Positions 1-64,000 of a stretch of 64,000 bases of DNA are shown here, piece by piece. The notes below the pieces were generated by a model. It was not told where the DNA came from and made no database searches. It saw nothing but the letters and a program-made list of their open reading frames with translations. The DNA comes from Candidatus Latescibacterota bacterium. Its GTDB lineage: Bacteria > Latescibacterota > UBA2968 > GCA-2709665. Every line of letters begins with the position of its first letter. Position 1 is the stretch's first letter. The stretch is from contig OZ220733.1 of NCBI GenBank assembly GCA_965116875.1, positions 3,008,001 through 3,072,000 of the forward strand, read 5' to 3'. A program made the position numbers and the translations under genes.

Positions 1-3000
1 TCGGGAATGACGGAGGCCGGGGAGAACTCGGCGACACAGCGTGGGAACAGCCGGCGCTGTACGCGCTGGAATGCGCGCTGACCGCGCTCTGGTCGAGCGT
101 CGGTGTCCGTCCGGACGTGGTCCTGGGACACAGTATCGGGGAACTTGCGGCGTCGCAGGCGGGAGGGGTATTCAGCCTGGAAGACGGGATGCGGTTCGCC
201 GCCGTACGCGGCACGCTGATGTCGACGATGGACGAGGGAAGCATGGCCGCGGTGTTTGCGCCCGCCAATCGCGTCGAGGAGGTTGTGAACGCGACCTCCG
301 CGGATGCCGGGCTGAGCATCTCGGGATACAACGGTACCCACCAGGTTGTCAGTGGTCCTGCAGCGGGTATTGAGGCGATCTCGAATCGATTCGCCGCGGA
401 CGGCGTCAGGGTCAGGCGGCTGAACACGAAAAAGGCGTTCCACAGCGGCCTGGTAGAGCCCATTCTGGACGAATTGGAAACCTTCGTCAGCGGCCTCGAG
501 ATTCAGTCTCCCTCCCTTACCGTCGTCAGCAATCTGACGGGTGCGGCCGTCCGTCTCGATCAGGCTCAGGACGGTGCATACTGGAGGCGGCATGCCCGGG
601 AGCCCGTGGCGTTTGCCCAGGGTGTGAAGACACTGGCGGATCTGGGCGTGGACGCGGTACTGGAGATCGGTCCGCGATCGGTACTTGCCCCGATGGCGGC
701 CGCGTCCTGGCCGGAATCGTCCGGGTCGCCGGCGCCGCTGGTGCTGTCGAGCCTCCGCCCGCCGTCGAACGACGGAGAGAAACCCGGAAATTCGGACGGT
801 TTCGTGGGGGCAGCGGCTGAGGCCTATGAAGCGGGACTCCCGATTCATTTTGCCGGGCTCTTCGCGGGAGAGACGCGGCGCCGGATTTCTGTGCCCAGCT
901 ATCCGTTTCAGCGCCGGCGACACTGGATCCAGCCGCCGAGACGACGCGCCGGCGTCGCCGGTCACCCGCTGCTTGGCGACCGGCACGAATCCGCTCGCGG
1001 AGAGGTCACGTTCGAGACCGAAGTGTTTCCCTCGGATCCGGCCTGGCTGAACGACCACAAGGTTTTTGGCCGGATCGTCGCGCCCGGCGCGCTCTACGGC
1101 GCGATGGCCTGTGCCGCGTCCCGCCTCGAGGAAGGCGGACCCGTGGCCGTTGAGAATTTCCAGTTGCACAATGCCCTGGTTTTGGAAGAGGACGAAGACG
1201 GGACGGGTGACGCGGGCCGGAGGATGCAGGTCATGCTCGAAACCGGCGAACCGGGATCGCCGCGCGGTGTCCGGATCTTCAGCAGAGGAGGCGAAGGAGA
1301 CTGGACCGTCCACGTGGAAGGCGTGCTTGCTGCGGGGGCTCCGGGCCCCGAACCGGGCGGGCGAATCGATCCTGAAAGCCTGAAGTCCGTGCTTTCGCCA
1401 CTGGACGTGGCGGACTACTACCGCCACAGGGCGAGTACCGGCGTCGACCTCGGCCCGTTCTTCCGCACGCTTGGCAGGGCCTGGTCGCGTCCCGGTGAGG
1501 CGCTGGGCGAGGTGTCTCTTCCCGAGGCGCTTTCCGGGCATGGGCTGGATGTCCATCCGCTCGTGCTGGACGGCTGTTTTCAGGTTGTGGGTGCGGCGCG
1601 CAACCCGGAAGGCAGGGAAGGCGGCGCAACGTATCTGCCGTTTGCCTGGGAGCGGCTCTGGCTGGCGGGACCGCTGCCGGACCGGGTCCTCTGTCACGTG
1701 CGGCTCAGCGAAGCATCCAGCGAGGCGGAAGCCGGGCCGGGCGGGCCGCCCGAAGTACTCAGCGGTGAAGTCAACATCTACGACCCGAACGGGAAGCCTC
1801 TGGGCCGCCTGAGCGGTTATACCGTGAAACGCGCGACGCCGGAAGCGCTGCTCGCCGCGGTGGAAGGCGTCAAGGATCTCCTGTACGAGGTGGTCTGGCG
1901 CGAACGCGACCTTCCTTCCCGAATCACGTCCGCGGGCTTCTTCCCGGATCCGGCGGACGTCGCGGCCGGCACACAGGCGTTCACCGGCTATCTCAGGGAC
2001 GCGGGAGTCGATCCCGACGACCGGGACGCCCTGCTCTCAGACCTGGAAAGCTGGTCCCGGTCCCGCGCGCTCGCGACGCTGGAGGAACTTGGCTGGCAAC
2101 GGCAGGCGGGAGAAACCGTCGACCCCGAGGTGTTGCGGGACGAATTGAACGTCCTCCCGGAGCACAAGCGCCTCTTTCGGCGGCTGTTTGAGATGCTCGC
2201 CAGGTCGGGGGTCGTGACGGAAGCGGGCGACGGATTCACCGTGGTCCTGGGGCCTGGTGATCCGCTTCCCGAAGGCCTGTCCGCCAACCTCGAGGAGGTT
2301 GCCTCGCGCATGGTCGACCGGCACCCCGACGGCCTGATCGAGATCGGCCTGTTCCGGCGTTCAGGCATCGCCCTGGCGGAGGTGCTTCGCGGTCGTGAAG
2401 ATCCGCTCACGCTCCTGTTCAGCAGCGGCGAACCGACTGCGGCCGATCTGTATCTGAAAGCGCCGGTCGCGCGCGCGGCGAACCGTATGCTGGCGGATGC
2501 GGTCAAAGCGCTCGTGGCTACGCTGCCCGAAGGCCGGCGCCTGAGGGTCATCGAGGTCGGCGCAGGAACCGGATCGGCGACCGCTTCCGTACTTCCTGAG
2601 CTTCCCGACGGGCAGTTCGACTACATGTATACGGATATCTCCGCGGGTTTCTTTTCCGAGGCGGAAGCGCGGTTCGGCGACGGCGGCGGATGCATCGAGT
2701 ACCGTCCGCTGGATATCGAAAAAGACCCGGCCGAGCAGGGTTTCGACGCCCACGGATACGACCTGCTGATCGCATCCAACGTGCTGCACGCGACGCGGTA
2801 CCTGACCGAGACGCTGGGCCATTGCCGGGACCTTCTCGCGCCGTCAGGGCATCTGATCGCACTCGAAAACCTGAGTGGGCTGGGATGGATGGACCTGACC
2901 TTCGGCCAGTTGGACGGCTGGTGGCGGTTCGCCGACGACTACCGCCCACACCACGCCCTCGCCGGTCCCCCCGTCTGGCGTTTCGCTCTGGGCGGCGCGG

Positions 3001-6000
3001 GATTCGAAGGCGTGGAAGTCCTGGGGGTGGATGAGTCCGACACGTCCCGGACATTGGACAAGGGTGTCATCGTGGCGCAGGGTCCGGCGAAAGTAGCCGA
3101 GGCGCCCGGCGTCTGGGTTCTGGCCGGGGATCGGGCAGGCTCCGCGTCGAAACTTGCAGCCGAATTGGCCGCACGGGACCAGACAGTCGTGCTTGCCGGC
3201 AGCGGAACGCAGGACGACAGCGGTCCTGTGGGCGACGGCCCGGGGGTATTAAACGCTTCCGTGGAAACCGACCGGCGCGAGTCCTGGTGTGCGATTCTGG
3301 CAGGTCTGCCGGACGAAGTGCCGCTGCGCGGCGTTGTGCACCTCGCGGGACTGGACGGTCACGGGCCACAGGCCACGACGCAGGAAATGGCGGAAGACGT
3401 GAGAGGGGCGGGAGCGAGCGCGCTCGCGCTCGTGCAGGGCGTCGCCGACGCCGATGTCATCCCCGAAAACGGATTCTGGCTGATCACCCGGGGCGCCCAG
3501 ATACTGGAACGTGAGCGGGGCGGTGAACTCGTTGGCGCAACGCTGTGGGGCTTCGGCAAGGCCGTGGCTCGTGAAGCGGCGCATCTTCAGCCGAGGATGA
3601 TCGATCTGGACCCGGTCGAGACGGCGCCCGCGCCCGACCTCGTCAACGAGCTTCTCTATCCGGACCCCGAAAATCACATCGCGTATCGGTCAGGCCGCCG
3701 TCAGGTGGCGCGCCTGGTCCGGGCGGGGACCGAAGGGGAGCGGCTGTCGCTCCCAGAGGAGTCGGATTGGGTGCTGGCGCCGGACCCGACGGGCGTGTTC
3801 GACCGGCCGCAGGTCCTCCCCCTGCCCGTAGGGTCTCTCGAACCGTGGGAGGTTCGCGTTGGGGTGGAAGCGTCCGGGCTCAACTTCTGGGACGTCTTTC
3901 GTTCGCTGGGCTTTATCGAAGAGGGCAATCTCGGCAGGGAAATGTGCGGTCACATTCTCGAGGTCGGCTCCGAAGTATCAACCGTCTCGGTGGGCGACCG
4001 CGTGGTCGGATTGGGCTTCGGCGCGTTCGCGCAGCAGATGGTTACACACGAGCAGCTGGTGGCGCCCGCGCCATCGGGATACTCCGTCTCCGGACTTGCC
4101 ACGGTGCCAAGCGCGTTCGTGTCCGCGGCATTGTCATTCGAGTTCTCCGGGCTGGAGGCCGGCGAGCGGGTTCTGATTCACGCGGGGGCGGGCGGCGTGG
4201 GGCTGGCTGCCATCCAGCTGGTGCAGGCCGCGGGAGCGGAGGTCTTCGCCACCGCGAGCGCGCCCAAGCAGGCGTATCTCCGATCGCTGGGCGTGAAACA
4301 CATTTTCGACAGCCGCACGACGAACTTCGGCCGGGAAATCCTGGAGGCCACGGACGGCGCGGGCGTGGACGTGGTGCTGAACAGCCTCACGGGAGAGGGC
4401 TTCATCGAGGCGAGCCTGTCCTGCCTCAGGCACGGCGGGCGCTTCGTGGAACTGGCCAGGCGGGACATCCTCAGCGAAGAGGAGATGGCGGCGGTCCGTC
4501 CGGACGTGCCTTACGACATCCTTGAACTGGACGTGATGAAGAAGACCGACCCCGAATGGGTGGGAAGGGTCCTACGGGACGTAATGACTCGCCTCTCGTC
4601 CGGAGAACTCAAACCGATCACCCACAGCAGGTGGCCCCTCGCCGAGGCCGGAGCCGCCCTGAGCTTCATGCGCGCCGCACGCCACCTCGGCAAGATCGTC
4701 GTAACGACGCCGCCTGTGCAGAACGGCAGGTTACGGCAGGACCGGACGTATCTCGTTACAGGCGGACTGGGCGGAATCGGATGCGCCGTCGCCGCCTGGC
4801 TGGCAGACCGCGGAGCAGGGGCCATCGTATTGAACGGACGCCGTGCGCCCGATGACGAGGCCGAGGAAGCGATCGGCAGGCTGAGGGAGGGCGGAGCGAC
4901 CGTGGAGGTGGAACTCGCGGACGTGACGGACGCCGACGCGATCGATCAGATGCTGGCCAGGATGGATGCGACGCTTCCGCCGCTCGGGGGCGTGATCCAC
5001 AGCGTGGGCGTGCTCTCCGACGGCGCGCTGACCAACCAGACCTGGGACCGATTCGAAACGGTACTCTGGCCGAAGGTACTGGGCGCCTGGCACCTGCACC
5101 GGGCAACGTTGGACCGCGATCTGGAACTGTTCGTGTTGTTCTCCAGCCGGGTCGGCGTCATGGGCAATCCGGGCCAGGCGAACCACGCGTCGGCCAATGC
5201 GTTTCTGGATCAGCTTGCCGGTCACCGCCGCGCGCTGGGACTCCCGGGTCAGGCCATCGCCTGGGGGGCGTGGTCTGAGATCGGCGAGGCGGCCGAACAG
5301 CGGGACCGCATCGACCGGCAGCGTTCGGCGCTGGGCGGGCGCTGGTTCACCCCGCAGCAGGGTCTCCGGGCATTCGACCAGCTCGTACGTCAGGACGTTA
5401 CGAATTCCGTGGTGATGTCCATGGACTGGTCCGTGTTCGAGGAAGCTGTCGAAGACCGGCCGCCATTTCTCGATGATCTGCTTTCCGCGACGACGGATGA
5501 CGAGACCGGCACGGCTGCGTCTTCGGAAGACCTGATGTCGAGGCTTCAGGGAACGCCCGCGGCGCCGGAGGAACTCCTCGTTTCCTTCCTGCAGCAGGAA
5601 GTGCAGGCGGTACTCAGGCTTCCGGCGGCGCCGGAGCCTTCGGTGGGGTTCTTCGATCTGGGCATGGATTCGCTTATGGCGGTAGAACTGCGAAACCGTC
5701 TGAATCGGGCATTCTCCGATCAGTACGTCGTGCCCAATACCGTGGTATTCGACTATCCGGACATCGCCAGTCTGGCGAGCCACCTCGCTGAAGAACTGGG
5801 CGGGGTCAGCACGGAACCGGCCACTGAGGAAGAGCCCGAGCCGGAGGTCATTCCCGTTACACAACGGGAGAAAAAGCACGACGGCATTGCGATCGTGGGT
5901 ATGGCGTGCCGGTTCCCCGGCGCACCCGATATCGATACGTTCTGGCGTCAACTCGTAGCGGGAAAGGACGCGGTGACGGACGGACGCGGAGATTCAGGCA

Positions 6001-8366
6001 CATGGGGGGGGCTTACCAAAGAGTTGCCGGCTGAGTACGCCGCGTACCGCCAGGGCGGATTCGTGGATGAGATTGACCGGTTTGACTCCAGGTTCTTTCG
6101 GATTGCGCCAATTGAAGCGCGCACGATGGATCCGCGGCAACGCATGCTTATGGAGACAAGCTGGCAGGCGCTTGAAGACGCGGGGATGAATCCGGACTTG
6201 CTCCGGGGCAGCCGCACCGGAGTCTATGCGGGCATATCCACCAGCGAATACCGGGACCTGATGACGGGAAGCGCCTACGGCGTCAGTTACCTGGGCACAG
6301 CCGCCAGCATGGCTGTCGGGCGTCTTTCTTTCGTGCTGGGACTGGAGGGACCCACCATCCCGGTGGAACTCAACTGCGCGTCGTCACTGGTTGCGGTACA
6401 TTATGCCGCCGCCGCCCTGTGGAACGAGGAAGTGGACATGGCCCTGGTTGGGGGCTCGCACGCCATTCTTTCGCCTACGCTCACGAGAGAAATGGGCGAT
6501 CTGGGGATGCTGTCGCCAAGCGGGCGGTGCAGGGCCTTCGATGCATCCGCCGACGGTTTCGTGCGAGCGGAGGGCTGTGGAATGGTCGTTCTGAAGCGAT
6601 TGAGCGAAGCGGAGGCCGACGGGGACCGCATCTGGGGCGTAATTCGTGGTTCGGCGGTCAACCAGAACGGCGCCGCCGCCGGTCCGACGGTGCCGAACGG
6701 CCCCGCGCAGGAACGGGTCATCGAGTCCGCCCTGGCGCGCGGGAACGTGGAACCTCTGGAAGTTGATTATCTCGAGGCGCACGGGTCCGGATCGGGGTTC
6801 GGCGATCCGATCGAGGTGCAGGCCGCGGCGGCGGTCTACGGCAGGGAACGCGAAGCCGAACGGCCGCTGTTGATTGGCTCCGTGAAGACGAACATCGGGC
6901 ATCTGGAGCCTGCCGCGGGGGTCGCAAGCCTCATCAAGACCGTGCTGGCGATGCATCGCGGCGTGATCCCGCGTAATCTGCACTTCCACGAACCGAATCC
7001 GAACCTGGACTGGGACCGTCTGCCCGTGCGCGTGGTGTCGGACAACACCGAATGGCCGGCCCTCGCAGATCGACCGCCGCGCGCAGGAGTGAGCGCCTTC
7101 GGCATATCGGGCACGAACGCCCACGTCGTGGTGGAAGGGTACCCGTCCGAGGACGATGCGCGCACGGATGCAGACCCCGTCCTCGCGGGCGCCCCGTGCT
7201 TTGTGGACGTATCGCTGCCGGAGCCGATGGCCGACCTGCCGCTGCCGGATAAAGAGGTGTTGCAGGCGCGGAGGACGCGTTTCCTCCCCCTTTCCGGAAA
7301 GGCGGATGGCGTGCTGATCGATCTGGCTGGGCGGTATCTGGACTGGCTCGACACCATGGCCGGGACCATCGCTTCCGATGAGGGGCCGCACGACCTGCTC
7401 GCCGACATGGCATGGACCGCGGGAACGGGGCGGAGCCATTTCGACTACAGGTCCGGCGTGGTCTTCAGTGATGCCGGGTCGTTACGGGACGGATTGAAGG
7501 CGGTGGCTGACGCTCCCGAATCGCCGGAACCGGCGGAGGCGGGGAAGGTTGCTTTCGCGTTCGGAGGGTCGGGCATCCAACAGACGGGCATGGGCAGGAC
7601 GTTGTACGAAACGGAGCCGGTCGCCCGTGCGGTCCTGGATCGTTGCGAGGAAAGTCTTGGCGAGATTCGCGGCGATTCGCTGCTGGACGTGATGTTCGAG
7701 CGCGCTGGAACGGACGGTCTCCTTGAAGATCACGCGTTGGCACGACCGGCCGTCTATGCGTTGCAATGCGCGCTCACCGCACTGTGGTCCAGTGTGGGTA
7801 TTCGACCGAACGCGGTCGCGGGTCGAGGCCCCGGAGAACTCGCGGCGGCGCAGGCGGCTGGGGTTTTCAGCCTTGAGGAAGGTCTGCGAATTGCATCGGC
7901 GTGGGGAACGGATGAACTTGTGACCGAGGTCGCTTGCGCGCCGCCTTCGCTGGACTACGTCAGCAGCGTAACGGGGCGGGTCGTTGCGCCGGACGAGTCG
8001 CTCGACGCGGAGTACTGGCGCCGCCAGGCGGATCCACCGGCGCCGTTCCGCAGATGCGTCGAGACACTGGCCGAATTGGGGAACAACGTCATCATTGCAA
8101 TCGGTCCGGACGCTCTACTGAGTACGGACCTGCGTCAGGCCTGGTCGAAGGCCGCGAACGAAGGCGAGGCGCCGGTTGTGATCGACAGCCTGCGAATACC
8201 GGGAAATGAAAGTTCGGAGGCGGATGACGGTGGAATCGTCAAGGCGGTCGCAGACGCATACGAGGCGGGGATCGCAATACGCTTCGAGGGTCTGTTCGCA
8301 GGCGAAGCCCGGCGCCGCATCGCTCTCCCGCCCTATCCCTTCCAGCGGCGGCGCCATTGGATTTAA
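1..8366 (+). CDS. supA: Type I polyketide synthase, SupA-like (5'-partial): AT-DH-cMT-ER-KR-ACP-KS-AT(inactive)
   Basis: Frame is open from nt 3 (..QPALYALECALTALWSSVGVRPDVVLGHSIGE). Motifs: AT GHSIG and KAFH; DH HKVFGRIVAP; MT VIEVGAGTG and SNVLHAT; ER LIHAGAGGVG; KR GGLGGIG; ACP GMDSL; KS ELNCASS/HGSGS/NIGHLE; terminal AT GRGPGE. The domain order plus nearby ACP and hydrolase match the sponge-symbiont sup PKS. Confidence 0.9.
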   Translation, partial: GNDGGRGELGDTAWEQPALYALECALTALWSSVGVRPDVVLGHSIGELAASQAGGVFSLEDGMRFAAVRGTLMSTMDEGSMAAVFAPANRVEEVVNATSADAGLSISGYNGTHQVVSGPAAGIEAISNRFAADGVRVRRLNTKKAFHSGLVEPILDELETFVSGLEIQSPSLTVVSNLTGAAVRLDQAQDGAYWRRHAREPVAFAQGVKTLADLGVDAVLEIGPRSVLAPMAAASWPESSGSPAPLVLSSLRPPSNDGEKPGNSDGFVGAAAEAYEAGLPIHFAGLFAGETRRRISVPSYPFQRRRHWIQPPRRRAGVAGHPLLGDRHESARGEVTFETEVFPSDPAWLNDHKVFGRIVAPGALYGAMACAASRLEEGGPVAVENFQLHNALVLEEDEDGTGDAGRRMQVMLETGEPGSPRGVRIFSRGGEGDWTVHVEGVLAAGAPGPEPGGRIDPESLKSVLSPLDVADYYRHRASTGVDLGPFFRTLGRAWSRPGEALGEVSLPEALSGHGLDVHPLVLDGCFQVVGAARNPEGREGGATYLPFAWERLWLAGPLPDRVLCHVRLSEASSEAEAGPGGPPEVLSGEVNIYDPNGKPLGRLSGYTVKRATPEALLAAVEGVKDLLYEVVWRERDLPSRITSAGFFPDPADVAAGTQAFTGYLRDAGVDPDDRDALLSDLESWSRSRALATLEELGWQRQAGETVDPEVLRDELNVLPEHKRLFRRLFEMLARSGVVTEAGDGFTVVLGPGDPLPEGLSANLEEVASRMVDRHPDGLIEIGLFRRSGIALAEVLRGREDPLTLLFSSGEPTAADLYLKAPVARAANRMLADAVKALVATLPEGRRLRVIEVGAGTGSATASVLPELPDGQFDYMYTDISAGFFSEAEARFGDGGGCIEYRPLDIEKDPAEQGFDAHGYDLLIASNVLHATRYLTETLGHCRDLLAPSGHLIALENLSGLGWMDLTFGQLDGWWRFADDYRPHHALAGPPVWRFALGGAGFEGVEVLGVDESDTSRTLDKGVIVAQGPAKVAEAPGVWVLAGDRAGSASKLAAELAARDQTVVLAGSGTQDDSGPVGDGPGVLNASVETDRRESWCAILAGLPDEVPLRGVVHLAGLDGHGPQATTQEMAEDVRGAGASALALVQGVADADVIPENGFWLITRGAQILERERGGELVGATLWGFGKAVAREAAHLQPRMIDLDPVETAPAPDLVNELLYPDPENHIAYRSGRRQVARLVRAGTEGERLSLPEESDWVLAPDPTGVFDRPQVLPLPVGSLEPWEVRVGVEASGLNFWDVFRSLGFIEEGNLGREMCGHILEVGSEVSTVSVGDRVVGLGFGAFAQQMVTHEQLVAPAPSGYSVSGLATVPSAFVSAALSFEFSGLEAGERVLIHAGAGGVGLAAIQLVQAAGAEVFATASAPKQAYLRSLGVKHIFDSRTTNFGREILEATDGAGVDVVLNSLTGEGFIEASLSCLRHGGRFVELARRDILSEEEMAAVRPDVPYDILELDVMKKTDPEWVGRVLRDVMTRLSSGELKPITHSRWPLAEAGAALSFMRAARHLGKIVVTTPPVQNGRLRQDRTYLVTGGLGGIGCAVAAWLADRGAGAIVLNGRRAPDDEAEEAIGRLREGGATVEVELADVTDADAIDQMLARMDATLPPLGGVIHSVGVLSDGALTNQTWDRFETVLWPKVLGAWHLHRATLDRDLELFVLFSSRVGVMGNPGQANHASANAFLDQLAGHRRALGLPGQAIAWGAWSEIGEAAEQRDRIDRQRSALGGRWFTPQQGLRAFDQLVRQDVTNSVVMSMDWSVFEEAVEDRPPFLDDLLSATTDDETGTAASSEDLMSRLQGTPAAPEELLVSFLQQEVQAVLRLPAAPEPSVGFFDLGMDSLMAVELRNRLNRAFSDQYVVPNTVVFDYPDIASLASHLAEELGGVSTEPATEEEPEPEVIPVTQREKKHDGIAIVGMACRFPGAPDIDTFWRQLVAGKDAVTDGRGDSGTWGGLTKELPAEYAAYRQGGFVDEIDRFDSRFFRIAPIEARTMDPRQRMLMETSWQALEDAGMNPDLLRGSRTGVYAGISTSEYRDLMTGSAYGVSYLGTAASMAVGRLSFVLGLEGPTIPVELNCASSLVAVHYAAAALWNEEVDMALVGGSHAILSPTLTREMGDLGMLSPSGRCRAFDASADGFVRAEGCGMVVLKRLSEAEADGDRIWGVIRGSAVNQNGAAAGPTVPNGPAQERVIESALARGNVEPLEVDYLEAHGSGSGFGDPIEVQAAAAVYGREREAERPLLIGSVKTNIGHLEPAAGVASLIKTVLAMHRGVIPRNLHFHEPNPNLDWDRLPVRVVSDNTEWPALADRPPRAGVSAFGISGTNAHVVVEGYPSEDDARTDADPVLAGAPCFVDVSLPEPMADLPLPDKEVLQARRTRFLPLSGKADGVLIDLAGRYLDWLDTMAGTIASDEGPHDLLADMAWTAGTGRSHFDYRSGVVFSDAGSLRDGLKAVADAPESPEPAEAGKVAFAFGGSGIQQTGMGRTLYETEPVARAVLDRCEESLGEIRGDSLLDVMFERAGTDGLLEDHALARPAVYALQCALTALWSSVGIRPNAVAGRGPGELAAAQAAGVFSLEEGLRIASAWGTDELVTEVACAPPSLDYVSSVTGRVVAPDESLDAEYWRRQADPPAPFRRCVETLAELGNNVIIAIGPDALLSTDLRQAWSKAANEGEAPVVIDSLRIPGNESSEADDGGIVKAVADAYEAGIAIRFEGLFAGEARRRIALPPYPFQRRRHWI

Positions 8367-8426
8367 CGATGGGGTCGACAGCACCGGGACGTCCGGAACA
8401 TCGGTCCGGCTGCGTGGCGAAAGGAC

Positions 8427-9194
8427 TCAGAGAAAGGCTTCGACGAATCGGCGCGCGGAAATGGCAGCCGGCACAGGCTGATCCCAGTCGACACCCTTGA
8501 GTTCAACCACCAGCGGGCCATCGTAACCGCGGTCTGTCAACAGATTCAGCAACTCCGCAAAAGGCGCTTCTCCTTCGCCGAAGGGCACCGGCTTGTCCGC
8601 CACCTGGTCGCGAAGATGGACGCGACCGATACGCCCCGCCAGGGCGTCGGCAAAGGGCATAATGGATTCGCCCGCCGAAAGCAGATGTCCGGTGTCCAGG
8701 AGAACGCGTGCTCGATCCGGCAACTCGGACATCACCGCCTGAAAGTCACCGAGCCCCTGGAGACGGTTTCCCTTCCCGTTGCTCAGATTGAGGACGATAT
8801 CGGCGATGTTTTCCAGGAGCGTATTCACGCCCTCGATGAGGTCGGCGAGCGCTTCGGATGTGCGGTCGCCTCCGCTCGTATTCAGGGTCTTCGTTCCCAG
8901 GGCCCGGCCCAGGTGGACGTCCCATTCGAGTTGGCGCCGGTTGTACGCGAGGTTGCGCTCGTCCGAGTCTGCCTTGCGGCCCGTGAGGTTGCGGATGTTG
9001 AAGCCGGATAGCTGCATTCCGGCGTCGGCAATGGCGGTACGGACCATTGGCACGGACCAGTCGGGGTGGACAGGCGAGCTTTGCGTACAATCGCGGAAGA
9101 GTTCCAGGCGTGTGAAGCCGGCCGCCCGGGAAAGATCCAGTATCTCGGGCAACTGCAGATCGGGACAGAGCGTCGGACTGAAGACGAGTTCCAT
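8427..9194 (-). CDS. Sugar-phosphate isomerase/epimerase family (AP endonuclease 2-type TIM barrel)
   Basis: GFTRLELF, LDTGHL, VHLRD, PFGEG and GYDGPLVVE motifs. The ATG overlaps the stop of the upstream gene (TGATG). Confidence 0.8.
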   Translation of the reverse strand: MELVFSPTLCPDLQLPEILDLSRAAGFTRLELFRDCTQSSPVHPDWSVPMVRTAIADAGMQLSGFNIRNLTGRKADSDERNLAYNRRQLEWDVHLGRALGTKTLNTSGGDRTSEALADLIEGVNTLLENIADIVLNLSNGKGNRLQGLGDFQAVMSELPDRARVLLDTGHLLSAGESIMPFADALAGRIGRVHLRDQVADKPVPFGEGEAPFAELLNLLTDRGYDGPLVVELKGVDWDQPVPAAISARRFVEAFL

Positions 9195-9946
9195 CAGCGG
9201 ATACCCTCCCAATGCGCCCATTGATCGTCGCAGGTCTCGAAGCGGATATCGTTGGCGTCCCTGCGAGCGAAGCGGCCGATCAACGCCATGCGGATGTTGC
9301 GGTTGACGTTTTTGGATCCCGTATGGAAGAGCTGACTGTGCCAGAAGATGGCATCGCCGGCGCTTCCGACAAATTCGCGCCCCTCCACCAATGTCCCTTC
9401 GGGATAGACGTCACTGGAAGTGCCGCCGCGGACCGACAGCAGGGAGTGCGTCCTGAAGTACTCGTACGAGACGTTGTGGCTGCCCGGCCAATAGGTGAAG
9501 CAGCCGCCTTTCGATGCGACGTCGATGACGTAAATCGTGAGGTTGATCGTCGTGTATCCAACGGTCCCCTCGGGCACGCCGTTGGTCGGCGTGTAGTACC
9601 CGTCGAGATGGCCCCGTTCCGGAAGAGACCATGCCTTGTCCGCGGACGGGTAAACCAGTGCCGGACCCGCGCTGCCGGGATTGAGCCGACCCTTGCCGAC
9701 CATTTCCTCCATCATCTCGAAGAGCAGCGATTCGTGAACCGTGGCGCGGATGGCCGGATGGTTGGCCGGCACAGGCGTACGGGGCCCCGCGTCGATCCAG
9801 GTTGCCGGATCGTCGCGGTCGGCCTCGATGCCGGTCCAGAGCGCATCCCGTGCGGCGCGAACCTGAGCGGACGTGAGCGCGCCGCGAACGATGAGGCAAC
9901 CGTTTTCCTTGAAGAAACACTTGTCTGAGGCGGAGAGATAAGGCAT
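9194..9946 (-). CDS. Phytanoyl-CoA dioxygenase (PhyH) family Fe(II)/2-oxoglutarate dioxygenase
   Basis: FFKENG N-terminus, HLD (HxD), YWPGSH, GDAIFWHSQLFHTG and a distal Arg (IRMAL). Start set at MPYLS. Confidence 0.85.
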   Translation of the reverse strand: MPYLSASDKCFFKENGCLIVRGALTSAQVRAARDALWTGIEADRDDPATWIDAGPRTPVPANHPAIRATVHESLLFEMMEEMVGKGRLNPGSAGPALVYPSADKAWSLPERGHLDGYYTPTNGVPEGTVGYTTINLTIYVIDVASKGGCFTYWPGSHNVSYEYFRTHSLLSVRGGTSSDVYPEGTLVEGREFVGSAGDAIFWHSQLFHTGSKNVNRNIRMALIGRFARRDANDIRFETCDDQWAHWEGIR

Positions 9947-10103
9947 GGCATTTCCCCCGGGAGTCGATATATTGTCGATGTATCGCGTTGTCCAGGCACC
10001 CAATATAGCGGAAACACCGGCCGCGGAAAGTTTTTTTCGGTATTGTGACCGGCCCGAACAGAGACCGCTTTCGCGAAACACCGATCCGCCCGAAAAAAAC
10101 GAA

Positions 10104-10132
10104 TTGACTTCACATTTGTTGATCGCTATCTT
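10104..10132 (+). promoter_or_regulatory. Putative sigma70 promoter for the ACP-hydrolase genes
   Basis: TTGACT-N17-TATCTT ending 45 nt before the ACP start. Confidence 0.6.
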
Positions 10133-10176
10133 ATCCGTCCGTTCAAACCACCTATCCAAATGAAAGGACCGTAGCT

Positions 10177-10416
10177 ATGGCTTCAACGGAAGATCGTCTC
10201 AGAAGTCTCATCTCGGAGAATCTCGAAGTCGACGGAAAGCCGATCGCGTTGCCTGATGATCTGAACATCAGCCTGATGGAGGCCGGTATTTCCTCCGTGG
10301 ACCTGGTGGCGTTCGCAAAATTGGTCGCACAGGAATTCGAGGTCAAGTTTACGCTTGAAGATTGTGGTGAGGTCAAGAGCGTACGGGACCTTGTCAATCG
10401 TCTCGATGAAGGCTGA
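10177..10416 (+). CDS. supB: Stand-alone acyl carrier protein, SupB-like
   Basis: 79-aa acidic helical protein with phosphopantetheine site variant GISSVD followed by QEFEVKF; RBS AAAGGA; close to the PKS. Confidence 0.8.
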   Translation: MASTEDRLRSLISENLEVDGKPIALPDDLNISLMEAGISSVDLVAFAKLVAQEFEVKFTLEDCGEVKSVRDLVNRLDEG

Positions 10417-10574
10417 GATGCATTCCAGTCTGAGTGCGTTCACTGCTTGAAGAATGGCCCCGGATTCCGATCCGGGGCCAAATTGGATTTGCGGCGATTC
10501 GGCAATGATCTCTTCATTCCATCCCGGATCGTGTTGTTGAATTCTCCAACCACGGCGAGACCAGCGACTTGACC

Positions 10575-11480
10575 ATGAATTCCAAAGCCGTTTGGGACAT
10601 CCCGGAACCGCTCGCCACATTCGATGTTCCCGTGGATGACAACACCCGCATCACCCTGCGGCGCCATGGAAATCCCAGGGGTCCCCGTCTCATACTCACC
10701 CATGGCAACGGTCTCGCGATCGATCTCTATTATCCGTTCTGGTCATTGCTGCTGGACGAATTCGACCTGATTGTCTACGACCTGAGGAACCACGGTTGGA
10801 ACACGGTCAGTTCCATTCATGAGCATAGTGTTCCCACGTTCGTGAATGACCACGACCGTATTCTCGAAGCGATCGACCGGCACTGGGGGAAGAGGCCGAA
10901 AATAGGCGTATTCCACTCGGTTTCGTCCCTGACCACGCTGCTTTCGCCCGTCAGAGGCGACGGATTCTCCGCGTGTGTTCTTTTCGACCCCCCTCTGTGC
11001 AAGCACGGCGCCAGTTACGAAGAATTCGATGCCGCGGCGGAGCGCGTGGCCGCGATGACGCGACGTCGCGCGAACCATTTCAATACCAGGGAGGAATTCG
11101 CGGACGTACTGCCCTATCTGCCGACGTTCCAGCGCGTCGTGCCCGGCGTCTTCGAACTTGTGGCAAGAACGACGCTTCGCAGATCCACGAACCGGCCGGG
11201 TTTTGAACTCCGGTGTCCGCGTGAATACGAAGCGCAAATCGTCGACTATGCCGCCACTTTTGCCGTGCTGGTGGACTTTCCGAAGTTTCGTTGCCCGTTA
11301 AAGGTGATCGGCGCCGATCCCACGTTGCCATTCTCATATCTTCCGACGCTCGATCTTAGCGATATCGTAACCGTCGACTACGATTTCCTCCCTGAAACAA
11401 CCCACCTCCTGCTATTGGAACAGCCCGCGGAGTGCGCCGAGGCGATGCGCGAATTCCTCGAGAGTCATTCGCTCATCTGA
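10575..11480 (+). CDS. Alpha/beta hydrolase, SupD/SupE-like
   Basis: THGNG oxyanion motif, YDLRNHG, atypical nucleophile elbow FHSVS, C-terminal His (TTHLL). Confidence 0.8.
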   Translation: MNSKAVWDIPEPLATFDVPVDDNTRITLRRHGNPRGPRLILTHGNGLAIDLYYPFWSLLLDEFDLIVYDLRNHGWNTVSSIHEHSVPTFVNDHDRILEAIDRHWGKRPKIGVFHSVSSLTTLLSPVRGDGFSACVLFDPPLCKHGASYEEFDAAAERVAAMTRRRANHFNTREEFADVLPYLPTFQRVVPGVFELVARTTLRRSTNRPGFELRCPREYEAQIVDYAATFAVLVDFPKFRCPLKVIGADPTLPFSYLPTLDLSDIVTVDYDFLPETTHLLLLEQPAECAEAMREFLESHSLI

Positions 11481-11484
11481 TTCC

Positions 11485-12090
11485 ATGGCGTCCCACTTTC
11501 GTACTTCTTTCATGCCTCGCCTGTCGTTGTTTATCATTGCCGGTATTCTTGCCTGCCCGCCTGCTTCCTCGATAGCGCAGGAACAGTCCGAAGACAGCGC
11601 GAAGGCGTGGTCAACAACGCTCAGGATGATTCGCGCCAGGTTTCCTGCCGTCGCCCAGGTCCCGACCGATTCGCTGCAGTCGTGGCTCGACAGGTCGCCG
11701 AAACAGGAAGATCTCATTCTGCTGGACGCACGGGAATCAGAGGAATATGCCGTCAGCCATCTCCGCGGCGCCCTTCCGGTGGCCTCGAAGGAAGAGGCAT
11801 TGAAAGTACTCCGTGGCGCACCCGCGAACCGTCGGATCGTCGTGTACTGTTCCGTGGGGTACCGATCGTCTGAACTCGCCGGATTCCTTATGGAGAAAGG
11901 CTACAGGAGAGTCTGCAATCTGGAAGGATCGATTTTCAGATGGGCCAACGAAGGTCGGCCTGTCTACCGGGGCCGAAAACATGTGCGGGTCGTCCACCCG
12001 TACGACGGTTACTGGGGCCGCCTGTTGAAGAAGCCTCTGCATCCGGTGGATCCGGCCCAATCGCGGGATTCACAGTCGCCTTCGCAATAG
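11485..12090 (+). CDS. Rhodanese-like domain protein with N-terminal signal peptide
   Basis: LLDARESEEYAVSHL, VVYCSVGYRS active loop, NLEGSIFRW; hydrophobic N-terminus. Confidence 0.85.
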   Translation: MASHFRTSFMPRLSLFIIAGILACPPASSIAQEQSEDSAKAWSTTLRMIRARFPAVAQVPTDSLQSWLDRSPKQEDLILLDARESEEYAVSHLRGALPVASKEEALKVLRGAPANRRIVVYCSVGYRSSELAGFLMEKGYRRVCNLEGSIFRWANEGRPVYRGRKHVRVVHPYDGYWGRLLKKPLHPVDPAQSRDSQSPSQ

Positions 12091-12111
12091 CAGTCCGACC
12101 CGGAGTTCAGA

Positions 12112-12795
12112 GTGAAACTGATCGTTACGAACGACGACGGGATTGACGCCGAGGGGTTGAAAACACTGGTTCGCCTGGCAGCGCGGTGGGGCGACGTCGT
12201 CGTTGCGGCGCCTGCAGAGCCTCAGTCCGGGGTCGGACACAGGTTGACGACCGACCGTCCGATTCGTGTGGATCGAATGTCGCAATCTCGTTACCGGATA
12301 TGGGGTTCGCCTGCGGACTGCACGCGTCTGGCCCTGAGCCGGTTGGCGCCCGATGGCGACTGGTTGCTCTCCGGGATCAATAACGGAAGCAATCTCGGGG
12401 TGGACGTCTACGATTCCGGGACCGTGGCAGCGGCCCGAGAGGCGGCCATTCTTGGATATAAGGCCGTCGCCCTGTCACACTATCGGGAGAAGGACCGGAC
12501 CATCGACTGGCGTCTTGCCGAAAAACGGCTTGAGCCGCTTCTGAAAAGAATACTGAGGGAAGCGCTGGAACCGGGGTGTTTTCTCAGCGTGAATCTGCCG
12601 CATCCTCAACACGAAAGGGACCGTCTCGAAACAAGAACGACACACGTGGACACCAGTCCCAACCTGATTACGTTCGCGCGAACGGGGGACGAATTTCTGT
12701 ACACAGGTATCTATCAGGACCGCCCGCGAAAACCCCGTAGCGATATTGACACCTGTTTCAACGGCCATATTTCGATCTCGAAAATCCGCGTTTGA
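12112..12795 (+). CDS. surE: 5'/3'-nucleotidase SurE
   Basis: TNDDG, GSPADC, SGINNGSNLG and SGTV motifs. Confidence 0.92.
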   Translation: MKLIVTNDDGIDAEGLKTLVRLAARWGDVVVAAPAEPQSGVGHRLTTDRPIRVDRMSQSRYRIWGSPADCTRLALSRLAPDGDWLLSGINNGSNLGVDVYDSGTVAAAREAAILGYKAVALSHYREKDRTIDWRLAEKRLEPLLKRILREALEPGCFLSVNLPHPQHERDRLETRTTHVDTSPNLITFARTGDEFLYTGIYQDRPRKPRSDIDTCFNGHISISKIRV

Positions 12796-12989
12796 GCGAA
12801 TCGTGCCGTTATCACTGTGCTGCCCGGAAACGACCCTGAGCACGCAAAGGCGGGCGTCCATCAATCGCGTTTCGCTTCGTTCTCTATAATGAGTCAGTCA
12901 AAACGTGGACATTGAGCTTGATGCGAGCCAGGTGCAATGGTGACCGAAATTCAGCGATCTCATTCCGCGATAGAACCCAAGGAGGCCCT

Positions 12990-13844
12990 ATGCCATCGCT
13001 CTCAAACACCAGCAAGGGAGTCGACAATCCCTGGTACCCGGAAGGCGGTCCGGGACGCCACCTCAAAGCCCGTCTGAAAAAGGGCGAGGTGTTGATCGGC
13101 GCGACGATCGAGGCGTACGCCCATCCTTCGCTCGTTAAGATGTTCCAACATGCCGGCTTCGACTTCGTATACATCGAGTACGAGCACAGCCTCTTCGACC
13201 TGCAGGACCTGGCCGACACCATTCTCTCCGCCCGAGACAACGGCTTGCCGGTCATCGCCAAGACCCCCCAACTCGAACGGCAAGAGGTCGCGAAGCTGCT
13301 GGAGGCGGGCGTGGTGGGAATCCAGCTTCCCCGTACGGAAACCCGGGAGCAGGTCGAGCGCCTGCTCAGCTACCTGAAATTTCCCCCCGCGGGGACCCGC
13401 GCCGTGGCGCCGGGGTGGGGCAACAGCGACTACAGGGAGGTTACGGACTGGCGGGGCTGGATGGACGAACAGGACCGGGAGACCACGCTCGTGGTCCATC
13501 TGGAGACGGTCAGGGGATATCGAAACGCAGAGGAGATTCTGAGTCACCCCGGCGTGGACATGTGCTTCGTTGGACCGGGAGACACCTCCATCGAGTTCGG
13601 ACATCCCGGCGACTTCGATCACCCTGAGGTGCGCCGCCCGATGGAAGATGCCCTGAAACTATGCAGGAAACACGGCGTGGCCTTCGGCACCATGCCCTGG
13701 AGCGCCGCCGCCGCGGGGGAGTGGGCGCGAAGGGGCGCCACGTTCTACGAAGCCACTTCGGAATTGGGATTCATCCGGGAGGGAGCCGCCGCCCTGGTGG
13801 AGGAATACCGGACTCAACTGGCGTCCTGTCCCGGGAATGCCTGA
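12990..13844 (+). CDS. HpcH/HpaI aldolase family protein
   Basis: GFDFVYIEYEH, HLETVRG, GVDMCFVGPGD; RBS AAGGAGG before ATG 12990. Confidence 0.88.
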   Translation: MPSLSNTSKGVDNPWYPEGGPGRHLKARLKKGEVLIGATIEAYAHPSLVKMFQHAGFDFVYIEYEHSLFDLQDLADTILSARDNGLPVIAKTPQLERQEVAKLLEAGVVGIQLPRTETREQVERLLSYLKFPPAGTRAVAPGWGNSDYREVTDWRGWMDEQDRETTLVVHLETVRGYRNAEEILSHPGVDMCFVGPGDTSIEFGHPGDFDHPEVRRPMEDALKLCRKHGVAFGTMPWSAAAAGEWARRGATFYEATSELGFIREGAAALVEEYRTQLASCPGNA

Positions 13845-13868
13845 TCATTCGGCCGCGGATCCACCGTG

Positions 13869-15611
13869 TCAGGAACCTGCCTGCGGGGACACTCTCACGG
13901 TAACGATGTCCATGCCGTGGTACTTCTGGTGCCGGACCGAAGAAGCGTAATGTCGCAGAATTCGAAACGATATCTCGCTCTCGTCCGGGGTCTCCGCCTG
14001 TTCGTCGAGATAGGCGAGACGGTCTTCCAGGTTTTCTTCGTCGAATACCGCGACGAATTCCAGTTCCACCGTCTCCCCTTCTTTGCGGGCAACGACGATC
14101 AGGCGCGGCACGTCGTCCGGAGAGCGTTTGTTGGCCGGCTCCAGCAGGCTCGCAAGCGTCTCCTCGCCCGCGGAGCGCAACCGCCCGGTCGCTTCCGCGT
14201 CCCAGCCCAACCCCTCCGCAACCTCCGTAAGAAACGCGTCGATACGCGGAAGTTCTGAATTGTCCAGCCGCGTCTCCAGGCGTCGGCGGCGCGGACTCGT
14301 CATTTCAAGGAAAACTGTGAGTCCGATGGCCGTCGCCGTACCGATGGTCATCCCGTTGCCGAGCAATGCGCCCCAGGGACTTCCCAGGATATCCTCCAGG
14401 ATATTCTGGTGTTGCATACCGAGGCCGATGGAGAACGCCAGCCCAGCCACGATCGCATGTTGCAGGTCGAGGCCGGCCCGCGACAGCGTCTGTATTCCCT
14501 CAACGAAAAACATGCCGAGTGCGAACAGAAGAAAGCCGCCCATGACCGGACCGGGAATGGTGAGCAGGACACCCGTTACCTTGGGAAAGAAGGCCAGAAT
14601 CACCAGAAGGCCGCCCATGGAATAGCCAACGGTGCGGGCGGACACGCCCGTGAGATTGATGAGCGACGTCGTAAACGACGAATAGGTGCTCGTGGGCGGC
14701 GTGCCGGCAATGCCGGACATCAGAATGCCCGCGCCGTTGGCATAGAGCGAGCCTTGAATCAATCGGAAATCGGTCGCGCGAGGCCTGCTCCGCGCCACCC
14801 GTTGCGCCACCACCCCGTCGCTGATGCCCTTGATGGCCTGTACCAGGGTCACAATGAGAAACATGGGCAGCAGCGCCCAGAAGCCGGTGCTTGGAGTCAG
14901 GTCCACATGCGGAAAACCGCCATAGGGAATTCCCACCCAAGATGTACCGCTCAATCGCGCGAAATCGAATAGCCCGAACGGCGCGGCGGCCGCACAGCCC
15001 GCGGCGATTCCTCCCAGTAGAGACCACATTCGCAATGACGGGGGAGCGCGCAATATCAGCATCGTTGAAACAACCAGCGTCACCGCCGCAACACAGGGAC
15101 CCGCCGCTCCGGGTGCGGTTTCAGGCACGTCTTTCAACCGATCGAGGGCAAACGGTATGACCATGGCCGCGATCAGCATTTGTACGGTACCGGAGACGAC
15201 AGGCGTTATGATACGGCGCAGAAGCGGAAGCCATGCGCCCACCGCGACGTAGAATAAAGAGGAGACGACAACAAGCCCGGCCAGCATTGAGGGACCGCCC
15301 TCCTCCAGGGCAAGAATCGAGACGGCGATGAAATTCGGCGTGACACCCGTTATCAGCAGGTGGCCGCCGCCCAACCGTCCGATCCTGGCGGCCTGTAAGG
15401 CGGTGGCCGCGCCGGTAAGGATCAGTGCCGCGAACACGGCCCACGACATGAATCGTTGATCCTGGCCGGCTGCAAGAACCGAAATGGCCACGACCAGCAC
15501 AGTGGGCGTCAGCACGATCACGATACCCTGAATGCCCACCCCGATTGTCAATAGCAGGGGGCAGGCCTGGTCCGTTTCGTACCGGATTCTCTCGTCTGCG
15601 GGGACCGGCAT
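13869..15611 (-). CDS. NCS2 (xanthine/uracil permease-fold) transporter fused to a C-terminal degenerate HATPase_c_2 (RsbW-like) domain
   Basis: About 435 aa multi-TM region (RRIITPVVSG, TGVSAR, FFPK, IPGPVMGG) followed by a ~140-aa soluble tail resembling anti-sigma kinases (ELPRIDAFL..GWDAE..RLRSAGEETLASLL..FRILRHYASSVRHQ). RBS GGGAGG. Confidence 0.8.
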   Translation of the reverse strand: MPVPADERIRYETDQACPLLLTIGVGIQGIVIVLTPTVLVVAISVLAAGQDQRFMSWAVFAALILTGAATALQAARIGRLGGGHLLITGVTPNFIAVSILALEEGGPSMLAGLVVVSSLFYVAVGAWLPLLRRIITPVVSGTVQMLIAAMVIPFALDRLKDVPETAPGAAGPCVAAVTLVVSTMLILRAPPSLRMWSLLGGIAAGCAAAAPFGLFDFARLSGTSWVGIPYGGFPHVDLTPSTGFWALLPMFLIVTLVQAIKGISDGVVAQRVARSRPRATDFRLIQGSLYANGAGILMSGIAGTPPTSTYSSFTTSLINLTGVSARTVGYSMGGLLVILAFFPKVTGVLLTIPGPVMGGFLLFALGMFFVEGIQTLSRAGLDLQHAIVAGLAFSIGLGMQHQNILEDILGSPWGALLGNGMTIGTATAIGLTVFLEMTSPRRRRLETRLDNSELPRIDAFLTEVAEGLGWDAEATGRLRSAGEETLASLLEPANKRSPDDVPRLIVVARKEGETVELEFVAVFDEENLEDRLAYLDEQAETPDESEISFRILRHYASSVRHQKYHGMDIVTVRVSPQAGS

Positions 15612-15893
15612 CAGGTGCGCCTCCCGTTCAGTCTCTTGGGGAGTCGGGTGAATCTGTGGATCGGTTCTACCTCACGAAAAAGCCCTTTTAAAATCCTTTG
15701 CGGGTCGCCCGCGTGCCCACTGTCCGAATGCTCGCGCGCCGCCCGGTAATCGGAATTCTAAAAAGGCTTCCTTGCGTTCCAGGGCCGCCTGTTTCGACCC
15801 CCCGGTCACAACATCCCGTACCCATCATCGCAAGATCGTTGTTTCAGGACTCCCTCAACCATTCCGGGACTTCCGGCAGGATGGGAACTTCCG

Positions 15894-16175
15894 CTATTCC
15901 CGCCTATCGACAACCTCGCTGAGCTTCTCATCTGCCAGACTGAACAGCCCTGCCAGGTACTGTTTGCGCAACAGGTTGAGTTCATTAACCTTCTCCCAGA
16001 GCGCCTCCTCGATCCTGGCGGCCGCTTTTTCGCGCACGTCCGAAGAGAGGGTGTTGTCATTCCTGAATTCATACTTGTCGATCGTGAATTCAGCGATGTC
16101 GGAGATGTTATCGCCGATGATTTGCATGTCGATCGCGCTCTGCATCGATCCGATTTTTTCTTCATCACTGTTCAT
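15894..16175 (-). CDS. Small acidic helical hypothetical protein (93 aa)
   Basis: Protein-like composition, GGAG RBS, co-oriented between the STAS and permease genes. Confidence 0.7.
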   Translation of the reverse strand: MNSDEEKIGSMQSAIDMQIIGDNISDIAEFTIDKYEFRNDNTLSSDVREKAAARIEEALWEKVNELNLLRKQYLAGLFSLADEKLSEVVDRRE

Positions 16176-16244
16176 CTCGCTACTCCGTTTCGGTTGGGTC
16201 GGTCTTCGGTTTCACTGGTGAATAGATATCGCGCAAGATGCAAC

Positions 16245-16592
16245 TCAATTACTTTTGAACGCCGAAATTGCATCGGCCTGTGAGTCGTAAATGTCGATAA
16301 TTTGATCGAAACCGCTGACTGAAATAACCTCACCGACCGGATCGGTGAGCTTGCAAACGCCGAATCGCTTTCCCGGATCCTTGAATTTCCAGGCGATGAT
16401 CACACCAACGCGAAGCCCCGCGCTGCTGATGAAAGTCACCTGCTCGAAATCCAGAATCAAGGCACTGTCTTCCGGGCCGATTCCAAACTCCAGCGTATCC
16501 TGAAGAACAGCGGCATTGCTGCCGTCGATGCGACCCGCGAGCACCGCGATGAGAACGCCGTCCTTCCGCTCCCATTTGATGTCCAGATCCAT
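16245..16592 (-). CDS. STAS-domain anti-sigma factor antagonist (RsbV/SpoIIAA-like)
   Basis: GRID, ILDFEQVTFISSAGLR (phospho-Ser motif), VSGF; RBS AGGAAGGA. Confidence 0.92.
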   Translation of the reverse strand: MDLDIKWERKDGVLIAVLAGRIDGSNAAVLQDTLEFGIGPEDSALILDFEQVTFISSAGLRVGVIIAWKFKDPGKRFGVCKLTDPVGEVISVSGFDQIIDIYDSQADAISAFKSN

Positions 16593-16991
16593 GACAAGCA
16601 GTCCTTCCTGCCTATTTTCAACCCGCCTAGAACGAATGGAACCGCCACGTTGCAGTACTCGGGAGGACAAATCACGTCTCTGAAGCCAATGACACGAAGA
16701 CAGTCGTTGACAACGAGGGTGGACTATATAAAAAATCTAAAGGAATTATCGCCAATCGCAACCCTGCGAAGCGTCATTTCGGGAATGGCGCCGCCGGGCA
16801 CATGGAGGGCGCGGGAGGAAGGGTCGCAGGGTACGGCATCGCAGGGCCTGTTTTCTCTAACGGACACGACGCCAGTGTCCCAATCGCTCCCGATAGTACT
16901 GAGGAAATTTCACGGGCCCCGAGCGGACCTGGAAATTCACGATCCGTTCAGGGCCGAGGTCGACCGGTTGGTAGGTTGTTCCGCCACAGGC

Positions 16992-17849
16992 TCAGGGGCT
17001 TTCAGGATCCTCGCACAATTCAGCTATCATACCCGCATTTTCTGCGAGTTGGTCGTTGAATTTCTGGTACATCCCCACCAGAAGGACGTCGTTGGCCTTG
17101 ATGTTTCTGAGGGCAAACGCGAATTCCTCCCGGATCTGGTTTCTCGAAGCGACGGCGCGTCCGGCCGCGAGGACTTTGAAGACGATACAGGGTTTGTCGG
17201 TATTCTGAATCAATCCACACATCCGGTCGCGATGTTCGCGGAGATAGATTTCACCAAGGGGCGGATGGCCGAATTTTCGTTCGAACTCCTCCCGGGCGCC
17301 TTCCAGATAATACAGGGCGGTCATGTAATAGTCGATGTCCCAATCTTCCTCTTCGGCAATATCGACGATACGGGGATTGTGTACCGACAAGCCGACCATC
17401 GCGCCGGTGTTTCGAATGCGTTTGAGGATATCCCGAAGATGTTCGAGGCGATTCTCCCTGAGACACCGCCCGGCGACACCGCTTCCGTGGGGGGCCATTC
17501 CGATGGGTTCATGCGTAGCGGCTTCGTCGATCAGCGAGGGTTCGTCGTACCAGTTTCCGCCCCCGCTGAGACAGAAGTAATGGATCGCGCCTCCCTCGCC
17601 GCGGTATCGCCGAAGATCGGCGGCAGAACGTTCGGTAAGCGTATTCTGCCAGGCGTTTACGCCGACTTCTTCCGCGCGGCGCAAGGTCGCCATCACCTGG
17701 TCGGAAGTATTGGCTTCTCTCTGATGTTCGGAGAGCAGTTGATTGAAATGGGAATAACCGTAGATCGGATTATCGCCCATGATGAGCCGGCTGATCCGAT
17801 ATCGCCCGAACGGTACGGTTGGCAGGGTGTGGGCATTTGATGAAGGCAA
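16992..17849 (-). CDS. Aldo/keto-reductase-like TIM-barrel hypothetical protein
   Basis: LPTVPFG..ISRLIMG.NP N-terminus, GLSVHNP, KPCIVFKVLAAGR; TTG start after AGAGGAGA. Confidence 0.65.
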   Translation of the reverse strand: MPSSNAHTLPTVPFGRYRISRLIMGDNPIYGYSHFNQLLSEHQREANTSDQVMATLRRAEEVGVNAWQNTLTERSAADLRRYRGEGGAIHYFCLSGGGNWYDEPSLIDEAATHEPIGMAPHGSGVAGRCLRENRLEHLRDILKRIRNTGAMVGLSVHNPRIVDIAEEEDWDIDYYMTALYYLEGAREEFERKFGHPPLGEIYLREHRDRMCGLIQNTDKPCIVFKVLAAGRAVASRNQIREEFAFALRNIKANDVLLVGMYQKFNDQLAENAGMIAELCEDPESP

Positions 17850-17969
17850 GTCGTTTCTCCTCTGTCCAGTCCGCAACGAAAGTTTCGTCTTCTTCCCGAA
17901 GTACTTGACCGTGGTGAGGCATTCCTCAATCCAACCCTGATGACGCAGCGGTTGTCTGATGGGTACCTG

Positions 17970-19037
17970 TCATTCAAACACCAGCACCGTTCGCGCCACT
18001 TTCCCCTGGAGCATGTCTTCGAACGCCTCGTTGATCTCATCCAGAGGTCGATAGCGGGAAATGAGTTCGTCCAATTTAACTTTCCCTTGCCGATACAAGT
18101 CCAGAATCCAGAGAAAATCCACGCGGGCGCGGGCGGCGCCGTGCCAGGAACCCATCACGGCGCGGTCCATTAGCAGATCCTCACCGGCAATGCACACATC
18201 CTGTCCGGTTGGCTGCACCCCCACCATAACCGCGGTACCACTGGTGCGGACCGATGCAAACGTCTGCCTGACCAGCGCCGGAAAACCCACGACCTCGAAG
18301 GCATAGTCCGCCCCTCCCCCTGTAATCTCCACGATCCGCTGAACGGGGTCCTCACTGTCCGCGTTGACGAAATGCGTGGCGCCGAACTGTTCCGCCAGTT
18401 CCAACTTGTAGGGCACCGTGTCCACCGCAATGATCTTGCCGGCCGATGCGAGCACTCCGCCCTGGATGACGTTGAGGCCCACTCCGCCGCAGCCGAACAC
18501 GGCCATTGCGGCGCCCGCCTCCACCTGCGCGCGATTCACCACGGCGCCGATCCCGGTGATGACCGCGCAACTGATCAGGCACGCTTTCCTGAGATCCGTG
18601 TCATCCGGCACCTTCACGCACGCATCCGCCGATACAATAGTCTGTTCGGTATAGGTGGGCCTGTTGTGAAAATAGACCGTCCCGTTCCTGGATATACGAT
18701 TCGCTACTCTGCCCTGGTGGGTCTCGCACAGGGCAGGGCTTCCCTGGCTGCAATTCCGGCAGTGGCCGCACATTGCATCCAGCGAGAGGATGATCTTGTC
18801 GCCGGGACGTACGCTCGTCACGCCGGGGCCGACCTCCGCGACCACCCCCGCGCCTTCGTGTCCCATGACCCAGGGAAGCCCGCGAGGCGCGACGTGACCG
18901 TCAACGTAGTGGTAGTCGCTGTGGCAGACACCGGCGCCGACGATATCCAGAAGCACTTCACCCGCCTGGGGCGATGCGATATCCACGTCTTCGACGGAGA
19001 CGCGGGTCAGCGGTCTGTGGAGGACGGCGGCTTTCAT
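17970..19037 (-). CDS. Zinc-dependent alcohol dehydrogenase (MDR family)
   Basis: GVCHSD, GHEGAG, structural Zn CGHCRNC..C, GCGGVG. Confidence 0.93.
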   Translation of the reverse strand: MKAAVLHRPLTRVSVEDVDIASPQAGEVLLDIVGAGVCHSDYHYVDGHVAPRGLPWVMGHEGAGVVAEVGPGVTSVRPGDKIILSLDAMCGHCRNCSQGSPALCETHQGRVANRISRNGTVYFHNRPTYTEQTIVSADACVKVPDDTDLRKACLISCAVITGIGAVVNRAQVEAGAAMAVFGCGGVGLNVIQGGVLASAGKIIAVDTVPYKLELAEQFGATHFVNADSEDPVQRIVEITGGGADYAFEVVGFPALVRQTFASVRTSGTAVMVGVQPTGQDVCIAGEDLLMDRAVMGSWHGAARARVDFLWILDLYRQGKVKLDELISRYRPLDEINEAFEDMLQGKVARTVLVFE

Positions 19038-19124
19038 ATCTGTCTCTTTTCGCAAATGGCGTTGGAAAACAAGGCGATATATCGGAATGACAGATGTGCT
19101 GATCTCAGGGCGATTCCGGAAGGG

Positions 19125-19703
19125 TCAACCCGTCTCGACGCCGATGCGGGCAAGGACGTCCGACCACCGTTTCGCGTGACTGTCATGGGTGTGCAGGGGC
19201 CGGAAGCCGGCGGAGAGATAGCTCTTGATGGCCGGGACGCGCCAGTCGTCGGTCAGCAGGTGGGCCTGGCGATAGCCCAGGTCCCTGAGCCTGTGGAGTA
19301 CGGCCGAATTGACAAGGTGTCCCAGGCCTTTGCCGCGCTGGTCTTCGAGTACGGCAACCATGTGCACTTCACCCACGATACGCTCCGTCAGGTCCCGGCT
19401 CCAGGCGCACGCGGAACCCACAAGCCGGGAATCGAGGGTGGCAAAAAAGAGGCTGTGGGGGTGAAACCGCGGATCGTTAACGAGTTTCTCGCGACACAGT
19501 TCAGGCGTCCAGTCCCGCCCCACGTTGCCTTCCATGATTGCGCACCACCCTGCTTCGTCGCCGGAACGGTAGGTTCGCAGGCCATACCCTTCCGGGATCC
19601 GGATTTCCGGCAGGTCCTGCAACGTATCCCTCTGCATTTCCAGCTGGGGCGACGGTGGTGGCGGCGGCTTGGCGTTCAACATGGAGAGAATCCTGCGAAA
19701 CAT
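19125..19703 (-). CDS. GNAT family N-acetyltransferase
   Basis: VAVLEDQRGKGLG acetyl-CoA motif and AIKSYLSAGF. Confidence 0.88.
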   Translation of the reverse strand: MFRRILSMLNAKPPPPPSPQLEMQRDTLQDLPEIRIPEGYGLRTYRSGDEAGWCAIMEGNVGRDWTPELCREKLVNDPRFHPHSLFFATLDSRLVGSACAWSRDLTERIVGEVHMVAVLEDQRGKGLGHLVNSAVLHRLRDLGYRQAHLLTDDWRVPAIKSYLSAGFRPLHTHDSHAKRWSDVLARIGVETG

Positions 19704-20006
19704 GGCTTGTTTCTCGTCAGAAATCCGTGCCAGGAGCCGGACACAGACCGGACAGACGCTTTCAACGGTCCGTCAGGGGACCCCTGGAGACCGTCGTCGA
19801 CGGATTCGTGATTGGCGCATCTCACTTCAATCGTACTCCGTATTGAGCGACAATATGAGCGACGTCGCAGTCTGTGTCAACGGATATTCGCCCGTTCGAG
19901 CCGTGAATCGGCGGCCGGGATTCCCGCGTTCAGGGCTGGATTGCCGCTCCCTGCCGGACCTCATAAACGCACGCTGAAATATGCGTATTGATTGTTCTGG
20001 AATGGC

Positions 20007-20035
20007 TTGACATTTAACAATCCTTATGATATACT
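20007..20035 (+). promoter_or_regulatory. Near-consensus sigma70 promoter of the nuo(-mrp-atp) cluster
   Basis: TTGACA-N17-TATACT with an extended -10 TG, about 70 nt before nuoA. Confidence 0.8.
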
Positions 20036-20102
20036 AACACCGCCGAAAAGCGGTCGTCGGAAGAAGTGCTGTTTTTTAGCCCGCGAGAGGTCCAGGGACA
20101 CG

Positions 20103-20468
20103 ATGCTGGTCGATTATCTTCCGATTGTTATTCTGATGGCAGTGGCCGTGGGTTTTGCAGCCGTCAGTTTAATCATTACGCATCTGTTCGGACCCCGCCG
20201 TCCCAACCCGGTGAAATTGTCGCCGTACGAGTCGGGCGTACCTCCCGTGGGGGACGCCAGGCTGCGGTTTTCCGTCAAGTTTTACGTTGTGGCGATGCTG
20301 TTTATCGTCTTCGATATCGAAGTCGTTTTTCTATACCCCTGGGCCGTTGTCTTTAAGGATCTGCTGGCTCAGGGGACCTTTGTTTTTACGGAGATGGCGG
20401 TGTTTCTCGGGGTTCTGGTTCTCGGGCTCGCGTATGTCTGGCGGAAGGGCGGGCTGGATTGGGACTGA
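20103..20468 (+). CDS. nuoA: NADH-quinone oxidoreductase subunit A
   Basis: PYESG, FSVKFY, FDIEVVFLYPW, KGGLDW. Confidence 0.96.
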   Translation: MLVDYLPIVILMAVAVGFAAVSLIITHLFGPRRPNPVKLSPYESGVPPVGDARLRFSVKFYVVAMLFIVFDIEVVFLYPWAVVFKDLLAQGTFVFTEMAVFLGVLVLGLAYVWRKGGLDWD

Positions 20469-20524
20469 GATCGGCAGAGACCTGGAAACAGACTTTCAAC
20501 GACTGGAAATGATTGGGCCAACGC

Positions 20525-22297
20525 ATGCCCCAGGAAGAGAAGAACGGGACTCCGGTTGCGGACGTGGAGGTTGAAAACCTGACTTCGAAGAAGCTGGAGG
20601 AACGGTTCGGCGAAGACGTCCTGGAGGTCTCCGTGTCCCGCGGCGACTGGACGGCGGTTTGCGAGGCGGACCGGGCGCTGGATATCCTCGCGTTCCTGCG
20701 GGACGATCCGGACCTGGCGTATGACCGTCTGTCGGATGTGACGGCGGTTGACTATTCCGAGTATCCGGGACCGCGACCCGGCACCCGGTTCAACGTGGTC
20801 TACCACCTTTATTCCCACCCTCACAACCACCGGTTCAGGCTCAGGGCGAAGGTAGACGATGAGACCTGCGGCATCCCGTCCGCGTGCGGGTTGTGGAAGG
20901 GGGCCGAATGGCCGGAGCGGGAAGCCTACGATATGTTCGGCATCCGCTTCGAGGGACATCCGGATCTCCGTCGCATATTGATGCCGGTGAATTTCAGGTA
21001 TTATCCCCTGAGGAAAGATTACCCGGTAAACGGGCGCGGAGAGAGGGACGTCATTGCGCCGGAAGATCCCGGGTTCGAGGGCAATCCCTTCGAAGGTGAC
21101 GATTCACCCGATGACGACCCGCTGGCGTCGGAGCGAATGGTCCTGAACCTCGGGCCCCAGCACCCGGCAACCCACGGTACGCTTCGGCTCACGCTCGAAC
21201 TGGACGGCGAGCGCATCTCCAGGTGCCTTCCGGACGTCGGCTATCTGCATACCGGCTTCGAAAAACTGGGAGAACACCACACGTACAACCAGTGGGTCAC
21301 GGTGACGGACCGGATGAATTATCTCTCGCCGTTGTGCAATAACATCGGTTTTGCAATGACGGTGGAAAAACTGATGGGCCTGGAAGTCCCGCCGCGCGCC
21401 ACGGTAATTCGCGTCATCCTCTCGGAACTCTCCCGCATCGCGGACCATATGGTCTGGCTGGGCACCCACGCGCTGGATATCGGCGCGATGACGGTATTCC
21501 TGTACACCTTTGAACAGCGCGAACGCCTGTACGATATCTTCGAGGCCGTCACCGGTACCCGTTTGACCACGAGTTATACTCGTGTGGGAGGCCTGGGATG
21601 GGACGTGCCCGACAATTTCCACGAACTGGTTACCGATTTCACGGCGCAATTCCCCAGGGCGGCAGGGGAGGTGGACAGGCTGTTGACCCGGAACAGGATC
21701 TGGATTGACCGTACCAAGGGTATCGGAGTGATTTCCTCCGAAGACGCCATCGCGTGGAACCTGACGGGACCGATGGCCCGCGGATCGGGCGTGAACTACG
21801 ACTTGCGGAAGGCCGAGCCCTATCTGGGTTACGAAGAATATGACTTTGAGATTCCCGTGGGCGAAAAGGGTGACGTCTACGACCGCTACCTGGTCCGGAT
21901 GGAGGAACTGAACCAGAGCATCCGGATCGTCGAACAGGCCGTGAACCATCTGCCCGGGGGCGGCGTCAAGGTCGACGACGCCAAGATCATACTTCCGGAG
22001 AAAGACGACGTGTATACCGGGATGGAATCGCTGATCCACCACTTCAAGGTAACAATGGACGATCACGGGATCGCGCCGCCGCCCGGCGAGATTTACGTGG
22101 CTACGGAGAGTCCCAACGGGGAATTGGGCTTCTATATTGTCAGCGACGGAAGCGGGGCCGCGTACCGGCTTCGCGTCAGACCCCCGTCGTTCATGAATTA
22201 CCAGTGTTTTCCGCAACTGGCGCATGGACATATGGTTGCGGACGTTGTGGCCATACTGGGAAGCATCAACGTCATCGCGGGAGAGTTGGATCGTTGA
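20525..22297 (+). CDS. nuoCD: NADH-quinone oxidoreductase fused subunits C/D
   Basis: C part: [35 protein letters not shown] part: [14 protein letters not shown]-terminal GELDR. Confidence 0.96.
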
Positions 22298-22336
22298 GAG
22301 GCCTGAGCGCGGTGCAATTTCCAGGGAACCATTGAA

Positions 22337-22816
22337 ATGGCGATCGCCCTGTCTGAACAGACGCGGAAGAAGTGTGAGGAGATCATCACCCATTATCCGC
22401 CGGAGTGGCGCAAGGCGGCAATCCTTCCGGTTCTGCACCTGGCGCAGAAGGAGTGGGGGTATATCTCTCTGGAAGGGCTGAGATACGTCGCGGACCTTCT
22501 GGGAATCCCGCCCGCCCACGCGGCCGGCGTGATGAGCTTCTATCCGATGTTCCACAAGGCGCCCGTGGGCAAAACCGTCATCCATGTATGCGGAACCCTG
22601 TCCTGTGCGCTCTGCGGGGCCGGTGAAATCACGAATCACCTTAAGGAAAAGCTGAAAATCGACGTGGGCGAAACCACCGGGGACGGACGGTTCACGCTGG
22701 CCAAGGTGGAGTGCATCGCGGCCTGCGAGGGTGCGCCGGCGGTACTGATCAACGAGGATCTGCATCGCTGTGTGACGCGGGAGAAGCTGGACCATCTGCT
22801 GGACCGTTGCGCCTGA
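22337..22816 (+). CDS. nuoE: NADH-quinone oxidoreductase subunit E
   Basis: SFYPMF; [2Fe-2S] ligands CGTLSC and CIAAC. Confidence 0.95.
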   Translation: MAIALSEQTRKKCEEIITHYPPEWRKAAILPVLHLAQKEWGYISLEGLRYVADLLGIPPAHAAGVMSFYPMFHKAPVGKTVIHVCGTLSCALCGAGEITNHLKEKLKIDVGETTGDGRFTLAKVECIAACEGAPAVLINEDLHRCVTREKLDHLLDRCA

Positions 22817-22836
22817 ACCCCTGAAGCAGGACAGAT

Positions 22837-24174
22837 ATGCCGGAAGAATACAAGATCATCACCGAACTCTTCGGGGTCGAAGGCCTCTGTAATATCGACG
22901 TGTACAGGGCCCATGGCGGATATACGGCCATCGAGAAGGCCCTCGGAATGTCGCAGGACGAGGTGATCGACGAGGTGCGGGATGCGGCGCTGGCGGGACG
23001 GGGAGGCGCATGGTTTCCGGCCGGCGTCAAATGGGGTTTCATGCCGAAAGAACCCCGGGAGCCCAGCTATCTCTGCGTAAATGCCGACGAGAGCGAACCG
23101 GGCACCTTCAAGGACCGCCACCTGATGGAGCAGAATCCGCATCAGATGCTGGAAGGTACCATCATCGCCTCGTTCGCGATGCGGGTGAGCGTGGCATACG
23201 TCTATATCCGCGGCGAAATGTTCGAGGCGAGGACGATCGTGGAACGGGCGATTACCGAGGCGCGGGCGGCAGGATACATCGGCCGCAACATTCTGGGCTC
23301 CGGCTACGATCTGGAAGTCTACGTCCATCCCGGCGCCGGGGCTTACATCTGCGGCGAGGAAATGGGCCTGATCCAGTCCCTGAACGGCAACCGGGCCGAG
23401 CCGCGTTCGAAGCCTCCGTTTCCCGCCCAGCAGGGGGTTTTCGAACGGCCCACCACGGTGAACAACGTCCAGACGCTGTCCTATGTACCCCATATCGTGA
23501 ACCGCGGCGCGGACTGGTTCAAGGCAATCGGCAGCGAACGGTTTCCGGGTACATTCATTTTCTGCGTCAGCGGGCATGTGAACAGGCCGGGGATGTTCGA
23601 ACTGGAAACCGGTTCGGTTACAATGCGTGAGATCGTGGAGGATTTCGCCGGCGGCGTGCGCGACGGGCGTGAACTGAAAGCCGTGATTCCGGGCGGGGCG
23701 TCAACGCCTCCCATGACACCCGACCAGATCGATATCGTCATGGACCCGTCGAATTTCCTCGCGCCGGGCGGCGGCGACTTCCAGGGCATGTTCGGCACGG
23801 GCGGGATCATCGTGATGGACGAAACAACCTGCATGGTAGACGCGCTGCTGAATTTCATGGTCTTCTTCGCGCACGAGTCCTGCGGTCAGTGCACGCCGTG
23901 CCGGGAGGGATGTCCGTGGGCGCGAGACATCGTGTCGAGAATCGAAAAGGGACAGGGGAAGCCGGGCGACCTGGATACCCTGCTCGACGTTGCCCATAAC
24001 GTCGGGCCGTTTTTGTGTCCGCCCTCGAGGTTGACAACCATCTGCGGTTTCGGCGGGGCATTTGCGAATCCGATCCACGGCTTCGTACAAACGTTCCGCA
24101 GCGAATTCGAGGCCCACATCGAAGAAGGACGTTGCCCCGCCAGACAAGACAAATCCATCCGGGTTCCTGGGTAG
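22837..24174 (+). CDS. nuoF: NADH-quinone oxidoreductase subunit F
   Basis: GRGGA, NADESEPGTFKDR, GAGAYICGEE, ESCGQCTPCREG (N3 cluster). Confidence 0.95.
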   Translation: MPEEYKIITELFGVEGLCNIDVYRAHGGYTAIEKALGMSQDEVIDEVRDAALAGRGGAWFPAGVKWGFMPKEPREPSYLCVNADESEPGTFKDRHLMEQNPHQMLEGTIIASFAMRVSVAYVYIRGEMFEARTIVERAITEARAAGYIGRNILGSGYDLEVYVHPGAGAYICGEEMGLIQSLNGNRAEPRSKPPFPAQQGVFERPTTVNNVQTLSYVPHIVNRGADWFKAIGSERFPGTFIFCVSGHVNRPGMFELETGSVTMREIVEDFAGGVRDGRELKAVIPGGASTPPMTPDQIDIVMDPSNFLAPGGGDFQGMFGTGGIIVMDETTCMVDALLNFMVFFAHESCGQCTPCREGCPWARDIVSRIEKGQGKPGDLDTLLDVAHNVGPFLCPPSRLTTICGFGGAFANPIHGFVQTFRSEFEAHIEEGRCPARQDKSIRVPG

Positions 24175-24180
24175 ACAACA

Positions 24181-25803
24181 ATGTCGACATTTAGCATAGA
24201 CGGCAGCGAAATTGAGATCGTTCCGGGAAAGAACGTACTTCAGACGGCGATCGACAACGGAATATACGTTCCCCATTACTGCTACCACCCGGGGCTGAGC
24301 GCGCCGGCGAACTGCCGCATGTGCCTTGTGGAGATGGAAGTGGGCGGGCGGCGCAGCCTCGGGCCTTCCTGCTCTGCCATGCCCGCCGAGGGTATGGTTG
24401 TGGATACGCAGTCCGACGTCGTCAAGGAAAACCAGAATGCCGTGATGGAGTTCCTGCTGGTGAACCATCCGCTGGACTGTCCCGTGTGCGATCAGTCCGG
24501 AGAGTGCGAACTGCAGGATTACAGCTATACCTACGGATCCGACAGGAGCCGGTTCCACGAGAAGAAGCTGGTGCAGCCCAAGAAAGACGTCGGCCGGCAC
24601 GTGTTGTTGTATTCCGACCGGTGCATCCGGTGCACCCGCTGTATCCGGTTCTGTGACGAGGTTTCCGGAACGGGCGAACTGGGGTATTTCAACCGGGGCG
24701 TCTATAACGAGATCGACGTCTTTCCCGGGGAGCGGATGGACAATCGGCTGTCCGGCAATACGGTGGACATCTGCCCGGTAGGGGCGCTACTGGACAAGTC
24801 GTTCCTTTTCAAGCAGCGCGTATGGTTTCTGAAGTCGGTGGACACCATCTGCCCCGGCTGCAGTGCGGGATGCAACATCCGGGCCGATTACAACAACGAG
24901 CGGATCTACCGGCTCGTGCCGCGTCAGAATCCGGACGTGAACGAGTACTGGATGTGTGACGACGGCCGCCACGGGTGGGGCTACGTGCATGGGGACGACC
25001 GCCTGCTGTTTCCGATGTCGGGAAGAGGCGAGGAACAGGAACTGTCGCTGTGGGAGGTCGCGCTGGAGGCGGTAAGGGCGGGGTTCGAACGCATTCGGAC
25101 GGAATACGGCGACGGCGCCGTGGCCGGGGTTGCATCGACCTGTCTGACCAACGAAGAGCACTATCTGTTCGGCAGTCTCTTCCAGGACGGGCTGGCGGGC
25201 GGCCAAGTCGCGGTTCGCAGCCGGGTCAGCGACGAAGGCGACGTGGTGTTCAAGGGCGGATTCACCATCCGCGCGGACAAATCTCCGAATGCAAGAGGCG
25301 CGCGGGCCGTTCACGAGGGCATGGGGCTGCCTCTGGTGACGACTTCCGAGATCTGGCGTGGCGTGGCCGATGGCCGGATACGGGGACTCTACCTGGTGGG
25401 CGGCGATCCACTGGATTCACTGTCTGAAGAGGAACAGACGGCCCTTGAGTCCCTGGATTTCCTGGTCGTTCAGGATGTCTTGTCCCGCGGTTGGACGTCG
25501 ATGGCGGACGTGGTTCTTCCGGGCGCTGCCTTCATCGAGAAAGAAGGGACGTTCACGAACGCCGACGGACGGGTGCAACGGTTACGGCAGGGCCTGGCGC
25601 CCGTGGGCGACGCGCGGCCGGACTGGGAGATCCTGCGGGACGTCAACCGGTTGATGGGGGGCGAGGCCCCGCACACCGCGGTCGAAGAGGTCATGGTTGA
25701 AATGTCGAATGCCATCGCGGCATTTACGGGGATCAACTACGACGCGATCGGTGACGGGGGCCGGCCGCTCGTTGAGATCGAGGCAGCCGGGACGGAACGC
25801 TAG
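24181..25803 (+). CDS. nuoG: NADH-quinone oxidoreductase subunit G (short form, 540 aa)
   Basis: CYHP..CRMC, HPLDCPVCDQSGEC, CIRCTRC/CPVGAL, CPGCSAGC; molybdopterin-fold C-terminus (EKEGTFTN). Confidence 0.93.
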   Translation: MSTFSIDGSEIEIVPGKNVLQTAIDNGIYVPHYCYHPGLSAPANCRMCLVEMEVGGRRSLGPSCSAMPAEGMVVDTQSDVVKENQNAVMEFLLVNHPLDCPVCDQSGECELQDYSYTYGSDRSRFHEKKLVQPKKDVGRHVLLYSDRCIRCTRCIRFCDEVSGTGELGYFNRGVYNEIDVFPGERMDNRLSGNTVDICPVGALLDKSFLFKQRVWFLKSVDTICPGCSAGCNIRADYNNERIYRLVPRQNPDVNEYWMCDDGRHGWGYVHGDDRLLFPMSGRGEEQELSLWEVALEAVRAGFERIRTEYGDGAVAGVASTCLTNEEHYLFGSLFQDGLAGGQVAVRSRVSDEGDVVFKGGFTIRADKSPNARGARAVHEGMGLPLVTTSEIWRGVADGRIRGLYLVGGDPLDSLSEEEQTALESLDFLVVQDVLSRGWTSMADVVLPGAAFIEKEGTFTNADGRVQRLRQGLAPVGDARPDWEILRDVNRLMGGEAPHTAVEEVMVEMSNAIAAFTGINYDAIGDGGRPLVEIEAAGTER

Positions 25804-25836
25804 TGTTCTTCCCCGGACGGAACGCCAGACGCGCTT

Positions 25837-26877
25837 ATGGATTATGCGATTGAGAGTACAATCAAGGTCGTTGTGGTATTCGGCGGGCTTATGGGCGCCG
25901 TTGCCTATCTCGTACTGGCGGAACGAAAAATCAGCGCGTACATCCAAAACCGTCTGGGTCCGAACCGCGTTGGGCCGTGGGGACTGCTTCAGCCGATTGC
26001 CGACGGCCTCAAGTTTCTCTTCAAGGAAGATGTGATTCCCCGGCACGTGAACCGCTTCGTCTACCTGGCCGCGCCGCCCGCCATTCTCGTCCCCGCACTG
26101 ATGGGATTCGCCATCGTGCCGTTCGGAGATTCCATTACCCTTTGGGGCCGGGAGATCCGGCTGCAGATCGCCGATGTGAATATCGGCATCCTCTACCTCC
26201 TTGCACTGGCATCGCTGGGGGTCTACGGGGTTGTGCTTGGCGGATGGGCGTCCAACAACAAGTACGCCCTGCTGGGCGGGCTTCGCGCGTCCGCCCAGAT
26301 GATCAGCTACGAACTGGCGCTGGGGCTGTCTCTCATCGGCGTGCTGATGGCCGCGGGCACATTGCAGCTGGACGAAATCGTGAGACAACAGTCGGAGCAG
26401 ACGCTGTTCGGATTTCTGCCGGGATGGAACGTATTTACGCAGCCGCTCGGGTTCGTGTTGTTCACCGCGGCGGCGTTCGCCGAGAGCAACCGTCTGCCCT
26501 TCGATCTTCCGGAGTCCGAACAGGAACTGGTGGCCGGTTACCACGCCGAGTACAGCAGCATGAAGTTCGCCATGTTCTTCATGGCCGAATACGCCCACAT
26601 GATTACGGCGTCAGCCGTAATCGCCACGCTGTTCTTCGGCGGCTGGCATATGCCCTGGCTCGTCGATCCCGGAAGTACCTCGATCGGCGCCAGCCTGCTC
26701 AAGGTGCTCGCGTTTCTGGTCAAGACCGGATTCTTCATGTTTCTGTTCCTTTGGGTGCGCTGGACCCTTCCTCGTTTTCGATACGATCAGGTGATGTGGC
26801 TGGGGTGGAAGGTCCTGCTGCCGCTGGCGCTTCTGAACGTCTTCCTGACCGGTCTGTATCTGACGCTGACGAGATGA
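25837..26877 (+). CDS. nuoH: NADH-quinone oxidoreductase subunit H
   Basis: ERKISA.IQ.R.GPNRVG, AQMISYE, NRLPFDLPE.EQELVAG, PRFRYDQ. Confidence 0.97.
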   Translation: MDYAIESTIKVVVVFGGLMGAVAYLVLAERKISAYIQNRLGPNRVGPWGLLQPIADGLKFLFKEDVIPRHVNRFVYLAAPPAILVPALMGFAIVPFGDSITLWGREIRLQIADVNIGILYLLALASLGVYGVVLGGWASNNKYALLGGLRASAQMISYELALGLSLIGVLMAAGTLQLDEIVRQQSEQTLFGFLPGWNVFTQPLGFVLFTAAAFAESNRLPFDLPESEQELVAGYHAEYSSMKFAMFFMAEYAHMITASAVIATLFFGGWHMPWLVDPGSTSIGASLLKVLAFLVKTGFFMFLFLWVRWTLPRFRYDQVMWLGWKVLLPLALLNVFLTGLYLTLTR

Positions 26878-26902
26878 AGCGCGGCGCCCCGCGGGAGGGA
26901 TA

Positions 26903-27439
26903 ATGGAGCAGACCTTCTTTTTCGTTTTTGCCGCAATCGCGCTGCTCGCGGCCGTGCTCCTCGTCGCGTTTCGCAACCCGGTCTACAGCGCCCTGTCTCT
27001 GGTGGCCGCGTTCTTCGCCCTGGCGGGGCTTTTTGTTTTGCTGAATGCGTATTTCCTGGCGGCGGTGCAGATTATCGTGTATGCCGGCGCAATCATGGTA
27101 CTCTTCCTGTTTGTGATCATGCTGCTGAACCTGGGTCATTCCGATGCGCTTGAGCGCGTCGCGGGCAAATATCGGCGCGTGGCGGTTGTCCTGCTGGCGG
27201 CGGTTCTGGTGTCGCAACTGGGCTTCATGGCGGGACGGCGTTGGGCCGGCACACCGGCGTCGGGAGAGGCGCCGTTGTTTACAGACAACATCAATACCAT
27301 CGGCAAGATGCTGTATACCAGATATCTGTTTCCTTTCGAGGTGGTTTCCCTGATTCTGCTGGTTGCCCTGATCGGTGTGATGGTCATGGTAAAAGGGGAC
27401 CGCGGGAGCGGAGAAAACCAGCCCCGGAAGGCCCCTTGA
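26903..27439 (+). CDS. nuoJ: NADH-quinone oxidoreductase subunit J
   Basis: NPVYSAL, QIIVYAGAIMVLFLFVIML, YLFPFE. Confidence 0.96.
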   Translation: MEQTFFFVFAAIALLAAVLLVAFRNPVYSALSLVAAFFALAGLFVLLNAYFLAAVQIIVYAGAIMVLFLFVIMLLNLGHSDALERVAGKYRRVAVVLLAAVLVSQLGFMAGRRWAGTPASGEAPLFTDNINTIGKMLYTRYLFPFEVVSLILLVALIGVMVMVKGDRGSGENQPRKAP

Positions 27440-27558
27440 TTCGTCCAGGCGAACGCCGGTCCGCTTTTCGTTTTCGCGGCGAATTCATACTGGATACGTA
27501 TCCTGTTCACCCATGTAAATTCTGAGTTTATGAATTAAAGAGAAACAGTGAGATCGAA

Positions 27559-27864
27559 ATGGCCGTTCCGGTTACCTATTACCTGATACTGAGCGCGATG
27601 CTTTTCGCCATCGGCGTGGCGGGCGTGCTGATTCGTCGCAACGCGATCGTGATCTTCATGTGCATCGAACTGATGCTGAACGCGGTCAATCTGTTGTTCG
27701 TGACGATGGCGCGTTATATGGGTTCGGGTTCCGGACAGGTTTTCGTGTTTTTCGTGATGGCGGTGTCCGCCGCCGAGGTGGCGGTGGGACTGGCAATTAT
27801 CATTTCACTTTACAGGAACAGGCAGACACTGGACGTGGGCGAGGTGAATGTGTTGAAATGGTAG
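27559..27864 (+). CDS. nuoK: NADH-quinone oxidoreductase subunit K
   Basis: [23 protein letters not shown]. Confidence 0.97.
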
Positions 27865-27924
27865 GCGCCGTGGGAATCCGGGTCGGCGTTTGCGATTTTT
27901 CCTTCTGATTCGAATGGGCCTTGC

Positions 27925-29784
27925 ATGTTGACCGTTGTCATTCTGATCGTTCTCTTTCCGCTCGCCGGCGCGGCCGTAAACGGTTTGTTCGGGTACCGGC
28001 TGCGGGAGGCGTCCGGATATATCGGCGCCGCAGCGGTCGGTCTGTCGTGGGTTCTGTCTCTGCGCGTTCTGTTCTGGGTGATGAGCGGTGGGGAACTGAA
28101 CGAAAACGTGTACGCGTGGATCGTGGCGGGGTCGTTCAACGCCTCGGTGGGGTTCCAGGTCGATGCGCTGTCGACGATCATGATCGTGACGGTTACGACG
28201 ATCTCGTTTCTGATTCACGTGTATTCTTTCGGGTACATGCGCAATGACCCGGGGTTTGCCAGATTCTTCGCCTACCTCAACCTGTTTGTGTTCTCCATGC
28301 TGGTTCTGGTTCTGGCAAACAACTATCTGCTGATGTTCGTGGGCTGGGAAGGCGTTGGATTGTGTTCATATCTCCTCATCGGCTTCTGGTACGAGCGGAA
28401 ATCCGCTTCGGACGCCGGTAAAAAGGCGTTCATCGTCAACCGGATCGGGGATTTCGGTTTCCTGCTTGGGATCTTTCTGATGGCGAGTTACCTGGGCACG
28501 GTGCAGTACGCCGAGGTATTCGAAAAAGCGCCACTGATGTTGTCCACGGGGGTTGCAACGGCGATTGCGCTGCTGCTCTTTCTGGGCGCCTGCGGCAAGT
28601 CGGCGCAGTTTCCGCTTTACGTCTGGCTGCCCGACGCAATGGAAGGCCCCACACCCGTCAGTTCATTGATCCATGCGGCCACCATGGTCACGGCGGGGGT
28701 CTATATGGTGGCCCGTTCGAACGTGCTGTATACTCTCGCGCCCACCGCCGGATCCGTGGTCGCATGGGTCGGCGTCGCCACGGCGTTGCTTGCCGCGACC
28801 ATTGCGCTGGTGAATACCGACATCAAACGGGTGCTGGCCTATTCAACGGTGAGCCAGTTGGGGTACATGTTCATTGGCGTGGGCGTCGGTGCATATACGG
28901 CCGGGATTTTCCACCTGTTCACGCACGCGTTCTTCAAGGGTTTGATGTTCCTGGCCGCCGGCAGCGTGATGCACGCGATGCAGGACGAACTGGATATGCG
29001 TAAGATGGGAGGGCTGCTGGGCAGGATGCGGATAACCGGCGTTACGTTCTGGATCGGCGCGCTCGCCATCGCCGGAATACCGCCGCTTGCCGGCTTCTGG
29101 AGCAAGGACGAAATCCTGGTGAGCGCCTACCGCTCGGGAAACGTGGCAATCTGGGCTCTGGGGGTTTTAGGGGCGATCCTCACTGCGTTTTACATGTTCC
29201 GCCTGATCCTGATGACTTTCCATGGACAACCCCGGGATCAGCACCTGTACGACCACGCTCACGAGTCGCCGGCGAACATGACCGTGCCGCTGGTCGTTCT
29301 GGCGCTGGGTTCGGCCGTTGTGGGTTTTGTGGGCGTTCCCCCGGGTCACGGCTGGATCGATGGGTTCCTGAGCGATTCGGCCGGCGCGTCCCATCATTCA
29401 GGATCCGGAGGATTGTCCGGCGGGATGCTGGTTGGGATTTCCGTCCTCGCGGGTCTTTTGGGAATCGGATTCGCATACCGGATGCACAGGGCAGGCCGGC
29501 TGGGAGCGGCATCCTCAAACACCGTTCACGGGCTGCTGATACGCAAGTGGTACGTCGACGAGATTTACGACACTCTCATCGTGCGGCCGATTCATCGGAT
29601 TTCGCTGGTATTGGCGCGTGTCCTGGACGCAATCGTGGTGGACGGAATCGCGAACGGGCTGGGCCTGCTGGTGAAAGGCGCGGGCTGGATCGTTACCCGC
29701 TTTCAGTCCGGCAACGCGCCCACCTATGCGCTCTGGATGGTGATTGGCGTGGTCGCGGTAATCTACTACGTCTCGGGGAACTGA
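27925..29784 (+). CDS. nuoL: NADH-quinone oxidoreductase subunit L
   Basis: GWEGVG, GKSAQFPL.VWLPDAMEGPTPVS, HAATMV, SKDEI; normal-length lateral helix (KWYVDE..QSG). Confidence 0.97.
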   Translation: MLTVVILIVLFPLAGAAVNGLFGYRLREASGYIGAAAVGLSWVLSLRVLFWVMSGGELNENVYAWIVAGSFNASVGFQVDALSTIMIVTVTTISFLIHVYSFGYMRNDPGFARFFAYLNLFVFSMLVLVLANNYLLMFVGWEGVGLCSYLLIGFWYERKSASDAGKKAFIVNRIGDFGFLLGIFLMASYLGTVQYAEVFEKAPLMLSTGVATAIALLLFLGACGKSAQFPLYVWLPDAMEGPTPVSSLIHAATMVTAGVYMVARSNVLYTLAPTAGSVVAWVGVATALLAATIALVNTDIKRVLAYSTVSQLGYMFIGVGVGAYTAGIFHLFTHAFFKGLMFLAAGSVMHAMQDELDMRKMGGLLGRMRITGVTFWIGALAIAGIPPLAGFWSKDEILVSAYRSGNVAIWALGVLGAILTAFYMFRLILMTFHGQPRDQHLYDHAHESPANMTVPLVVLALGSAVVGFVGVPPGHGWIDGFLSDSAGASHHSGSGGLSGGMLVGISVLAGLLGIGFAYRMHRAGRLGAASSNTVHGLLIRKWYVDEIYDTLIVRPIHRISLVLARVLDAIVVDGIANGLGLLVKGAGWIVTRFQSGNAPTYALWMVIGVVAVIYYVSGN

Positions 29785-29788
29785 ACCC

Positions 29789-31315
29789 ATGCCCGGACTC
29801 CTTACAGGCCTGATCTTCATCCCTTTGATTGGCGGCGCGCTGGTCCTGCTGTTCGGTCGCGGCCGGGACGGATTCAGCCGGGTGTTCGCTCTGGCCGTGG
29901 CATCTGTGAATCTGCTGCTGTCCTTTTTGTTGTATGCCGATTTCAGAGCCGGTGTTCCGGGGATGCAGTTTGTGGAGAAGGTAGAGTGGGTGGGCCGGTT
30001 CGGCATCTCGTACTTCGTGGGTATCGACGGAATCAGCCTGTTGTTGGTACTGGTGACGACCCTGCTCACGTTCCTGGCGATTCTCGCCTCCTGGTCGTCG
30101 ATCACGTCCCGGGTGCGGGAGTACATGGCGTCGATGCTTCTGCTGGAGACCGGGATGGTGGGGGTGTTCTGCGCCCTGGACCTCTTCCTCTTCTACGTGT
30201 TCTGGGAGGCCATGCTGATCCCGATGGTTCTGTTGATCGGCGTCTGGGGCGGCGAACGCCGGATCTACGCGGCCGTGAAGTTCGTGCTGTTTACCCTGGC
30301 CGGCAGCCTGTTGATGCTCGTGGCGATCGTCTATCTCGGCCTGCAGTTCGGTACCTTCGATCTCATGGCTCTTCAGAAGATGACCTATCTACACCCGCAG
30401 CAGCACTGGCTCTTCCTGGCGTTTTTCCTGAGTTTCGCCATCAAGGTCCCTCTGTTTCCGCTTCATACATGGTTGCCGGACGCGCACGTCGAGGCGCCGA
30501 CGGCGGGCAGCGTCATCCTGGCGGGGGTTCTGCTCAAGATGGGTACCTACGGATTGATCCGGTTCTGCCTTCCGCTGTTCCCGCTGGCTGCACTGTACTT
30601 TACTCCTTATATCATGGCGCTCTCCGTGGTCGGAATCGTGTACGGCGCGCTGGTGGCGATGGTACAGACGGATATCAAGAAGCTGGTGGCATATTCGAGC
30701 GTGAGCCACCTTGGGTTCGTGGTCCTGGGAATTTTCGCCATGAACGCCCAGGGAATGCAGGGTGGAGTCATTCAGATGGTGAACCACGGGCTGTCCACGG
30801 GAGCGTTGTTTCTGATCGTGGGCATGATCTACGAACGCCGGCATACGCGTCTGATCGCCGATTTTGGCGGACTGGCCAAATCCATACCGGTATTCGCCAC
30901 CTTCTTTTTGATTACGACGCTATCTTCCATAGGGCTTCCCGGGCTGAACGGGTTTGTAGGCGAGTTTCTGATCCTTCTCGGAACTTTCAAGGCAAGTATG
31001 GTGCATGGCATCATCGCGGCGTCGGGTGTCGTCCTTGCCGCGGTGTACATGCTGTGGATGTTCCAGCGGGTCGTGTGGGGAGAGGTGAGAGACGAACGCA
31101 ACCGGAAGCTGCCGGACCTGTCCCTGCGCGAATGGCTCATTCTGACGCCGCTGGTGATACTGATGTTCTGGATTGGCGTGTACCCGGGCGCACTCCTGAA
31201 GAAAACCGAACTGTCCGCCAAGCTCGTGGTGGAACAGGTGCGGATCCGGCAGATCGAAAGCCTGAACGAACTGTACGTGATGGATCGCAAGGACGGGGAA
31301 AACCGGATAGAATGA
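29789..31315 (+). CDS. nuoM: NADH-quinone oxidoreductase subunit M
   Basis: GIDGIS, FWEAML, IKVPLFPLHTWLPDAHVEAP, LLKMG, GLPGLNGFVGEF. Confidence 0.97.
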   Translation: MPGLLTGLIFIPLIGGALVLLFGRGRDGFSRVFALAVASVNLLLSFLLYADFRAGVPGMQFVEKVEWVGRFGISYFVGIDGISLLLVLVTTLLTFLAILASWSSITSRVREYMASMLLLETGMVGVFCALDLFLFYVFWEAMLIPMVLLIGVWGGERRIYAAVKFVLFTLAGSLLMLVAIVYLGLQFGTFDLMALQKMTYLHPQQHWLFLAFFLSFAIKVPLFPLHTWLPDAHVEAPTAGSVILAGVLLKMGTYGLIRFCLPLFPLAALYFTPYIMALSVVGIVYGALVAMVQTDIKKLVAYSSVSHLGFVVLGIFAMNAQGMQGGVIQMVNHGLSTGALFLIVGMIYERRHTRLIADFGGLAKSIPVFATFFLITTLSSIGLPGLNGFVGEFLILLGTFKASMVHGIIAASGVVLAAVYMLWMFQRVVWGEVRDERNRKLPDLSLREWLILTPLVILMFWIGVYPGALLKKTELSAKLVVEQVRIRQIESLNELYVMDRKDGENRIE

Positions 31316-31370
31316 ACCGGTCGTCGGACGCGTTCGGCCGTCGCATATCGCGGCGTGGAGGAAACCGGGT

Positions 31371-31856
31371 TTGAGAATTCTGTTGAGTCTCGTCGTTATG
31401 TTGTTCGGTGTCTGGCTGCTCTGGTCGGGCCAATATTCAATCGAACGTACGCTGGTTCTTGTGCTGGGAATCGTATCATGCCTGGCGGTGGCAGGCATTG
31501 TCAGGCGGATGGGTATTGTCGATTCCGAGGGGCATCCCATCCATCTGGCAATACGCGCAATCGTGTACGTTCCGTGGTTGCTGCTTGCCATTCTCCGGTC
31601 CAATATCGACGTGGCATTGCGAATCCTGAATCCACGCCTCCCCGTCAGCCCCACCCTGATCCGTACCAGGGCCAGCCAGAAAACCGCGCTGGGGAAGGTC
31701 ATCTACGCCAACTCGATCACGCTCACTCCAGGGACGGTGTCGGTGGACGTGGAAGACGATCTTGTTCTGGTCCACGCGCTCTCGAGGGAGAGCGCGGAGG
31801 AACTCGCTGACGGTGAGATGGACCGGCGCGTCCGGGCGGTGGAGGGAGGGTCCTGA
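31371..31856 (+). CDS. mrpE: Mrp Na+/H+ antiporter subunit E
   Basis: SNIDVA, ANSITLTPGT and VHAL signature; RBS GGAGG, TTG start. Confidence 0.93.
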   Translation: MRILLSLVVMLFGVWLLWSGQYSIERTLVLVLGIVSCLAVAGIVRRMGIVDSEGHPIHLAIRAIVYVPWLLLAILRSNIDVALRILNPRLPVSPTLIRTRASQKTALGKVIYANSITLTPGTVSVDVEDDLVLVHALSRESAEELADGEMDRRVRAVEGGS

Positions 31857-32122
31857 TGTTTGCGGCGGCGATGGCAGCGATTCTGATCACGATGGTTCTG
31901 GCTCTGGTTCGGGCGTTCGCGGGCCCTACGGTTTACGACCGTATCCTCGCCGCGAATATGTTCGGGACCAAGATAATTCTTCTGATCGCGGTGCTGGGAT
32001 TTCTTACCGGCAGGCCGGACTTTCTCGACCTGGCGCTGATATACGTTCTGTTGAACTTCGTCGGCACGTTTGCCGTGCTCAAGTTCGTTCAGTACGGCAG
32101 CTTCGGGTCGACTGACGGTTAG
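31856..32122 (+). CDS. mrpF: Mrp antiporter subunit F
   Basis: GPTVYDRILA, DLAL; overlaps the mrpE stop. Confidence 0.93.
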   Translation: MFAAAMAAILITMVLALVRAFAGPTVYDRILAANMFGTKIILLIAVLGFLTGRPDFLDLALIYVLLNFVGTFAVLKFVQYGSFGSTDG

Positions 32123-32303
32123 AAGTTGTTTTAAAATTCCCGGTGAGTCCCGAGCGCGAGCGAAAATGTGTCGGTCAAGGCGGGCAAATTCGCCCATATT
32201 TGTCTATACGGGTGGATTTGACCAACGCAGACCGACGCGTTTGCAGCCGCGCGAAGACCGCTGGGGGTTTTGAGACAGCTTCTTAGAACGGAGAGTCCAC
32301 CAG

Positions 32304-32621
32304 ATGATGGTCAACGACGTGGCGAGTTGGGCGTGTCTGCTCCTGGGGTCGTTCTTCTGTATCGTGGGCGGTATCGGGCTGATCAGACTTCCCGATTTCT
32401 ACAGCCGCATGCACGGCGCCGGCATTACCGATACGCTCGGCGCCGGGCTTTTGCTCGTGGGGCTGATGCTGCAGGGCGGACTCAGCATGGTCACCGTCAA
32501 GCTGTTTCTGATCCTCGTGCTGGTTTTCCTGACCGGCCCCGCATCGACCCACGCGGTTGCAAAGGCCGCCTTCACTTCCGGGTTGAAGCCGGTACTTCGG
32601 GAGGACAACCACCAGCCATGA
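32304..32621 (+). CDS. mrpG: Mrp antiporter subunit G
   Basis: GLIRLPDFYSRMH, DTLG, P..THA. Confidence 0.93.
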   Translation: MMVNDVASWACLLLGSFFCIVGGIGLIRLPDFYSRMHGAGITDTLGAGLLLVGLMLQGGLSMVTVKLFLILVLVFLTGPASTHAVAKAAFTSGLKPVLREDNHQP

Positions 32622-33190
32622 TCGAACTCATCGACGTTGTTCTGCTGGCTTTCCTGGTTGCCACCGCCGTCGCCGTCGTTCTCATCCGCAACCTGCTCGC
32701 CTCCGTGATCCTGGCCGGAATCTTCAGCCTGCTTTCCGCGGGGTTGTTTACCGTGATGGACGCGGTCGACGTGGCTTTTACCGAAGCCGCCGTGGGAGCG
32801 GGCATCTCCACCGTACTGCTGCTGGGCACCCTCCTGCTGACAACACGGGTGGAGAAGAGGCCCGCCCGGGTGTCGCCGCTTCCCCTTCTCGCGGTCCTGG
32901 CGACCGGGGCGGTCCTGATCTACGGAACGCTGGACATGCCGCATTTCGGAGACGCCGGGGCGCCCGTCCATACCCATATCGCGCCGGAATACCTCAAGGA
33001 TTCCGTGCCGCACGTCGATGGCCCGGCGCAGCGCGTCGACGTTGAGAATATCGTGACTTCCGTCCTTGCCAGCTACAGAGGATACGATACGCTTGGAGAG
33101 ACCACCGTGATCTTTTGCGCGGGCATCGGGGTGCTGCTGCTGCTGAAGGGGTCACGACCGGGCCGCGGACGGGAGGAGGAAGGCCGGTGA
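32618..33190 (+). CDS. Mrp subunit B' (DUF4040 / MrpA C-terminal-like)
   Basis: DAVDVAFTEAAVGAG and NIVTSVLASYRGYDTLGE; ATG overlaps the mrpG stop. Confidence 0.88.
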   Translation: MIELIDVVLLAFLVATAVAVVLIRNLLASVILAGIFSLLSAGLFTVMDAVDVAFTEAAVGAGISTVLLLGTLLLTTRVEKRPARVSPLPLLAVLATGAVLIYGTLDMPHFGDAGAPVHTHIAPEYLKDSVPHVDGPAQRVDVENIVTSVLASYRGYDTLGETTVIFCAGIGVLLLLKGSRPGRGREEEGR

Positions 33191-33606
33191 AACATCAGAT
33201 CATACCCAGGGTCATCGCCAAGCTGTTCATACCGCTGATCCTTCTGTTTGCGCTATACGTCCAGTTTCACGGCGATTTCGGACCCGGTGGCGGGTTCCAG
33301 GCGGGTGTGATCTTTGCGGCGGGATTTGTGCTGTACACGCTGGTTTTCGGCCTGCACGAGGCGAAGCGCGTGGCCAGGCCCGCCGTCGTGGAAATCGTCA
33401 TTGCCCTTGGCCTGCTCCTGTATGCCGTCACCGGGGTCGCGGGGATCCTGAAGGGCGGCCGCTACCTGGAGTACTGCGTACTCGGAACGGATCCGGTGGG
33501 CGGTCAGCATCTGGGGATTCTGTTGATCGAACTGGGCGTGGGAATCACCGTGGCTTCGGTGATCATCGGGGTCTTCTTCGCCTTTGCCGGCAGGGCACGA
33601 TCATGA
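33187..33606 (+). CDS. mrpB: Mrp antiporter subunit B
   Basis: HGDFGPGGGFQAG and IELGVG; GTG overlaps the previous stop. Confidence 0.92.
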   Translation: MKHQIIPRVIAKLFIPLILLFALYVQFHGDFGPGGGFQAGVIFAAGFVLYTLVFGLHEAKRVARPAVVEIVIALGLLLYAVTGVAGILKGGRYLEYCVLGTDPVGGQHLGILLIELGVGITVASVIIGVFFAFAGRARS

Positions 33607-33962
33607 CCGCGTTCCCTGGTTTATATAACTATTGGATCGTTATCGTCCTGATGATGATCGGGTTCTACGCGGTGATCGCCAGCGGCAACCTGGTGAAGAA
33701 ACTGATCGGCCTGAATATCTTTCAGACGTCGGTCTTCCTGTTCTACATCAGCATGGGCAGAGTCTCCGGCGGAAGTGCGCCGATCGTCGCTGAGGGTGTG
33801 CAGAGCTATTCGAACCCGCTTCCGCATGTACTGATTCTGACGGCGATCGTCGTCGGGATCGCAACAACGTCTCTTGGCTTGGCGCTCGTGGTGCGCATAA
33901 AGGAAGCCTATGGCACAATAGAAGAACCGGAAATCTACGGTCAGGGTGAGGAGACGCCCTGA
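33603..33962 (+). CDS. mrpC: Mrp antiporter subunit C
   Basis: NLVKKLIGL and NPLPHVLILTAIVVG. Confidence 0.94.
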   Translation: MTAFPGLYNYWIVIVLMMIGFYAVIASGNLVKKLIGLNIFQTSVFLFYISMGRVSGGSAPIVAEGVQSYSNPLPHVLILTAIVVGIATTSLGLALVVRIKEAYGTIEEPEIYGQGEETP

Positions 33963-35479
33963 TGTCCGCTCATCTGCCCGCTCTTCAGATCGTGGTACCC
34001 CTCATTGCCGCCCCGGTCTGCCTGCTGCTCAGGCGAAGGATGCTGGCCTGGGCCTTCGCCACGGCTGTCGCATGGACCGTGCTAGGGATCGCCGCGCTGC
34101 TGCTTGTCAGGGTCCTGGCCGCCGGCACGATCTCATACGCGCTCGGAAGCTGGAGCGCCCCCTGGGGGATCGAGTATCGGATCGATGCGGTCAATGCGTT
34201 CGTCTTGCTCCTGGTGGCATCCATAGGCGCCGTTGTACTCGTTTACGCGCCTCACAGCGCGGCCCGGGAAATTCCGCACGACCGTCACTATCTGTTCTAC
34301 GCGGCATATCTCATGTGCCTGACGGGCCTGCTGGGCATCGCCATTACTGGCGACGCGTTCAACCTGTTCGTCTTCATCGAGATTGCCTCGCTTTCAACCT
34401 ACGCGCTGATCAGCCTTGGAGAAGACCGCCGCGCCCTGACGGCCGCATACCAGTACCTGGTGATGGGCACCGTGGGGGCGACGTTCATACTGATCGGAGT
34501 GGGGTTCCTGTACATGGCGACGGGGACCCTGAATATGGCGGACCTCGCGGTCCGTCTGGGCCCGGTCCTGGGCACCCGCACGGTGCTGGCGGCGTTCGCG
34601 TTTCTCAGCGTGGGCCTGTGCCTGAAACTGGCCCTGTTTCCCCTCCACATGTGGCTGCCCAACGCGTATTGTTATGCGCCATCGATGGTGACGTCCTTTC
34701 TTGCGGCAACGGCCACCAAGGTCTCCATCTATGTCCTCCTCCGGTTCATCTTCACCGTGTTCGGACCCCGATTCGCATTCGATACAATCGGGATCCAGGT
34801 CGTGCTGTTGCCGCTTTCGCTCCTGGGTATCTTCGCGGCCTCAACGGTGGCCGTCTTCCAGACGAACGTCAAGCGCATGCTCGCCTGGTCCAGCGTCGCA
34901 CAGGTCGGATACATGATGCTGGGCGTCGGCCTTGTGTCGGTCAGCGGCAGCGGTCCGGATCTCCGGTTCGGGCCGGGGTCGTTGAACGGGCTGACGGCGG
35001 GAATCGTCCACCTCTTCAACCACGCCGTGATGAAGGGTGCGCTGTTCCTTGGCATGGGTTGTATCGCCCTCCGCGTGGGCTCCGTGCAACTGGACGACAT
35101 GCAGGGTCTCGGACGCCGCATGCCGGTGACGATGGCCGCTTTTGTACTCGGGGGCCTCAGTCTGATCGGCGTGCCTCTCACGGTGGGATTCATCAGCAAA
35201 TGGTACCTGGTTCTGGCGGCCCTGGAAAAGGGCTGGTGGCCGGTTGCGGTTCTGGTCCTGCTGGGTTCTCTGCTGGCGGTCGTCTACATATGGCGCGTGG
35301 TTGAAGTCGCCTACTTCCGCAAGCCCCCGGTTCCAACCGGTGTAGACGAGGCGCCGATGCTGATGCACGTCCCGATGTGGATCCTGATTGCGGCCACCCT
35401 CTACTTTGGATTCTCTACGTCCTTCACAGTGGGCGTTGCCCGGCAGGCCGCCGGATGGCTTCTGGGAGTCGCGCCATGA
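33962..35479 (+). CDS. mrpD: Mrp antiporter subunit D (copy 1)
   Basis: W.APWGI, GDAFNLFVFIE, LKLALFPLH.WLP, TKV, GFISKW. Confidence 0.92.
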   Translation: MSAHLPALQIVVPLIAAPVCLLLRRRMLAWAFATAVAWTVLGIAALLLVRVLAAGTISYALGSWSAPWGIEYRIDAVNAFVLLLVASIGAVVLVYAPHSAAREIPHDRHYLFYAAYLMCLTGLLGIAITGDAFNLFVFIEIASLSTYALISLGEDRRALTAAYQYLVMGTVGATFILIGVGFLYMATGTLNMADLAVRLGPVLGTRTVLAAFAFLSVGLCLKLALFPLHMWLPNAYCYAPSMVTSFLAATATKVSIYVLLRFIFTVFGPRFAFDTIGIQVVLLPLSLLGIFAASTVAVFQTNVKRMLAWSSVAQVGYMMLGVGLVSVSGSGPDLRFGPGSLNGLTAGIVHLFNHAVMKGALFLGMGCIALRVGSVQLDDMQGLGRRMPVTMAAFVLGGLSLIGVPLTVGFISKWYLVLAALEKGWWPVAVLVLLGSLLAVVYIWRVVEVAYFRKPPVPTGVDEAPMLMHVPMWILIAATLYFGFSTSFTVGVARQAAGWLLGVAP

Positions 35480-36942
35480 CCGCTTCGGACGCCACGCTGC
35501 TTGCCGTTGTGCTCCCTCTGCTCGGCGCCCCGCTGATCGGGCTGCTGGGGCACAGGCCCAATCTGCGCGAGACGGCCACGCTGGTCACCGGCGGCGCGCT
35601 GTTTTCCGTGGTGCTCTCACTGGTTCCGGAGATCCTCTCGGGTTCGAGACCCGGCATACAGATTCTCGAGGTGATGCCGGGACTGGCGCTGGCCTTCGAA
35701 GTCGAACCGCTGGGCATGCTCTTCGGGCTGATCGCCTCGGGACTCTGGATCCTGACGTCTCTGTATTCCATCGGGTACATGCGCGGCCACCACGAATCCA
35801 ACCAGACCGTCTTTTACGTCTTCTTCGCGGTGGCCATTTCGGGCGCGCTGGGCGTCGCATTCGCGCGAAATCTGTTCACGCTGTTTATCTTCTACGAAGT
35901 GCTCACCCTGTCCACCTATCCGCTGGTCACCCACCATCGGACCGGGGAAGCGCTCCGGTCGGGCAGGATCTACATGGGCATACTGCTCGGCACCTCGGTC
36001 GGGCTGATGCTGATGGCAGTGGTGTGGACGTGGCACCTGACGGGCACCCTGGAATTCGTACCCGGCGGAATCCTCGCGGGCAAGGCGAGTCCCGCCGTGG
36101 TGGGCGTACTGCTGGCGCTCTACGCGTTCGGTACCGGCAAGGCGGCGCTGATGCCTTTTCACAAATGGCTGCCCGCGGCGATGGTTGCGCCCACGCCCGT
36201 GAGCGCGCTGCTGCACGCGGTGGCCGTGGTCAAGGCGGGCGTGTTCACGGTGATGAAGATTGTGGTCTACATCTTCGGCATCGACCTGCTCGCGGACACC
36301 GGCATGAGCCTCTGGCTGGCCTACGTCGCCGCGGCAACCCTGCTGATCGCGTCCCTGGTTGCATTGACCAAAGACAATCTCAAGGCGCGTCTCGCCTATT
36401 CCACGGTCAGCCAGTTGTCCTACGTGGTACTCGGCGCGGCTCTTGCCAATTCCTGGGGGATTGTCGGCGGCTCCATGCATATTGCGATGCATGCCTTCGG
36501 AAAGATCACGCTGTTCTTCTGCGCCGGCGCAATCATGGTGGCCGCGCACAAAACGGAAATCAGCGACATGGCGGGTATCGGGAAGACGATGCCGGTTACG
36601 ATGTTCGCATTTTTCGTGGGATCGCTCAGCGTGATCGGCCTGCCCCCGCTCGGCGGTTCGTGGAGCAAGTGGTACCTGGCGTTGGGTGCGGCGGATGCGG
36701 ACCGGATCATTTTCGTGGCCGTATTGCTGATCAGTTCGCTCCTGAACGTCGCGTACCTGATGCCGATCGTCGCGCGCGCATTTTTCGTGGCGCCCTCCCA
36801 GGCGCCATCCAACCCGTCCGGCATCCGGGAAGCCCCGGCGTTCTGTGTGGTTCCCCTGTGTCTGACGGCGCTCGGGTGCCTGGTCCTCTTCTTCTGCGCC
36901 GAAGAGATCTACCGGCTTCTGGCGCCCATAGCAGTTCGTTGA
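35476..36942 (+). CDS. mrpD: Mrp antiporter subunit D-like (copy 2)
   Basis: FYEVLT, GKAALMPFHKWLPAAMVAPTPVSALLHAVAVVKAG, WSKW. Confidence 0.9.
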   Translation: MTASDATLLAVVLPLLGAPLIGLLGHRPNLRETATLVTGGALFSVVLSLVPEILSGSRPGIQILEVMPGLALAFEVEPLGMLFGLIASGLWILTSLYSIGYMRGHHESNQTVFYVFFAVAISGALGVAFARNLFTLFIFYEVLTLSTYPLVTHHRTGEALRSGRIYMGILLGTSVGLMLMAVVWTWHLTGTLEFVPGGILAGKASPAVVGVLLALYAFGTGKAALMPFHKWLPAAMVAPTPVSALLHAVAVVKAGVFTVMKIVVYIFGIDLLADTGMSLWLAYVAAATLLIASLVALTKDNLKARLAYSTVSQLSYVVLGAALANSWGIVGGSMHIAMHAFGKITLFFCAGAIMVAAHKTEISDMAGIGKTMPVTMFAFFVGSLSVIGLPPLGGSWSKWYLALGAADADRIIFVAVLLISSLLNVAYLMPIVARAFFVAPSQAPSNPSGIREAPAFCVVPLCLTALGCLVLFFCAEEIYRLLAPIAVR

Positions 36943-36966
36943 GAACGTCGTTCTGAAGGCGAGACC

Positions 36967-37212
36967 ATGGAAGAACACGGAAAGAAACGGTCGAACAAAG
37001 CCGGGAACGCGAAGGCAATCCACCGGGCGCTCTATGCGGTCTGCGCCCTTCTGCTGGCGGTGGATCTTGTCATGGTCAGACACGGCCATTTCACGGCAGA
37101 GGAGTGGTTGGGCTTTTACGGGTGGTACGGGTTTGCGGCCTGTGTGGCGTTCGTTCTGATCGCCAGGGGGCTGCGAGTCGTACTGGGACGCAAGGAAGAG
37201 TATTATGATTGA
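36967..37212 (+). CDS. Small 2-TM membrane protein within the mrp cluster
   Basis: 81 aa, two hydrophobic segments (GFYGWYGF..C), ends R.EEYYD; overlaps the next gene. Confidence 0.75.
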   Translation: MEEHGKKRSNKAGNAKAIHRALYAVCALLLAVDLVMVRHGHFTAEEWLGFYGWYGFAACVAFVLIARGLRVVLGRKEEYYD

Positions 37213-38893
37213 CCCGTTTCCGCCGTCACTGATCCTGATTGCAGGGTCGCTGCTGATACCGGTCCTGCGGGGACGCCTGCAATCGGCCTATATGCTGCTG
37301 CTTCCGGTTGCCGGGCTTGCCCATCTGATCGGACTCAGCCCGGGTGAATACTGGAAGATCGGGGTCTTCGACTATTCCATTACGCTGGTTCGCATTGACA
37401 GGCTCAGCCTGGTTTTCGGCTATGTCTTCCATATCGCCGCCCTGCTGAGCGTCATCTATGCGCTCCACGTGAAGGACAATGCGCAGCACGTCGCGGGTCT
37501 GTTCTACGCGGGCAGCGCCGTTGGCGCCCTCTTCGCGGGCGACCTGATCACCCTGTTCGTCTTCTGGGAACTGACGGCAATCTCGTCCGTATTTCTGATC
37601 TGGAGCCGCCGCACCGACCGCGCCTACGCCGCGGGAATGCGCTACCTCATCGTACAGGTCTGCTCGGGAATGGTTCTGCTGGCGGGCATTCTCATTCATC
37701 TGCGTGAGACGGGGTCGATCGCATTTACGGAGTTGGGGCTGAATGGCCTGGGTACGACGCTTGTCTTCATCGCTTTTGGAATCAAATGCGCGTTTCCGCT
37801 TCTTCACAACTGGCTGTCGGACGCCTATCCGGAGGCGACGGTAACCGGTACCGTGTTCCTGAGCGCTTTCACGACCAAGCTGGCGGTCTATGCGCTTGCC
37901 CGGGGCTTTCCGGGTACCGAGATCCTCATCCCGATCGGCGCGGTGATGACCCTGTTTCCCATGTTTTACGCGATCCTCGAGAATGACCTCAGACGGGTGC
38001 TGACCTACAGCCTGAACATCCAGCTGGGATTCATGGTTGTCGGCATTGGAATCGGAACCCAGATGTCTCTGAACGGAACGGCCGCCCACGCAGCCACCCA
38101 CGTCATTTACAAAGCCTTGCTGTTTATGTCGATGGGCGCGGTGCTTTATCGAACGGGTACGGCCAGGGCTTCGGAACTGGGCGGACTCTACAGGTCCATG
38201 CCTCTGACGGCGGCTTTCTGCATCATCGGCGCGGCGTCGATTTCCGCCGTTCCCTTCTTCAACGGTTTCGTCAGCAAATCATTTGTCCTCGGCGCCGTGG
38301 CCAATGGACACTACGTCCTGACCTGGCTGGCGTTGTTGTTCGCTTCGGCGGGCGTGTTGCTATATACGGGCATCAGGGTCCCCTACCTTGCCTTCTTTTC
38401 GGAGGATTCGGGGATCCGCTGCAGGGAGGCGCCTCTGAACATGCGCGTCGCCATGGGCGCGGCGGCCGGCCTGTGCGTCCTGATCGGCGTCTATCCGAAA
38501 CCACTCTACGCTGTTTTACCGTTTGCCGTCAATTACGAACCCTATACGGCGGAACACCTGGTTACCCAGTTCCAACTGTTGTTCTTCGCCGCGCTGGCCT
38601 TCGTTGTGATGAAGCGGACCGGCGTTTATCCGTCCGTCCTGCGGTCCGTAAACCTGGACGCCGACTGGGTGTATCGACGGCTGCTTCCCGGTATCGTCCG
38701 GACTGTGGCGCGGGTGGGTGGTTCCGCCGGAGGTTCGATCCTGGAGGGCGGAAAGGCGCTGGTCTCGGCGGCCGTTTCCGGCTGCCGTCAATACCACGGT
38801 CCCCAGGGCATTCTGGGTCGATCCTGGACGACGGGTACTGCCGTGTTGATCGTGACGATCTCTCTGGCCGCGTTCATGATCTTCTGCTTCTGA
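37205..38893 (+). CDS. mrpD: Mrp antiporter subunit D/A-like (copy 3) with C-terminal lateral helix
   Basis: FWELTA, GIKCAFPLLH.WL.DAYPE, TTKLA, NGFVSK; amphipathic tail plus terminal TM helix. Confidence 0.9.
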   Translation: MIDPFPPSLILIAGSLLIPVLRGRLQSAYMLLLPVAGLAHLIGLSPGEYWKIGVFDYSITLVRIDRLSLVFGYVFHIAALLSVIYALHVKDNAQHVAGLFYAGSAVGALFAGDLITLFVFWELTAISSVFLIWSRRTDRAYAAGMRYLIVQVCSGMVLLAGILIHLRETGSIAFTELGLNGLGTTLVFIAFGIKCAFPLLHNWLSDAYPEATVTGTVFLSAFTTKLAVYALARGFPGTEILIPIGAVMTLFPMFYAILENDLRRVLTYSLNIQLGFMVVGIGIGTQMSLNGTAAHAATHVIYKALLFMSMGAVLYRTGTARASELGGLYRSMPLTAAFCIIGAASISAVPFFNGFVSKSFVLGAVANGHYVLTWLALLFASAGVLLYTGIRVPYLAFFSEDSGIRCREAPLNMRVAMGAAAGLCVLIGVYPKPLYAVLPFAVNYEPYTAEHLVTQFQLLFFAALAFVVMKRTGVYPSVLRSVNLDADWVYRRLLPGIVRTVARVGGSAGGSILEGGKALVSAAVSGCRQYHGPQGILGRSWTTGTAVLIVTISLAAFMIFCF

Positions 38894-39018
38894 TGCCAGA
38901 GAACGCCAAGTATTATGTAAGTAGCATAAAAACAATTATCTGTAGGTATTCTCCGGCCCGCGAAACCACTTTGCCATTCCGCAATTTCCCGCCAGCGCGC
39001 CATTTTCTAACTTTAGGC

Positions 39019-39048
39019 TTGACTTTTTTATCGCATCCCCGTTAATTA
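39019..39048 (+). promoter_or_regulatory. Possible internal promoter upstream of nuoN
   Basis: TTGACT followed after 17-18 nt by a weak AT-rich -10 (TTAATT/TAATTA) in a 190-bp AT-rich gap. Confidence 0.35.
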
Positions 39049-39082
39049 ATGCCGCTAATAATTATCGCCGAGGACCAATGCG

Positions 39083-40531
39083 TTGCCTGACCTGAACTGG
39101 ACTGTACTCGTTCCCTCGCTGATTGTCGCGTCAAGTGCGCTGCTGATCCTGTGCATCGACATCGTCAGGCCGGCAAATCGGGGTGTGGGAGCCGCATACG
39201 CGGCCATCATCGGAACGGGCCTGGCGGCGGTCGCCTGCGCGGGTCTCTGGGGGAGGTCCGAACAGGCCTTCGGCGGGATGCTCGCGCTGGACAATTTTGC
39301 GCTCTTTTCCAACATCATATTTACGGTTGGCACTGCGCTGACCATTTTTATCTCCACGGGGTACCTGAGGCGGGAACAGGGCAACCGCAGCGAGTACTAT
39401 CTGCTGCTGCTGACAGCCACCCTGGGCATGATGCTCATGGCCGCGGGGACGGACCTGATCGTGATCTTCCTCGGGTTGGAGCTGATGTCTCTGTCGCTCT
39501 ATATCCTGGTTGGATTCCTCAGTTCGCGTTCCGTCTCCAATGAAGCCTCCCTGAAATATCTTCTGCTCGGCGCGTTTGCGACCGGGTTTCTGCTTTACGG
39601 GATTGCCCTGATCTACGGATCGACCGGCTCCACCAGCCTCCAGCAGGTCGGCGCAATGCTGTTGCGGCGGGTGGACGGCGGCGGGCTGATGCTATATGCC
39701 GGCATGGTATTGCTGGTCGTGGGCTTCGCGTTCAAGGTGGCGGCGGTCCCGTTCCATATGTGGGCGCCCGACGTCTACGAAGGCGCGCCCGCATCGGTTA
39801 CGGCCTTTCTCTCGGCCGGGCCCAAGGCGGCGGCCTTTGTCGCGTTCCTGCGCGTGCTGATGGTATCTCTGGAATCGTTGAAGACGGAATGGACGGCGGT
39901 GCTTTGGATCCTGGCGGCGTTGACCATGACCGTAGGCAACCTGAGCGCGCTGGGGCAACGCAGCATAAAGCGAATGCTGGCCTATTCCAGCGTTGCGCAT
40001 GCCGGTTACGTCCTGGTTGCACTCACCGCGGCCAGCGGCAAGGGGATTTCCGCCGCGCTGTTCTATTTGCTTGCGTACACGTTTATGAATATCGGGGCGT
40101 TCGCGGTCGTGATTCTGGTTGCGAGGAAGGGCGAAGAGAACGTCGACATATCGGATTACGCGGGGCTGGGTTTCAAACATCCTGTCCTCGGGCTGACGAT
40201 GACGCTGTTTATGCTCTCGCTGGCGGGTCTCCCTCCTACTGCCGGATTCTTCGGGAAGTTCTACATATTCCGGGCGGCAATCGACGCCGGTCTTGTCTCG
40301 CTTACCATTATCGGCGTACTGAACAGCCTGGTTTCGGTTTATTTCTATCTGGGGGTCGTCGTCAGTATGTATATGAAACAGCCCGCCGACGAAAAGCCGG
40401 TGGGCGCATTTCCACCTCTGGCACGAACGGCGCTCCTGGTCACGTCCCTTGCAACCCTCTATATTGGCCTCGCTCCCTCGCGGTTTCTGGAATTGGCCAT
40501 GCAGACGGTAGACAACCTCATTGGAACATAA
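39083..40531 (+). CDS. nuoN: NADH-quinone oxidoreductase subunit N
   Basis: GLELMS, EASLKY, FKVAAVPFHMWAPDVYEGAP, KRMLAYSS, GFFGKF. Confidence 0.96.
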   Translation: MPDLNWTVLVPSLIVASSALLILCIDIVRPANRGVGAAYAAIIGTGLAAVACAGLWGRSEQAFGGMLALDNFALFSNIIFTVGTALTIFISTGYLRREQGNRSEYYLLLLTATLGMMLMAAGTDLIVIFLGLELMSLSLYILVGFLSSRSVSNEASLKYLLLGAFATGFLLYGIALIYGSTGSTSLQQVGAMLLRRVDGGGLMLYAGMVLLVVGFAFKVAAVPFHMWAPDVYEGAPASVTAFLSAGPKAAAFVAFLRVLMVSLESLKTEWTAVLWILAALTMTVGNLSALGQRSIKRMLAYSSVAHAGYVLVALTAASGKGISAALFYLLAYTFMNIGAFAVVILVARKGEENVDISDYAGLGFKHPVLGLTMTLFMLSLAGLPPTAGFFGKFYIFRAAIDAGLVSLTIIGVLNSLVSVYFYLGVVVSMYMKQPADEKPVGAFPPLARTALLVTSLATLYIGLAPSRFLELAMQTVDNLIGT

Positions 40532-40605
40532 CCCTCCTCGAGACTTGCTGTGTACGAGGAGTTTTCAGCGCAGATACCCTTCTGTCCGTAACAGTCCGTT
40601 GAGCG

Positions 40606-40857
40606 ATGGCGGAGGAGAAGAAACAAACGGGGCTGGCCGCAGCCTACCGGAAAGCCGGTCCGTATCTGAACCTGGGAATCGAGTTTGCGGCGTCATTCAT
40701 TCTCTGCCTGTTTGCCGGAAAATGGCTGGACGGCAAACTCGGTACGGCCCCCTATCTGATGTTGGCGGGATTGGCTCTGGGAATCACCGTCGGCTTTCTG
40801 AACCTGTACAGAACGGCGATGCGACTCCAGGAACGCGAAAAGCAGGACCGGAGTTAA
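40606..40857 (+). CDS. AtpZ/AtpI-family (gene 1) protein
   Basis: LGIEFAA, GKWLDGKLGTAP, two TM helices; first gene of the atp operon. Confidence 0.88.
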   Translation: MAEEKKQTGLAAAYRKAGPYLNLGIEFAASFILCLFAGKWLDGKLGTAPYLMLAGLALGITVGFLNLYRTAMRLQEREKQDRS

Positions 40858-40877
40858 GCGCCGTCCGGAGGTGAAAC

Positions 40878-41270
40878 GTGCAAACCGAATTCCTCCGATT
40901 TGCCGGACAGGTCGGAATTGTCCTGACCGCGGCGGCAATCCTGGGCGGATACCCGCTTTACGTCTACTGGGGCGTTGAAATGGTCCGGGCGGCAGCCGTG
41001 GGGTGTGGGATCGGCGCACTGAACGCGCTGGCCGGGGGGCTTTCGGCCATCTGGTCGTTCGACCGGCCGCAGGCGGTCTTTCTGAAGGCGTTGTTGGGCG
41101 GTATGATCGTTCGGATGCTGGTCATCTGCGTTGGCCTGGTGCTGTTGATCAAATTCACGGCGTTGTCGGTTTACGGTCTGGTTTTCTCTCTCTTTTTGTC
41201 CTATCTGCTCTTTCAGATTCTGGAAATCCGGTACTTCGTGAGGCGCGCCGCGGTTCGGCGGGTTTCATAG
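40878..41270 (+). CDS. atpI: ATP synthase protein I-like membrane protein
   Basis: Four hydrophobic segments, GM.VR motif; immediately before atpB. Confidence 0.7.
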   Translation: MQTEFLRFAGQVGIVLTAAAILGGYPLYVYWGVEMVRAAAVGCGIGALNALAGGLSAIWSFDRPQAVFLKALLGGMIVRMLVICVGLVLLIKFTALSVYGLVFSLFLSYLLFQILEIRYFVRRAAVRRVS

Positions 41271-41286
41271 GCAGGGGCTTGATTCT

Positions 41287-42087
41287 ATGGCTTCACAAGA
41301 CGCCGCGGAAGGCAAAAAAGACTACATTATGGAGCATCTGCTCGATTCGTCGGAGCTCCATTTGCCCTTTGTGCATGTCGAATTGCCTCGTTTCGAACTG
41401 TTTGGCATCGACGTGTCCATTACGCGGCACGTGGTCATGATGTGGGTCGCCTCGGCATTTCTCCTGTGGGTCTTCATAAGGACGACCCGGCGCCGGGGCC
41501 TGGTACCCTCCGGGCTCGCAAATCTGCTGGAGTCGGTTGTCGTATTCATAAGAGATGAAATCGCCGTTCCCAACATCGGCACACGGGAAGCCGGACGGTT
41601 CCTGCCCTTTCTGTTTACCGTCTTCTTCTTCATCCTGACCTGCAATCTGCTGGGCCTGGTACCATATGGCGCAACCGCGACGGGAAACGTCAGCATCACC
41701 GCCGGGCTGGCGATCTGCGCCTTTCTGGTCATTCAGATGGGCGGCATTCTGCACAACGGCTTCCTGGGGTACTTCAAGGGGCTGGTGCCCCACGGACTGC
41801 CGCTGCCGATTACGCTCCTGATGATCCCGATCGAGCTCATCGGTCTGGTTGCCAAACCGTTCGCCCTCTGTATTCGTCTCTTTGCCAATATGACCGCCGG
41901 ACACGTGATCATCCTGGCCTTGCTGGGGCTGATCTTCATGTTCAAGTCGTACGCCGTCGCGCCCGTGTCCGTGCTGTTCGCGCTGGCGATTTATCTGCTC
42001 GAAATCTTCGTGGCAATGGTGCAGGCGTATATCTTCACCATGTTATCCGCTGTTTTTATCGGGATGGCGGTGCATCAGGATCACTGA
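41287..42087 (+). CDS. atpB: F0F1 ATP synthase subunit a
   Basis: NLLGLVP, IRLFANMTAGH (essential Arg), QAYIFTML. Confidence 0.97.
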   Translation: MASQDAAEGKKDYIMEHLLDSSELHLPFVHVELPRFELFGIDVSITRHVVMMWVASAFLLWVFIRTTRRRGLVPSGLANLLESVVVFIRDEIAVPNIGTREAGRFLPFLFTVFFFILTCNLLGLVPYGATATGNVSITAGLAICAFLVIQMGGILHNGFLGYFKGLVPHGLPLPITLLMIPIELIGLVAKPFALCIRLFANMTAGHVIILALLGLIFMFKSYAVAPVSVLFALAIYLLEIFVAMVQAYIFTMLSAVFIGMAVHQDH

Positions 42088-42152
42088 TTGTTCAAAAACG
42101 TTGTCAACGTTTCATCAATAAACCATTAACTTCCTAGCGGAGGAGGTACGTT

Positions 42153-42404
42153 GTGGCAGACGTGGCATCCGTGGCGGCTGAAGCATACGGTTATTTGTCC
42201 GCCGGCATAGGCGCGGGACTGGTAACGATCGGCGCCGGAATTGGAATCGGACGTCTGGCCGGTATGGCCGTGGAGGGCACCGCACGCCAGCCTGAAGCGG
42301 CAGGCGATATCCGGACTTCCATGATCATTACCGCTGCCTTCATCGAGGGTGTGGCCCTCTTCGGGCAGGTGGTCTGCTTCCTTCTGGCGACAAAAGGCGG
42401 CTGA
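42153..42404 (+). CDS. atpE: F0F1 ATP synthase subunit c
   Basis: GAGIGIG, ARQPE loop, IEGVALF; RBS GGAGGAGGT. Confidence 0.97.
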   Translation: MADVASVAAEAYGYLSAGIGAGLVTIGAGIGIGRLAGMAVEGTARQPEAAGDIRTSMIITAAFIEGVALFGQVVCFLLATKGG

Positions 42405-42445
42405 GAAAGCATACCGTTGAGGACGTCCAAATCAGAGGAACGGGT

Positions 42446-42943
42446 ATGTTGCTGAATGTCGATACAGGTCTGATGTTCTGGACCATCATTACCTTCGTCC
42501 TGCTGCTCCTTGTTCTCAGGGCGGTTGCCTGGAAACCGCTGCTGGCCATGCTGGACGAGCGCGAAGGGCGTATTCGGGATTCCCTGAACCAGGCGGAGAA
42601 AGCCAGGGAGGATGCCCGGAACGCGGCCGAGGAAAACCGGCGCGCAATGGAGCAGGCGCAGGCCGAGGCGCGACAGGCCATTTCGGAAGGACGGGAGGCG
42701 GCCGAGCGCGCAGCCCAGGAAGTGCGTCAACGCGCATCGGACGAAGCCCGGCAGATGCTGGAGCAGGCCCGACGGACGATTCGGCAGGAGAAGGAGCAGG
42801 CGATCCAGGAACTCCGTTCGCACGCCGCCGGTCTGGCCATCGAAGCCGCCGGCAAGGTGTTGGACGAAAACCTGGACAACGCCAGAAACAGGAAGCTTGT
42901 CGACGAGTTCATCGACAGCATTCCTGACAATGGACAAAACTGA
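42446..42943 (+). CDS. atpF: F0F1 ATP synthase subunit b
   Basis: N-terminal TM, WKPLL.MLDERE, long coiled coil. Confidence 0.96.
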   Translation: MLLNVDTGLMFWTIITFVLLLLVLRAVAWKPLLAMLDEREGRIRDSLNQAEKAREDARNAAEENRRAMEQAQAEARQAISEGREAAERAAQEVRQRASDEARQMLEQARRTIRQEKEQAIQELRSHAAGLAIEAAGKVLDENLDNARNRKLVDEFIDSIPDNGQN

Positions 42944-42958
42944 TTTCCGGAGCGGAGC

Positions 42959-43504
42959 TTGAACGAAATCCCCGTCGCAATACGTTATGCCAGGGCGCTC
43001 ATCCAGGCGGCTGAAGAGCGGGACGCGCTGGACCGGGTTCGTGAGGACCTGGAGGGCCTTCTGAACCTGATCCGGGAATCGGAAGACCTGCGTGCCTTTC
43101 TCAGTGACCCTCTGATCGTTCCGGAACAAAAGCGGACCGCGGTTCGGAGGCTTTTCTCAGGACGGATCGGGGATCTCACCCTGAATTTCCTGCTGCTTTT
43201 GTGCGACAAGCGGCGCGAGCGGGGGCTCGACGGTATCATCCGGGCGTTTCTGATGCTCCTGGACGAGCAAAGGGGTCTGATCACCGCCTACGTGCGGTCG
43301 GCGCAGGATCTCTCGCAGGACCAGAGATCGAGGCTCGCGCAGCGGTTGGCGGCTTATTCCGGGAAGCAGGTACGGCTGGACGTCGAAATCGACGAGGGTC
43401 TCAAGGCGGGCTTTGTAACCCGGATGGGCGACCACGTATTCGACGCAACCCTCGAAGCGCAGCTGAACCGGATGCGCCAGAGGTTGGTATCGGGTTTCAT
43501 TTAG
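42959..43504 (+). CDS. atpH: F1 subunit delta
   Basis: RYARAL, NFLLLL.DKRR, D.GL.AGFV.RMGD.VFDAT. Confidence 0.95.
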   Translation: MNEIPVAIRYARALIQAAEERDALDRVREDLEGLLNLIRESEDLRAFLSDPLIVPEQKRTAVRRLFSGRIGDLTLNFLLLLCDKRRERGLDGIIRAFLMLLDEQRGLITAYVRSAQDLSQDQRSRLAQRLAAYSGKQVRLDVEIDEGLKAGFVTRMGDHVFDATLEAQLNRMRQRLVSGFI

Positions 43505-43686
43505 CAGTCCGTTGAGAATGTTGTTCGAGCCATCGTGACCGAACGCAAGGCGCGCGATCGAGCCGGATCCGTGGATTCGGGCAGGGAACGCAACGCGGTC
43601 ATTCGGCCACAAGGGCGAGCCGCCTGCCTGCAGCGGGCAGACCGGATGAGCTTTTTCAACGGCAGATAACCGAGGTGTAGACACTT

Positions 43687-45207
43687 ATGGCGATGAACTT
43701 GCAGATTCGCCCCGATGAAGTCTCCGATATTCTCAAACAGCAGATTCTGGAGGCGGAACGGGACATTGACGTTTACGAAACCGGGACCGTGCTGCAGGTG
43801 GGCGACGGCGTGGCGCGCGTTCACGGGCTGGGCAACGCGCAGGCCAGCGAACTGGTGGCGTTTCCCGAAAACATCATGGGCATGGCGTTCAACCTGGAGG
43901 AGGACAACGTCGGGTGCGTCCTCTTCGGAGACGACACGGCAATCAAGGAAGGCGACCAGGTCAAGCGGACGGGACGCGTCGTCGAAGTGCCCGTGGGAGA
44001 CGAATTGCTGGGCCGCGTGGTTACGCCTCTGGGCGAGCCGCTGGATGGCAAGGGGCCGGTTCAGACTTCGCAGACGTTGCCCGTGGAACGGATTGCGCCC
44101 GGAGTGATTCAACGCCAGCCGGTGGAAGAGGCGCTGCAGACCGGAATCAAGGTGGTGGATGCCGCAACGCCGATCGGACGCGGACAGCGCGAGTTGATCA
44201 TCGGCGACCGGCAGACCGGGAAGACGGCCATCGGTCTGGACGCGATTATCAATCAGAAAGACAGCGGCGTCAAATGTATCTACGTGGGGATCGGACAAAA
44301 GGCGTCGTCCGTGGCCAAGGTCGTCGCCGAGCTCGAGGCGAACGGCGCCCTGGGGTACACCATCGTGGTATCGGCCACGGCCAGCGACCCCGCGCCGCTC
44401 CAGTTCCTGGCCCCGTATGCCGGTTGCTCGATGGGCGAGTACTTCCGCGACAAGGGCGAACACGCATTGATCGTGTACGACGATCTCTCCAAGCAGGCCT
44501 GGGCATACCGTGAAATGGCCCTGGTCCTGCGCCGGCCGCCCGGGAGGGAAGCCTATCCGGGCGACGTGTTCTACCTGCACTCGCGCCTTCTGGAACGCGC
44601 CTGCAAACTGAGCGACGAAGAGGGCGGGGGCTCTCTCACGGCGCTGCCCATCATCGAAATTCTGGAAGGAGACGTATCCACGTTCGTGCCTACCAATGTC
44701 ATTTCCATAACGGACGGGCAGATTCTGCTGAAGCCGGAATTGTTCTATTCAGGCATCCGGCCGGCAATGGACGTCGGCGCTTCCGTCTCCCGGGTCAGCT
44801 CGGCGAAGACCAAGGCCATGAGGGCGGTTTCAGGCACCTTAAGCGGCGATATCGCGCGTTACAACGAGGTGCAGGCCTTTGCGCAATTCGGGGCATCGGA
44901 CCTGGATACGGCCACGCGCAACCTGCTGAACCGTGGCGAGAAACTGATCGAAATCCTCAAGCAGGACCAGTACCTGCCGATGTCGCTCGGAGCGCAGGTG
45001 GTGTCTCTCACCGTCGGGGCGAGCATCGATGAACTGCCCACGGAGGACGTCAGACGATTCGAGGGCGAGGTGCTTGCCTACATGCGCGATCACCACCAGG
45101 ACGTGGTGGACGAGATTTCGAGCAGTGAAGCGTTGAGCGACGAGGCGCGTGGCGTTATAGACGCCGCCATCGAGCATGTCAAACGCGGCTTTCAGGCGTC
45201 GGCGTAG
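43687..45207 (+). CDS. atpA: F1 subunit alpha
   Basis: [51 protein letters not shown]. Confidence 0.97.
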
Positions 45208-45226
45208 ACGTACGGAGGGGTAGCCG

Positions 45227-46078
45227 GTGGCGACATTACGTCAACTCCGAAACCGGGTGACCGGCGTCAAGAATATCCAGAAAGTCACCCACGCCATGCA
45301 GCTGGTGGCCGCGGCCAGGGTGCGGAAAGCCCAGGATGCCATCCTCGCTGCCCGGCCCTACGCCGAACAACTGGACCGTATTCTTCAACGGCTGACCGCG
45401 AGTATAGACGCGGACCGGCATCCCCTCTTCCGCCAGGGCGAGTCCGGCAGAATCTCGGTCGCGGTCGTGACCGCGGACCGCGGTTTGTGCGGCGGGTTCA
45501 ACGCCGGGATCTGCCGCAGGGTGCTGTCGGAGCTCGAAGAACACGGTGACGTCGAACTGGTCGCTATTGGAAGGAAGGGGCGGGATTTTTTTCGACAGCG
45601 TGGATTTGCGATCAGCCGGGAATACCTTGACGTTTTCGGCGAATTGAATCTGGGTCAGGCCGTTTCCATCGCACGGGACCTTACGGGTCGATTCACGTCC
45701 GGCGACGTGGACCAGGTGTGGATCGCCAACAACGAGTTCCTCTCCCTCGGACGCCAGGAGCCGGCAATCAACCGGCTGCTGCCGATTGTGCCCCAGGAAG
45801 CCGACGAAGAGAGCGCCGCCGGCGAGTACATCTTCGAGCCCGATCCGGAGCAGTTGCTTGAGACGCTCGTTCCGAGACACGTGAATTTCCAGGTCTGGCG
45901 CGCCCTTCTGGAGTCCAATGCCGGAGAGCAGGCCGCCCGAATGGCGGCGATGGACAACGCGACGAAGAACGCCGGTGACCTGATCGAAGAATTGACGCGC
46001 GAGATGAACAAAGTGCGCCAGTCTTCGATTACCCTGGAACTGATGGACATCATCGGCGGCGCCGAAGCCGTGGCGTAG
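45227..46078 (+). CDS. atpG: F1 subunit gamma
   Basis: DRGLCGGFN, EQAARMAAMDNATKNA, RQSSITLE. Confidence 0.97.
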   Translation: MATLRQLRNRVTGVKNIQKVTHAMQLVAAARVRKAQDAILAARPYAEQLDRILQRLTASIDADRHPLFRQGESGRISVAVVTADRGLCGGFNAGICRRVLSELEEHGDVELVAIGRKGRDFFRQRGFAISREYLDVFGELNLGQAVSIARDLTGRFTSGDVDQVWIANNEFLSLGRQEPAINRLLPIVPQEADEESAAGEYIFEPDPEQLLETLVPRHVNFQVWRALLESNAGEQAARMAAMDNATKNAGDLIEELTREMNKVRQSSITLELMDIIGGAEAVA

Positions 46079-46158
46079 GGGGAATCACATTAAGTTTCGA
46101 TCCTGGTTTTCTCTTTGTCTCACTGCTACCGTGAATCACGTCTCACGATTTTTTAATT

Positions 46159-46287
46159 CGGTGAGAAGGTAGAGGTTAGACGGTAGATGAAATCCTTGCC
46201 CGGTGTGTTTTTCCTCCTTGCCATCGGCACAAGAAGAAAACTCACAAGGCAGGTAAACTCTACCCTCTACCGTCTCCCGTCTCACCG
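46159..46287 (+). repeat. 129-bp MITE-like element with inverted heptamer arms (copy A, atpG-atpD gap)
   Basis: Ungapped hand alignment to 50731-50859 gives 108/129 identical. Left arm cggtgag-aaggtag-aggttag-acggtag is inverted against right arm ctaccct-ctaccgt-ctcccgt-ctcaccg. Confidence 0.85.
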
Positions 46288-46305
46288 CCTTTAGCTGATC
46301 GCTGA

Positions 46306-47721
<1,416 letters not shown>

Positions 47722-47734
47722 TACCGGGAATGCG

Positions 47735-48139
47735 ATGCCGACGTTTCAGCTTGAAATTGTCACACCGGAGAAGACGGTTTACTCGGGCGAGGTGGAGCGG
47801 CTGCGGGCGCCGGGAACCGAAGGCGGTTTTGGCGTGCTTGCCGGACACCATCCGATGCTGGCCTCGCTGAGCGTCGGAGAAATGGTCTTTTCCGAACAGG
47901 AACAGGGGCCAAGGTCCATCGCAATTGGCGGCGGGTTTGCGGAAGTCCAGCGTGACCGCGTCACCGTGCTGGCCGAGACGGCGGAACTCGCGCAGGAAAT
48001 CGACGTGACGCGGGCAGAAGCCGCCAGGGACCGCGCGAGGGAAAGGCTGGCGCAAAAACGCGATCAGCAGATCGACGAAGCGCGGGCGAGCCTGGCCCTG
48101 GCGCGGGCGATCAACCGGCTGCGGATCGGGGTACAATAG
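47735..48139 (+). CDS. atpC: F1 subunit epsilon
   Basis: LEIVTPE, PG.EG.FGVL.GH, GGFAEV, C-terminal helical hairpin. Confidence 0.96.
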   Translation: MPTFQLEIVTPEKTVYSGEVERLRAPGTEGGFGVLAGHHPMLASLSVGEMVFSEQEQGPRSIAIGGGFAEVQRDRVTVLAETAELAQEIDVTRAEAARDRARERLAQKRDQQIDEARASLALARAINRLRIGVQ

Positions 48140-48173
48140 GGCGGACTGGAAGACAAGGCCTCTGCCGCGGTAC

Positions 48174-48209
48174 AGCGTGGGTGGGTTTCGAAACCCACCC
48201 GCTTTTTTT
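48174..48209 (+). terminator. Intrinsic terminator of the atp operon
   Basis: gggtgggtt-tcga-aacccaccc stem-loop followed by T7. Confidence 0.9.
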
Positions 48210-48438
48210 GTAGGAATAAAACCTTCTAACGTGCGGGGAAACAACAAGCAGGAGATCCACCCGAAACCGCTTCTGCGATTTGTCGAATTTTGTTCTCTTT
48301 TGTTCGTTGATATATGATATAAATACCTATTTTTTGGGGCATATATACAATGTTAGCCAGACGGCCCTGCGTGTCTCATCGGTCCAGAACCGCCACAAAC
48401 CACTTATTGATTTTTTCGCCAATTACAAGGCAAACGTG

Positions 48439-48467
48439 TTGCCTTTCGGGGCAATTTGCACTATAAT
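48439..48467 (+). promoter_or_regulatory. Sigma70 promoter of the YjzC leader/operon
   Basis: TTGCCT-N17-TATAAT. Confidence 0.75.
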
Positions 48468-48581
48468 ATAAAATAGAACGGCAGGCCGGTTATCCCCGAC
48501 CTGCCGGTGCTGATTCTGTTACCAGCAGAAGCAGCAAGCGCCCAAAGTATTCTGGGTACAAAGAGCGCAATATCAAACGCC

Positions 48582-48610
48582 AATTTACGCCCAATTGCCT
48601 CTAAAGTCAA
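48582..48610 (-). promoter_or_regulatory. Putative antisense sigma70 promoter inside the leader
   Basis: Minus strand reads TTGACT-N17-TAAATT. Confidence 0.5.
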
Positions 48611-48647
48611 GCCCGGATTCAGTGAGCGCTGAATCCGGGCCTTTTTT
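48611..48647 (+). terminator. Intrinsic terminator/attenuator upstream of the YjzC gene
   Basis: 12-bp perfect stem gcccggattcag/ctgaatccgggc plus T6. Confidence 0.85.
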
Positions 48648-48732
48648 GTCTCCGGCAAAGGAGGTGAAGAAACTTCCGCCGGGACGCAAACAAACCGATA
48701 CGCAATAATACGAAAAATAGGAGAATATTTCC

Positions 48733-48924
48733 ATGTCAAAAGGGAATATCCAAAAGTCAGGCGAAATCGCCGATACCTCCGGTATATACGGAATTGTAGG
48801 ACCGCGCGGTGGACACACTGGCATAGAGCGGACTGTCGTAAAAGGCGAACCCCTGCCCCCGGTGCTGGAGCCGGGCCAGGGATTCGTGCTCCTTGACCCC
48901 ACGAATACCGACGGCAAACGCTGA
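48733..48924 (+). CDS. YjzC-like small protein
   Basis: SGE.A..SGIY..VGPRGG.TG.ERTVVKGEPLPP pattern typical of the YjzC family; RBS AGGAGA. Confidence 0.8.
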   Translation: MSKGNIQKSGEIADTSGIYGIVGPRGGHTGIERTVVKGEPLPPVLEPGQGFVLLDPTNTDGKR

Positions 48925-49010
48925 TAAGCCCGGAGGCCAGATTCGACGAGGGACGGCTGAATCTTGGCCGCCCCTCGGTCATTCCTCCCCACAGAAATCA
49001 GGAGACTCGG

Positions 49011-49235
49011 ATGAATTCTGAATTCAACTGGAAGCGTTGCCATTACCTGAAGAGAATCATGTACGACGATAACGACCTTTTGACAGGTACACAGGAACCC
49101 ACATCAATAGACGTCATTAATGAGTGCACTGACAGGACATACAAACCAGGCGGCTTGAATGTGGGATGCGATGAAACGGAATGCAACAATCCCAACCGGA
49201 AGCACGGACGCCCCAAATTCGTCACGGGAAATTGA
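49011..49235 (+). CDS. Small Cys-containing hypothetical protein (74 aa)
   Basis: RBS AGGAGA, 4 Cys, lies between two co-oriented small ORFs. Confidence 0.55.
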   Translation: MNSEFNWKRCHYLKRIMYDDNDLLTGTQEPTSIDVINECTDRTYKPGGLNVGCDETECNNPNRKHGRPKFVTGN

Positions 49236-49264
49236 CAACCTGACCCGGAAAAGGAGGTCTACCC

Positions 49265-49531
49265 ATGTTCACAGAAGAGGAAACTCAAAAATACGCATAT
49301 CACTCCATAAAATCAGACGCGGATGTTTACCACGTATGCCGAAACTGCACAGAGGGAAACGACATTGAACCTGAAAACAGATCCGCTGGCAAGGGAGACA
49401 AGAAAAAACTCTGCGAAAAATGCAAAAGCATGAAACAATGCGACATGGATACGGAAGAACGCGTGAGGTCCAGAGAAAAAGGATTGAAAAATTGGAAAAA
49501 GATGCAGAAAGGGAACCCCAATCTAAAATGA
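49265..49531 (+). CDS. Small putative Zn-binding protein (88 aa)
   Basis: RBS AAGGAGGT; YHS..VYH.C..C.EGN.IE.EN...G....LCxxC pattern. Confidence 0.7.
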   Translation: MFTEEETQKYAYHSIKSDADVYHVCRNCTEGNDIEPENRSAGKGDKKKLCEKCKSMKQCDMDTEERVRSREKGLKNWKKMQKGNPNLK

Positions 49532-49840
49532 CGGCCTGAAATACTTCCCGAATCGTACTTCAAACGCAACCCATCCTCCGGAGGGTCAATTCCATGACCT
49601 CAGCACTTCAGACAGTTCCACTCGCTTTGTGATAAACTCCGTCCAATCAATAAATCTAATTGCTTCTGTGGCTCAAAAACTGGAGGAGATGACCATTCGT
49701 ATAGAAGAAGAGCTTCGGAACTCTCAACAACCCCCATCGTAGACGAGCAAGATAAGACCGAGTCAACCGCAGTAACCTCACTCATAATGTCCTGCCTCCC
49801 TTTGGGTTATTTACAACACCGCCTATTTCAAGGGACCAAA

Positions 49841-50338
49841 ATGGATCTTATAGAAAATCTTACCCACAAAGAGATTGTCCTGTTCGGCGCAGTTGGGAAC
49901 TGGGTGGCGGCATTCGCAACAGCAACAACTGCCATCGTTGCAATCTGGTTAGCACGTTATCCACATAAAACCAAATTGAATATTGAAGCAGGATACGCAC
50001 TTCTGACACCTGGCAGAAGGTCGTTCAGTGAAGGATTGCGAATAAACATCGTCAACATGGGTAGAAAAACGGTAGTAATCAACAATATTAAACTTCTAAA
50101 AAACGAAGGAAAAAAGAAGCGTTGGGTCTTTCTCCATCATTGGGACGATGCTCGTATTATTGAAAGTGAACACGACGCGCAAATAGATATTACACATTCA
50201 GAATACGACAGGTGGAAAAGAGACCTGATACACGATTTAAAACTGGTTGACGATGAAACATTGAAGACAATACGCCTTCAGATTACCACATCAACAGGAT
50301 ATACCAAAGGTGAAGTTGAACGAGCACTTCATAGATGA
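49841..50338 (+). CDS. Hypothetical protein with single N-terminal TM helix
   Basis: WVAAFATATTAIVAIWLA TM segment followed by a beta-rich soluble domain; AT-rich codon usage. Confidence 0.65.
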   Translation: MDLIENLTHKEIVLFGAVGNWVAAFATATTAIVAIWLARYPHKTKLNIEAGYALLTPGRRSFSEGLRINIVNMGRKTVVINNIKLLKNEGKKKRWVFLHHWDDARIIESEHDAQIDITHSEYDRWKRDLIHDLKLVDDETLKTIRLQITTSTGYTKGEVERALHR

Positions 50339-50464
50339 TCTAAGACACGAAATCGAAATGAGGAACATAGAAAGAGAAAAGTCACAATAACCGCACCCCT
50401 CTATTCCCTCCCTTTTCGCTGGCTAACACTGTATATAAGCCCCTATTTTTCAATTTCTTGATTT

Positions 50465-50623
50465 GTAGGGGCAACCCGTGTGGTTGCCCAGTAGTGACGC
50501 GGACACCGCCGATAGACGTCGCCGGGACATATCGCTCGCTTTCAGATAGGCATTCGGTTATCGAGCGCGAAGTCTCTCGCGAGCACTTCCAGAGCAGGGC
50601 GCGTTGTTCCGTCCCGCACCGAT
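50465..50623 (+). repeat. GTAG-type REP plus conserved 103-bp block (copy 1)
   Basis: REP gtaggggcaacccgtgtggttgccc at 50465-50489. Block 50521-50623 matches the reverse complement of 58496-58598 at 91/103 by hand. Confidence 0.85.
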
Positions 50624-50730
50624 TTACGTTATCCTCCGGGGTGGCAGACCAGCGTATCAGGTGCGTACCGTGAGGGTATTCGCGCCATGCATATGGCAGG
50701 CCCCGCGCCCAGCGGCGACTATACCAAAAT

Positions 50731-50859
50731 CGGTAAGAAGGTAGAGGGAAGCCGGTAGAGGAAGTCGTTGCCCAGTATGTTTTACCTCCTTGCCTTCGGC
50801 ACTAAAAGAATCCGCACACGGCAGGTAATCTCTACCCTCTCCCGTCTCACCTCTCACCG
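50731..50859 (+). repeat. 129-bp MITE-like element with inverted heptamer arms (copy B)
   Basis: Same length and orientation as 46159-46287, 108/129 identical. Confidence 0.85.
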
Positions 50860-50876
50860 CTTTCAGGGGTTTCTAC

Positions 50877-51629
50877 ATGACAAATCCCACCATCGATCTC
50901 CTGATGTCGCATCGGAGCATTCGCAGGTTCAAGGATCGGCCCCTTCCCGAAGGCGTCCTCGAAACACTGATCCGGTGCGGGCAGCAGGCGAGCACGTCCA
51001 GCAATGTGCAGGCCTACACCGTCATTCACGTTTCTGATCCCGAGCGGAAGAAACGATTGGCCGAACTGTGCGCCGACCAGGTGCAGATTCACCAGAGCGC
51101 GGCGTTTCTGGCCTTCTGCGCGGATCTGCACCGGGACCGGATGGCCAACCGGATGCACGACGCGGAGCGATTCGACGGGGACTATGCGGAAGCCCTGATG
51201 ATTGCGACCGTGGACGTGGCGCTGATGATGCAGAACGTGGCCATCGCGGCTGAGTCGCTGGGACTGGGCATCTGTATGATCGGCGCGATGCGGAACAATC
51301 CGAAATCCGTAGGGAGGTTACTCGACCTTCCCCCTTACGTGGTGGCCGTGGCCGGCTTCTGCATCGGGTATCCGGACCAGACGCCGGAAGTCAAACCGCG
51401 CCTGCCCCTCGACGCGGTCCTGCATCGCGAGCGATACCTGTGCGACGAAACGCATCAGTTGGCCATGGAGGAATACGACAGGACGATGGTCGAGTTCTAT
51501 GCCTCGCAGGGGATGCACGAGGGTGACGAGCGATGGACGAAAGTCATGGCCGGGCGCACAGGACAGTTTCACGCCCGTGCCGAACTTGATGAATTCCTCA
51601 CGGCCCAGGGCTTCCGGCTCCGTCGCTAA
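50877..51629 (+). CDS. NfsA/Frp-family NADPH-dependent flavin/nitro-reductase
   Basis: HRSIRRF, ASTSSNVQ, AAESLGLG.C.IGA.RN, KPRLP...VLH.E.Y, QGF. Confidence 0.92.
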   Translation: MTNPTIDLLMSHRSIRRFKDRPLPEGVLETLIRCGQQASTSSNVQAYTVIHVSDPERKKRLAELCADQVQIHQSAAFLAFCADLHRDRMANRMHDAERFDGDYAEALMIATVDVALMMQNVAIAAESLGLGICMIGAMRNNPKSVGRLLDLPPYVVAVAGFCIGYPDQTPEVKPRLPLDAVLHRERYLCDETHQLAMEEYDRTMVEFYASQGMHEGDERWTKVMAGRTGQFHARAELDEFLTAQGFRLRR

Positions 51630-51725
51630 AGTCCCATCCTACCTGCCTTCCCCTTGACGATCTCCACGTCATTGCGTATACATTGAGAAACAGAACGGCC
51701 CGCACATCCGCTGGAGAAAAGCGTA

Positions 51726-51860
51726 ATGTCCGATTCTACAATAGACAGGCTCGTGGGCGAGGTCGTAAAGCGTGTTAACCCCCCGCGAATCGTGCTTTTC
51801 GGTTCGGCGGCCAGGGAGATCGATGATACAGCCCCCGGTTACGCTAAGTCATTTATCTAA
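51726..51860 (+). pseudogene. Truncated MNT (minimal nucleotidyltransferase) remnant
   Basis: Hand translation MSDSTIDRLVGEVVKRVNPPRIVLFGSAAREIDD..*; the LFGS motif is present but the SDxD part is lost. RBS GGAG. Confidence 0.7.
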
Positions 51861-51871
51861 GAAAACAGATC

Positions 51872-52765
51872 ATGGAAAACGTCATTGAACACATTGATCT
51901 ATTGAAAGCGGAACTGGACGCATTGCGGCCACTGCCTTCGGACGTCGTGGGGCGGGTAGAACAGAAGCTCCGGATCGAGTCGAACTACCACTCCAATGCC
52001 ATAGAAGGCAACAGCCTTACCCTTGGGGAGACACGAAGTCTGATCCTCCACGGACTTACAGCGCACGGGAAATCGATGCGCGATCATCTGGATATCGAAG
52101 GTCACGACGAGGCGGTAAAGGCTATCGAACACGCGGACGATGACAAAGAAGTACTCAACGAGGTCTTCATCCGCAACCTCCACAGAAAGCTTTTGAAAGA
52201 GCCCTATGAAATCGACGCGCAGACCCCCGATGGGCGGCCCACGAAACGCCTCATTACAATTGGCAACTACAAGACTCAGCCTAATAACGTCCGTACCTCA
52301 ACGGGTGAGATCTATTACTTCACGCCACCCGATCAGGTAAAGCCGGCGATGAGCGATCTCATGGACTGGTATAGAAAGGCCGAGAGCCAGGGCGAGCATC
52401 CCATCGTCATCGCCGCCACGTTTCACTATCGCTTTGTCAGAATTCATCCGTTCGACGATGGCAACGGTCGCATGGCGCGACTCTTGATGAACATGATCCT
52501 GATTGTGCATGGTTACGCGGTTGCGATCATTCCCGTACAAAAGCGAAACCGATACATCGACTTTCTGGAACGGGCCGACAAGTCAGAAGACCTGGCCGAA
52601 TTCATCTCCTATGTTGCCGGTTGCTGCGAACATACACTGAACCTCCATCTGCGCGCTGCCCGCGGCGAGGATATCGAAGACGCCGAGGACATCGATAAGG
52701 AGATCGCGCTTTTTGTCAAAAAGAGCACAAGCAACACAATCGATGCGCACGATTTGCGCATATAG
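51872..52765 (+). CDS. Fic family protein
   Basis: HPFDDGNGRMAR Fic motif; N-terminal inhibitory motif SNAIEGN. Confidence 0.95.
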   Translation: MENVIEHIDLLKAELDALRPLPSDVVGRVEQKLRIESNYHSNAIEGNSLTLGETRSLILHGLTAHGKSMRDHLDIEGHDEAVKAIEHADDDKEVLNEVFIRNLHRKLLKEPYEIDAQTPDGRPTKRLITIGNYKTQPNNVRTSTGEIYYFTPPDQVKPAMSDLMDWYRKAESQGEHPIVIAATFHYRFVRIHPFDDGNGRMARLLMNMILIVHGYAVAIIPVQKRNRYIDFLERADKSEDLAEFISYVAGCCEHTLNLHLRAARGEDIEDAEDIDKEIALFVKKSTSNTIDAHDLRI

Positions 52766-52772
52766 GCAAACC

Positions 52773-53942
52773 ATGAGGCAATACGAGAAGACCCACCCCT
52801 GGATCACGTTTCAGATCGATCTCCGTGAAGTGCCCTATACGCTTTGGATCAAACTGGGTGAATGTACGTCCAAGATCGAGCACATCTCAAGGGTGCCACT
52901 GGTACATGACTCGGCGGAGGATCTCTATAAGATTTATCTGGCCAAGGGTGTCCATGCCACCACCGCAATTGAAGGCAATACCCTGTCCGAAGAGGACGTA
53001 CTGCGGCACATTGAGGGCGAACTGGAACTGCCGCCGTCACGTGAGTATCTGGCTCAGGAGATTGACAACATTGTTAAAGCGATAAACCTCACCATCGAGG
53101 GAATGCGGGAAGGGTCGGTTGAACCACTGGAGATTGAATGGATCATAGAGATGAATAAGGCTGTTCTCGACAAGCTCAATCAACAGGAAGGATCGACTCC
53201 AGGTACGATTCGGACCCATTCCGTGGGCGTGGGTGGGAGGTATCGAGGAGCGCCGGCAGAGGATTGTGAATACCTGCTGGAGAGGCTTTACCGGTGGTTA
53301 AGAGAAGAATTCAAGGCACCGGAAGGCGAAGAAATTACGTTTGCAACCATCAAGGCGGTACTAGCTCATCTCTACCTGGCCTGGATCCATCCGTTTGGCG
53401 ACGGAAACGGTCGCACCGCCCGGTTGGTGGAACTCGCAATCTTGTTGCAGGCGGGCATACCGGTACCCGCATGTCACCTGTTGAGTAGCCATTATAGCGC
53501 TACACGTGCCGAATACGCGCGGCAACTTGCGCGGACCAGCCAATCCGGAGGAGAGATTGTACCTTTTCTCTACTATGCCGTGCAGGGATTCCTCGACGGG
53601 CTTAACGGTCAGTTGGAGATGATCTGGAAACAGCATCTGGACATTGTCTGGCAGCACCATATATATCAACATTTCCCGAAACAGGATACCGTCGCCGGCA
53701 AACGGCGCCGCGAACTGTTGCTGGAACTATCAAAAAGCGATCAAGCAGTAAGCGCATTGGCGCTTACTTTGTCAATTGAGAGTTTAGGACCGTCGTACAT
53801 GAAGAATCCATTCATCATCACGAAGGATCTGCAATGGCTCACTGAAAAAGGTTGGATTTCAAAGGACGGGAATAGCTACGTCGCCAATAAAGAGACGATG
53901 CTGAATCTCCGGCCGTTTCGGGTGCCTTCAAGTGGGAGATAA
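52773..53942 (+). CDS. Fic family protein with probable C-terminal wHTH
   Basis: HPFGDGNGRTAR; TTAIEGN inhibitory motif; C-terminal KDL..L...GWI. Confidence 0.95.
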   Translation: MRQYEKTHPWITFQIDLREVPYTLWIKLGECTSKIEHISRVPLVHDSAEDLYKIYLAKGVHATTAIEGNTLSEEDVLRHIEGELELPPSREYLAQEIDNIVKAINLTIEGMREGSVEPLEIEWIIEMNKAVLDKLNQQEGSTPGTIRTHSVGVGGRYRGAPAEDCEYLLERLYRWLREEFKAPEGEEITFATIKAVLAHLYLAWIHPFGDGNGRTARLVELAILLQAGIPVPACHLLSSHYSATRAEYARQLARTSQSGGEIVPFLYYAVQGFLDGLNGQLEMIWKQHLDIVWQHHIYQHFPKQDTVAGKRRRELLLELSKSDQAVSALALTLSIESLGPSYMKNPFIITKDLQWLTEKGWISKDGNSYVANKETMLNLRPFRVPSSGR

Positions 53943-53951
53943 CTTCAATTG

Positions 53952-54263
53952 ATGAGGCCGAGAATCGACGTCCGGAAAAACAAGATCGCCGCATTCTGCC
54001 AGCGGAACGGAATCAAGCGGCTGGCGCTGTTCGGCTCGGTGCTACGTGACGACTTCACTGCGGAGAGCGACGTGGATGTGATCGTGGAGTTCGAGCCGGG
54101 CAAGACGCCGGGACTGAAGTACATCGACATGCAGGATGAGTTGTCGGTGATATACGGGAGAAAAGTCGACCTTCACACCTTCAGAGGGGTCGAAAGCAAC
54201 CCGAACTGGCTGCTTCGGAACGAAATACTAAACTCAGCGGAGGCGGTCTATGAGCAGACGTGA
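53952..54263 (+). CDS. MNT nucleotidyltransferase (MntA-type antitoxin)
   Basis: LFGSVLRDDF..ESDVD and GRKVDL. Confidence 0.92.
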   Translation: MRPRIDVRKNKIAAFCQRNGIKRLALFGSVLRDDFTAESDVDVIVEFEPGKTPGLKYIDMQDELSVIYGRKVDLHTFRGVESNPNWLLRNEILNSAEAVYEQT

Positions 54264-54312
54264 TGACCGAGCAAGCCTCGCGGATTTGCTTATGTACGCC
54301 AGAGATCTTTAA
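54250..54312 (+). pseudogene. N-terminal remnant of a HEPN/DUF86 toxin gene
   Basis: Overlaps the MNT stop as in mnt-hepn pairs; MSRRDDRASLADLLMYARDL* resembles DUF86 N-termini but stops after 20 codons. Confidence 0.6.
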
Positions 54313-54447
54313 CGTCTGATTGGGAAATTGGAGACAATCGTAAGAGAGTAGACGTAGAAACCCAACGCGGCCAGATGGTTGAGTCTGACCGGACACTCCG
54401 GCGTTCAACGATCTGGCCGCGTTTCGGTGTGATATCTGTTTCCATTG

Positions 54448-55185
54448 TCAGACAGAGACGGCGGTCCGCGCGAAGGCGGCGGCGAGGACGTAGAGGATCC
54501 AGAGGCCGAAGACCCCCATCCCCGCAAGCTTTGTCCGAATCCCCGCAACAGCCCCCAGACCCACCGCAATCAGCAGGTACTTCCATACGGCGAAGACGGT
54601 GATCATGGAAAGGAAGTGATCCGCGAAACCCCCTTTCATGGATTCAGACACAAACAGACCCAGGCCGACCTGCACCGATGGCGAATCCCATGCCGTGGCA
54701 AGCAGAACCGTAACGATGGCGGCGGGGATGACCACGAGGGAGCTGTAGCTCACAACGGCCAGGATCTTTTTGAACGTGCCGTCCCCGCCGAATACGAAAT
54801 TGGCAAGCGCGAAAAATATCACCGCCTGGACGAAAATCGTCACGGAAGTCCCGATGGAAGGGAGGACAACGGCGCCCAGGCCCATCACCCGCTGCGCGCT
54901 TTCCAGGGCCAGCGCCCGCTGTTCTTCCGTAAGGGATTCATCTTGCGCGAGCCGCTCCTGCATGGCCTCCATACCGGCCGTCTGCGCGGCGGGCATGAGC
55001 TGGTACGCGGAAATCATGCCCACAACCACGATGATGATCATTGGGAGATACCAGTCCCGGTGATCGACCTGCGCGTTTACCGCGGCGAATGTCCGTCCGG
55101 GTGAGACCAGGGCTCCGATCATCCTGCTGACGATTCCCATCTCCTCTCTACTCTTCACATCCTGGGCATCCGTGGATTCTTCCAT
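54448..55185 (-). CDS. Yip1 family membrane protein
   Basis: LVSPGRTF N-terminus, five TM segments, FGG.GTFK..L.VVSY; RBS GGAGGAG. Confidence 0.85.
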   Translation of the reverse strand: MEESTDAQDVKSREEMGIVSRMIGALVSPGRTFAAVNAQVDHRDWYLPMIIIVVVGMISAYQLMPAAQTAGMEAMQERLAQDESLTEEQRALALESAQRVMGLGAVVLPSIGTSVTIFVQAVIFFALANFVFGGDGTFKKILAVVSYSSLVVIPAAIVTVLLATAWDSPSVQVGLGLFVSESMKGGFADHFLSMITVFAVWKYLLIAVGLGAVAGIRTKLAGMGVFGLWILYVLAAAFARTAVSV

Positions 55186-55423
55186 TGTTTTCTCCTCCGA
55201 ATGTGTGTCTCGCTTCATTCAGGTTGCTCTCCCGATTCGAAGTGCAGACGTCTCCTGTAATATAAGCTCTCAGGCATAGAATACAAACCGGATGCCGCGA
55301 CGTGACGCTCGTCCACCGGACGGTTTACGGGTTGCGGAAGACAGGATGTTTCGGCAAAATGGGGGACACGTGGACCCGGGCTGATATGCGAATTTATCAT
55401 GCGAACGGAAAGGGGTGAACCGA

Positions 55424-58402
55424 ATGTCAATCGGGAAAAAGCGTAGCCGGTTTGTCAGCGCGGCGATGCGGTCGAACGCGGTAGCGAATGCGACGAAGCA
55501 CGGATGGGCGCGCGAGCAGCAGGAACGCGCGGTTGCGGCTGCCGGCGAGTGGGTGGACCGTTCGGACGATGCGCTGTGGGCAATGGTTACCGCACAGGAG
55601 CTTCCGCGGACGGTCTACACGAACGAAGGCGTTACCTATAAAGGCCAGCAGCCATACTGCCCCGGCTGCGGAGAGGAGGCGCCTGCGAAATCGGGACGCG
55701 AATGGTGGGAATTCAGCGACGCCAGGCCGTGGAAGATCTGGTGCGAACACTGCAAGGAGGTCTATCCGAAGAACGATTTCGGTGCTTTCTACGCGACCGC
55801 CCTGGACGCGCAAGGGATGTTCAGGCGCGAGTTGGGCGACCGGTCGCTTCTCTTCAACGCCGACCATCCCGACCCGTCGGATCCTCTGCGCGAGCTCTAT
55901 GTCGACGACGGCTACGGGATGTTCGACGAACAGGGCAACCGTCACGACATCATCGCGTACTACAATTTCGAAGCCGTATGGCGCCGGATACAGCGAGGCG
56001 TCGCCGCGCTCGCCGAAGCGTACTCGCTCACCGGCGACAGGCGATACGCTCACAAGGCCGGCGTACTGCTGTACAGAATCGCCGACGTCTATCCCGAAAT
56101 GGACTACCTGCCGCTGCACGAACTGGGATTTCAGCACAGCCAGGGCGGCTCCGGAAGAGGCCGTATCGAGGGGTGCATCTGGGAAACATTCGTCGCGCAG
56201 TGCCTCGCCCGAAGCTACGATCTCATATTTGACGGCATCCAGGAAGACGATGACCTGGTGGCGTTCTGCTCGTACAGGGCCGGACGATTCGCGCCGGGGA
56301 CCGAGAGCAGCATTGGCGTAATCTGCGGACACATCCACGAACATCTGCTGCTGGAGGCGCTCGCATCGGTGAAGGATGGCAGGATCAGCGGCAATACCGG
56401 AATGAACCACTCCTCCCTGGCAACCGCGGCGATCGCCCTGGACGACCCGGAATTGACGCCGCAGTGGCTGGACTGGCTGTTCGATCCCGGTTTTCCGGGG
56501 AAACACGCGGCGCAGAAAGACCCGGTGACCTGGGTGTTGACAGAGGGACTCGACAGAGACGGCATGGGCGGTGAGTGCGGCGGCTACGGGCTGATCTGGA
56601 CCCGCCACATGCGGGAATTGGCGCAGATTCTGTCCACGTATCCTGAGTACACGAAACACAATCTCGTCGCGGATTACCCCAAGCTCAAGCAGGCGTATCT
56701 GGTGGAGTCCCGGCTGAACGTGCTGGACGCGATGATGCCCAATACAGGTGACAGCGGCGCCGTTGGCGCATGGGGCAGGCAGGGCGATGCCGCGACCTAT
56801 GCCCGGGCGTACAGGCTGTACGGGGACCCGCGTTTCGCATCGCTGGCCTGGAAGGAGCACGTTGTGCACGGGTCCTCACTGCGCCTGGACGACGACATTT
56901 TCCGGGAGGATCCCGACGCGCTGATCCGGGAGATCGAAGAAGCCGGACACTTGGCGACAGGCATCCTGACAAGCGATCACTTCGGCCGGTACGGGCAGGC
57001 GCAGTTACAGACCGGAAGTCCGAAAAACGGTCGCGCGGTGTTTATCCACTACGGGCAGGGAAAGGGTCACTCTCACCACGACGCCCTCAACCTGGGACTG
57101 CTGGCGAAAAACGTGGCGATGATTCCAGATCTCGGCTACCCGGAATATACCGGGTCCTGGCCGAAACGGCACGCGTGGACGGCCAACACGATCAGTCACA
57201 ATACGCTGCTGGTGGGAGATACCAGGTCGGCATACAGCCCGGGCGGGCAGATCGAAACCTTCGCCGTTGAACCCCCATTGCGCGCCATCCAGGTGGATGC
57301 GCCCAATGCCTATGAGGAGATGCGAACCTACCGGCGTACGGTTGCGCTGGTGGACGTGGACGAGGACAACAGCTACGTACTGGACGTGTTTCGCGCGCGG
57401 GGCGGGGCCAACCACCGGCTGTCCTGGCACGGGGCCGCGGAAACGGCGCAGGCCGCGGGCGTTGAACTCGCCGGTCAGGATGGCGGCACGTTCGCCAGCC
57501 CGGACGTTTCGTTCGCCACGCTGGACGGCGAGAACGAGGAATTCTACAAGGAGAGCGGCTTCACGTACCTCTACGACGTTGCGCGCTCGACAGGCCCCGT
57601 ACAGCAATCCTACACCGTTGACTGGAAGATCGAAGACATCCGCGGCCGGATCCCGGAAGGCAGCGAACCCCATCTTCGCCTCCACGCGCTCACACCCTGC
57701 GACGAGGTCGCGCTGGCTACGGGAGATTCGCCGCGCCGGCTGCAACGGCCCAGATATCTCATCCAGAGCAGGCTGGGCGAGGAGGTTCAGAGCCGGTTTG
57801 TCAACGTCCTGGAAACCTTTGATACCAATCCGTTCATCGTTCAGGTACGCGATCTGGAGGTGAGACACGGAGGAGACGCCTGCACGGCGGGCGCCGTGGC
57901 CGTGGAACTGGCCGACGGTCGCAGGGACATCCTGATCAGCTGCGAGGAGACGATGGAAGTCGAGGTGGAAGGCGGAATCAGATTCAACGGGATGTTCGGA
58001 ATGATCCGGCAGGCGGGCAATGAGGTCCAACTGATGAGAATGATCGGCGGCACATCGCTCGCATCAGGGGGAACCGAACTGACGTCGGAACGGGCCGCCT
58101 GGCGCGGGACGGTTGCCCGGATCGACGCGTCCGATCCCGCGGACAATACGGTCGACCTGGATCCGCCGCTGCCGCGGGATGCAGACCTTGCCGGCCGGAC
58201 GATCCACTTCATCAACAATCTGCCGATGGACACGAGCTACAGAATCGCGGCCGTCACGGATAACGGGGTATCGACAGGCGACATTACGATTGTCAGGGGA
58301 CTCAGGGAAGGTACCGACGTCGCCAGCGGGTACACGTACCTCGTCAATCCCGGGGATAAGTACGTTGTGCCGGCGATCACAGCGTTCGGAGACGAAACTT
58401 AA
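55424..58402 (+). CDS. Heparinase II/III-like polysaccharide lyase family protein
   Basis: GN.GMN and E..GY in the alpha-toroid region; GHSHHDALNL, DLGYPEY and NTISHNTL in the C-terminal region; N-terminal CPGC/CEHC. Confidence 0.8.
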   Translation: MSIGKKRSRFVSAAMRSNAVANATKHGWAREQQERAVAAAGEWVDRSDDALWAMVTAQELPRTVYTNEGVTYKGQQPYCPGCGEEAPAKSGREWWEFSDARPWKIWCEHCKEVYPKNDFGAFYATALDAQGMFRRELGDRSLLFNADHPDPSDPLRELYVDDGYGMFDEQGNRHDIIAYYNFEAVWRRIQRGVAALAEAYSLTGDRRYAHKAGVLLYRIADVYPEMDYLPLHELGFQHSQGGSGRGRIEGCIWETFVAQCLARSYDLIFDGIQEDDDLVAFCSYRAGRFAPGTESSIGVICGHIHEHLLLEALASVKDGRISGNTGMNHSSLATAAIALDDPELTPQWLDWLFDPGFPGKHAAQKDPVTWVLTEGLDRDGMGGECGGYGLIWTRHMRELAQILSTYPEYTKHNLVADYPKLKQAYLVESRLNVLDAMMPNTGDSGAVGAWGRQGDAATYARAYRLYGDPRFASLAWKEHVVHGSSLRLDDDIFREDPDALIREIEEAGHLATGILTSDHFGRYGQAQLQTGSPKNGRAVFIHYGQGKGHSHHDALNLGLLAKNVAMIPDLGYPEYTGSWPKRHAWTANTISHNTLLVGDTRSAYSPGGQIETFAVEPPLRAIQVDAPNAYEEMRTYRRTVALVDVDEDNSYVLDVFRARGGANHRLSWHGAAETAQAAGVELAGQDGGTFASPDVSFATLDGENEEFYKESGFTYLYDVARSTGPVQQSYTVDWKIEDIRGRIPEGSEPHLRLHALTPCDEVALATGDSPRRLQRPRYLIQSRLGEEVQSRFVNVLETFDTNPFIVQVRDLEVRHGGDACTAGAVAVELADGRRDILISCEETMEVEVEGGIRFNGMFGMIRQAGNEVQLMRMIGGTSLASGGTELTSERAAWRGTVARIDASDPADNTVDLDPPLPRDADLAGRTIHFINNLPMDTSYRIAAVTDNGVSTGDITIVRGLREGTDVASGYTYLVNPGDKYVVPAITAFGDET

Positions 58403-58407
58403 CTCAG

Positions 58408-58787
58408 CTCACACAAAGACACAAAGGCACGGAGGCACAAAGGAAGCGAGGGGGGAAAGGCGGGCGCCCACAAGGGACGCCCCTACAAATGCAACATCGG
58501 TGCGGGACGGAACAACGCGCCCTGCTCTGGAAATGCTCGCGAGTGACTTCGCGCTCGATAGCATGATGCGTTTCTGATAGCGAACGATATGGCCTGGCAC
58601 CGCCAATCACGTACGTCAGCGCCAATATGTGGGCGACCGGCCGGTAGCCCCTACAATCTCAGTGGCGGCGATGGAGTGTCATCGTTCCAAGTTTCAGCCC
58701 TTCGCAACTTTCCCTTTTTCCTTCTTCCTTTTTCCTTCTTTTTGATTCTCTCCCGTCTCCCCGCATTTCTTCGTGACTTTGTGTGAG
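58408..58787. repeat. Composite intergenic repeat region: cacaaag-type inverted ends, two GTAG REPs, 103-bp block (copy 2), heptamer run
   Basis: IR ctcacacaaag (58408-58418) / ctttgtgtgag (58777-58787); minus-strand REPs at 58462-58486 and 58631-58654; block 58496-58598; (tttccct/ttttcct)n at about 58710-58738. Confidence 0.8.
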
Positions 58788-58818
58788 ATAAGGTTCTGCC
58801 ACGGCACCCACGGTCTTC

Positions 58819-59376
58819 CTATCTCATCCCCTTGTAATCCTCGCGGGTAATCTCGAAATCCAGCACCTTTCCGCCATCCACCTCTCGCGCGACGGTCAGG
58901 CCGAGCGATCGCCACAACGCCGCTGAGCGCGCATTGTCGATGTGTACGTCCATCGGGCAGAAGCGATCGATCCTCAGTTCATCAAACGCATGGGCCATCA
59001 GACAACGCACGACTTCCTTGCCGTACCCCCGACCCCACAGCGACTTGTCCCAGATCCCGATGGGCATGCGCATCACCCTCTCGCCCTCGATTTTTCCACG
59101 ATTCAGATTCATCCACTGAAGACACACTTCGCCGATGGTCCGGCCGCTCGCCTTCTCGACGATGGCAAACAGGAATCCCTGTTTCGCCATCGCCTTGCCG
59201 GCGCCTTTGAGATACTCGATCGTGACGGGTTCGCCCGGCGGTTCCGCTTCCATCGCATTCAGGAAATCGGGGTCCCGATAGAACGGAACGGCCAGATCAA
59301 AATCCGCCTCATCGAACGGCCGCAGCCTCAGGCGAGGCGTTTCCAGGTGAAGGTTGTGACCGGCAAAGTTCTGCAT
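58819..59376 (-). CDS. GNAT acetyltransferase, RimJ/RimL type
   Basis: LETPRLRLRPF, WGRGYGKE, N.RS..L...LG. Confidence 0.88.
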   Translation of the reverse strand: MQNFAGHNLHLETPRLRLRPFDEADFDLAVPFYRDPDFLNAMEAEPPGEPVTIEYLKGAGKAMAKQGFLFAIVEKASGRTIGEVCLQWMNLNRGKIEGERVMRMPIGIWDKSLWGRGYGKEVVRCLMAHAFDELRIDRFCPMDVHIDNARSAALWRSLGLTVAREVDGGKVLDFEITREDYKGMR

Positions 59377-59420
59377 TCTCCGGATTTCTTCCTTCCCGGT
59401 GTCGCGGTATGCGGCGGATC

Positions 59421-60419
59421 TCAACCCTGAGCCGAATACGACAGCTCCATCCCGTCTTCTGCGTCCACCGTGATTCGCAGAACGCAGGGGCGGACCAGGG
59501 TAGCAGGCACAGGTTGGCTGTTTACGCGGACCCGGGGATACCGGCACCACGCCGCGGGTACGTCCGCGTCCAGGGTGAGCGCCCGGCACGTGACCCGGTC
59601 GGACAACCCGTCCACGTTCAGCCGATAGCGCTTTTCGTCGGCGGTATCGGCGAGATCGGTAACCCTGGTGTGGCGTCGGGTGAGATGGTAGAAGATGGCT
59701 TCCTCGGGCACGGCGCACCACACGTCTTCGCCGCCTTCCTCGACGACGGCCTCAAAGCGGCGTCGGAGCTGTTCCGCGGTGCAGTCCTTGTTCGGGTGGA
59801 CCACCTCATCCAGCGGGCAGTGACAATAGTCGATGATCCATCCGCTGTCCGCCTGCGCATGGCGTATGTTTCTGTACGGATCGAACTCGCTGTAGAAGGG
59901 TTCGTAGAACTGGTCGTGCAGGGCCGTGCGGTTCAACCAGAAGAGTTCGTCGACGGGCCGGTTGAGCGCGTCCGTCAGGCTCATCGCGCCCAGGTAGCCG
60001 TACTCGCGACAGGCTTCCAGGACGTGATCCGCCATGTTCGTATTGTTCCCGGGCGAGCAGTAGAGGTCCACCGGTCCGTCGATGGCGTCCTCCAGTACCT
60101 TCTTCGCTTCCCTCAGTTCACGGTCCAGCATGTCCGGCCGGATCACTTCGTGGCTCCATGAGTGGTTGCCCACACCCCATCCGCGGTCGACCATCTCCTT
60201 CATTTCCTCACCGTTCATATGCCGGAAACCGTTGTAGCTGGAAGCGCCGAGTTGCCGGATTTCGCCGATGTGACCCGCTACCGCCTCCATGTGTCCCGGT
60301 ATTCCGAATGCTTCGTGAATCGGCACGGCGCGTTCGTGCAGTTCGATCAGGGCTTCGTCGTACGTTATGGAGTAGACCCATTTCTTTCCGTGTTTCCAGT
60401 CACAGATTCTGAGCGCCAT
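59421..60419 (-). CDS. Polysaccharide deacetylase (NodB/CE4-like) family protein
   Basis: SITYDE, GWGVGNHSWSH, Y..PG, WIIDYCH. Confidence 0.8.
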   Translation of the reverse strand: MALRICDWKHGKKWVYSITYDEALIELHERAVPIHEAFGIPGHMEAVAGHIGEIRQLGASSYNGFRHMNGEEMKEMVDRGWGVGNHSWSHEVIRPDMLDRELREAKKVLEDAIDGPVDLYCSPGNNTNMADHVLEACREYGYLGAMSLTDALNRPVDELFWLNRTALHDQFYEPFYSEFDPYRNIRHAQADSGWIIDYCHCPLDEVVHPNKDCTAEQLRRRFEAVVEEGGEDVWCAVPEEAIFYHLTRRHTRVTDLADTADEKRYRLNVDGLSDRVTCRALTLDADVPAAWCRYPRVRVNSQPVPATLVRPCVLRITVDAEDGMELSYSAQG

Positions 60420-60440
60420 AGCGTCTTCCTTTCTCCGGCT

Positions 60441-61244
60441 TTAACCTTGATTCGTCATTTTTCGGGGAGGTTGATCCGTTTCCGAATCCATGGCCTCCAT
60501 GAACGCCTGGAACGTGGTGCTGTATCCGATTTTCCATTCGAAAATGTGGATGCCGTAACGCGTGGCAAGACGCTCGTCAAAGGTGTCCGGACGTTCCACG
60601 CCCACCGTCCCGTCCCGCATCAATATGCAGCGGTATCCGCGCGACAGCATCGCCTGCCCGCCGCCTTCGGAGCCCAGAACGCACATATCGGCCGCGAATC
60701 CCGTGTAGATGAGGGTGTCGATGTCGTTGTCTTTCAAATATGCGTCCAGGGTGTCTGTGTAAAAGACCATCGGCTCGTCGCCGACGGGGGACACGATTGC
60801 AGCCCGGCGCATCTTCGCGAGCGGGGAGTGTTTCATATAGTCGGGGCCATGCGCGCGGTCCAGCATTTCCTTCTGGCGGCCGGTGGGTTTCCGGACGTTC
60901 GTCCTGTCCCGCCTGGACGGGATGTGCGGATACTGTTCGTCCATCCAGTCCGCTTCCACGTGTACCACGGGAAGGCCGATCGCCCGCGCCGCGTCCATGG
61001 CCGGGCGCATCACCTCGCACATGATGCGGTACCCTTCCGCGGTGGCCTCGGGCCAGCCCAGGTCCACGCAGTAGTCCATGTTCAGGGGAGGCCCGTCGGG
61101 GCAGCCGATGTTCCAGCAGTGCATGCCGATGAGCGCCGTTCGCCGGACGGGAAGCTCGAACCTGACCGATTCGTACCCCGGGCTGTCGATCGGCAGCGCG
61201 CGATAGTAGCGCGCATCCAGATGGATCGTAGCGGAATCCGGCAT
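60441..61244 (-). CDS. Isochorismatase/cysteine hydrolase family protein
   Basis: RTALI, AARAIGLPVVH, IDTLIYTGFAADMCV, LMRDGT. Confidence 0.82.
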   Translation of the reverse strand: MPDSATIHLDARYYRALPIDSPGYESVRFELPVRRTALIGMHCWNIGCPDGPPLNMDYCVDLGWPEATAEGYRIMCEVMRPAMDAARAIGLPVVHVEADWMDEQYPHIPSRRDRTNVRKPTGRQKEMLDRAHGPDYMKHSPLAKMRRAAIVSPVGDEPMVFYTDTLDAYLKDNDIDTLIYTGFAADMCVLGSEGGGQAMLSRGYRCILMRDGTVGVERPDTFDERLATRYGIHIFEWKIGYSTTFQAFMEAMDSETDQPPRKMTNQG

Positions 61245-61390
61245 GTCAAACGCCTTTCGGGAACGACGACGAAACGGAAGGAATTCACGGGATGCGCCGG
61301 CCTTGACAGTCCGTTGATAAAGTCGCTCTGCAGGCCTGCCAGTGACGTCCTGGCAGGCGGGTAGCCTGGATGGACTCTCTCAACGGACTG

Positions 61391-63262
61391 TTAACGCATC
61401 GGTCCGCGGCCGTCAATAAGGATGTCTACGGGATGGGACAGCTGGACGAGGTCTTCGATATCAAACTGCTCGAGCAGGCCGAAACAGAACGAAACGGGCT
61501 CCCGCGTGTAGTCCACGCTCCAGTCGATGAGCCTGCGGAGGGTGTCGGGCAGGTTTGCGCTCAAAGCGTCGATGCCCCGGGGCCGCAGGGCCGCCGCGCA
61601 CAGGGCGATCAGCCCGGTGGAGAGGCCGTGTGCGTTGATGCTGAGCGAACCCACGCCGGCAGCGGACTCGATCCAGTGCCGTAGGGCCAGCAATTGCGCG
61701 GTACAGATGCCCAGGGGACGGTCGCCCGCGGCGGCGATGCACTCCATAAACAGGTAATGATAGTCGCCGTCCGCGATCACCTGTTCGCCAAATGCCAGCA
61801 GGTCGGCTGCGAAAACGCGTTTGCCGGCCTCAAGCGCATTCTTTACAGCCCTTGCCGCGCCGGCCCGGCCGTTTTCCGGGAGGACAAGCAGGACTTCGCG
61901 CGATCCCGTCGGATCGAATTCGGTGATGGGGACGTTCCAGCGGTCCATTTTCAGAAGATGGTGCGAGATCCTTGTCCCCGCCAGCGTCCGCGACTTGAGA
62001 GCGGTTTGCGATTCCACCGTGTACGCGGACGGCAGGCGCAGTACCCTGGCAAGACGTCTCCGGTCCTGCTGCCTTGAATCGGCGGTCGAACGTTTCACGG
62101 GCAGGCGCCCGGCGAGGTCGGCGGCGATAGAGAGGAACGTGGGATTGTCCGGCGGCAGCCCCACGTTGAGTTCCCATTCCGTGCGGATTTCGTCTTCGCA
62201 CGGGATGTCCTCGGTGGAGATATCGAGGGTCCACGCATTCTTCAGGAACTTGTAGAGTCGCTCGCGGATATCTTTCTCGTAGTTATGGGTGCCCGGGTCT
62301 TTGTTTGCGTAGAACGCGATATTCCTGGGAACGCCGAGTTTCTCGTAAACCTTTCGAGCGGGTGAATAAAGGGCGGGCCGCATGAATTCCGGGCGAAAAA
62401 TACCGTCGTTGACGCTGTGAACAAGCAGCGCCGGACGGGGCGCGAACATCGCCGTGAGGGTGTCGTAATCGGCCACGGTGCACAGATCCACGGGTGTCTG
62501 TTCCAGGTCGCCGTGGTCCTGCCACCGCCTGGTCGCGCGATGCCAGATCGGGGAGTGTCCCGATACCGGCACGGAAACGCCGATGCGTTCGTCCAGTGCG
62601 GTGAGCACCGCCGTCTGCCATCCGCCTCCCGAGAGACCGGTCATGGCCACCCTGTCGGGGTCTGCGTGTTCGTGGTCGAGCAGAACGTCCAGGCCGCGTT
62701 TCATGGCCAGGTACATGGCGCTGACACCGGCGACGCCGCACAGGTCGACGTGGGCCTGCTGCATGTGGTTGAGCGAGCCCTGTAGTTCGCCCATCCCGAT
62801 GAATTCGAAGTTCAGGGCGAGCATGCCGCGCCTAGCCAGGTTGATGCACCGCGCCTGCTTGTAGTCCATGGCCTTCCCGCCCCGATGGTGGCCGTTGGGA
62901 TTGAGCACGACCGGCGCCTTCCCCCGGAGATTCTCGGGCTCGTACAGCAGCGCGGGGATCCGCATGCCCGGATACCCCTCGTAATGGCATTTCCGGATGC
63001 GGTAGCCGTTTCCCTTGAGAACACCCTTCCAGCGAACGTCCGGCGGGCGATCGTTGACGTCCGGATCGAGTCCCGTCAGGTAGACTTTCTTCAGGAGGTC
63101 CCTGCGAATCCGGGCGGTCCGCTTCTTCCATTCGTCCGGGGATTCAGGGATTTCGAGGCGCGGCAGCTTTTCCGCATAGTAATCCATCATAATGCGGGTA
63201 TGCCGGTTGCGCAGGAGTTTTCGCGAAAGCGCGTGCGCGATCTGACTGGACGTGAGAGACAT
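61391..63262 (-). CDS. Alpha/beta hydrolase, acetyl-xylan-esterase-like
   Basis: IPALLYEP, NPNGH, TGLSGGG nucleophile, APRP, GTHNY; start uncertain (63262-63304). Confidence 0.82.
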   Translation of the reverse strand: MSLTSSQIAHALSRKLLRNRHTRIMMDYYAEKLPRLEIPESPDEWKKRTARIRRDLLKKVYLTGLDPDVNDRPPDVRWKGVLKGNGYRIRKCHYEGYPGMRIPALLYEPENLRGKAPVVLNPNGHHRGGKAMDYKQARCINLARRGMLALNFEFIGMGELQGSLNHMQQAHVDLCGVAGVSAMYLAMKRGLDVLLDHEHADPDRVAMTGLSGGGWQTAVLTALDERIGVSVPVSGHSPIWHRATRRWQDHGDLEQTPVDLCTVADYDTLTAMFAPRPALLVHSVNDGIFRPEFMRPALYSPARKVYEKLGVPRNIAFYANKDPGTHNYEKDIRERLYKFLKNAWTLDISTEDIPCEDEIRTEWELNVGLPPDNPTFLSIAADLAGRLPVKRSTADSRQQDRRRLARVLRLPSAYTVESQTALKSRTLAGTRISHHLLKMDRWNVPITEFDPTGSREVLLVLPENGRAGAARAVKNALEAGKRVFAADLLAFGEQVIADGDYHYLFMECIAAAGDRPLGICTAQLLALRHWIESAAGVGSLSINAHGLSTGLIALCAAALRPRGIDALSANLPDTLRRLIDWSVDYTREPVSFCFGLLEQFDIEDLVQLSHPVDILIDGRGPMR

Positions 63263-63313
63263 GGAGATGGTTCCGGGGCGTCCGGGCGCAAGGGGTTCCG
63301 GCAAGCGCGCCGG

Positions 63314-64000
63314 TCAGTTCAGCGAATAGGTCACATACGGGTTCTGACAGGGGTTGTTCCTGCTCACGTGCATGCGGCCTGCATCGGTTTCAATGATCAC
63401 GGAGAACGCGGTCGCCCAATACCCGGTCGTGGGATGATCGTTGGGATGACGGCAGATGGAGGTGGGATGGTCTTCATGATCGCTCAGGGCGGCCTTCATG
63501 CTCTCGATTGCAAAGGGCCGTTCCATTTCATTGAAGAGTTTCTGGATCCGGATCTTCCTTCCGCCGGACTGGATGAGTTCGGGGAAGACGTCGTTGTTGT
63601 GTATCAGTTCCGGATGCTCGCAGTGGTTGGTATGGGTCACCAGGCCCACGCCGTCGTCCCGGATCACGTGTACGTTCTCCAGCGTCACCTCCAGGTCCGC
63701 CGGCCCCTGCGGCGTGGAGAGGATGATGTTGGCAGGGATGGCGCGCCTGGCCCTTCGCACCGCCTGTACAGCGTCTTCCATGGTGGCGGTCTCGTAAATG
63801 CCCCGGACCGTGAAATAGTGCGGCACACCCACAGGACGGGAGGGCGCAGGCAGGGTATTCAGGCAAAGCCCGATCCCCTCGCTGTTCAGGCCGATATAGG
63901 CGATGATGCCGGCCTGGGTGATATTCAGCACGGCGGGCTTGCCTTCGGGGCGGCGGGTGAGGACGATGGTAAAGGGGTTGAGGCCCGGGTCGTTGTCCCA
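63314..64000 (-). CDS. Peptidase C45 / AAT-family Ntn hydrolase (5'-partial)
   Basis: Frame open to the window edge (WDNDP..); GLNSEG, GVP, HTNH, SICRH, T.FS.I. Confidence 0.85.
   Translation of the reverse strand, partial: WDNDPGLNPFTIVLTRRPEGKPAVLNITQAGIIAYIGLNSEGIGLCLNTLPAPSRPVGVPHYFTVRGIYETATMEDAVQAVRRARRAIPANIILSTPQGPADLEVTLENVHVIRDDGVGLVTHTNHCEHPELIHNNDVFPELIQSGGRKIRIQKLFNEMERPFAIESMKAALSDHEDHPTSICRHPNDHPTTGYWATAFSVIIETDAGRMHVSRNNPCQNPYVTYSLN

Follow-up and report, generated by a model that had tools for sequence, protein, structure and literature searches.

What does a transporter fused to a kinase-like domain do beside a STAS gene? In a stretch of 64,000 nucleotides from a Candidatus Latescibacterota bacterium (hereafter the window, meaning the whole stretch analysed), genes for a STAS protein, a small protein and a permease with an RsbW-like tail follow one another. 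An initial annotation had read them as a partner-switching system, in which the STAS protein would dock on a dead kinase domain of the transporter. Do the three genes form a conserved system, or does the permease belong to another context? The three co-oriented reading frames are present as described, all on the minus strand. The 93-aa product is indeed acidic (21 D/E against 12 K/R, pI 4.5), and the FISSAGLR motif of the STAS protein is intact, including Ser57. Features of the window are as follows.

16245..16592, minus strand: STAS gene (115 aa), stand-alone anti-anti-sigma type, with Ser57 in FISSAGLR
15894..16175, minus strand: gene for the small acidic protein (93 aa), no Pfam family
13869..15611, minus strand: permease gene (580 aa)
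14298..15611, minus strand: NCS2/SLC23-fold membrane domain of the putative SupE-type permease, residues 1-438
13869..14303, minus strand: predicted RsbW/SpoIIAB-fold pseudokinase domain of the permease, C-terminal, residues 437-580
15748..15768, minus strand: 21-nt block identical in the window and in related locus L001, inside the 282-nt gap before the permease
117..8366, plus strand: sup-type PKS with AT-DH-MT-ER-KR-ACP-KS-AT visible, its 5' part lying outside the window
10177..10416, plus strand: free acyl carrier protein (ACP), from Pfam and locus comparison
10569..11480, plus strand: alpha/beta hydrolase, from Pfam and locus comparison

The STAS and small genes are separated by 69 nt, and the small gene and the permease by 282 nt. 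The 21-nt block has an imperfect inverted partner at 15681-15697, in the same 282-nt gap, and the block is possibly a promoter or operator of the permease alone. No terminator-like site was found between the three genes, and no Rfam family in positions 8000-20000 of the window.

Genomic context of the permease

At least 593 stretches carrying related loci were confirmed in GTDB, and the best 80 were kept for neighbourhood counts. These 80 come mostly from Chloroflexota, and also from Latescibacterota, Acidobacteriota, actinobacterial and other MAGs. Close relatives are over-represented in this sample, so that a conserved operon should have been easier to find; related loci share neighbours by kinship, and the counts are not independent. 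Among these best 80 of at least 593 loci, sup-type genes (PKS, ACP, PPTase, hydrolase) were found within 10 kb in 30, and within 600 nt of the permease in 24. The 24 close loci belong to Latescibacterota, Chloroflexota, Acidobacteriota, Thermodesulfobacteriota, Binatia and actinobacterial MAGs, and the sup link of the permease thus holds in several phyla and gene orders. In the same 80 loci, a DUF1330 gene lies within 1 kb of the permease in 31, and no sup gene is found within 10 kb in 50.

In the window, the PKS, ACP and hydrolase genes occupy positions 117-11480, convergent with the permease, and the PKS is 51-78% identical to 25 PKS ORFs of related loci. Where the hydrolase of related loci usually abuts the 3' end of the permease gene, in convergent orientation, three unrelated genes lie between the two in the window. 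The permease stands beside a sup-type PKS, a free ACP and a hydrolase, but the window differs from the SupE operon by these three inserted genes and by the PPTase gene, for which the window gave no match and which is present in 24 related loci (among the best 80 of at least 593). This cluster, a few kb away and the main conserved context of the permease, was not mentioned in the initial annotation.

In the naming of the supA-E genes, we take the ACP of the window to be SupB-like and the hydrolase to be SupD-like. SupE (ABE03914), from the sup PKS operon of symbionts of sponges, is similar in length to the window permease, and its gene reportedly neighbours those for a SupA-type PKS, a free ACP, a PPTase and a hydrolase (operon order of Fieseler et al. 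2007). Judged by gene context, the window permease is most likely this SupE, whose gene very likely received its name as early as 2007.

Table 1 of PMC3908369 gives SupE (ABE03914) as a permease and tabulates a 557-aa homologue. In the excerpts consulted, sup is a widespread sponge-symbiont cluster present in several phyla (PMC4245539, PMC9864124, PMC9426513) and linked to branched fatty acids (PMC4245539, PMC9864124). Among the PKS sequences of high-microbial-abundance sponges, those of sup are the predominant type, and mid-chain-branched fatty acids are their proposed product (excerpts of PMC4245539).

Membrane domain and tail of the permease

Residues 24-399 match PF00860 with 110 bits (cut-off 27, Pfam), and the permease model aligns with UapA (Z 42.0, rmsd 2.7, 424 aligned), UraA (Z 40.0), SVCT1 (Z 35) and SLC26Dg (Z 30.6). 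By profile and by fold, the protein is a member of the NCS2/NAT (SLC23) structural family, its membrane domain being nearer to NCS2 than to SLC26 (Z 42 vs 31). It shares with UapA, UraA and SVCT1 the common 14-helix fold, and keeps Gln28 and Asp265. The label attached by Pfam and NCBIfam is xanthine/uracil permease, with NCBIfam scores of 171 for pbuX (cut-off 414) and 148 for ncs2 (cut-off 292).

The residues lining the substrate site were compared over 114 near-full-length proteins: the loci and the window supplied 86, and another 28 were taken out of the 150 listed representatives at 50% clustering; locus ORFs below 500 aa (L004, L009, L050, fragments) were excluded. In UapA, Glu356 and Gln408 are described as absolutely required for binding and transport (excerpts of PMC3405029). 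The window protein has Lys261 at the place of Glu356 in TM8, Gln-Gly in TM1 where canonical NATs have Gln-His (His86 of UapA becoming Gly), and TYSSFTTS in TM10 where the UapA-type motif is TFAQNNG, with loss of Gln408-Asn409-x-Gly411; it also has an extra cytoplasmic domain of 140 aa. All three marks of a canonical nucleobase NAT, the TM8 Glu, the TM10 [Q/E/P]-N-x-G and the TM1 Gln-His, are thus missing. Across the family, the Glu356 position holds K/R in 85/114 proteins and Glu in 14/114, the TM1 His is kept in 1/106, and the TM10 signature [QEP]NxG is found in 0/114. Gln28, Asp265, Asp281 and the Thr-Gly end of the NAT motif are largely kept, and 49 of the 420 columns of the membrane part are at least 90% conserved. 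The rebuilt substrate site had not been mentioned in the initial annotation.

Ser-rich NAT motifs are reported to abolish purine uptake (excerpts of PMC5972032). The protein is unlikely to be a xanthine/uracil permease. An anion or a carboxylate is its probable cargo, because the residues that bind the nucleobase have been exchanged (Lys for Glu) or lost (NAT motif); this proposal draws on one charge reversal and on the neighbouring genes.

In a midpoint-rooted FastTree phylogeny, the window permease falls in a clade (support 0.976) where a sup link holds for 26 of 28 locus proteins and Lys261 is shared by 31 of 32 members. A second clade holds the DUF1330-linked genes, and in a separate clade Glu occupies position 261 in 13 of 30 members. 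Several permease paralogues per locus occur. The nearest protein to the window permease in the tree is that of L007, where the upstream gene is a different one.

The fusion of permease and tail is no assembly accident, since the tail is matched in 2,617 clusters at 90% identity (E<=0.001, among 3,846 candidates) and all of the 120 matches listed carry PF00860. At 50% clustering, 548 representatives match; in the 150 listed, the tail either comes after an NCS2 domain or appears to be a fragment. Most short matches in that list begin within the last membrane helix or directly behind it, or are incomplete; we took them for probable fragments rather than stand-alone tail proteins. Neither the tail nor the small protein gave a tblastn match in plasmids.

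By sequence, the tail has a weak HATPase_c_2 match below the Pfam cut-off (E 0.055), and 17 of the 100 members of the tail alignment match the same family at E<=0.1 (best 8.9e-6). An AlphaFold model made with 100 homologues (pLDDT 86.8) has UsfX, SpoIIAB and RsbW as top Foldseek matches (best E 7.4e-7). With VIA-align, Z is 16.0 for UsfX (rmsd 2.6, 115 aligned), 15.7 for RsbW and 14.6 for SpoIIAB, Rv1364c lying within the same range, and at most 7.5 for histidine kinases; inside the full permease model, the tail still matches UsfX with Z 15.0. The structural matches include 1l0o and 8jzt, RsbW-fold proteins with a sigma factor, and Atlas features place the tail in a cluster with 15% HATPase_c_2 (score 0.92). 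In the PDB, the tail profile found no relative of RsbW, and an hhalign comparison with one natural RsbW came out at a probability of 3%. The assignment to the RsbW fold is thus one of predicted structure, weak Pfam matches and Atlas features, and on these the RsbW/SpoIIAB-like character proposed for the tail holds.

Alignment to three intact RsbW-like proteins of the loci sets EETLAS of the tail against D-E-I-L-T-N or D-E-L-I-A-N, EFVAVF against IQDNG, and SEISF against GGLGI. The earlier reading of degenerate ATP boxes (EETLAS for ExxxN, no DxG, SEISF for GxGL) is therefore right in register. It extends to the family: the N-box Asn is present in 1 of 113 usable tails, DxG in the G1 region in 3 of 113, and GxG[LMIF] anywhere in 7 of 113. 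Because these motifs are nearly absent in a confirmed register, the sequences argue that the tail is a pseudokinase throughout the family, its ATP-binding motifs lost. The tail thus shows the RsbW/SpoIIAB fold and retains the catalytic Glu of the N-box helix, Glu484 (114/114), but lacks the Mg-ATP motifs. Arg477, Arg550, Arg553 and His554 are also conserved, and 28 of the 135 tail columns are at least 90% conserved, although hardly any of the genes compared lies next to a STAS gene.

The STAS protein and the 93-aa protein

The STAS protein matches PF01740 (E 2e-13) and scores 58 bits with TIGR00377 (cut-off 53.45). Ser57 is invariant in 44/44 aligned sequences, as are Gly20, Arg21 and Asp23, and its description as an anti-anti-sigma type is confirmed. 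For the small protein, 40 homologues of about its own length were found, and its longer homologues are all STAS fusions (44/44, among 7,998 scored candidates), two of them with the small domain doubled. Since every longer homologue is fused, the window STAS is close to the nearest such fusions (55-61% identity) and Ser57 is invariant, we conclude from these sequences that the STAS and 93-aa proteins form one true two-part module, of which the window would have the split form. No family for the small protein was found in Pfam or NCBIfam, and none was matched in the PDB (best E 0.02); in the Atlas it had generic helical matches and no usable feature match (model pTM 0.46). On comparison, a relationship between the small protein and the tail was rejected.

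The module is rarely found beside the permease. A STAS profile built from 48 sequences matches 4 of the best 80 of at least 593 loci, 75 of the 80 having at least 1.5 kb upstream of the permease, and a small-protein profile matches 1 of the 80. The pair adjoins the permease in this one locus, L001, where the STAS gene is 5'-deleted (about 100 nt are gone, and with them the start and about 17 codons) and the permease is intact. Permease and small gene are probably together on three more contigs (P0007/P0129, P0010/P0149, P0012/P0148), these being contigs paired by equal size only. The STAS genes of L007, L066 and L080 were rejected as permease partners: they lie 5-9 kb away, and each is accompanied by an intact RsbW-type kinase of its own. 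In L066 there is SpoIIE as well, and the STAS genes of L066 and L080 adjoin an ammonium-transporter-like gene.

In the window, no match to an RsbW kinase was found in six frames with a two-sequence profile, and a survey for PP2C, kinase and sigma genes found none among the 48 window entries scanned with Pfam, a subset of its ORFs. Like RsbW, SpoIIAB and UsfX with their partners RsbV, SpoIIAA and RsfB, the permease tail combines the fold (Z 14.6-16.0) and the catalytic Glu with a STAS protein bearing a phospho-acceptor Ser next door. It differs from RsbW-type kinases in lacking the N-box Asn, DxG and GxG, in being fused to a transporter, and in having no kinase, phosphatase or sigma output found in the locus. 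The conserved three-gene partner-switching system that had been proposed does not stand: the linkage of STAS to the RsbW-like gene is kept in 1/80 of the best of at least 593 loci, with a truncated STAS, and co-occurrence of the fusion with STAS genes elsewhere mostly fails, as the other three STAS genes are those with kinases of their own.

A similar trio was tabulated in 2013 on the swf fosmid pPS11G3: in Table 1 of PMC3908369, a SupE-like permease (557 aa), a 115-aa STAS protein and a 92-aa POR_0546-like gene lie side by side ahead of swfA, with a 218-aa STAS-POR_0546 fusion nearby. There the order is permease-STAS-small, unlike that of the window, and the genes are tabulated only; we infer homology of the small gene and presence of the tail from lengths and architecture alone.

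The 93-aa protein is probably of this POR_0546-like kind, and the small STAS-linked domain, unnamed so far, is defined here. Permease, STAS and small gene have come together more than once but seldom, perhaps through a physical link between them, perhaps because both permease and module are drawn to PKS loci.

Possible roles of the permease

How, then, may the permease work? We give a little better than even chances to an explanation in which SupE is a carrier of an anionic substrate that serves the PKS, with an obligatory tail that has no catalytic role but acts in regulation or assembly, and with the STAS protein as an optional partner. The permease would be an elevator-type secondary transporter of SupE type, travelling with the sup polyketide/fatty-acid operon of sponge-associated bacteria, and its Lys/Ser-lined pocket would carry an anion or small carboxylate instead of xanthine or uracil. 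The cargo would most likely be a substrate or co-substrate of the PKS, such as bicarbonate or a short acid starter or extender. The tail would sit where SLC26 carriers have their STAS domain, and every family member would need it, with or without a STAS gene nearby. The STAS and 93-aa proteins would be a separate module drawn to symbiont PKS loci and found beside SupE in a few lineages, where it may dock on the tail. Supply of the PKS cannot be the function of the whole family, because 50 of the best 80 of at least 593 loci have no sup gene within 10 kb and one clade is tied to DUF1330.

If docking were instead the essence of the system, unphosphorylated STAS, tethered to the 93-aa protein or paired with it, would bind the dead RsbW domain and switch transport, until a kinase encoded elsewhere released the STAS protein. 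In the RsbW, SpoIIAB and UsfX complexes, STAS is bound by a domain of the same fold as the tail, residues are conserved on both sides (Glu484, the three Arg and His554; Gly20, Arg21, Asp23 and Ser57), and intact RsbW-type kinases exist in genomes carrying the family. The trio also recurs, in L001, probably on the three paired contigs, and in another order on the swf fosmid (Table 1 of PMC3908369). We nevertheless hold this mechanism to be rather unlikely: 79 of the best 80 of at least 593 loci lack the pair beside the permease, the STAS gene of L001 is truncated next to an intact permease, the nearest relative L007 has a different upstream gene, the 282-nt gap has its own conserved block, and a shared pull towards PKS loci could account for the link.

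The pocket could also be that of a non-transporting sensor. Ligand binding would then move the elevator domain, and the tail would signal by binding STAS or, like an anti-sigma factor, a sigma factor, as RsbW-fold proteins do in 1l0o and 8jzt. Loss of the NAT transport residues, a pocket that varies by clade over a conserved tail, and the several paralogues per locus are in keeping with this. We judge such a transceptor quite improbable, as Gln28, Asp265, Asp281 and the Thr-Gly end are largely kept, as in a working carrier, and the annotated recurring neighbours are enzymes, DUF1330 and binding proteins, with no sigma factor or regulator among them. Least probable of all in our estimate is an ordinary permease for nucleobases or ascorbate, whose tail would be purely structural and whose neighbours would be incidental. 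The database label and the Glu at position 261 in 13/30 members of a separate clade would fit it; pbuX and ncs2 scores well under their cut-offs, Lys for Glu356 and the missing NAT motif in the window protein, and sup linkage across several phyla and gene orders go against it.

For the carrier with an obligatory tail, there is an analogy with SLC26/SulP transporters (DauA/YchM, BicA, SLC26Dg), which share the 7+7 fold, a C-terminal cytoplasmic regulatory domain and, if our assignment is correct, an anion or carboxylate cargo. The domain fused to the window permease has the fold of a STAS partner, and is not a STAS domain. SLC23 carriers share the fold without STAS (excerpts of the bioRxiv BicA paper, 10.1101/2022.06.08.495363). 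The STAS domain of E. coli DauA/YchM binds ACP, with which it was co-crystallised (excerpts of PMC5703999), and MlaB is a STAS protein attached to a transporter (excerpts of PMC7367683). As a speculative extension, which we would put forward with low confidence, SupE-type permeases may be inverted SLC26 proteins: an NCS2-derived anion/carboxylate carrier with a dead dock of STAS-partner fold, on which the separate module of STAS and 93-aa protein, either phosphorylated in trans or forming a bridge to ACP, could gate the supply of substrate to the polyketide lipid synthases of sponge symbionts.

The protein does not qualify as a canonical NAT or an active RsbW kinase, nor its locus as a conserved partner-switching one, and yet there is a partial resemblance to each. 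In the literature searched, with subscription papers outside its scope, SupE bears the label "permease" only, and neither an NCS2-RsbW fusion nor an RsbW-like tail or changed pocket of SupE was found. The sup permease, until now an unexplained label, thus represents an architecture absent from that literature, an NCS2-fold carrier fused to a predicted RsbW-fold pseudokinase, present in thousands of sequence clusters and several phyla, with Lys261, Glu484 and the Ser-rich TM10 as its candidate key residues. Gating of the carrier by STAS, if it occurs, would make transport a direct target of partner switching; and if the inverted SLC26 arrangement is true, the transporter would be under direct partner switching with no sigma factor.

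Genes around the permease, STAS and small-protein genes

The genes and sites flanking the NCS2-fold permease–pseudokinase fusion are as follows (window coordinates).

8427-10159, minus strand: xylose-isomerase-like TIM barrel gene and PhyH dioxygenase gene, between PKS and ACP
11485-13844: rhodanese, SurE and HpcH-type aldolase genes, between hydrolase and permease
15681-15768: 21-nt block and imperfect inverted partner, 5' of the permease
16992-17876, minus strand: 294-aa ORF, upstream of STAS
19992-47721, plus strand: NADH dehydrogenase, Mrp/Mnh-type antiporter subunit and F-type ATP synthase genes, in a single long run
51872-53942: two Fic/DOC-domain genes in succession

In the related locus L001, similar genes lie between hydrolase and permease, but the strand arrangement differs for some of them. 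The 21-nt block is exactly common to the window and L001, and its motif was found in none of the other loci of the 80. The 294-aa ORF had no family match in Pfam or NCBIfam, and no PPTase gene was found within the 64-kb window.

The STAS orthologue of L001 (8900-9261) has lost about 100 nt from its 5' end, start codon included, whereas permease and small gene are both intact. In two homologues of the 93-aa protein (P0314 and P0315), its domain is doubled in tandem and fused to STAS.

Permease clades and paralogues

Among the best 80 of at least 593 GTDB stretches carrying permease homologues, 31 had a DUF1330 gene at most 1 kb from the permease (e.g. L021, 11788-12075). The permeases so linked form a distinct clade, with a TM10 proline near the position of Gln408 in the NCS2 transporter UapA, which recalls ascorbate carriers. 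DUF1330 may be the partner of this clade. At seven loci (L036, L043, L044, L049, L059, L060 and L073), two to three fusion paralogues were found inside 20 kb, some of them in tandem and of different clades.

Kinase and STAS genes beside ammonium-transporter-like genes

Intact RsbW-type kinase genes accompany STAS genes at three loci.

L007: 2413-3206
L080: 402-2668
L066: 840-5973

In L066, SpoIIE is also present. An ammonium-transporter-like gene directly follows the kinase and STAS genes in L080 (Pfam-confirmed) and L066 (similar N-terminus). It is possible that the kinase/STAS set preceding this gene constitutes a partner-switching module for nitrogen uptake.
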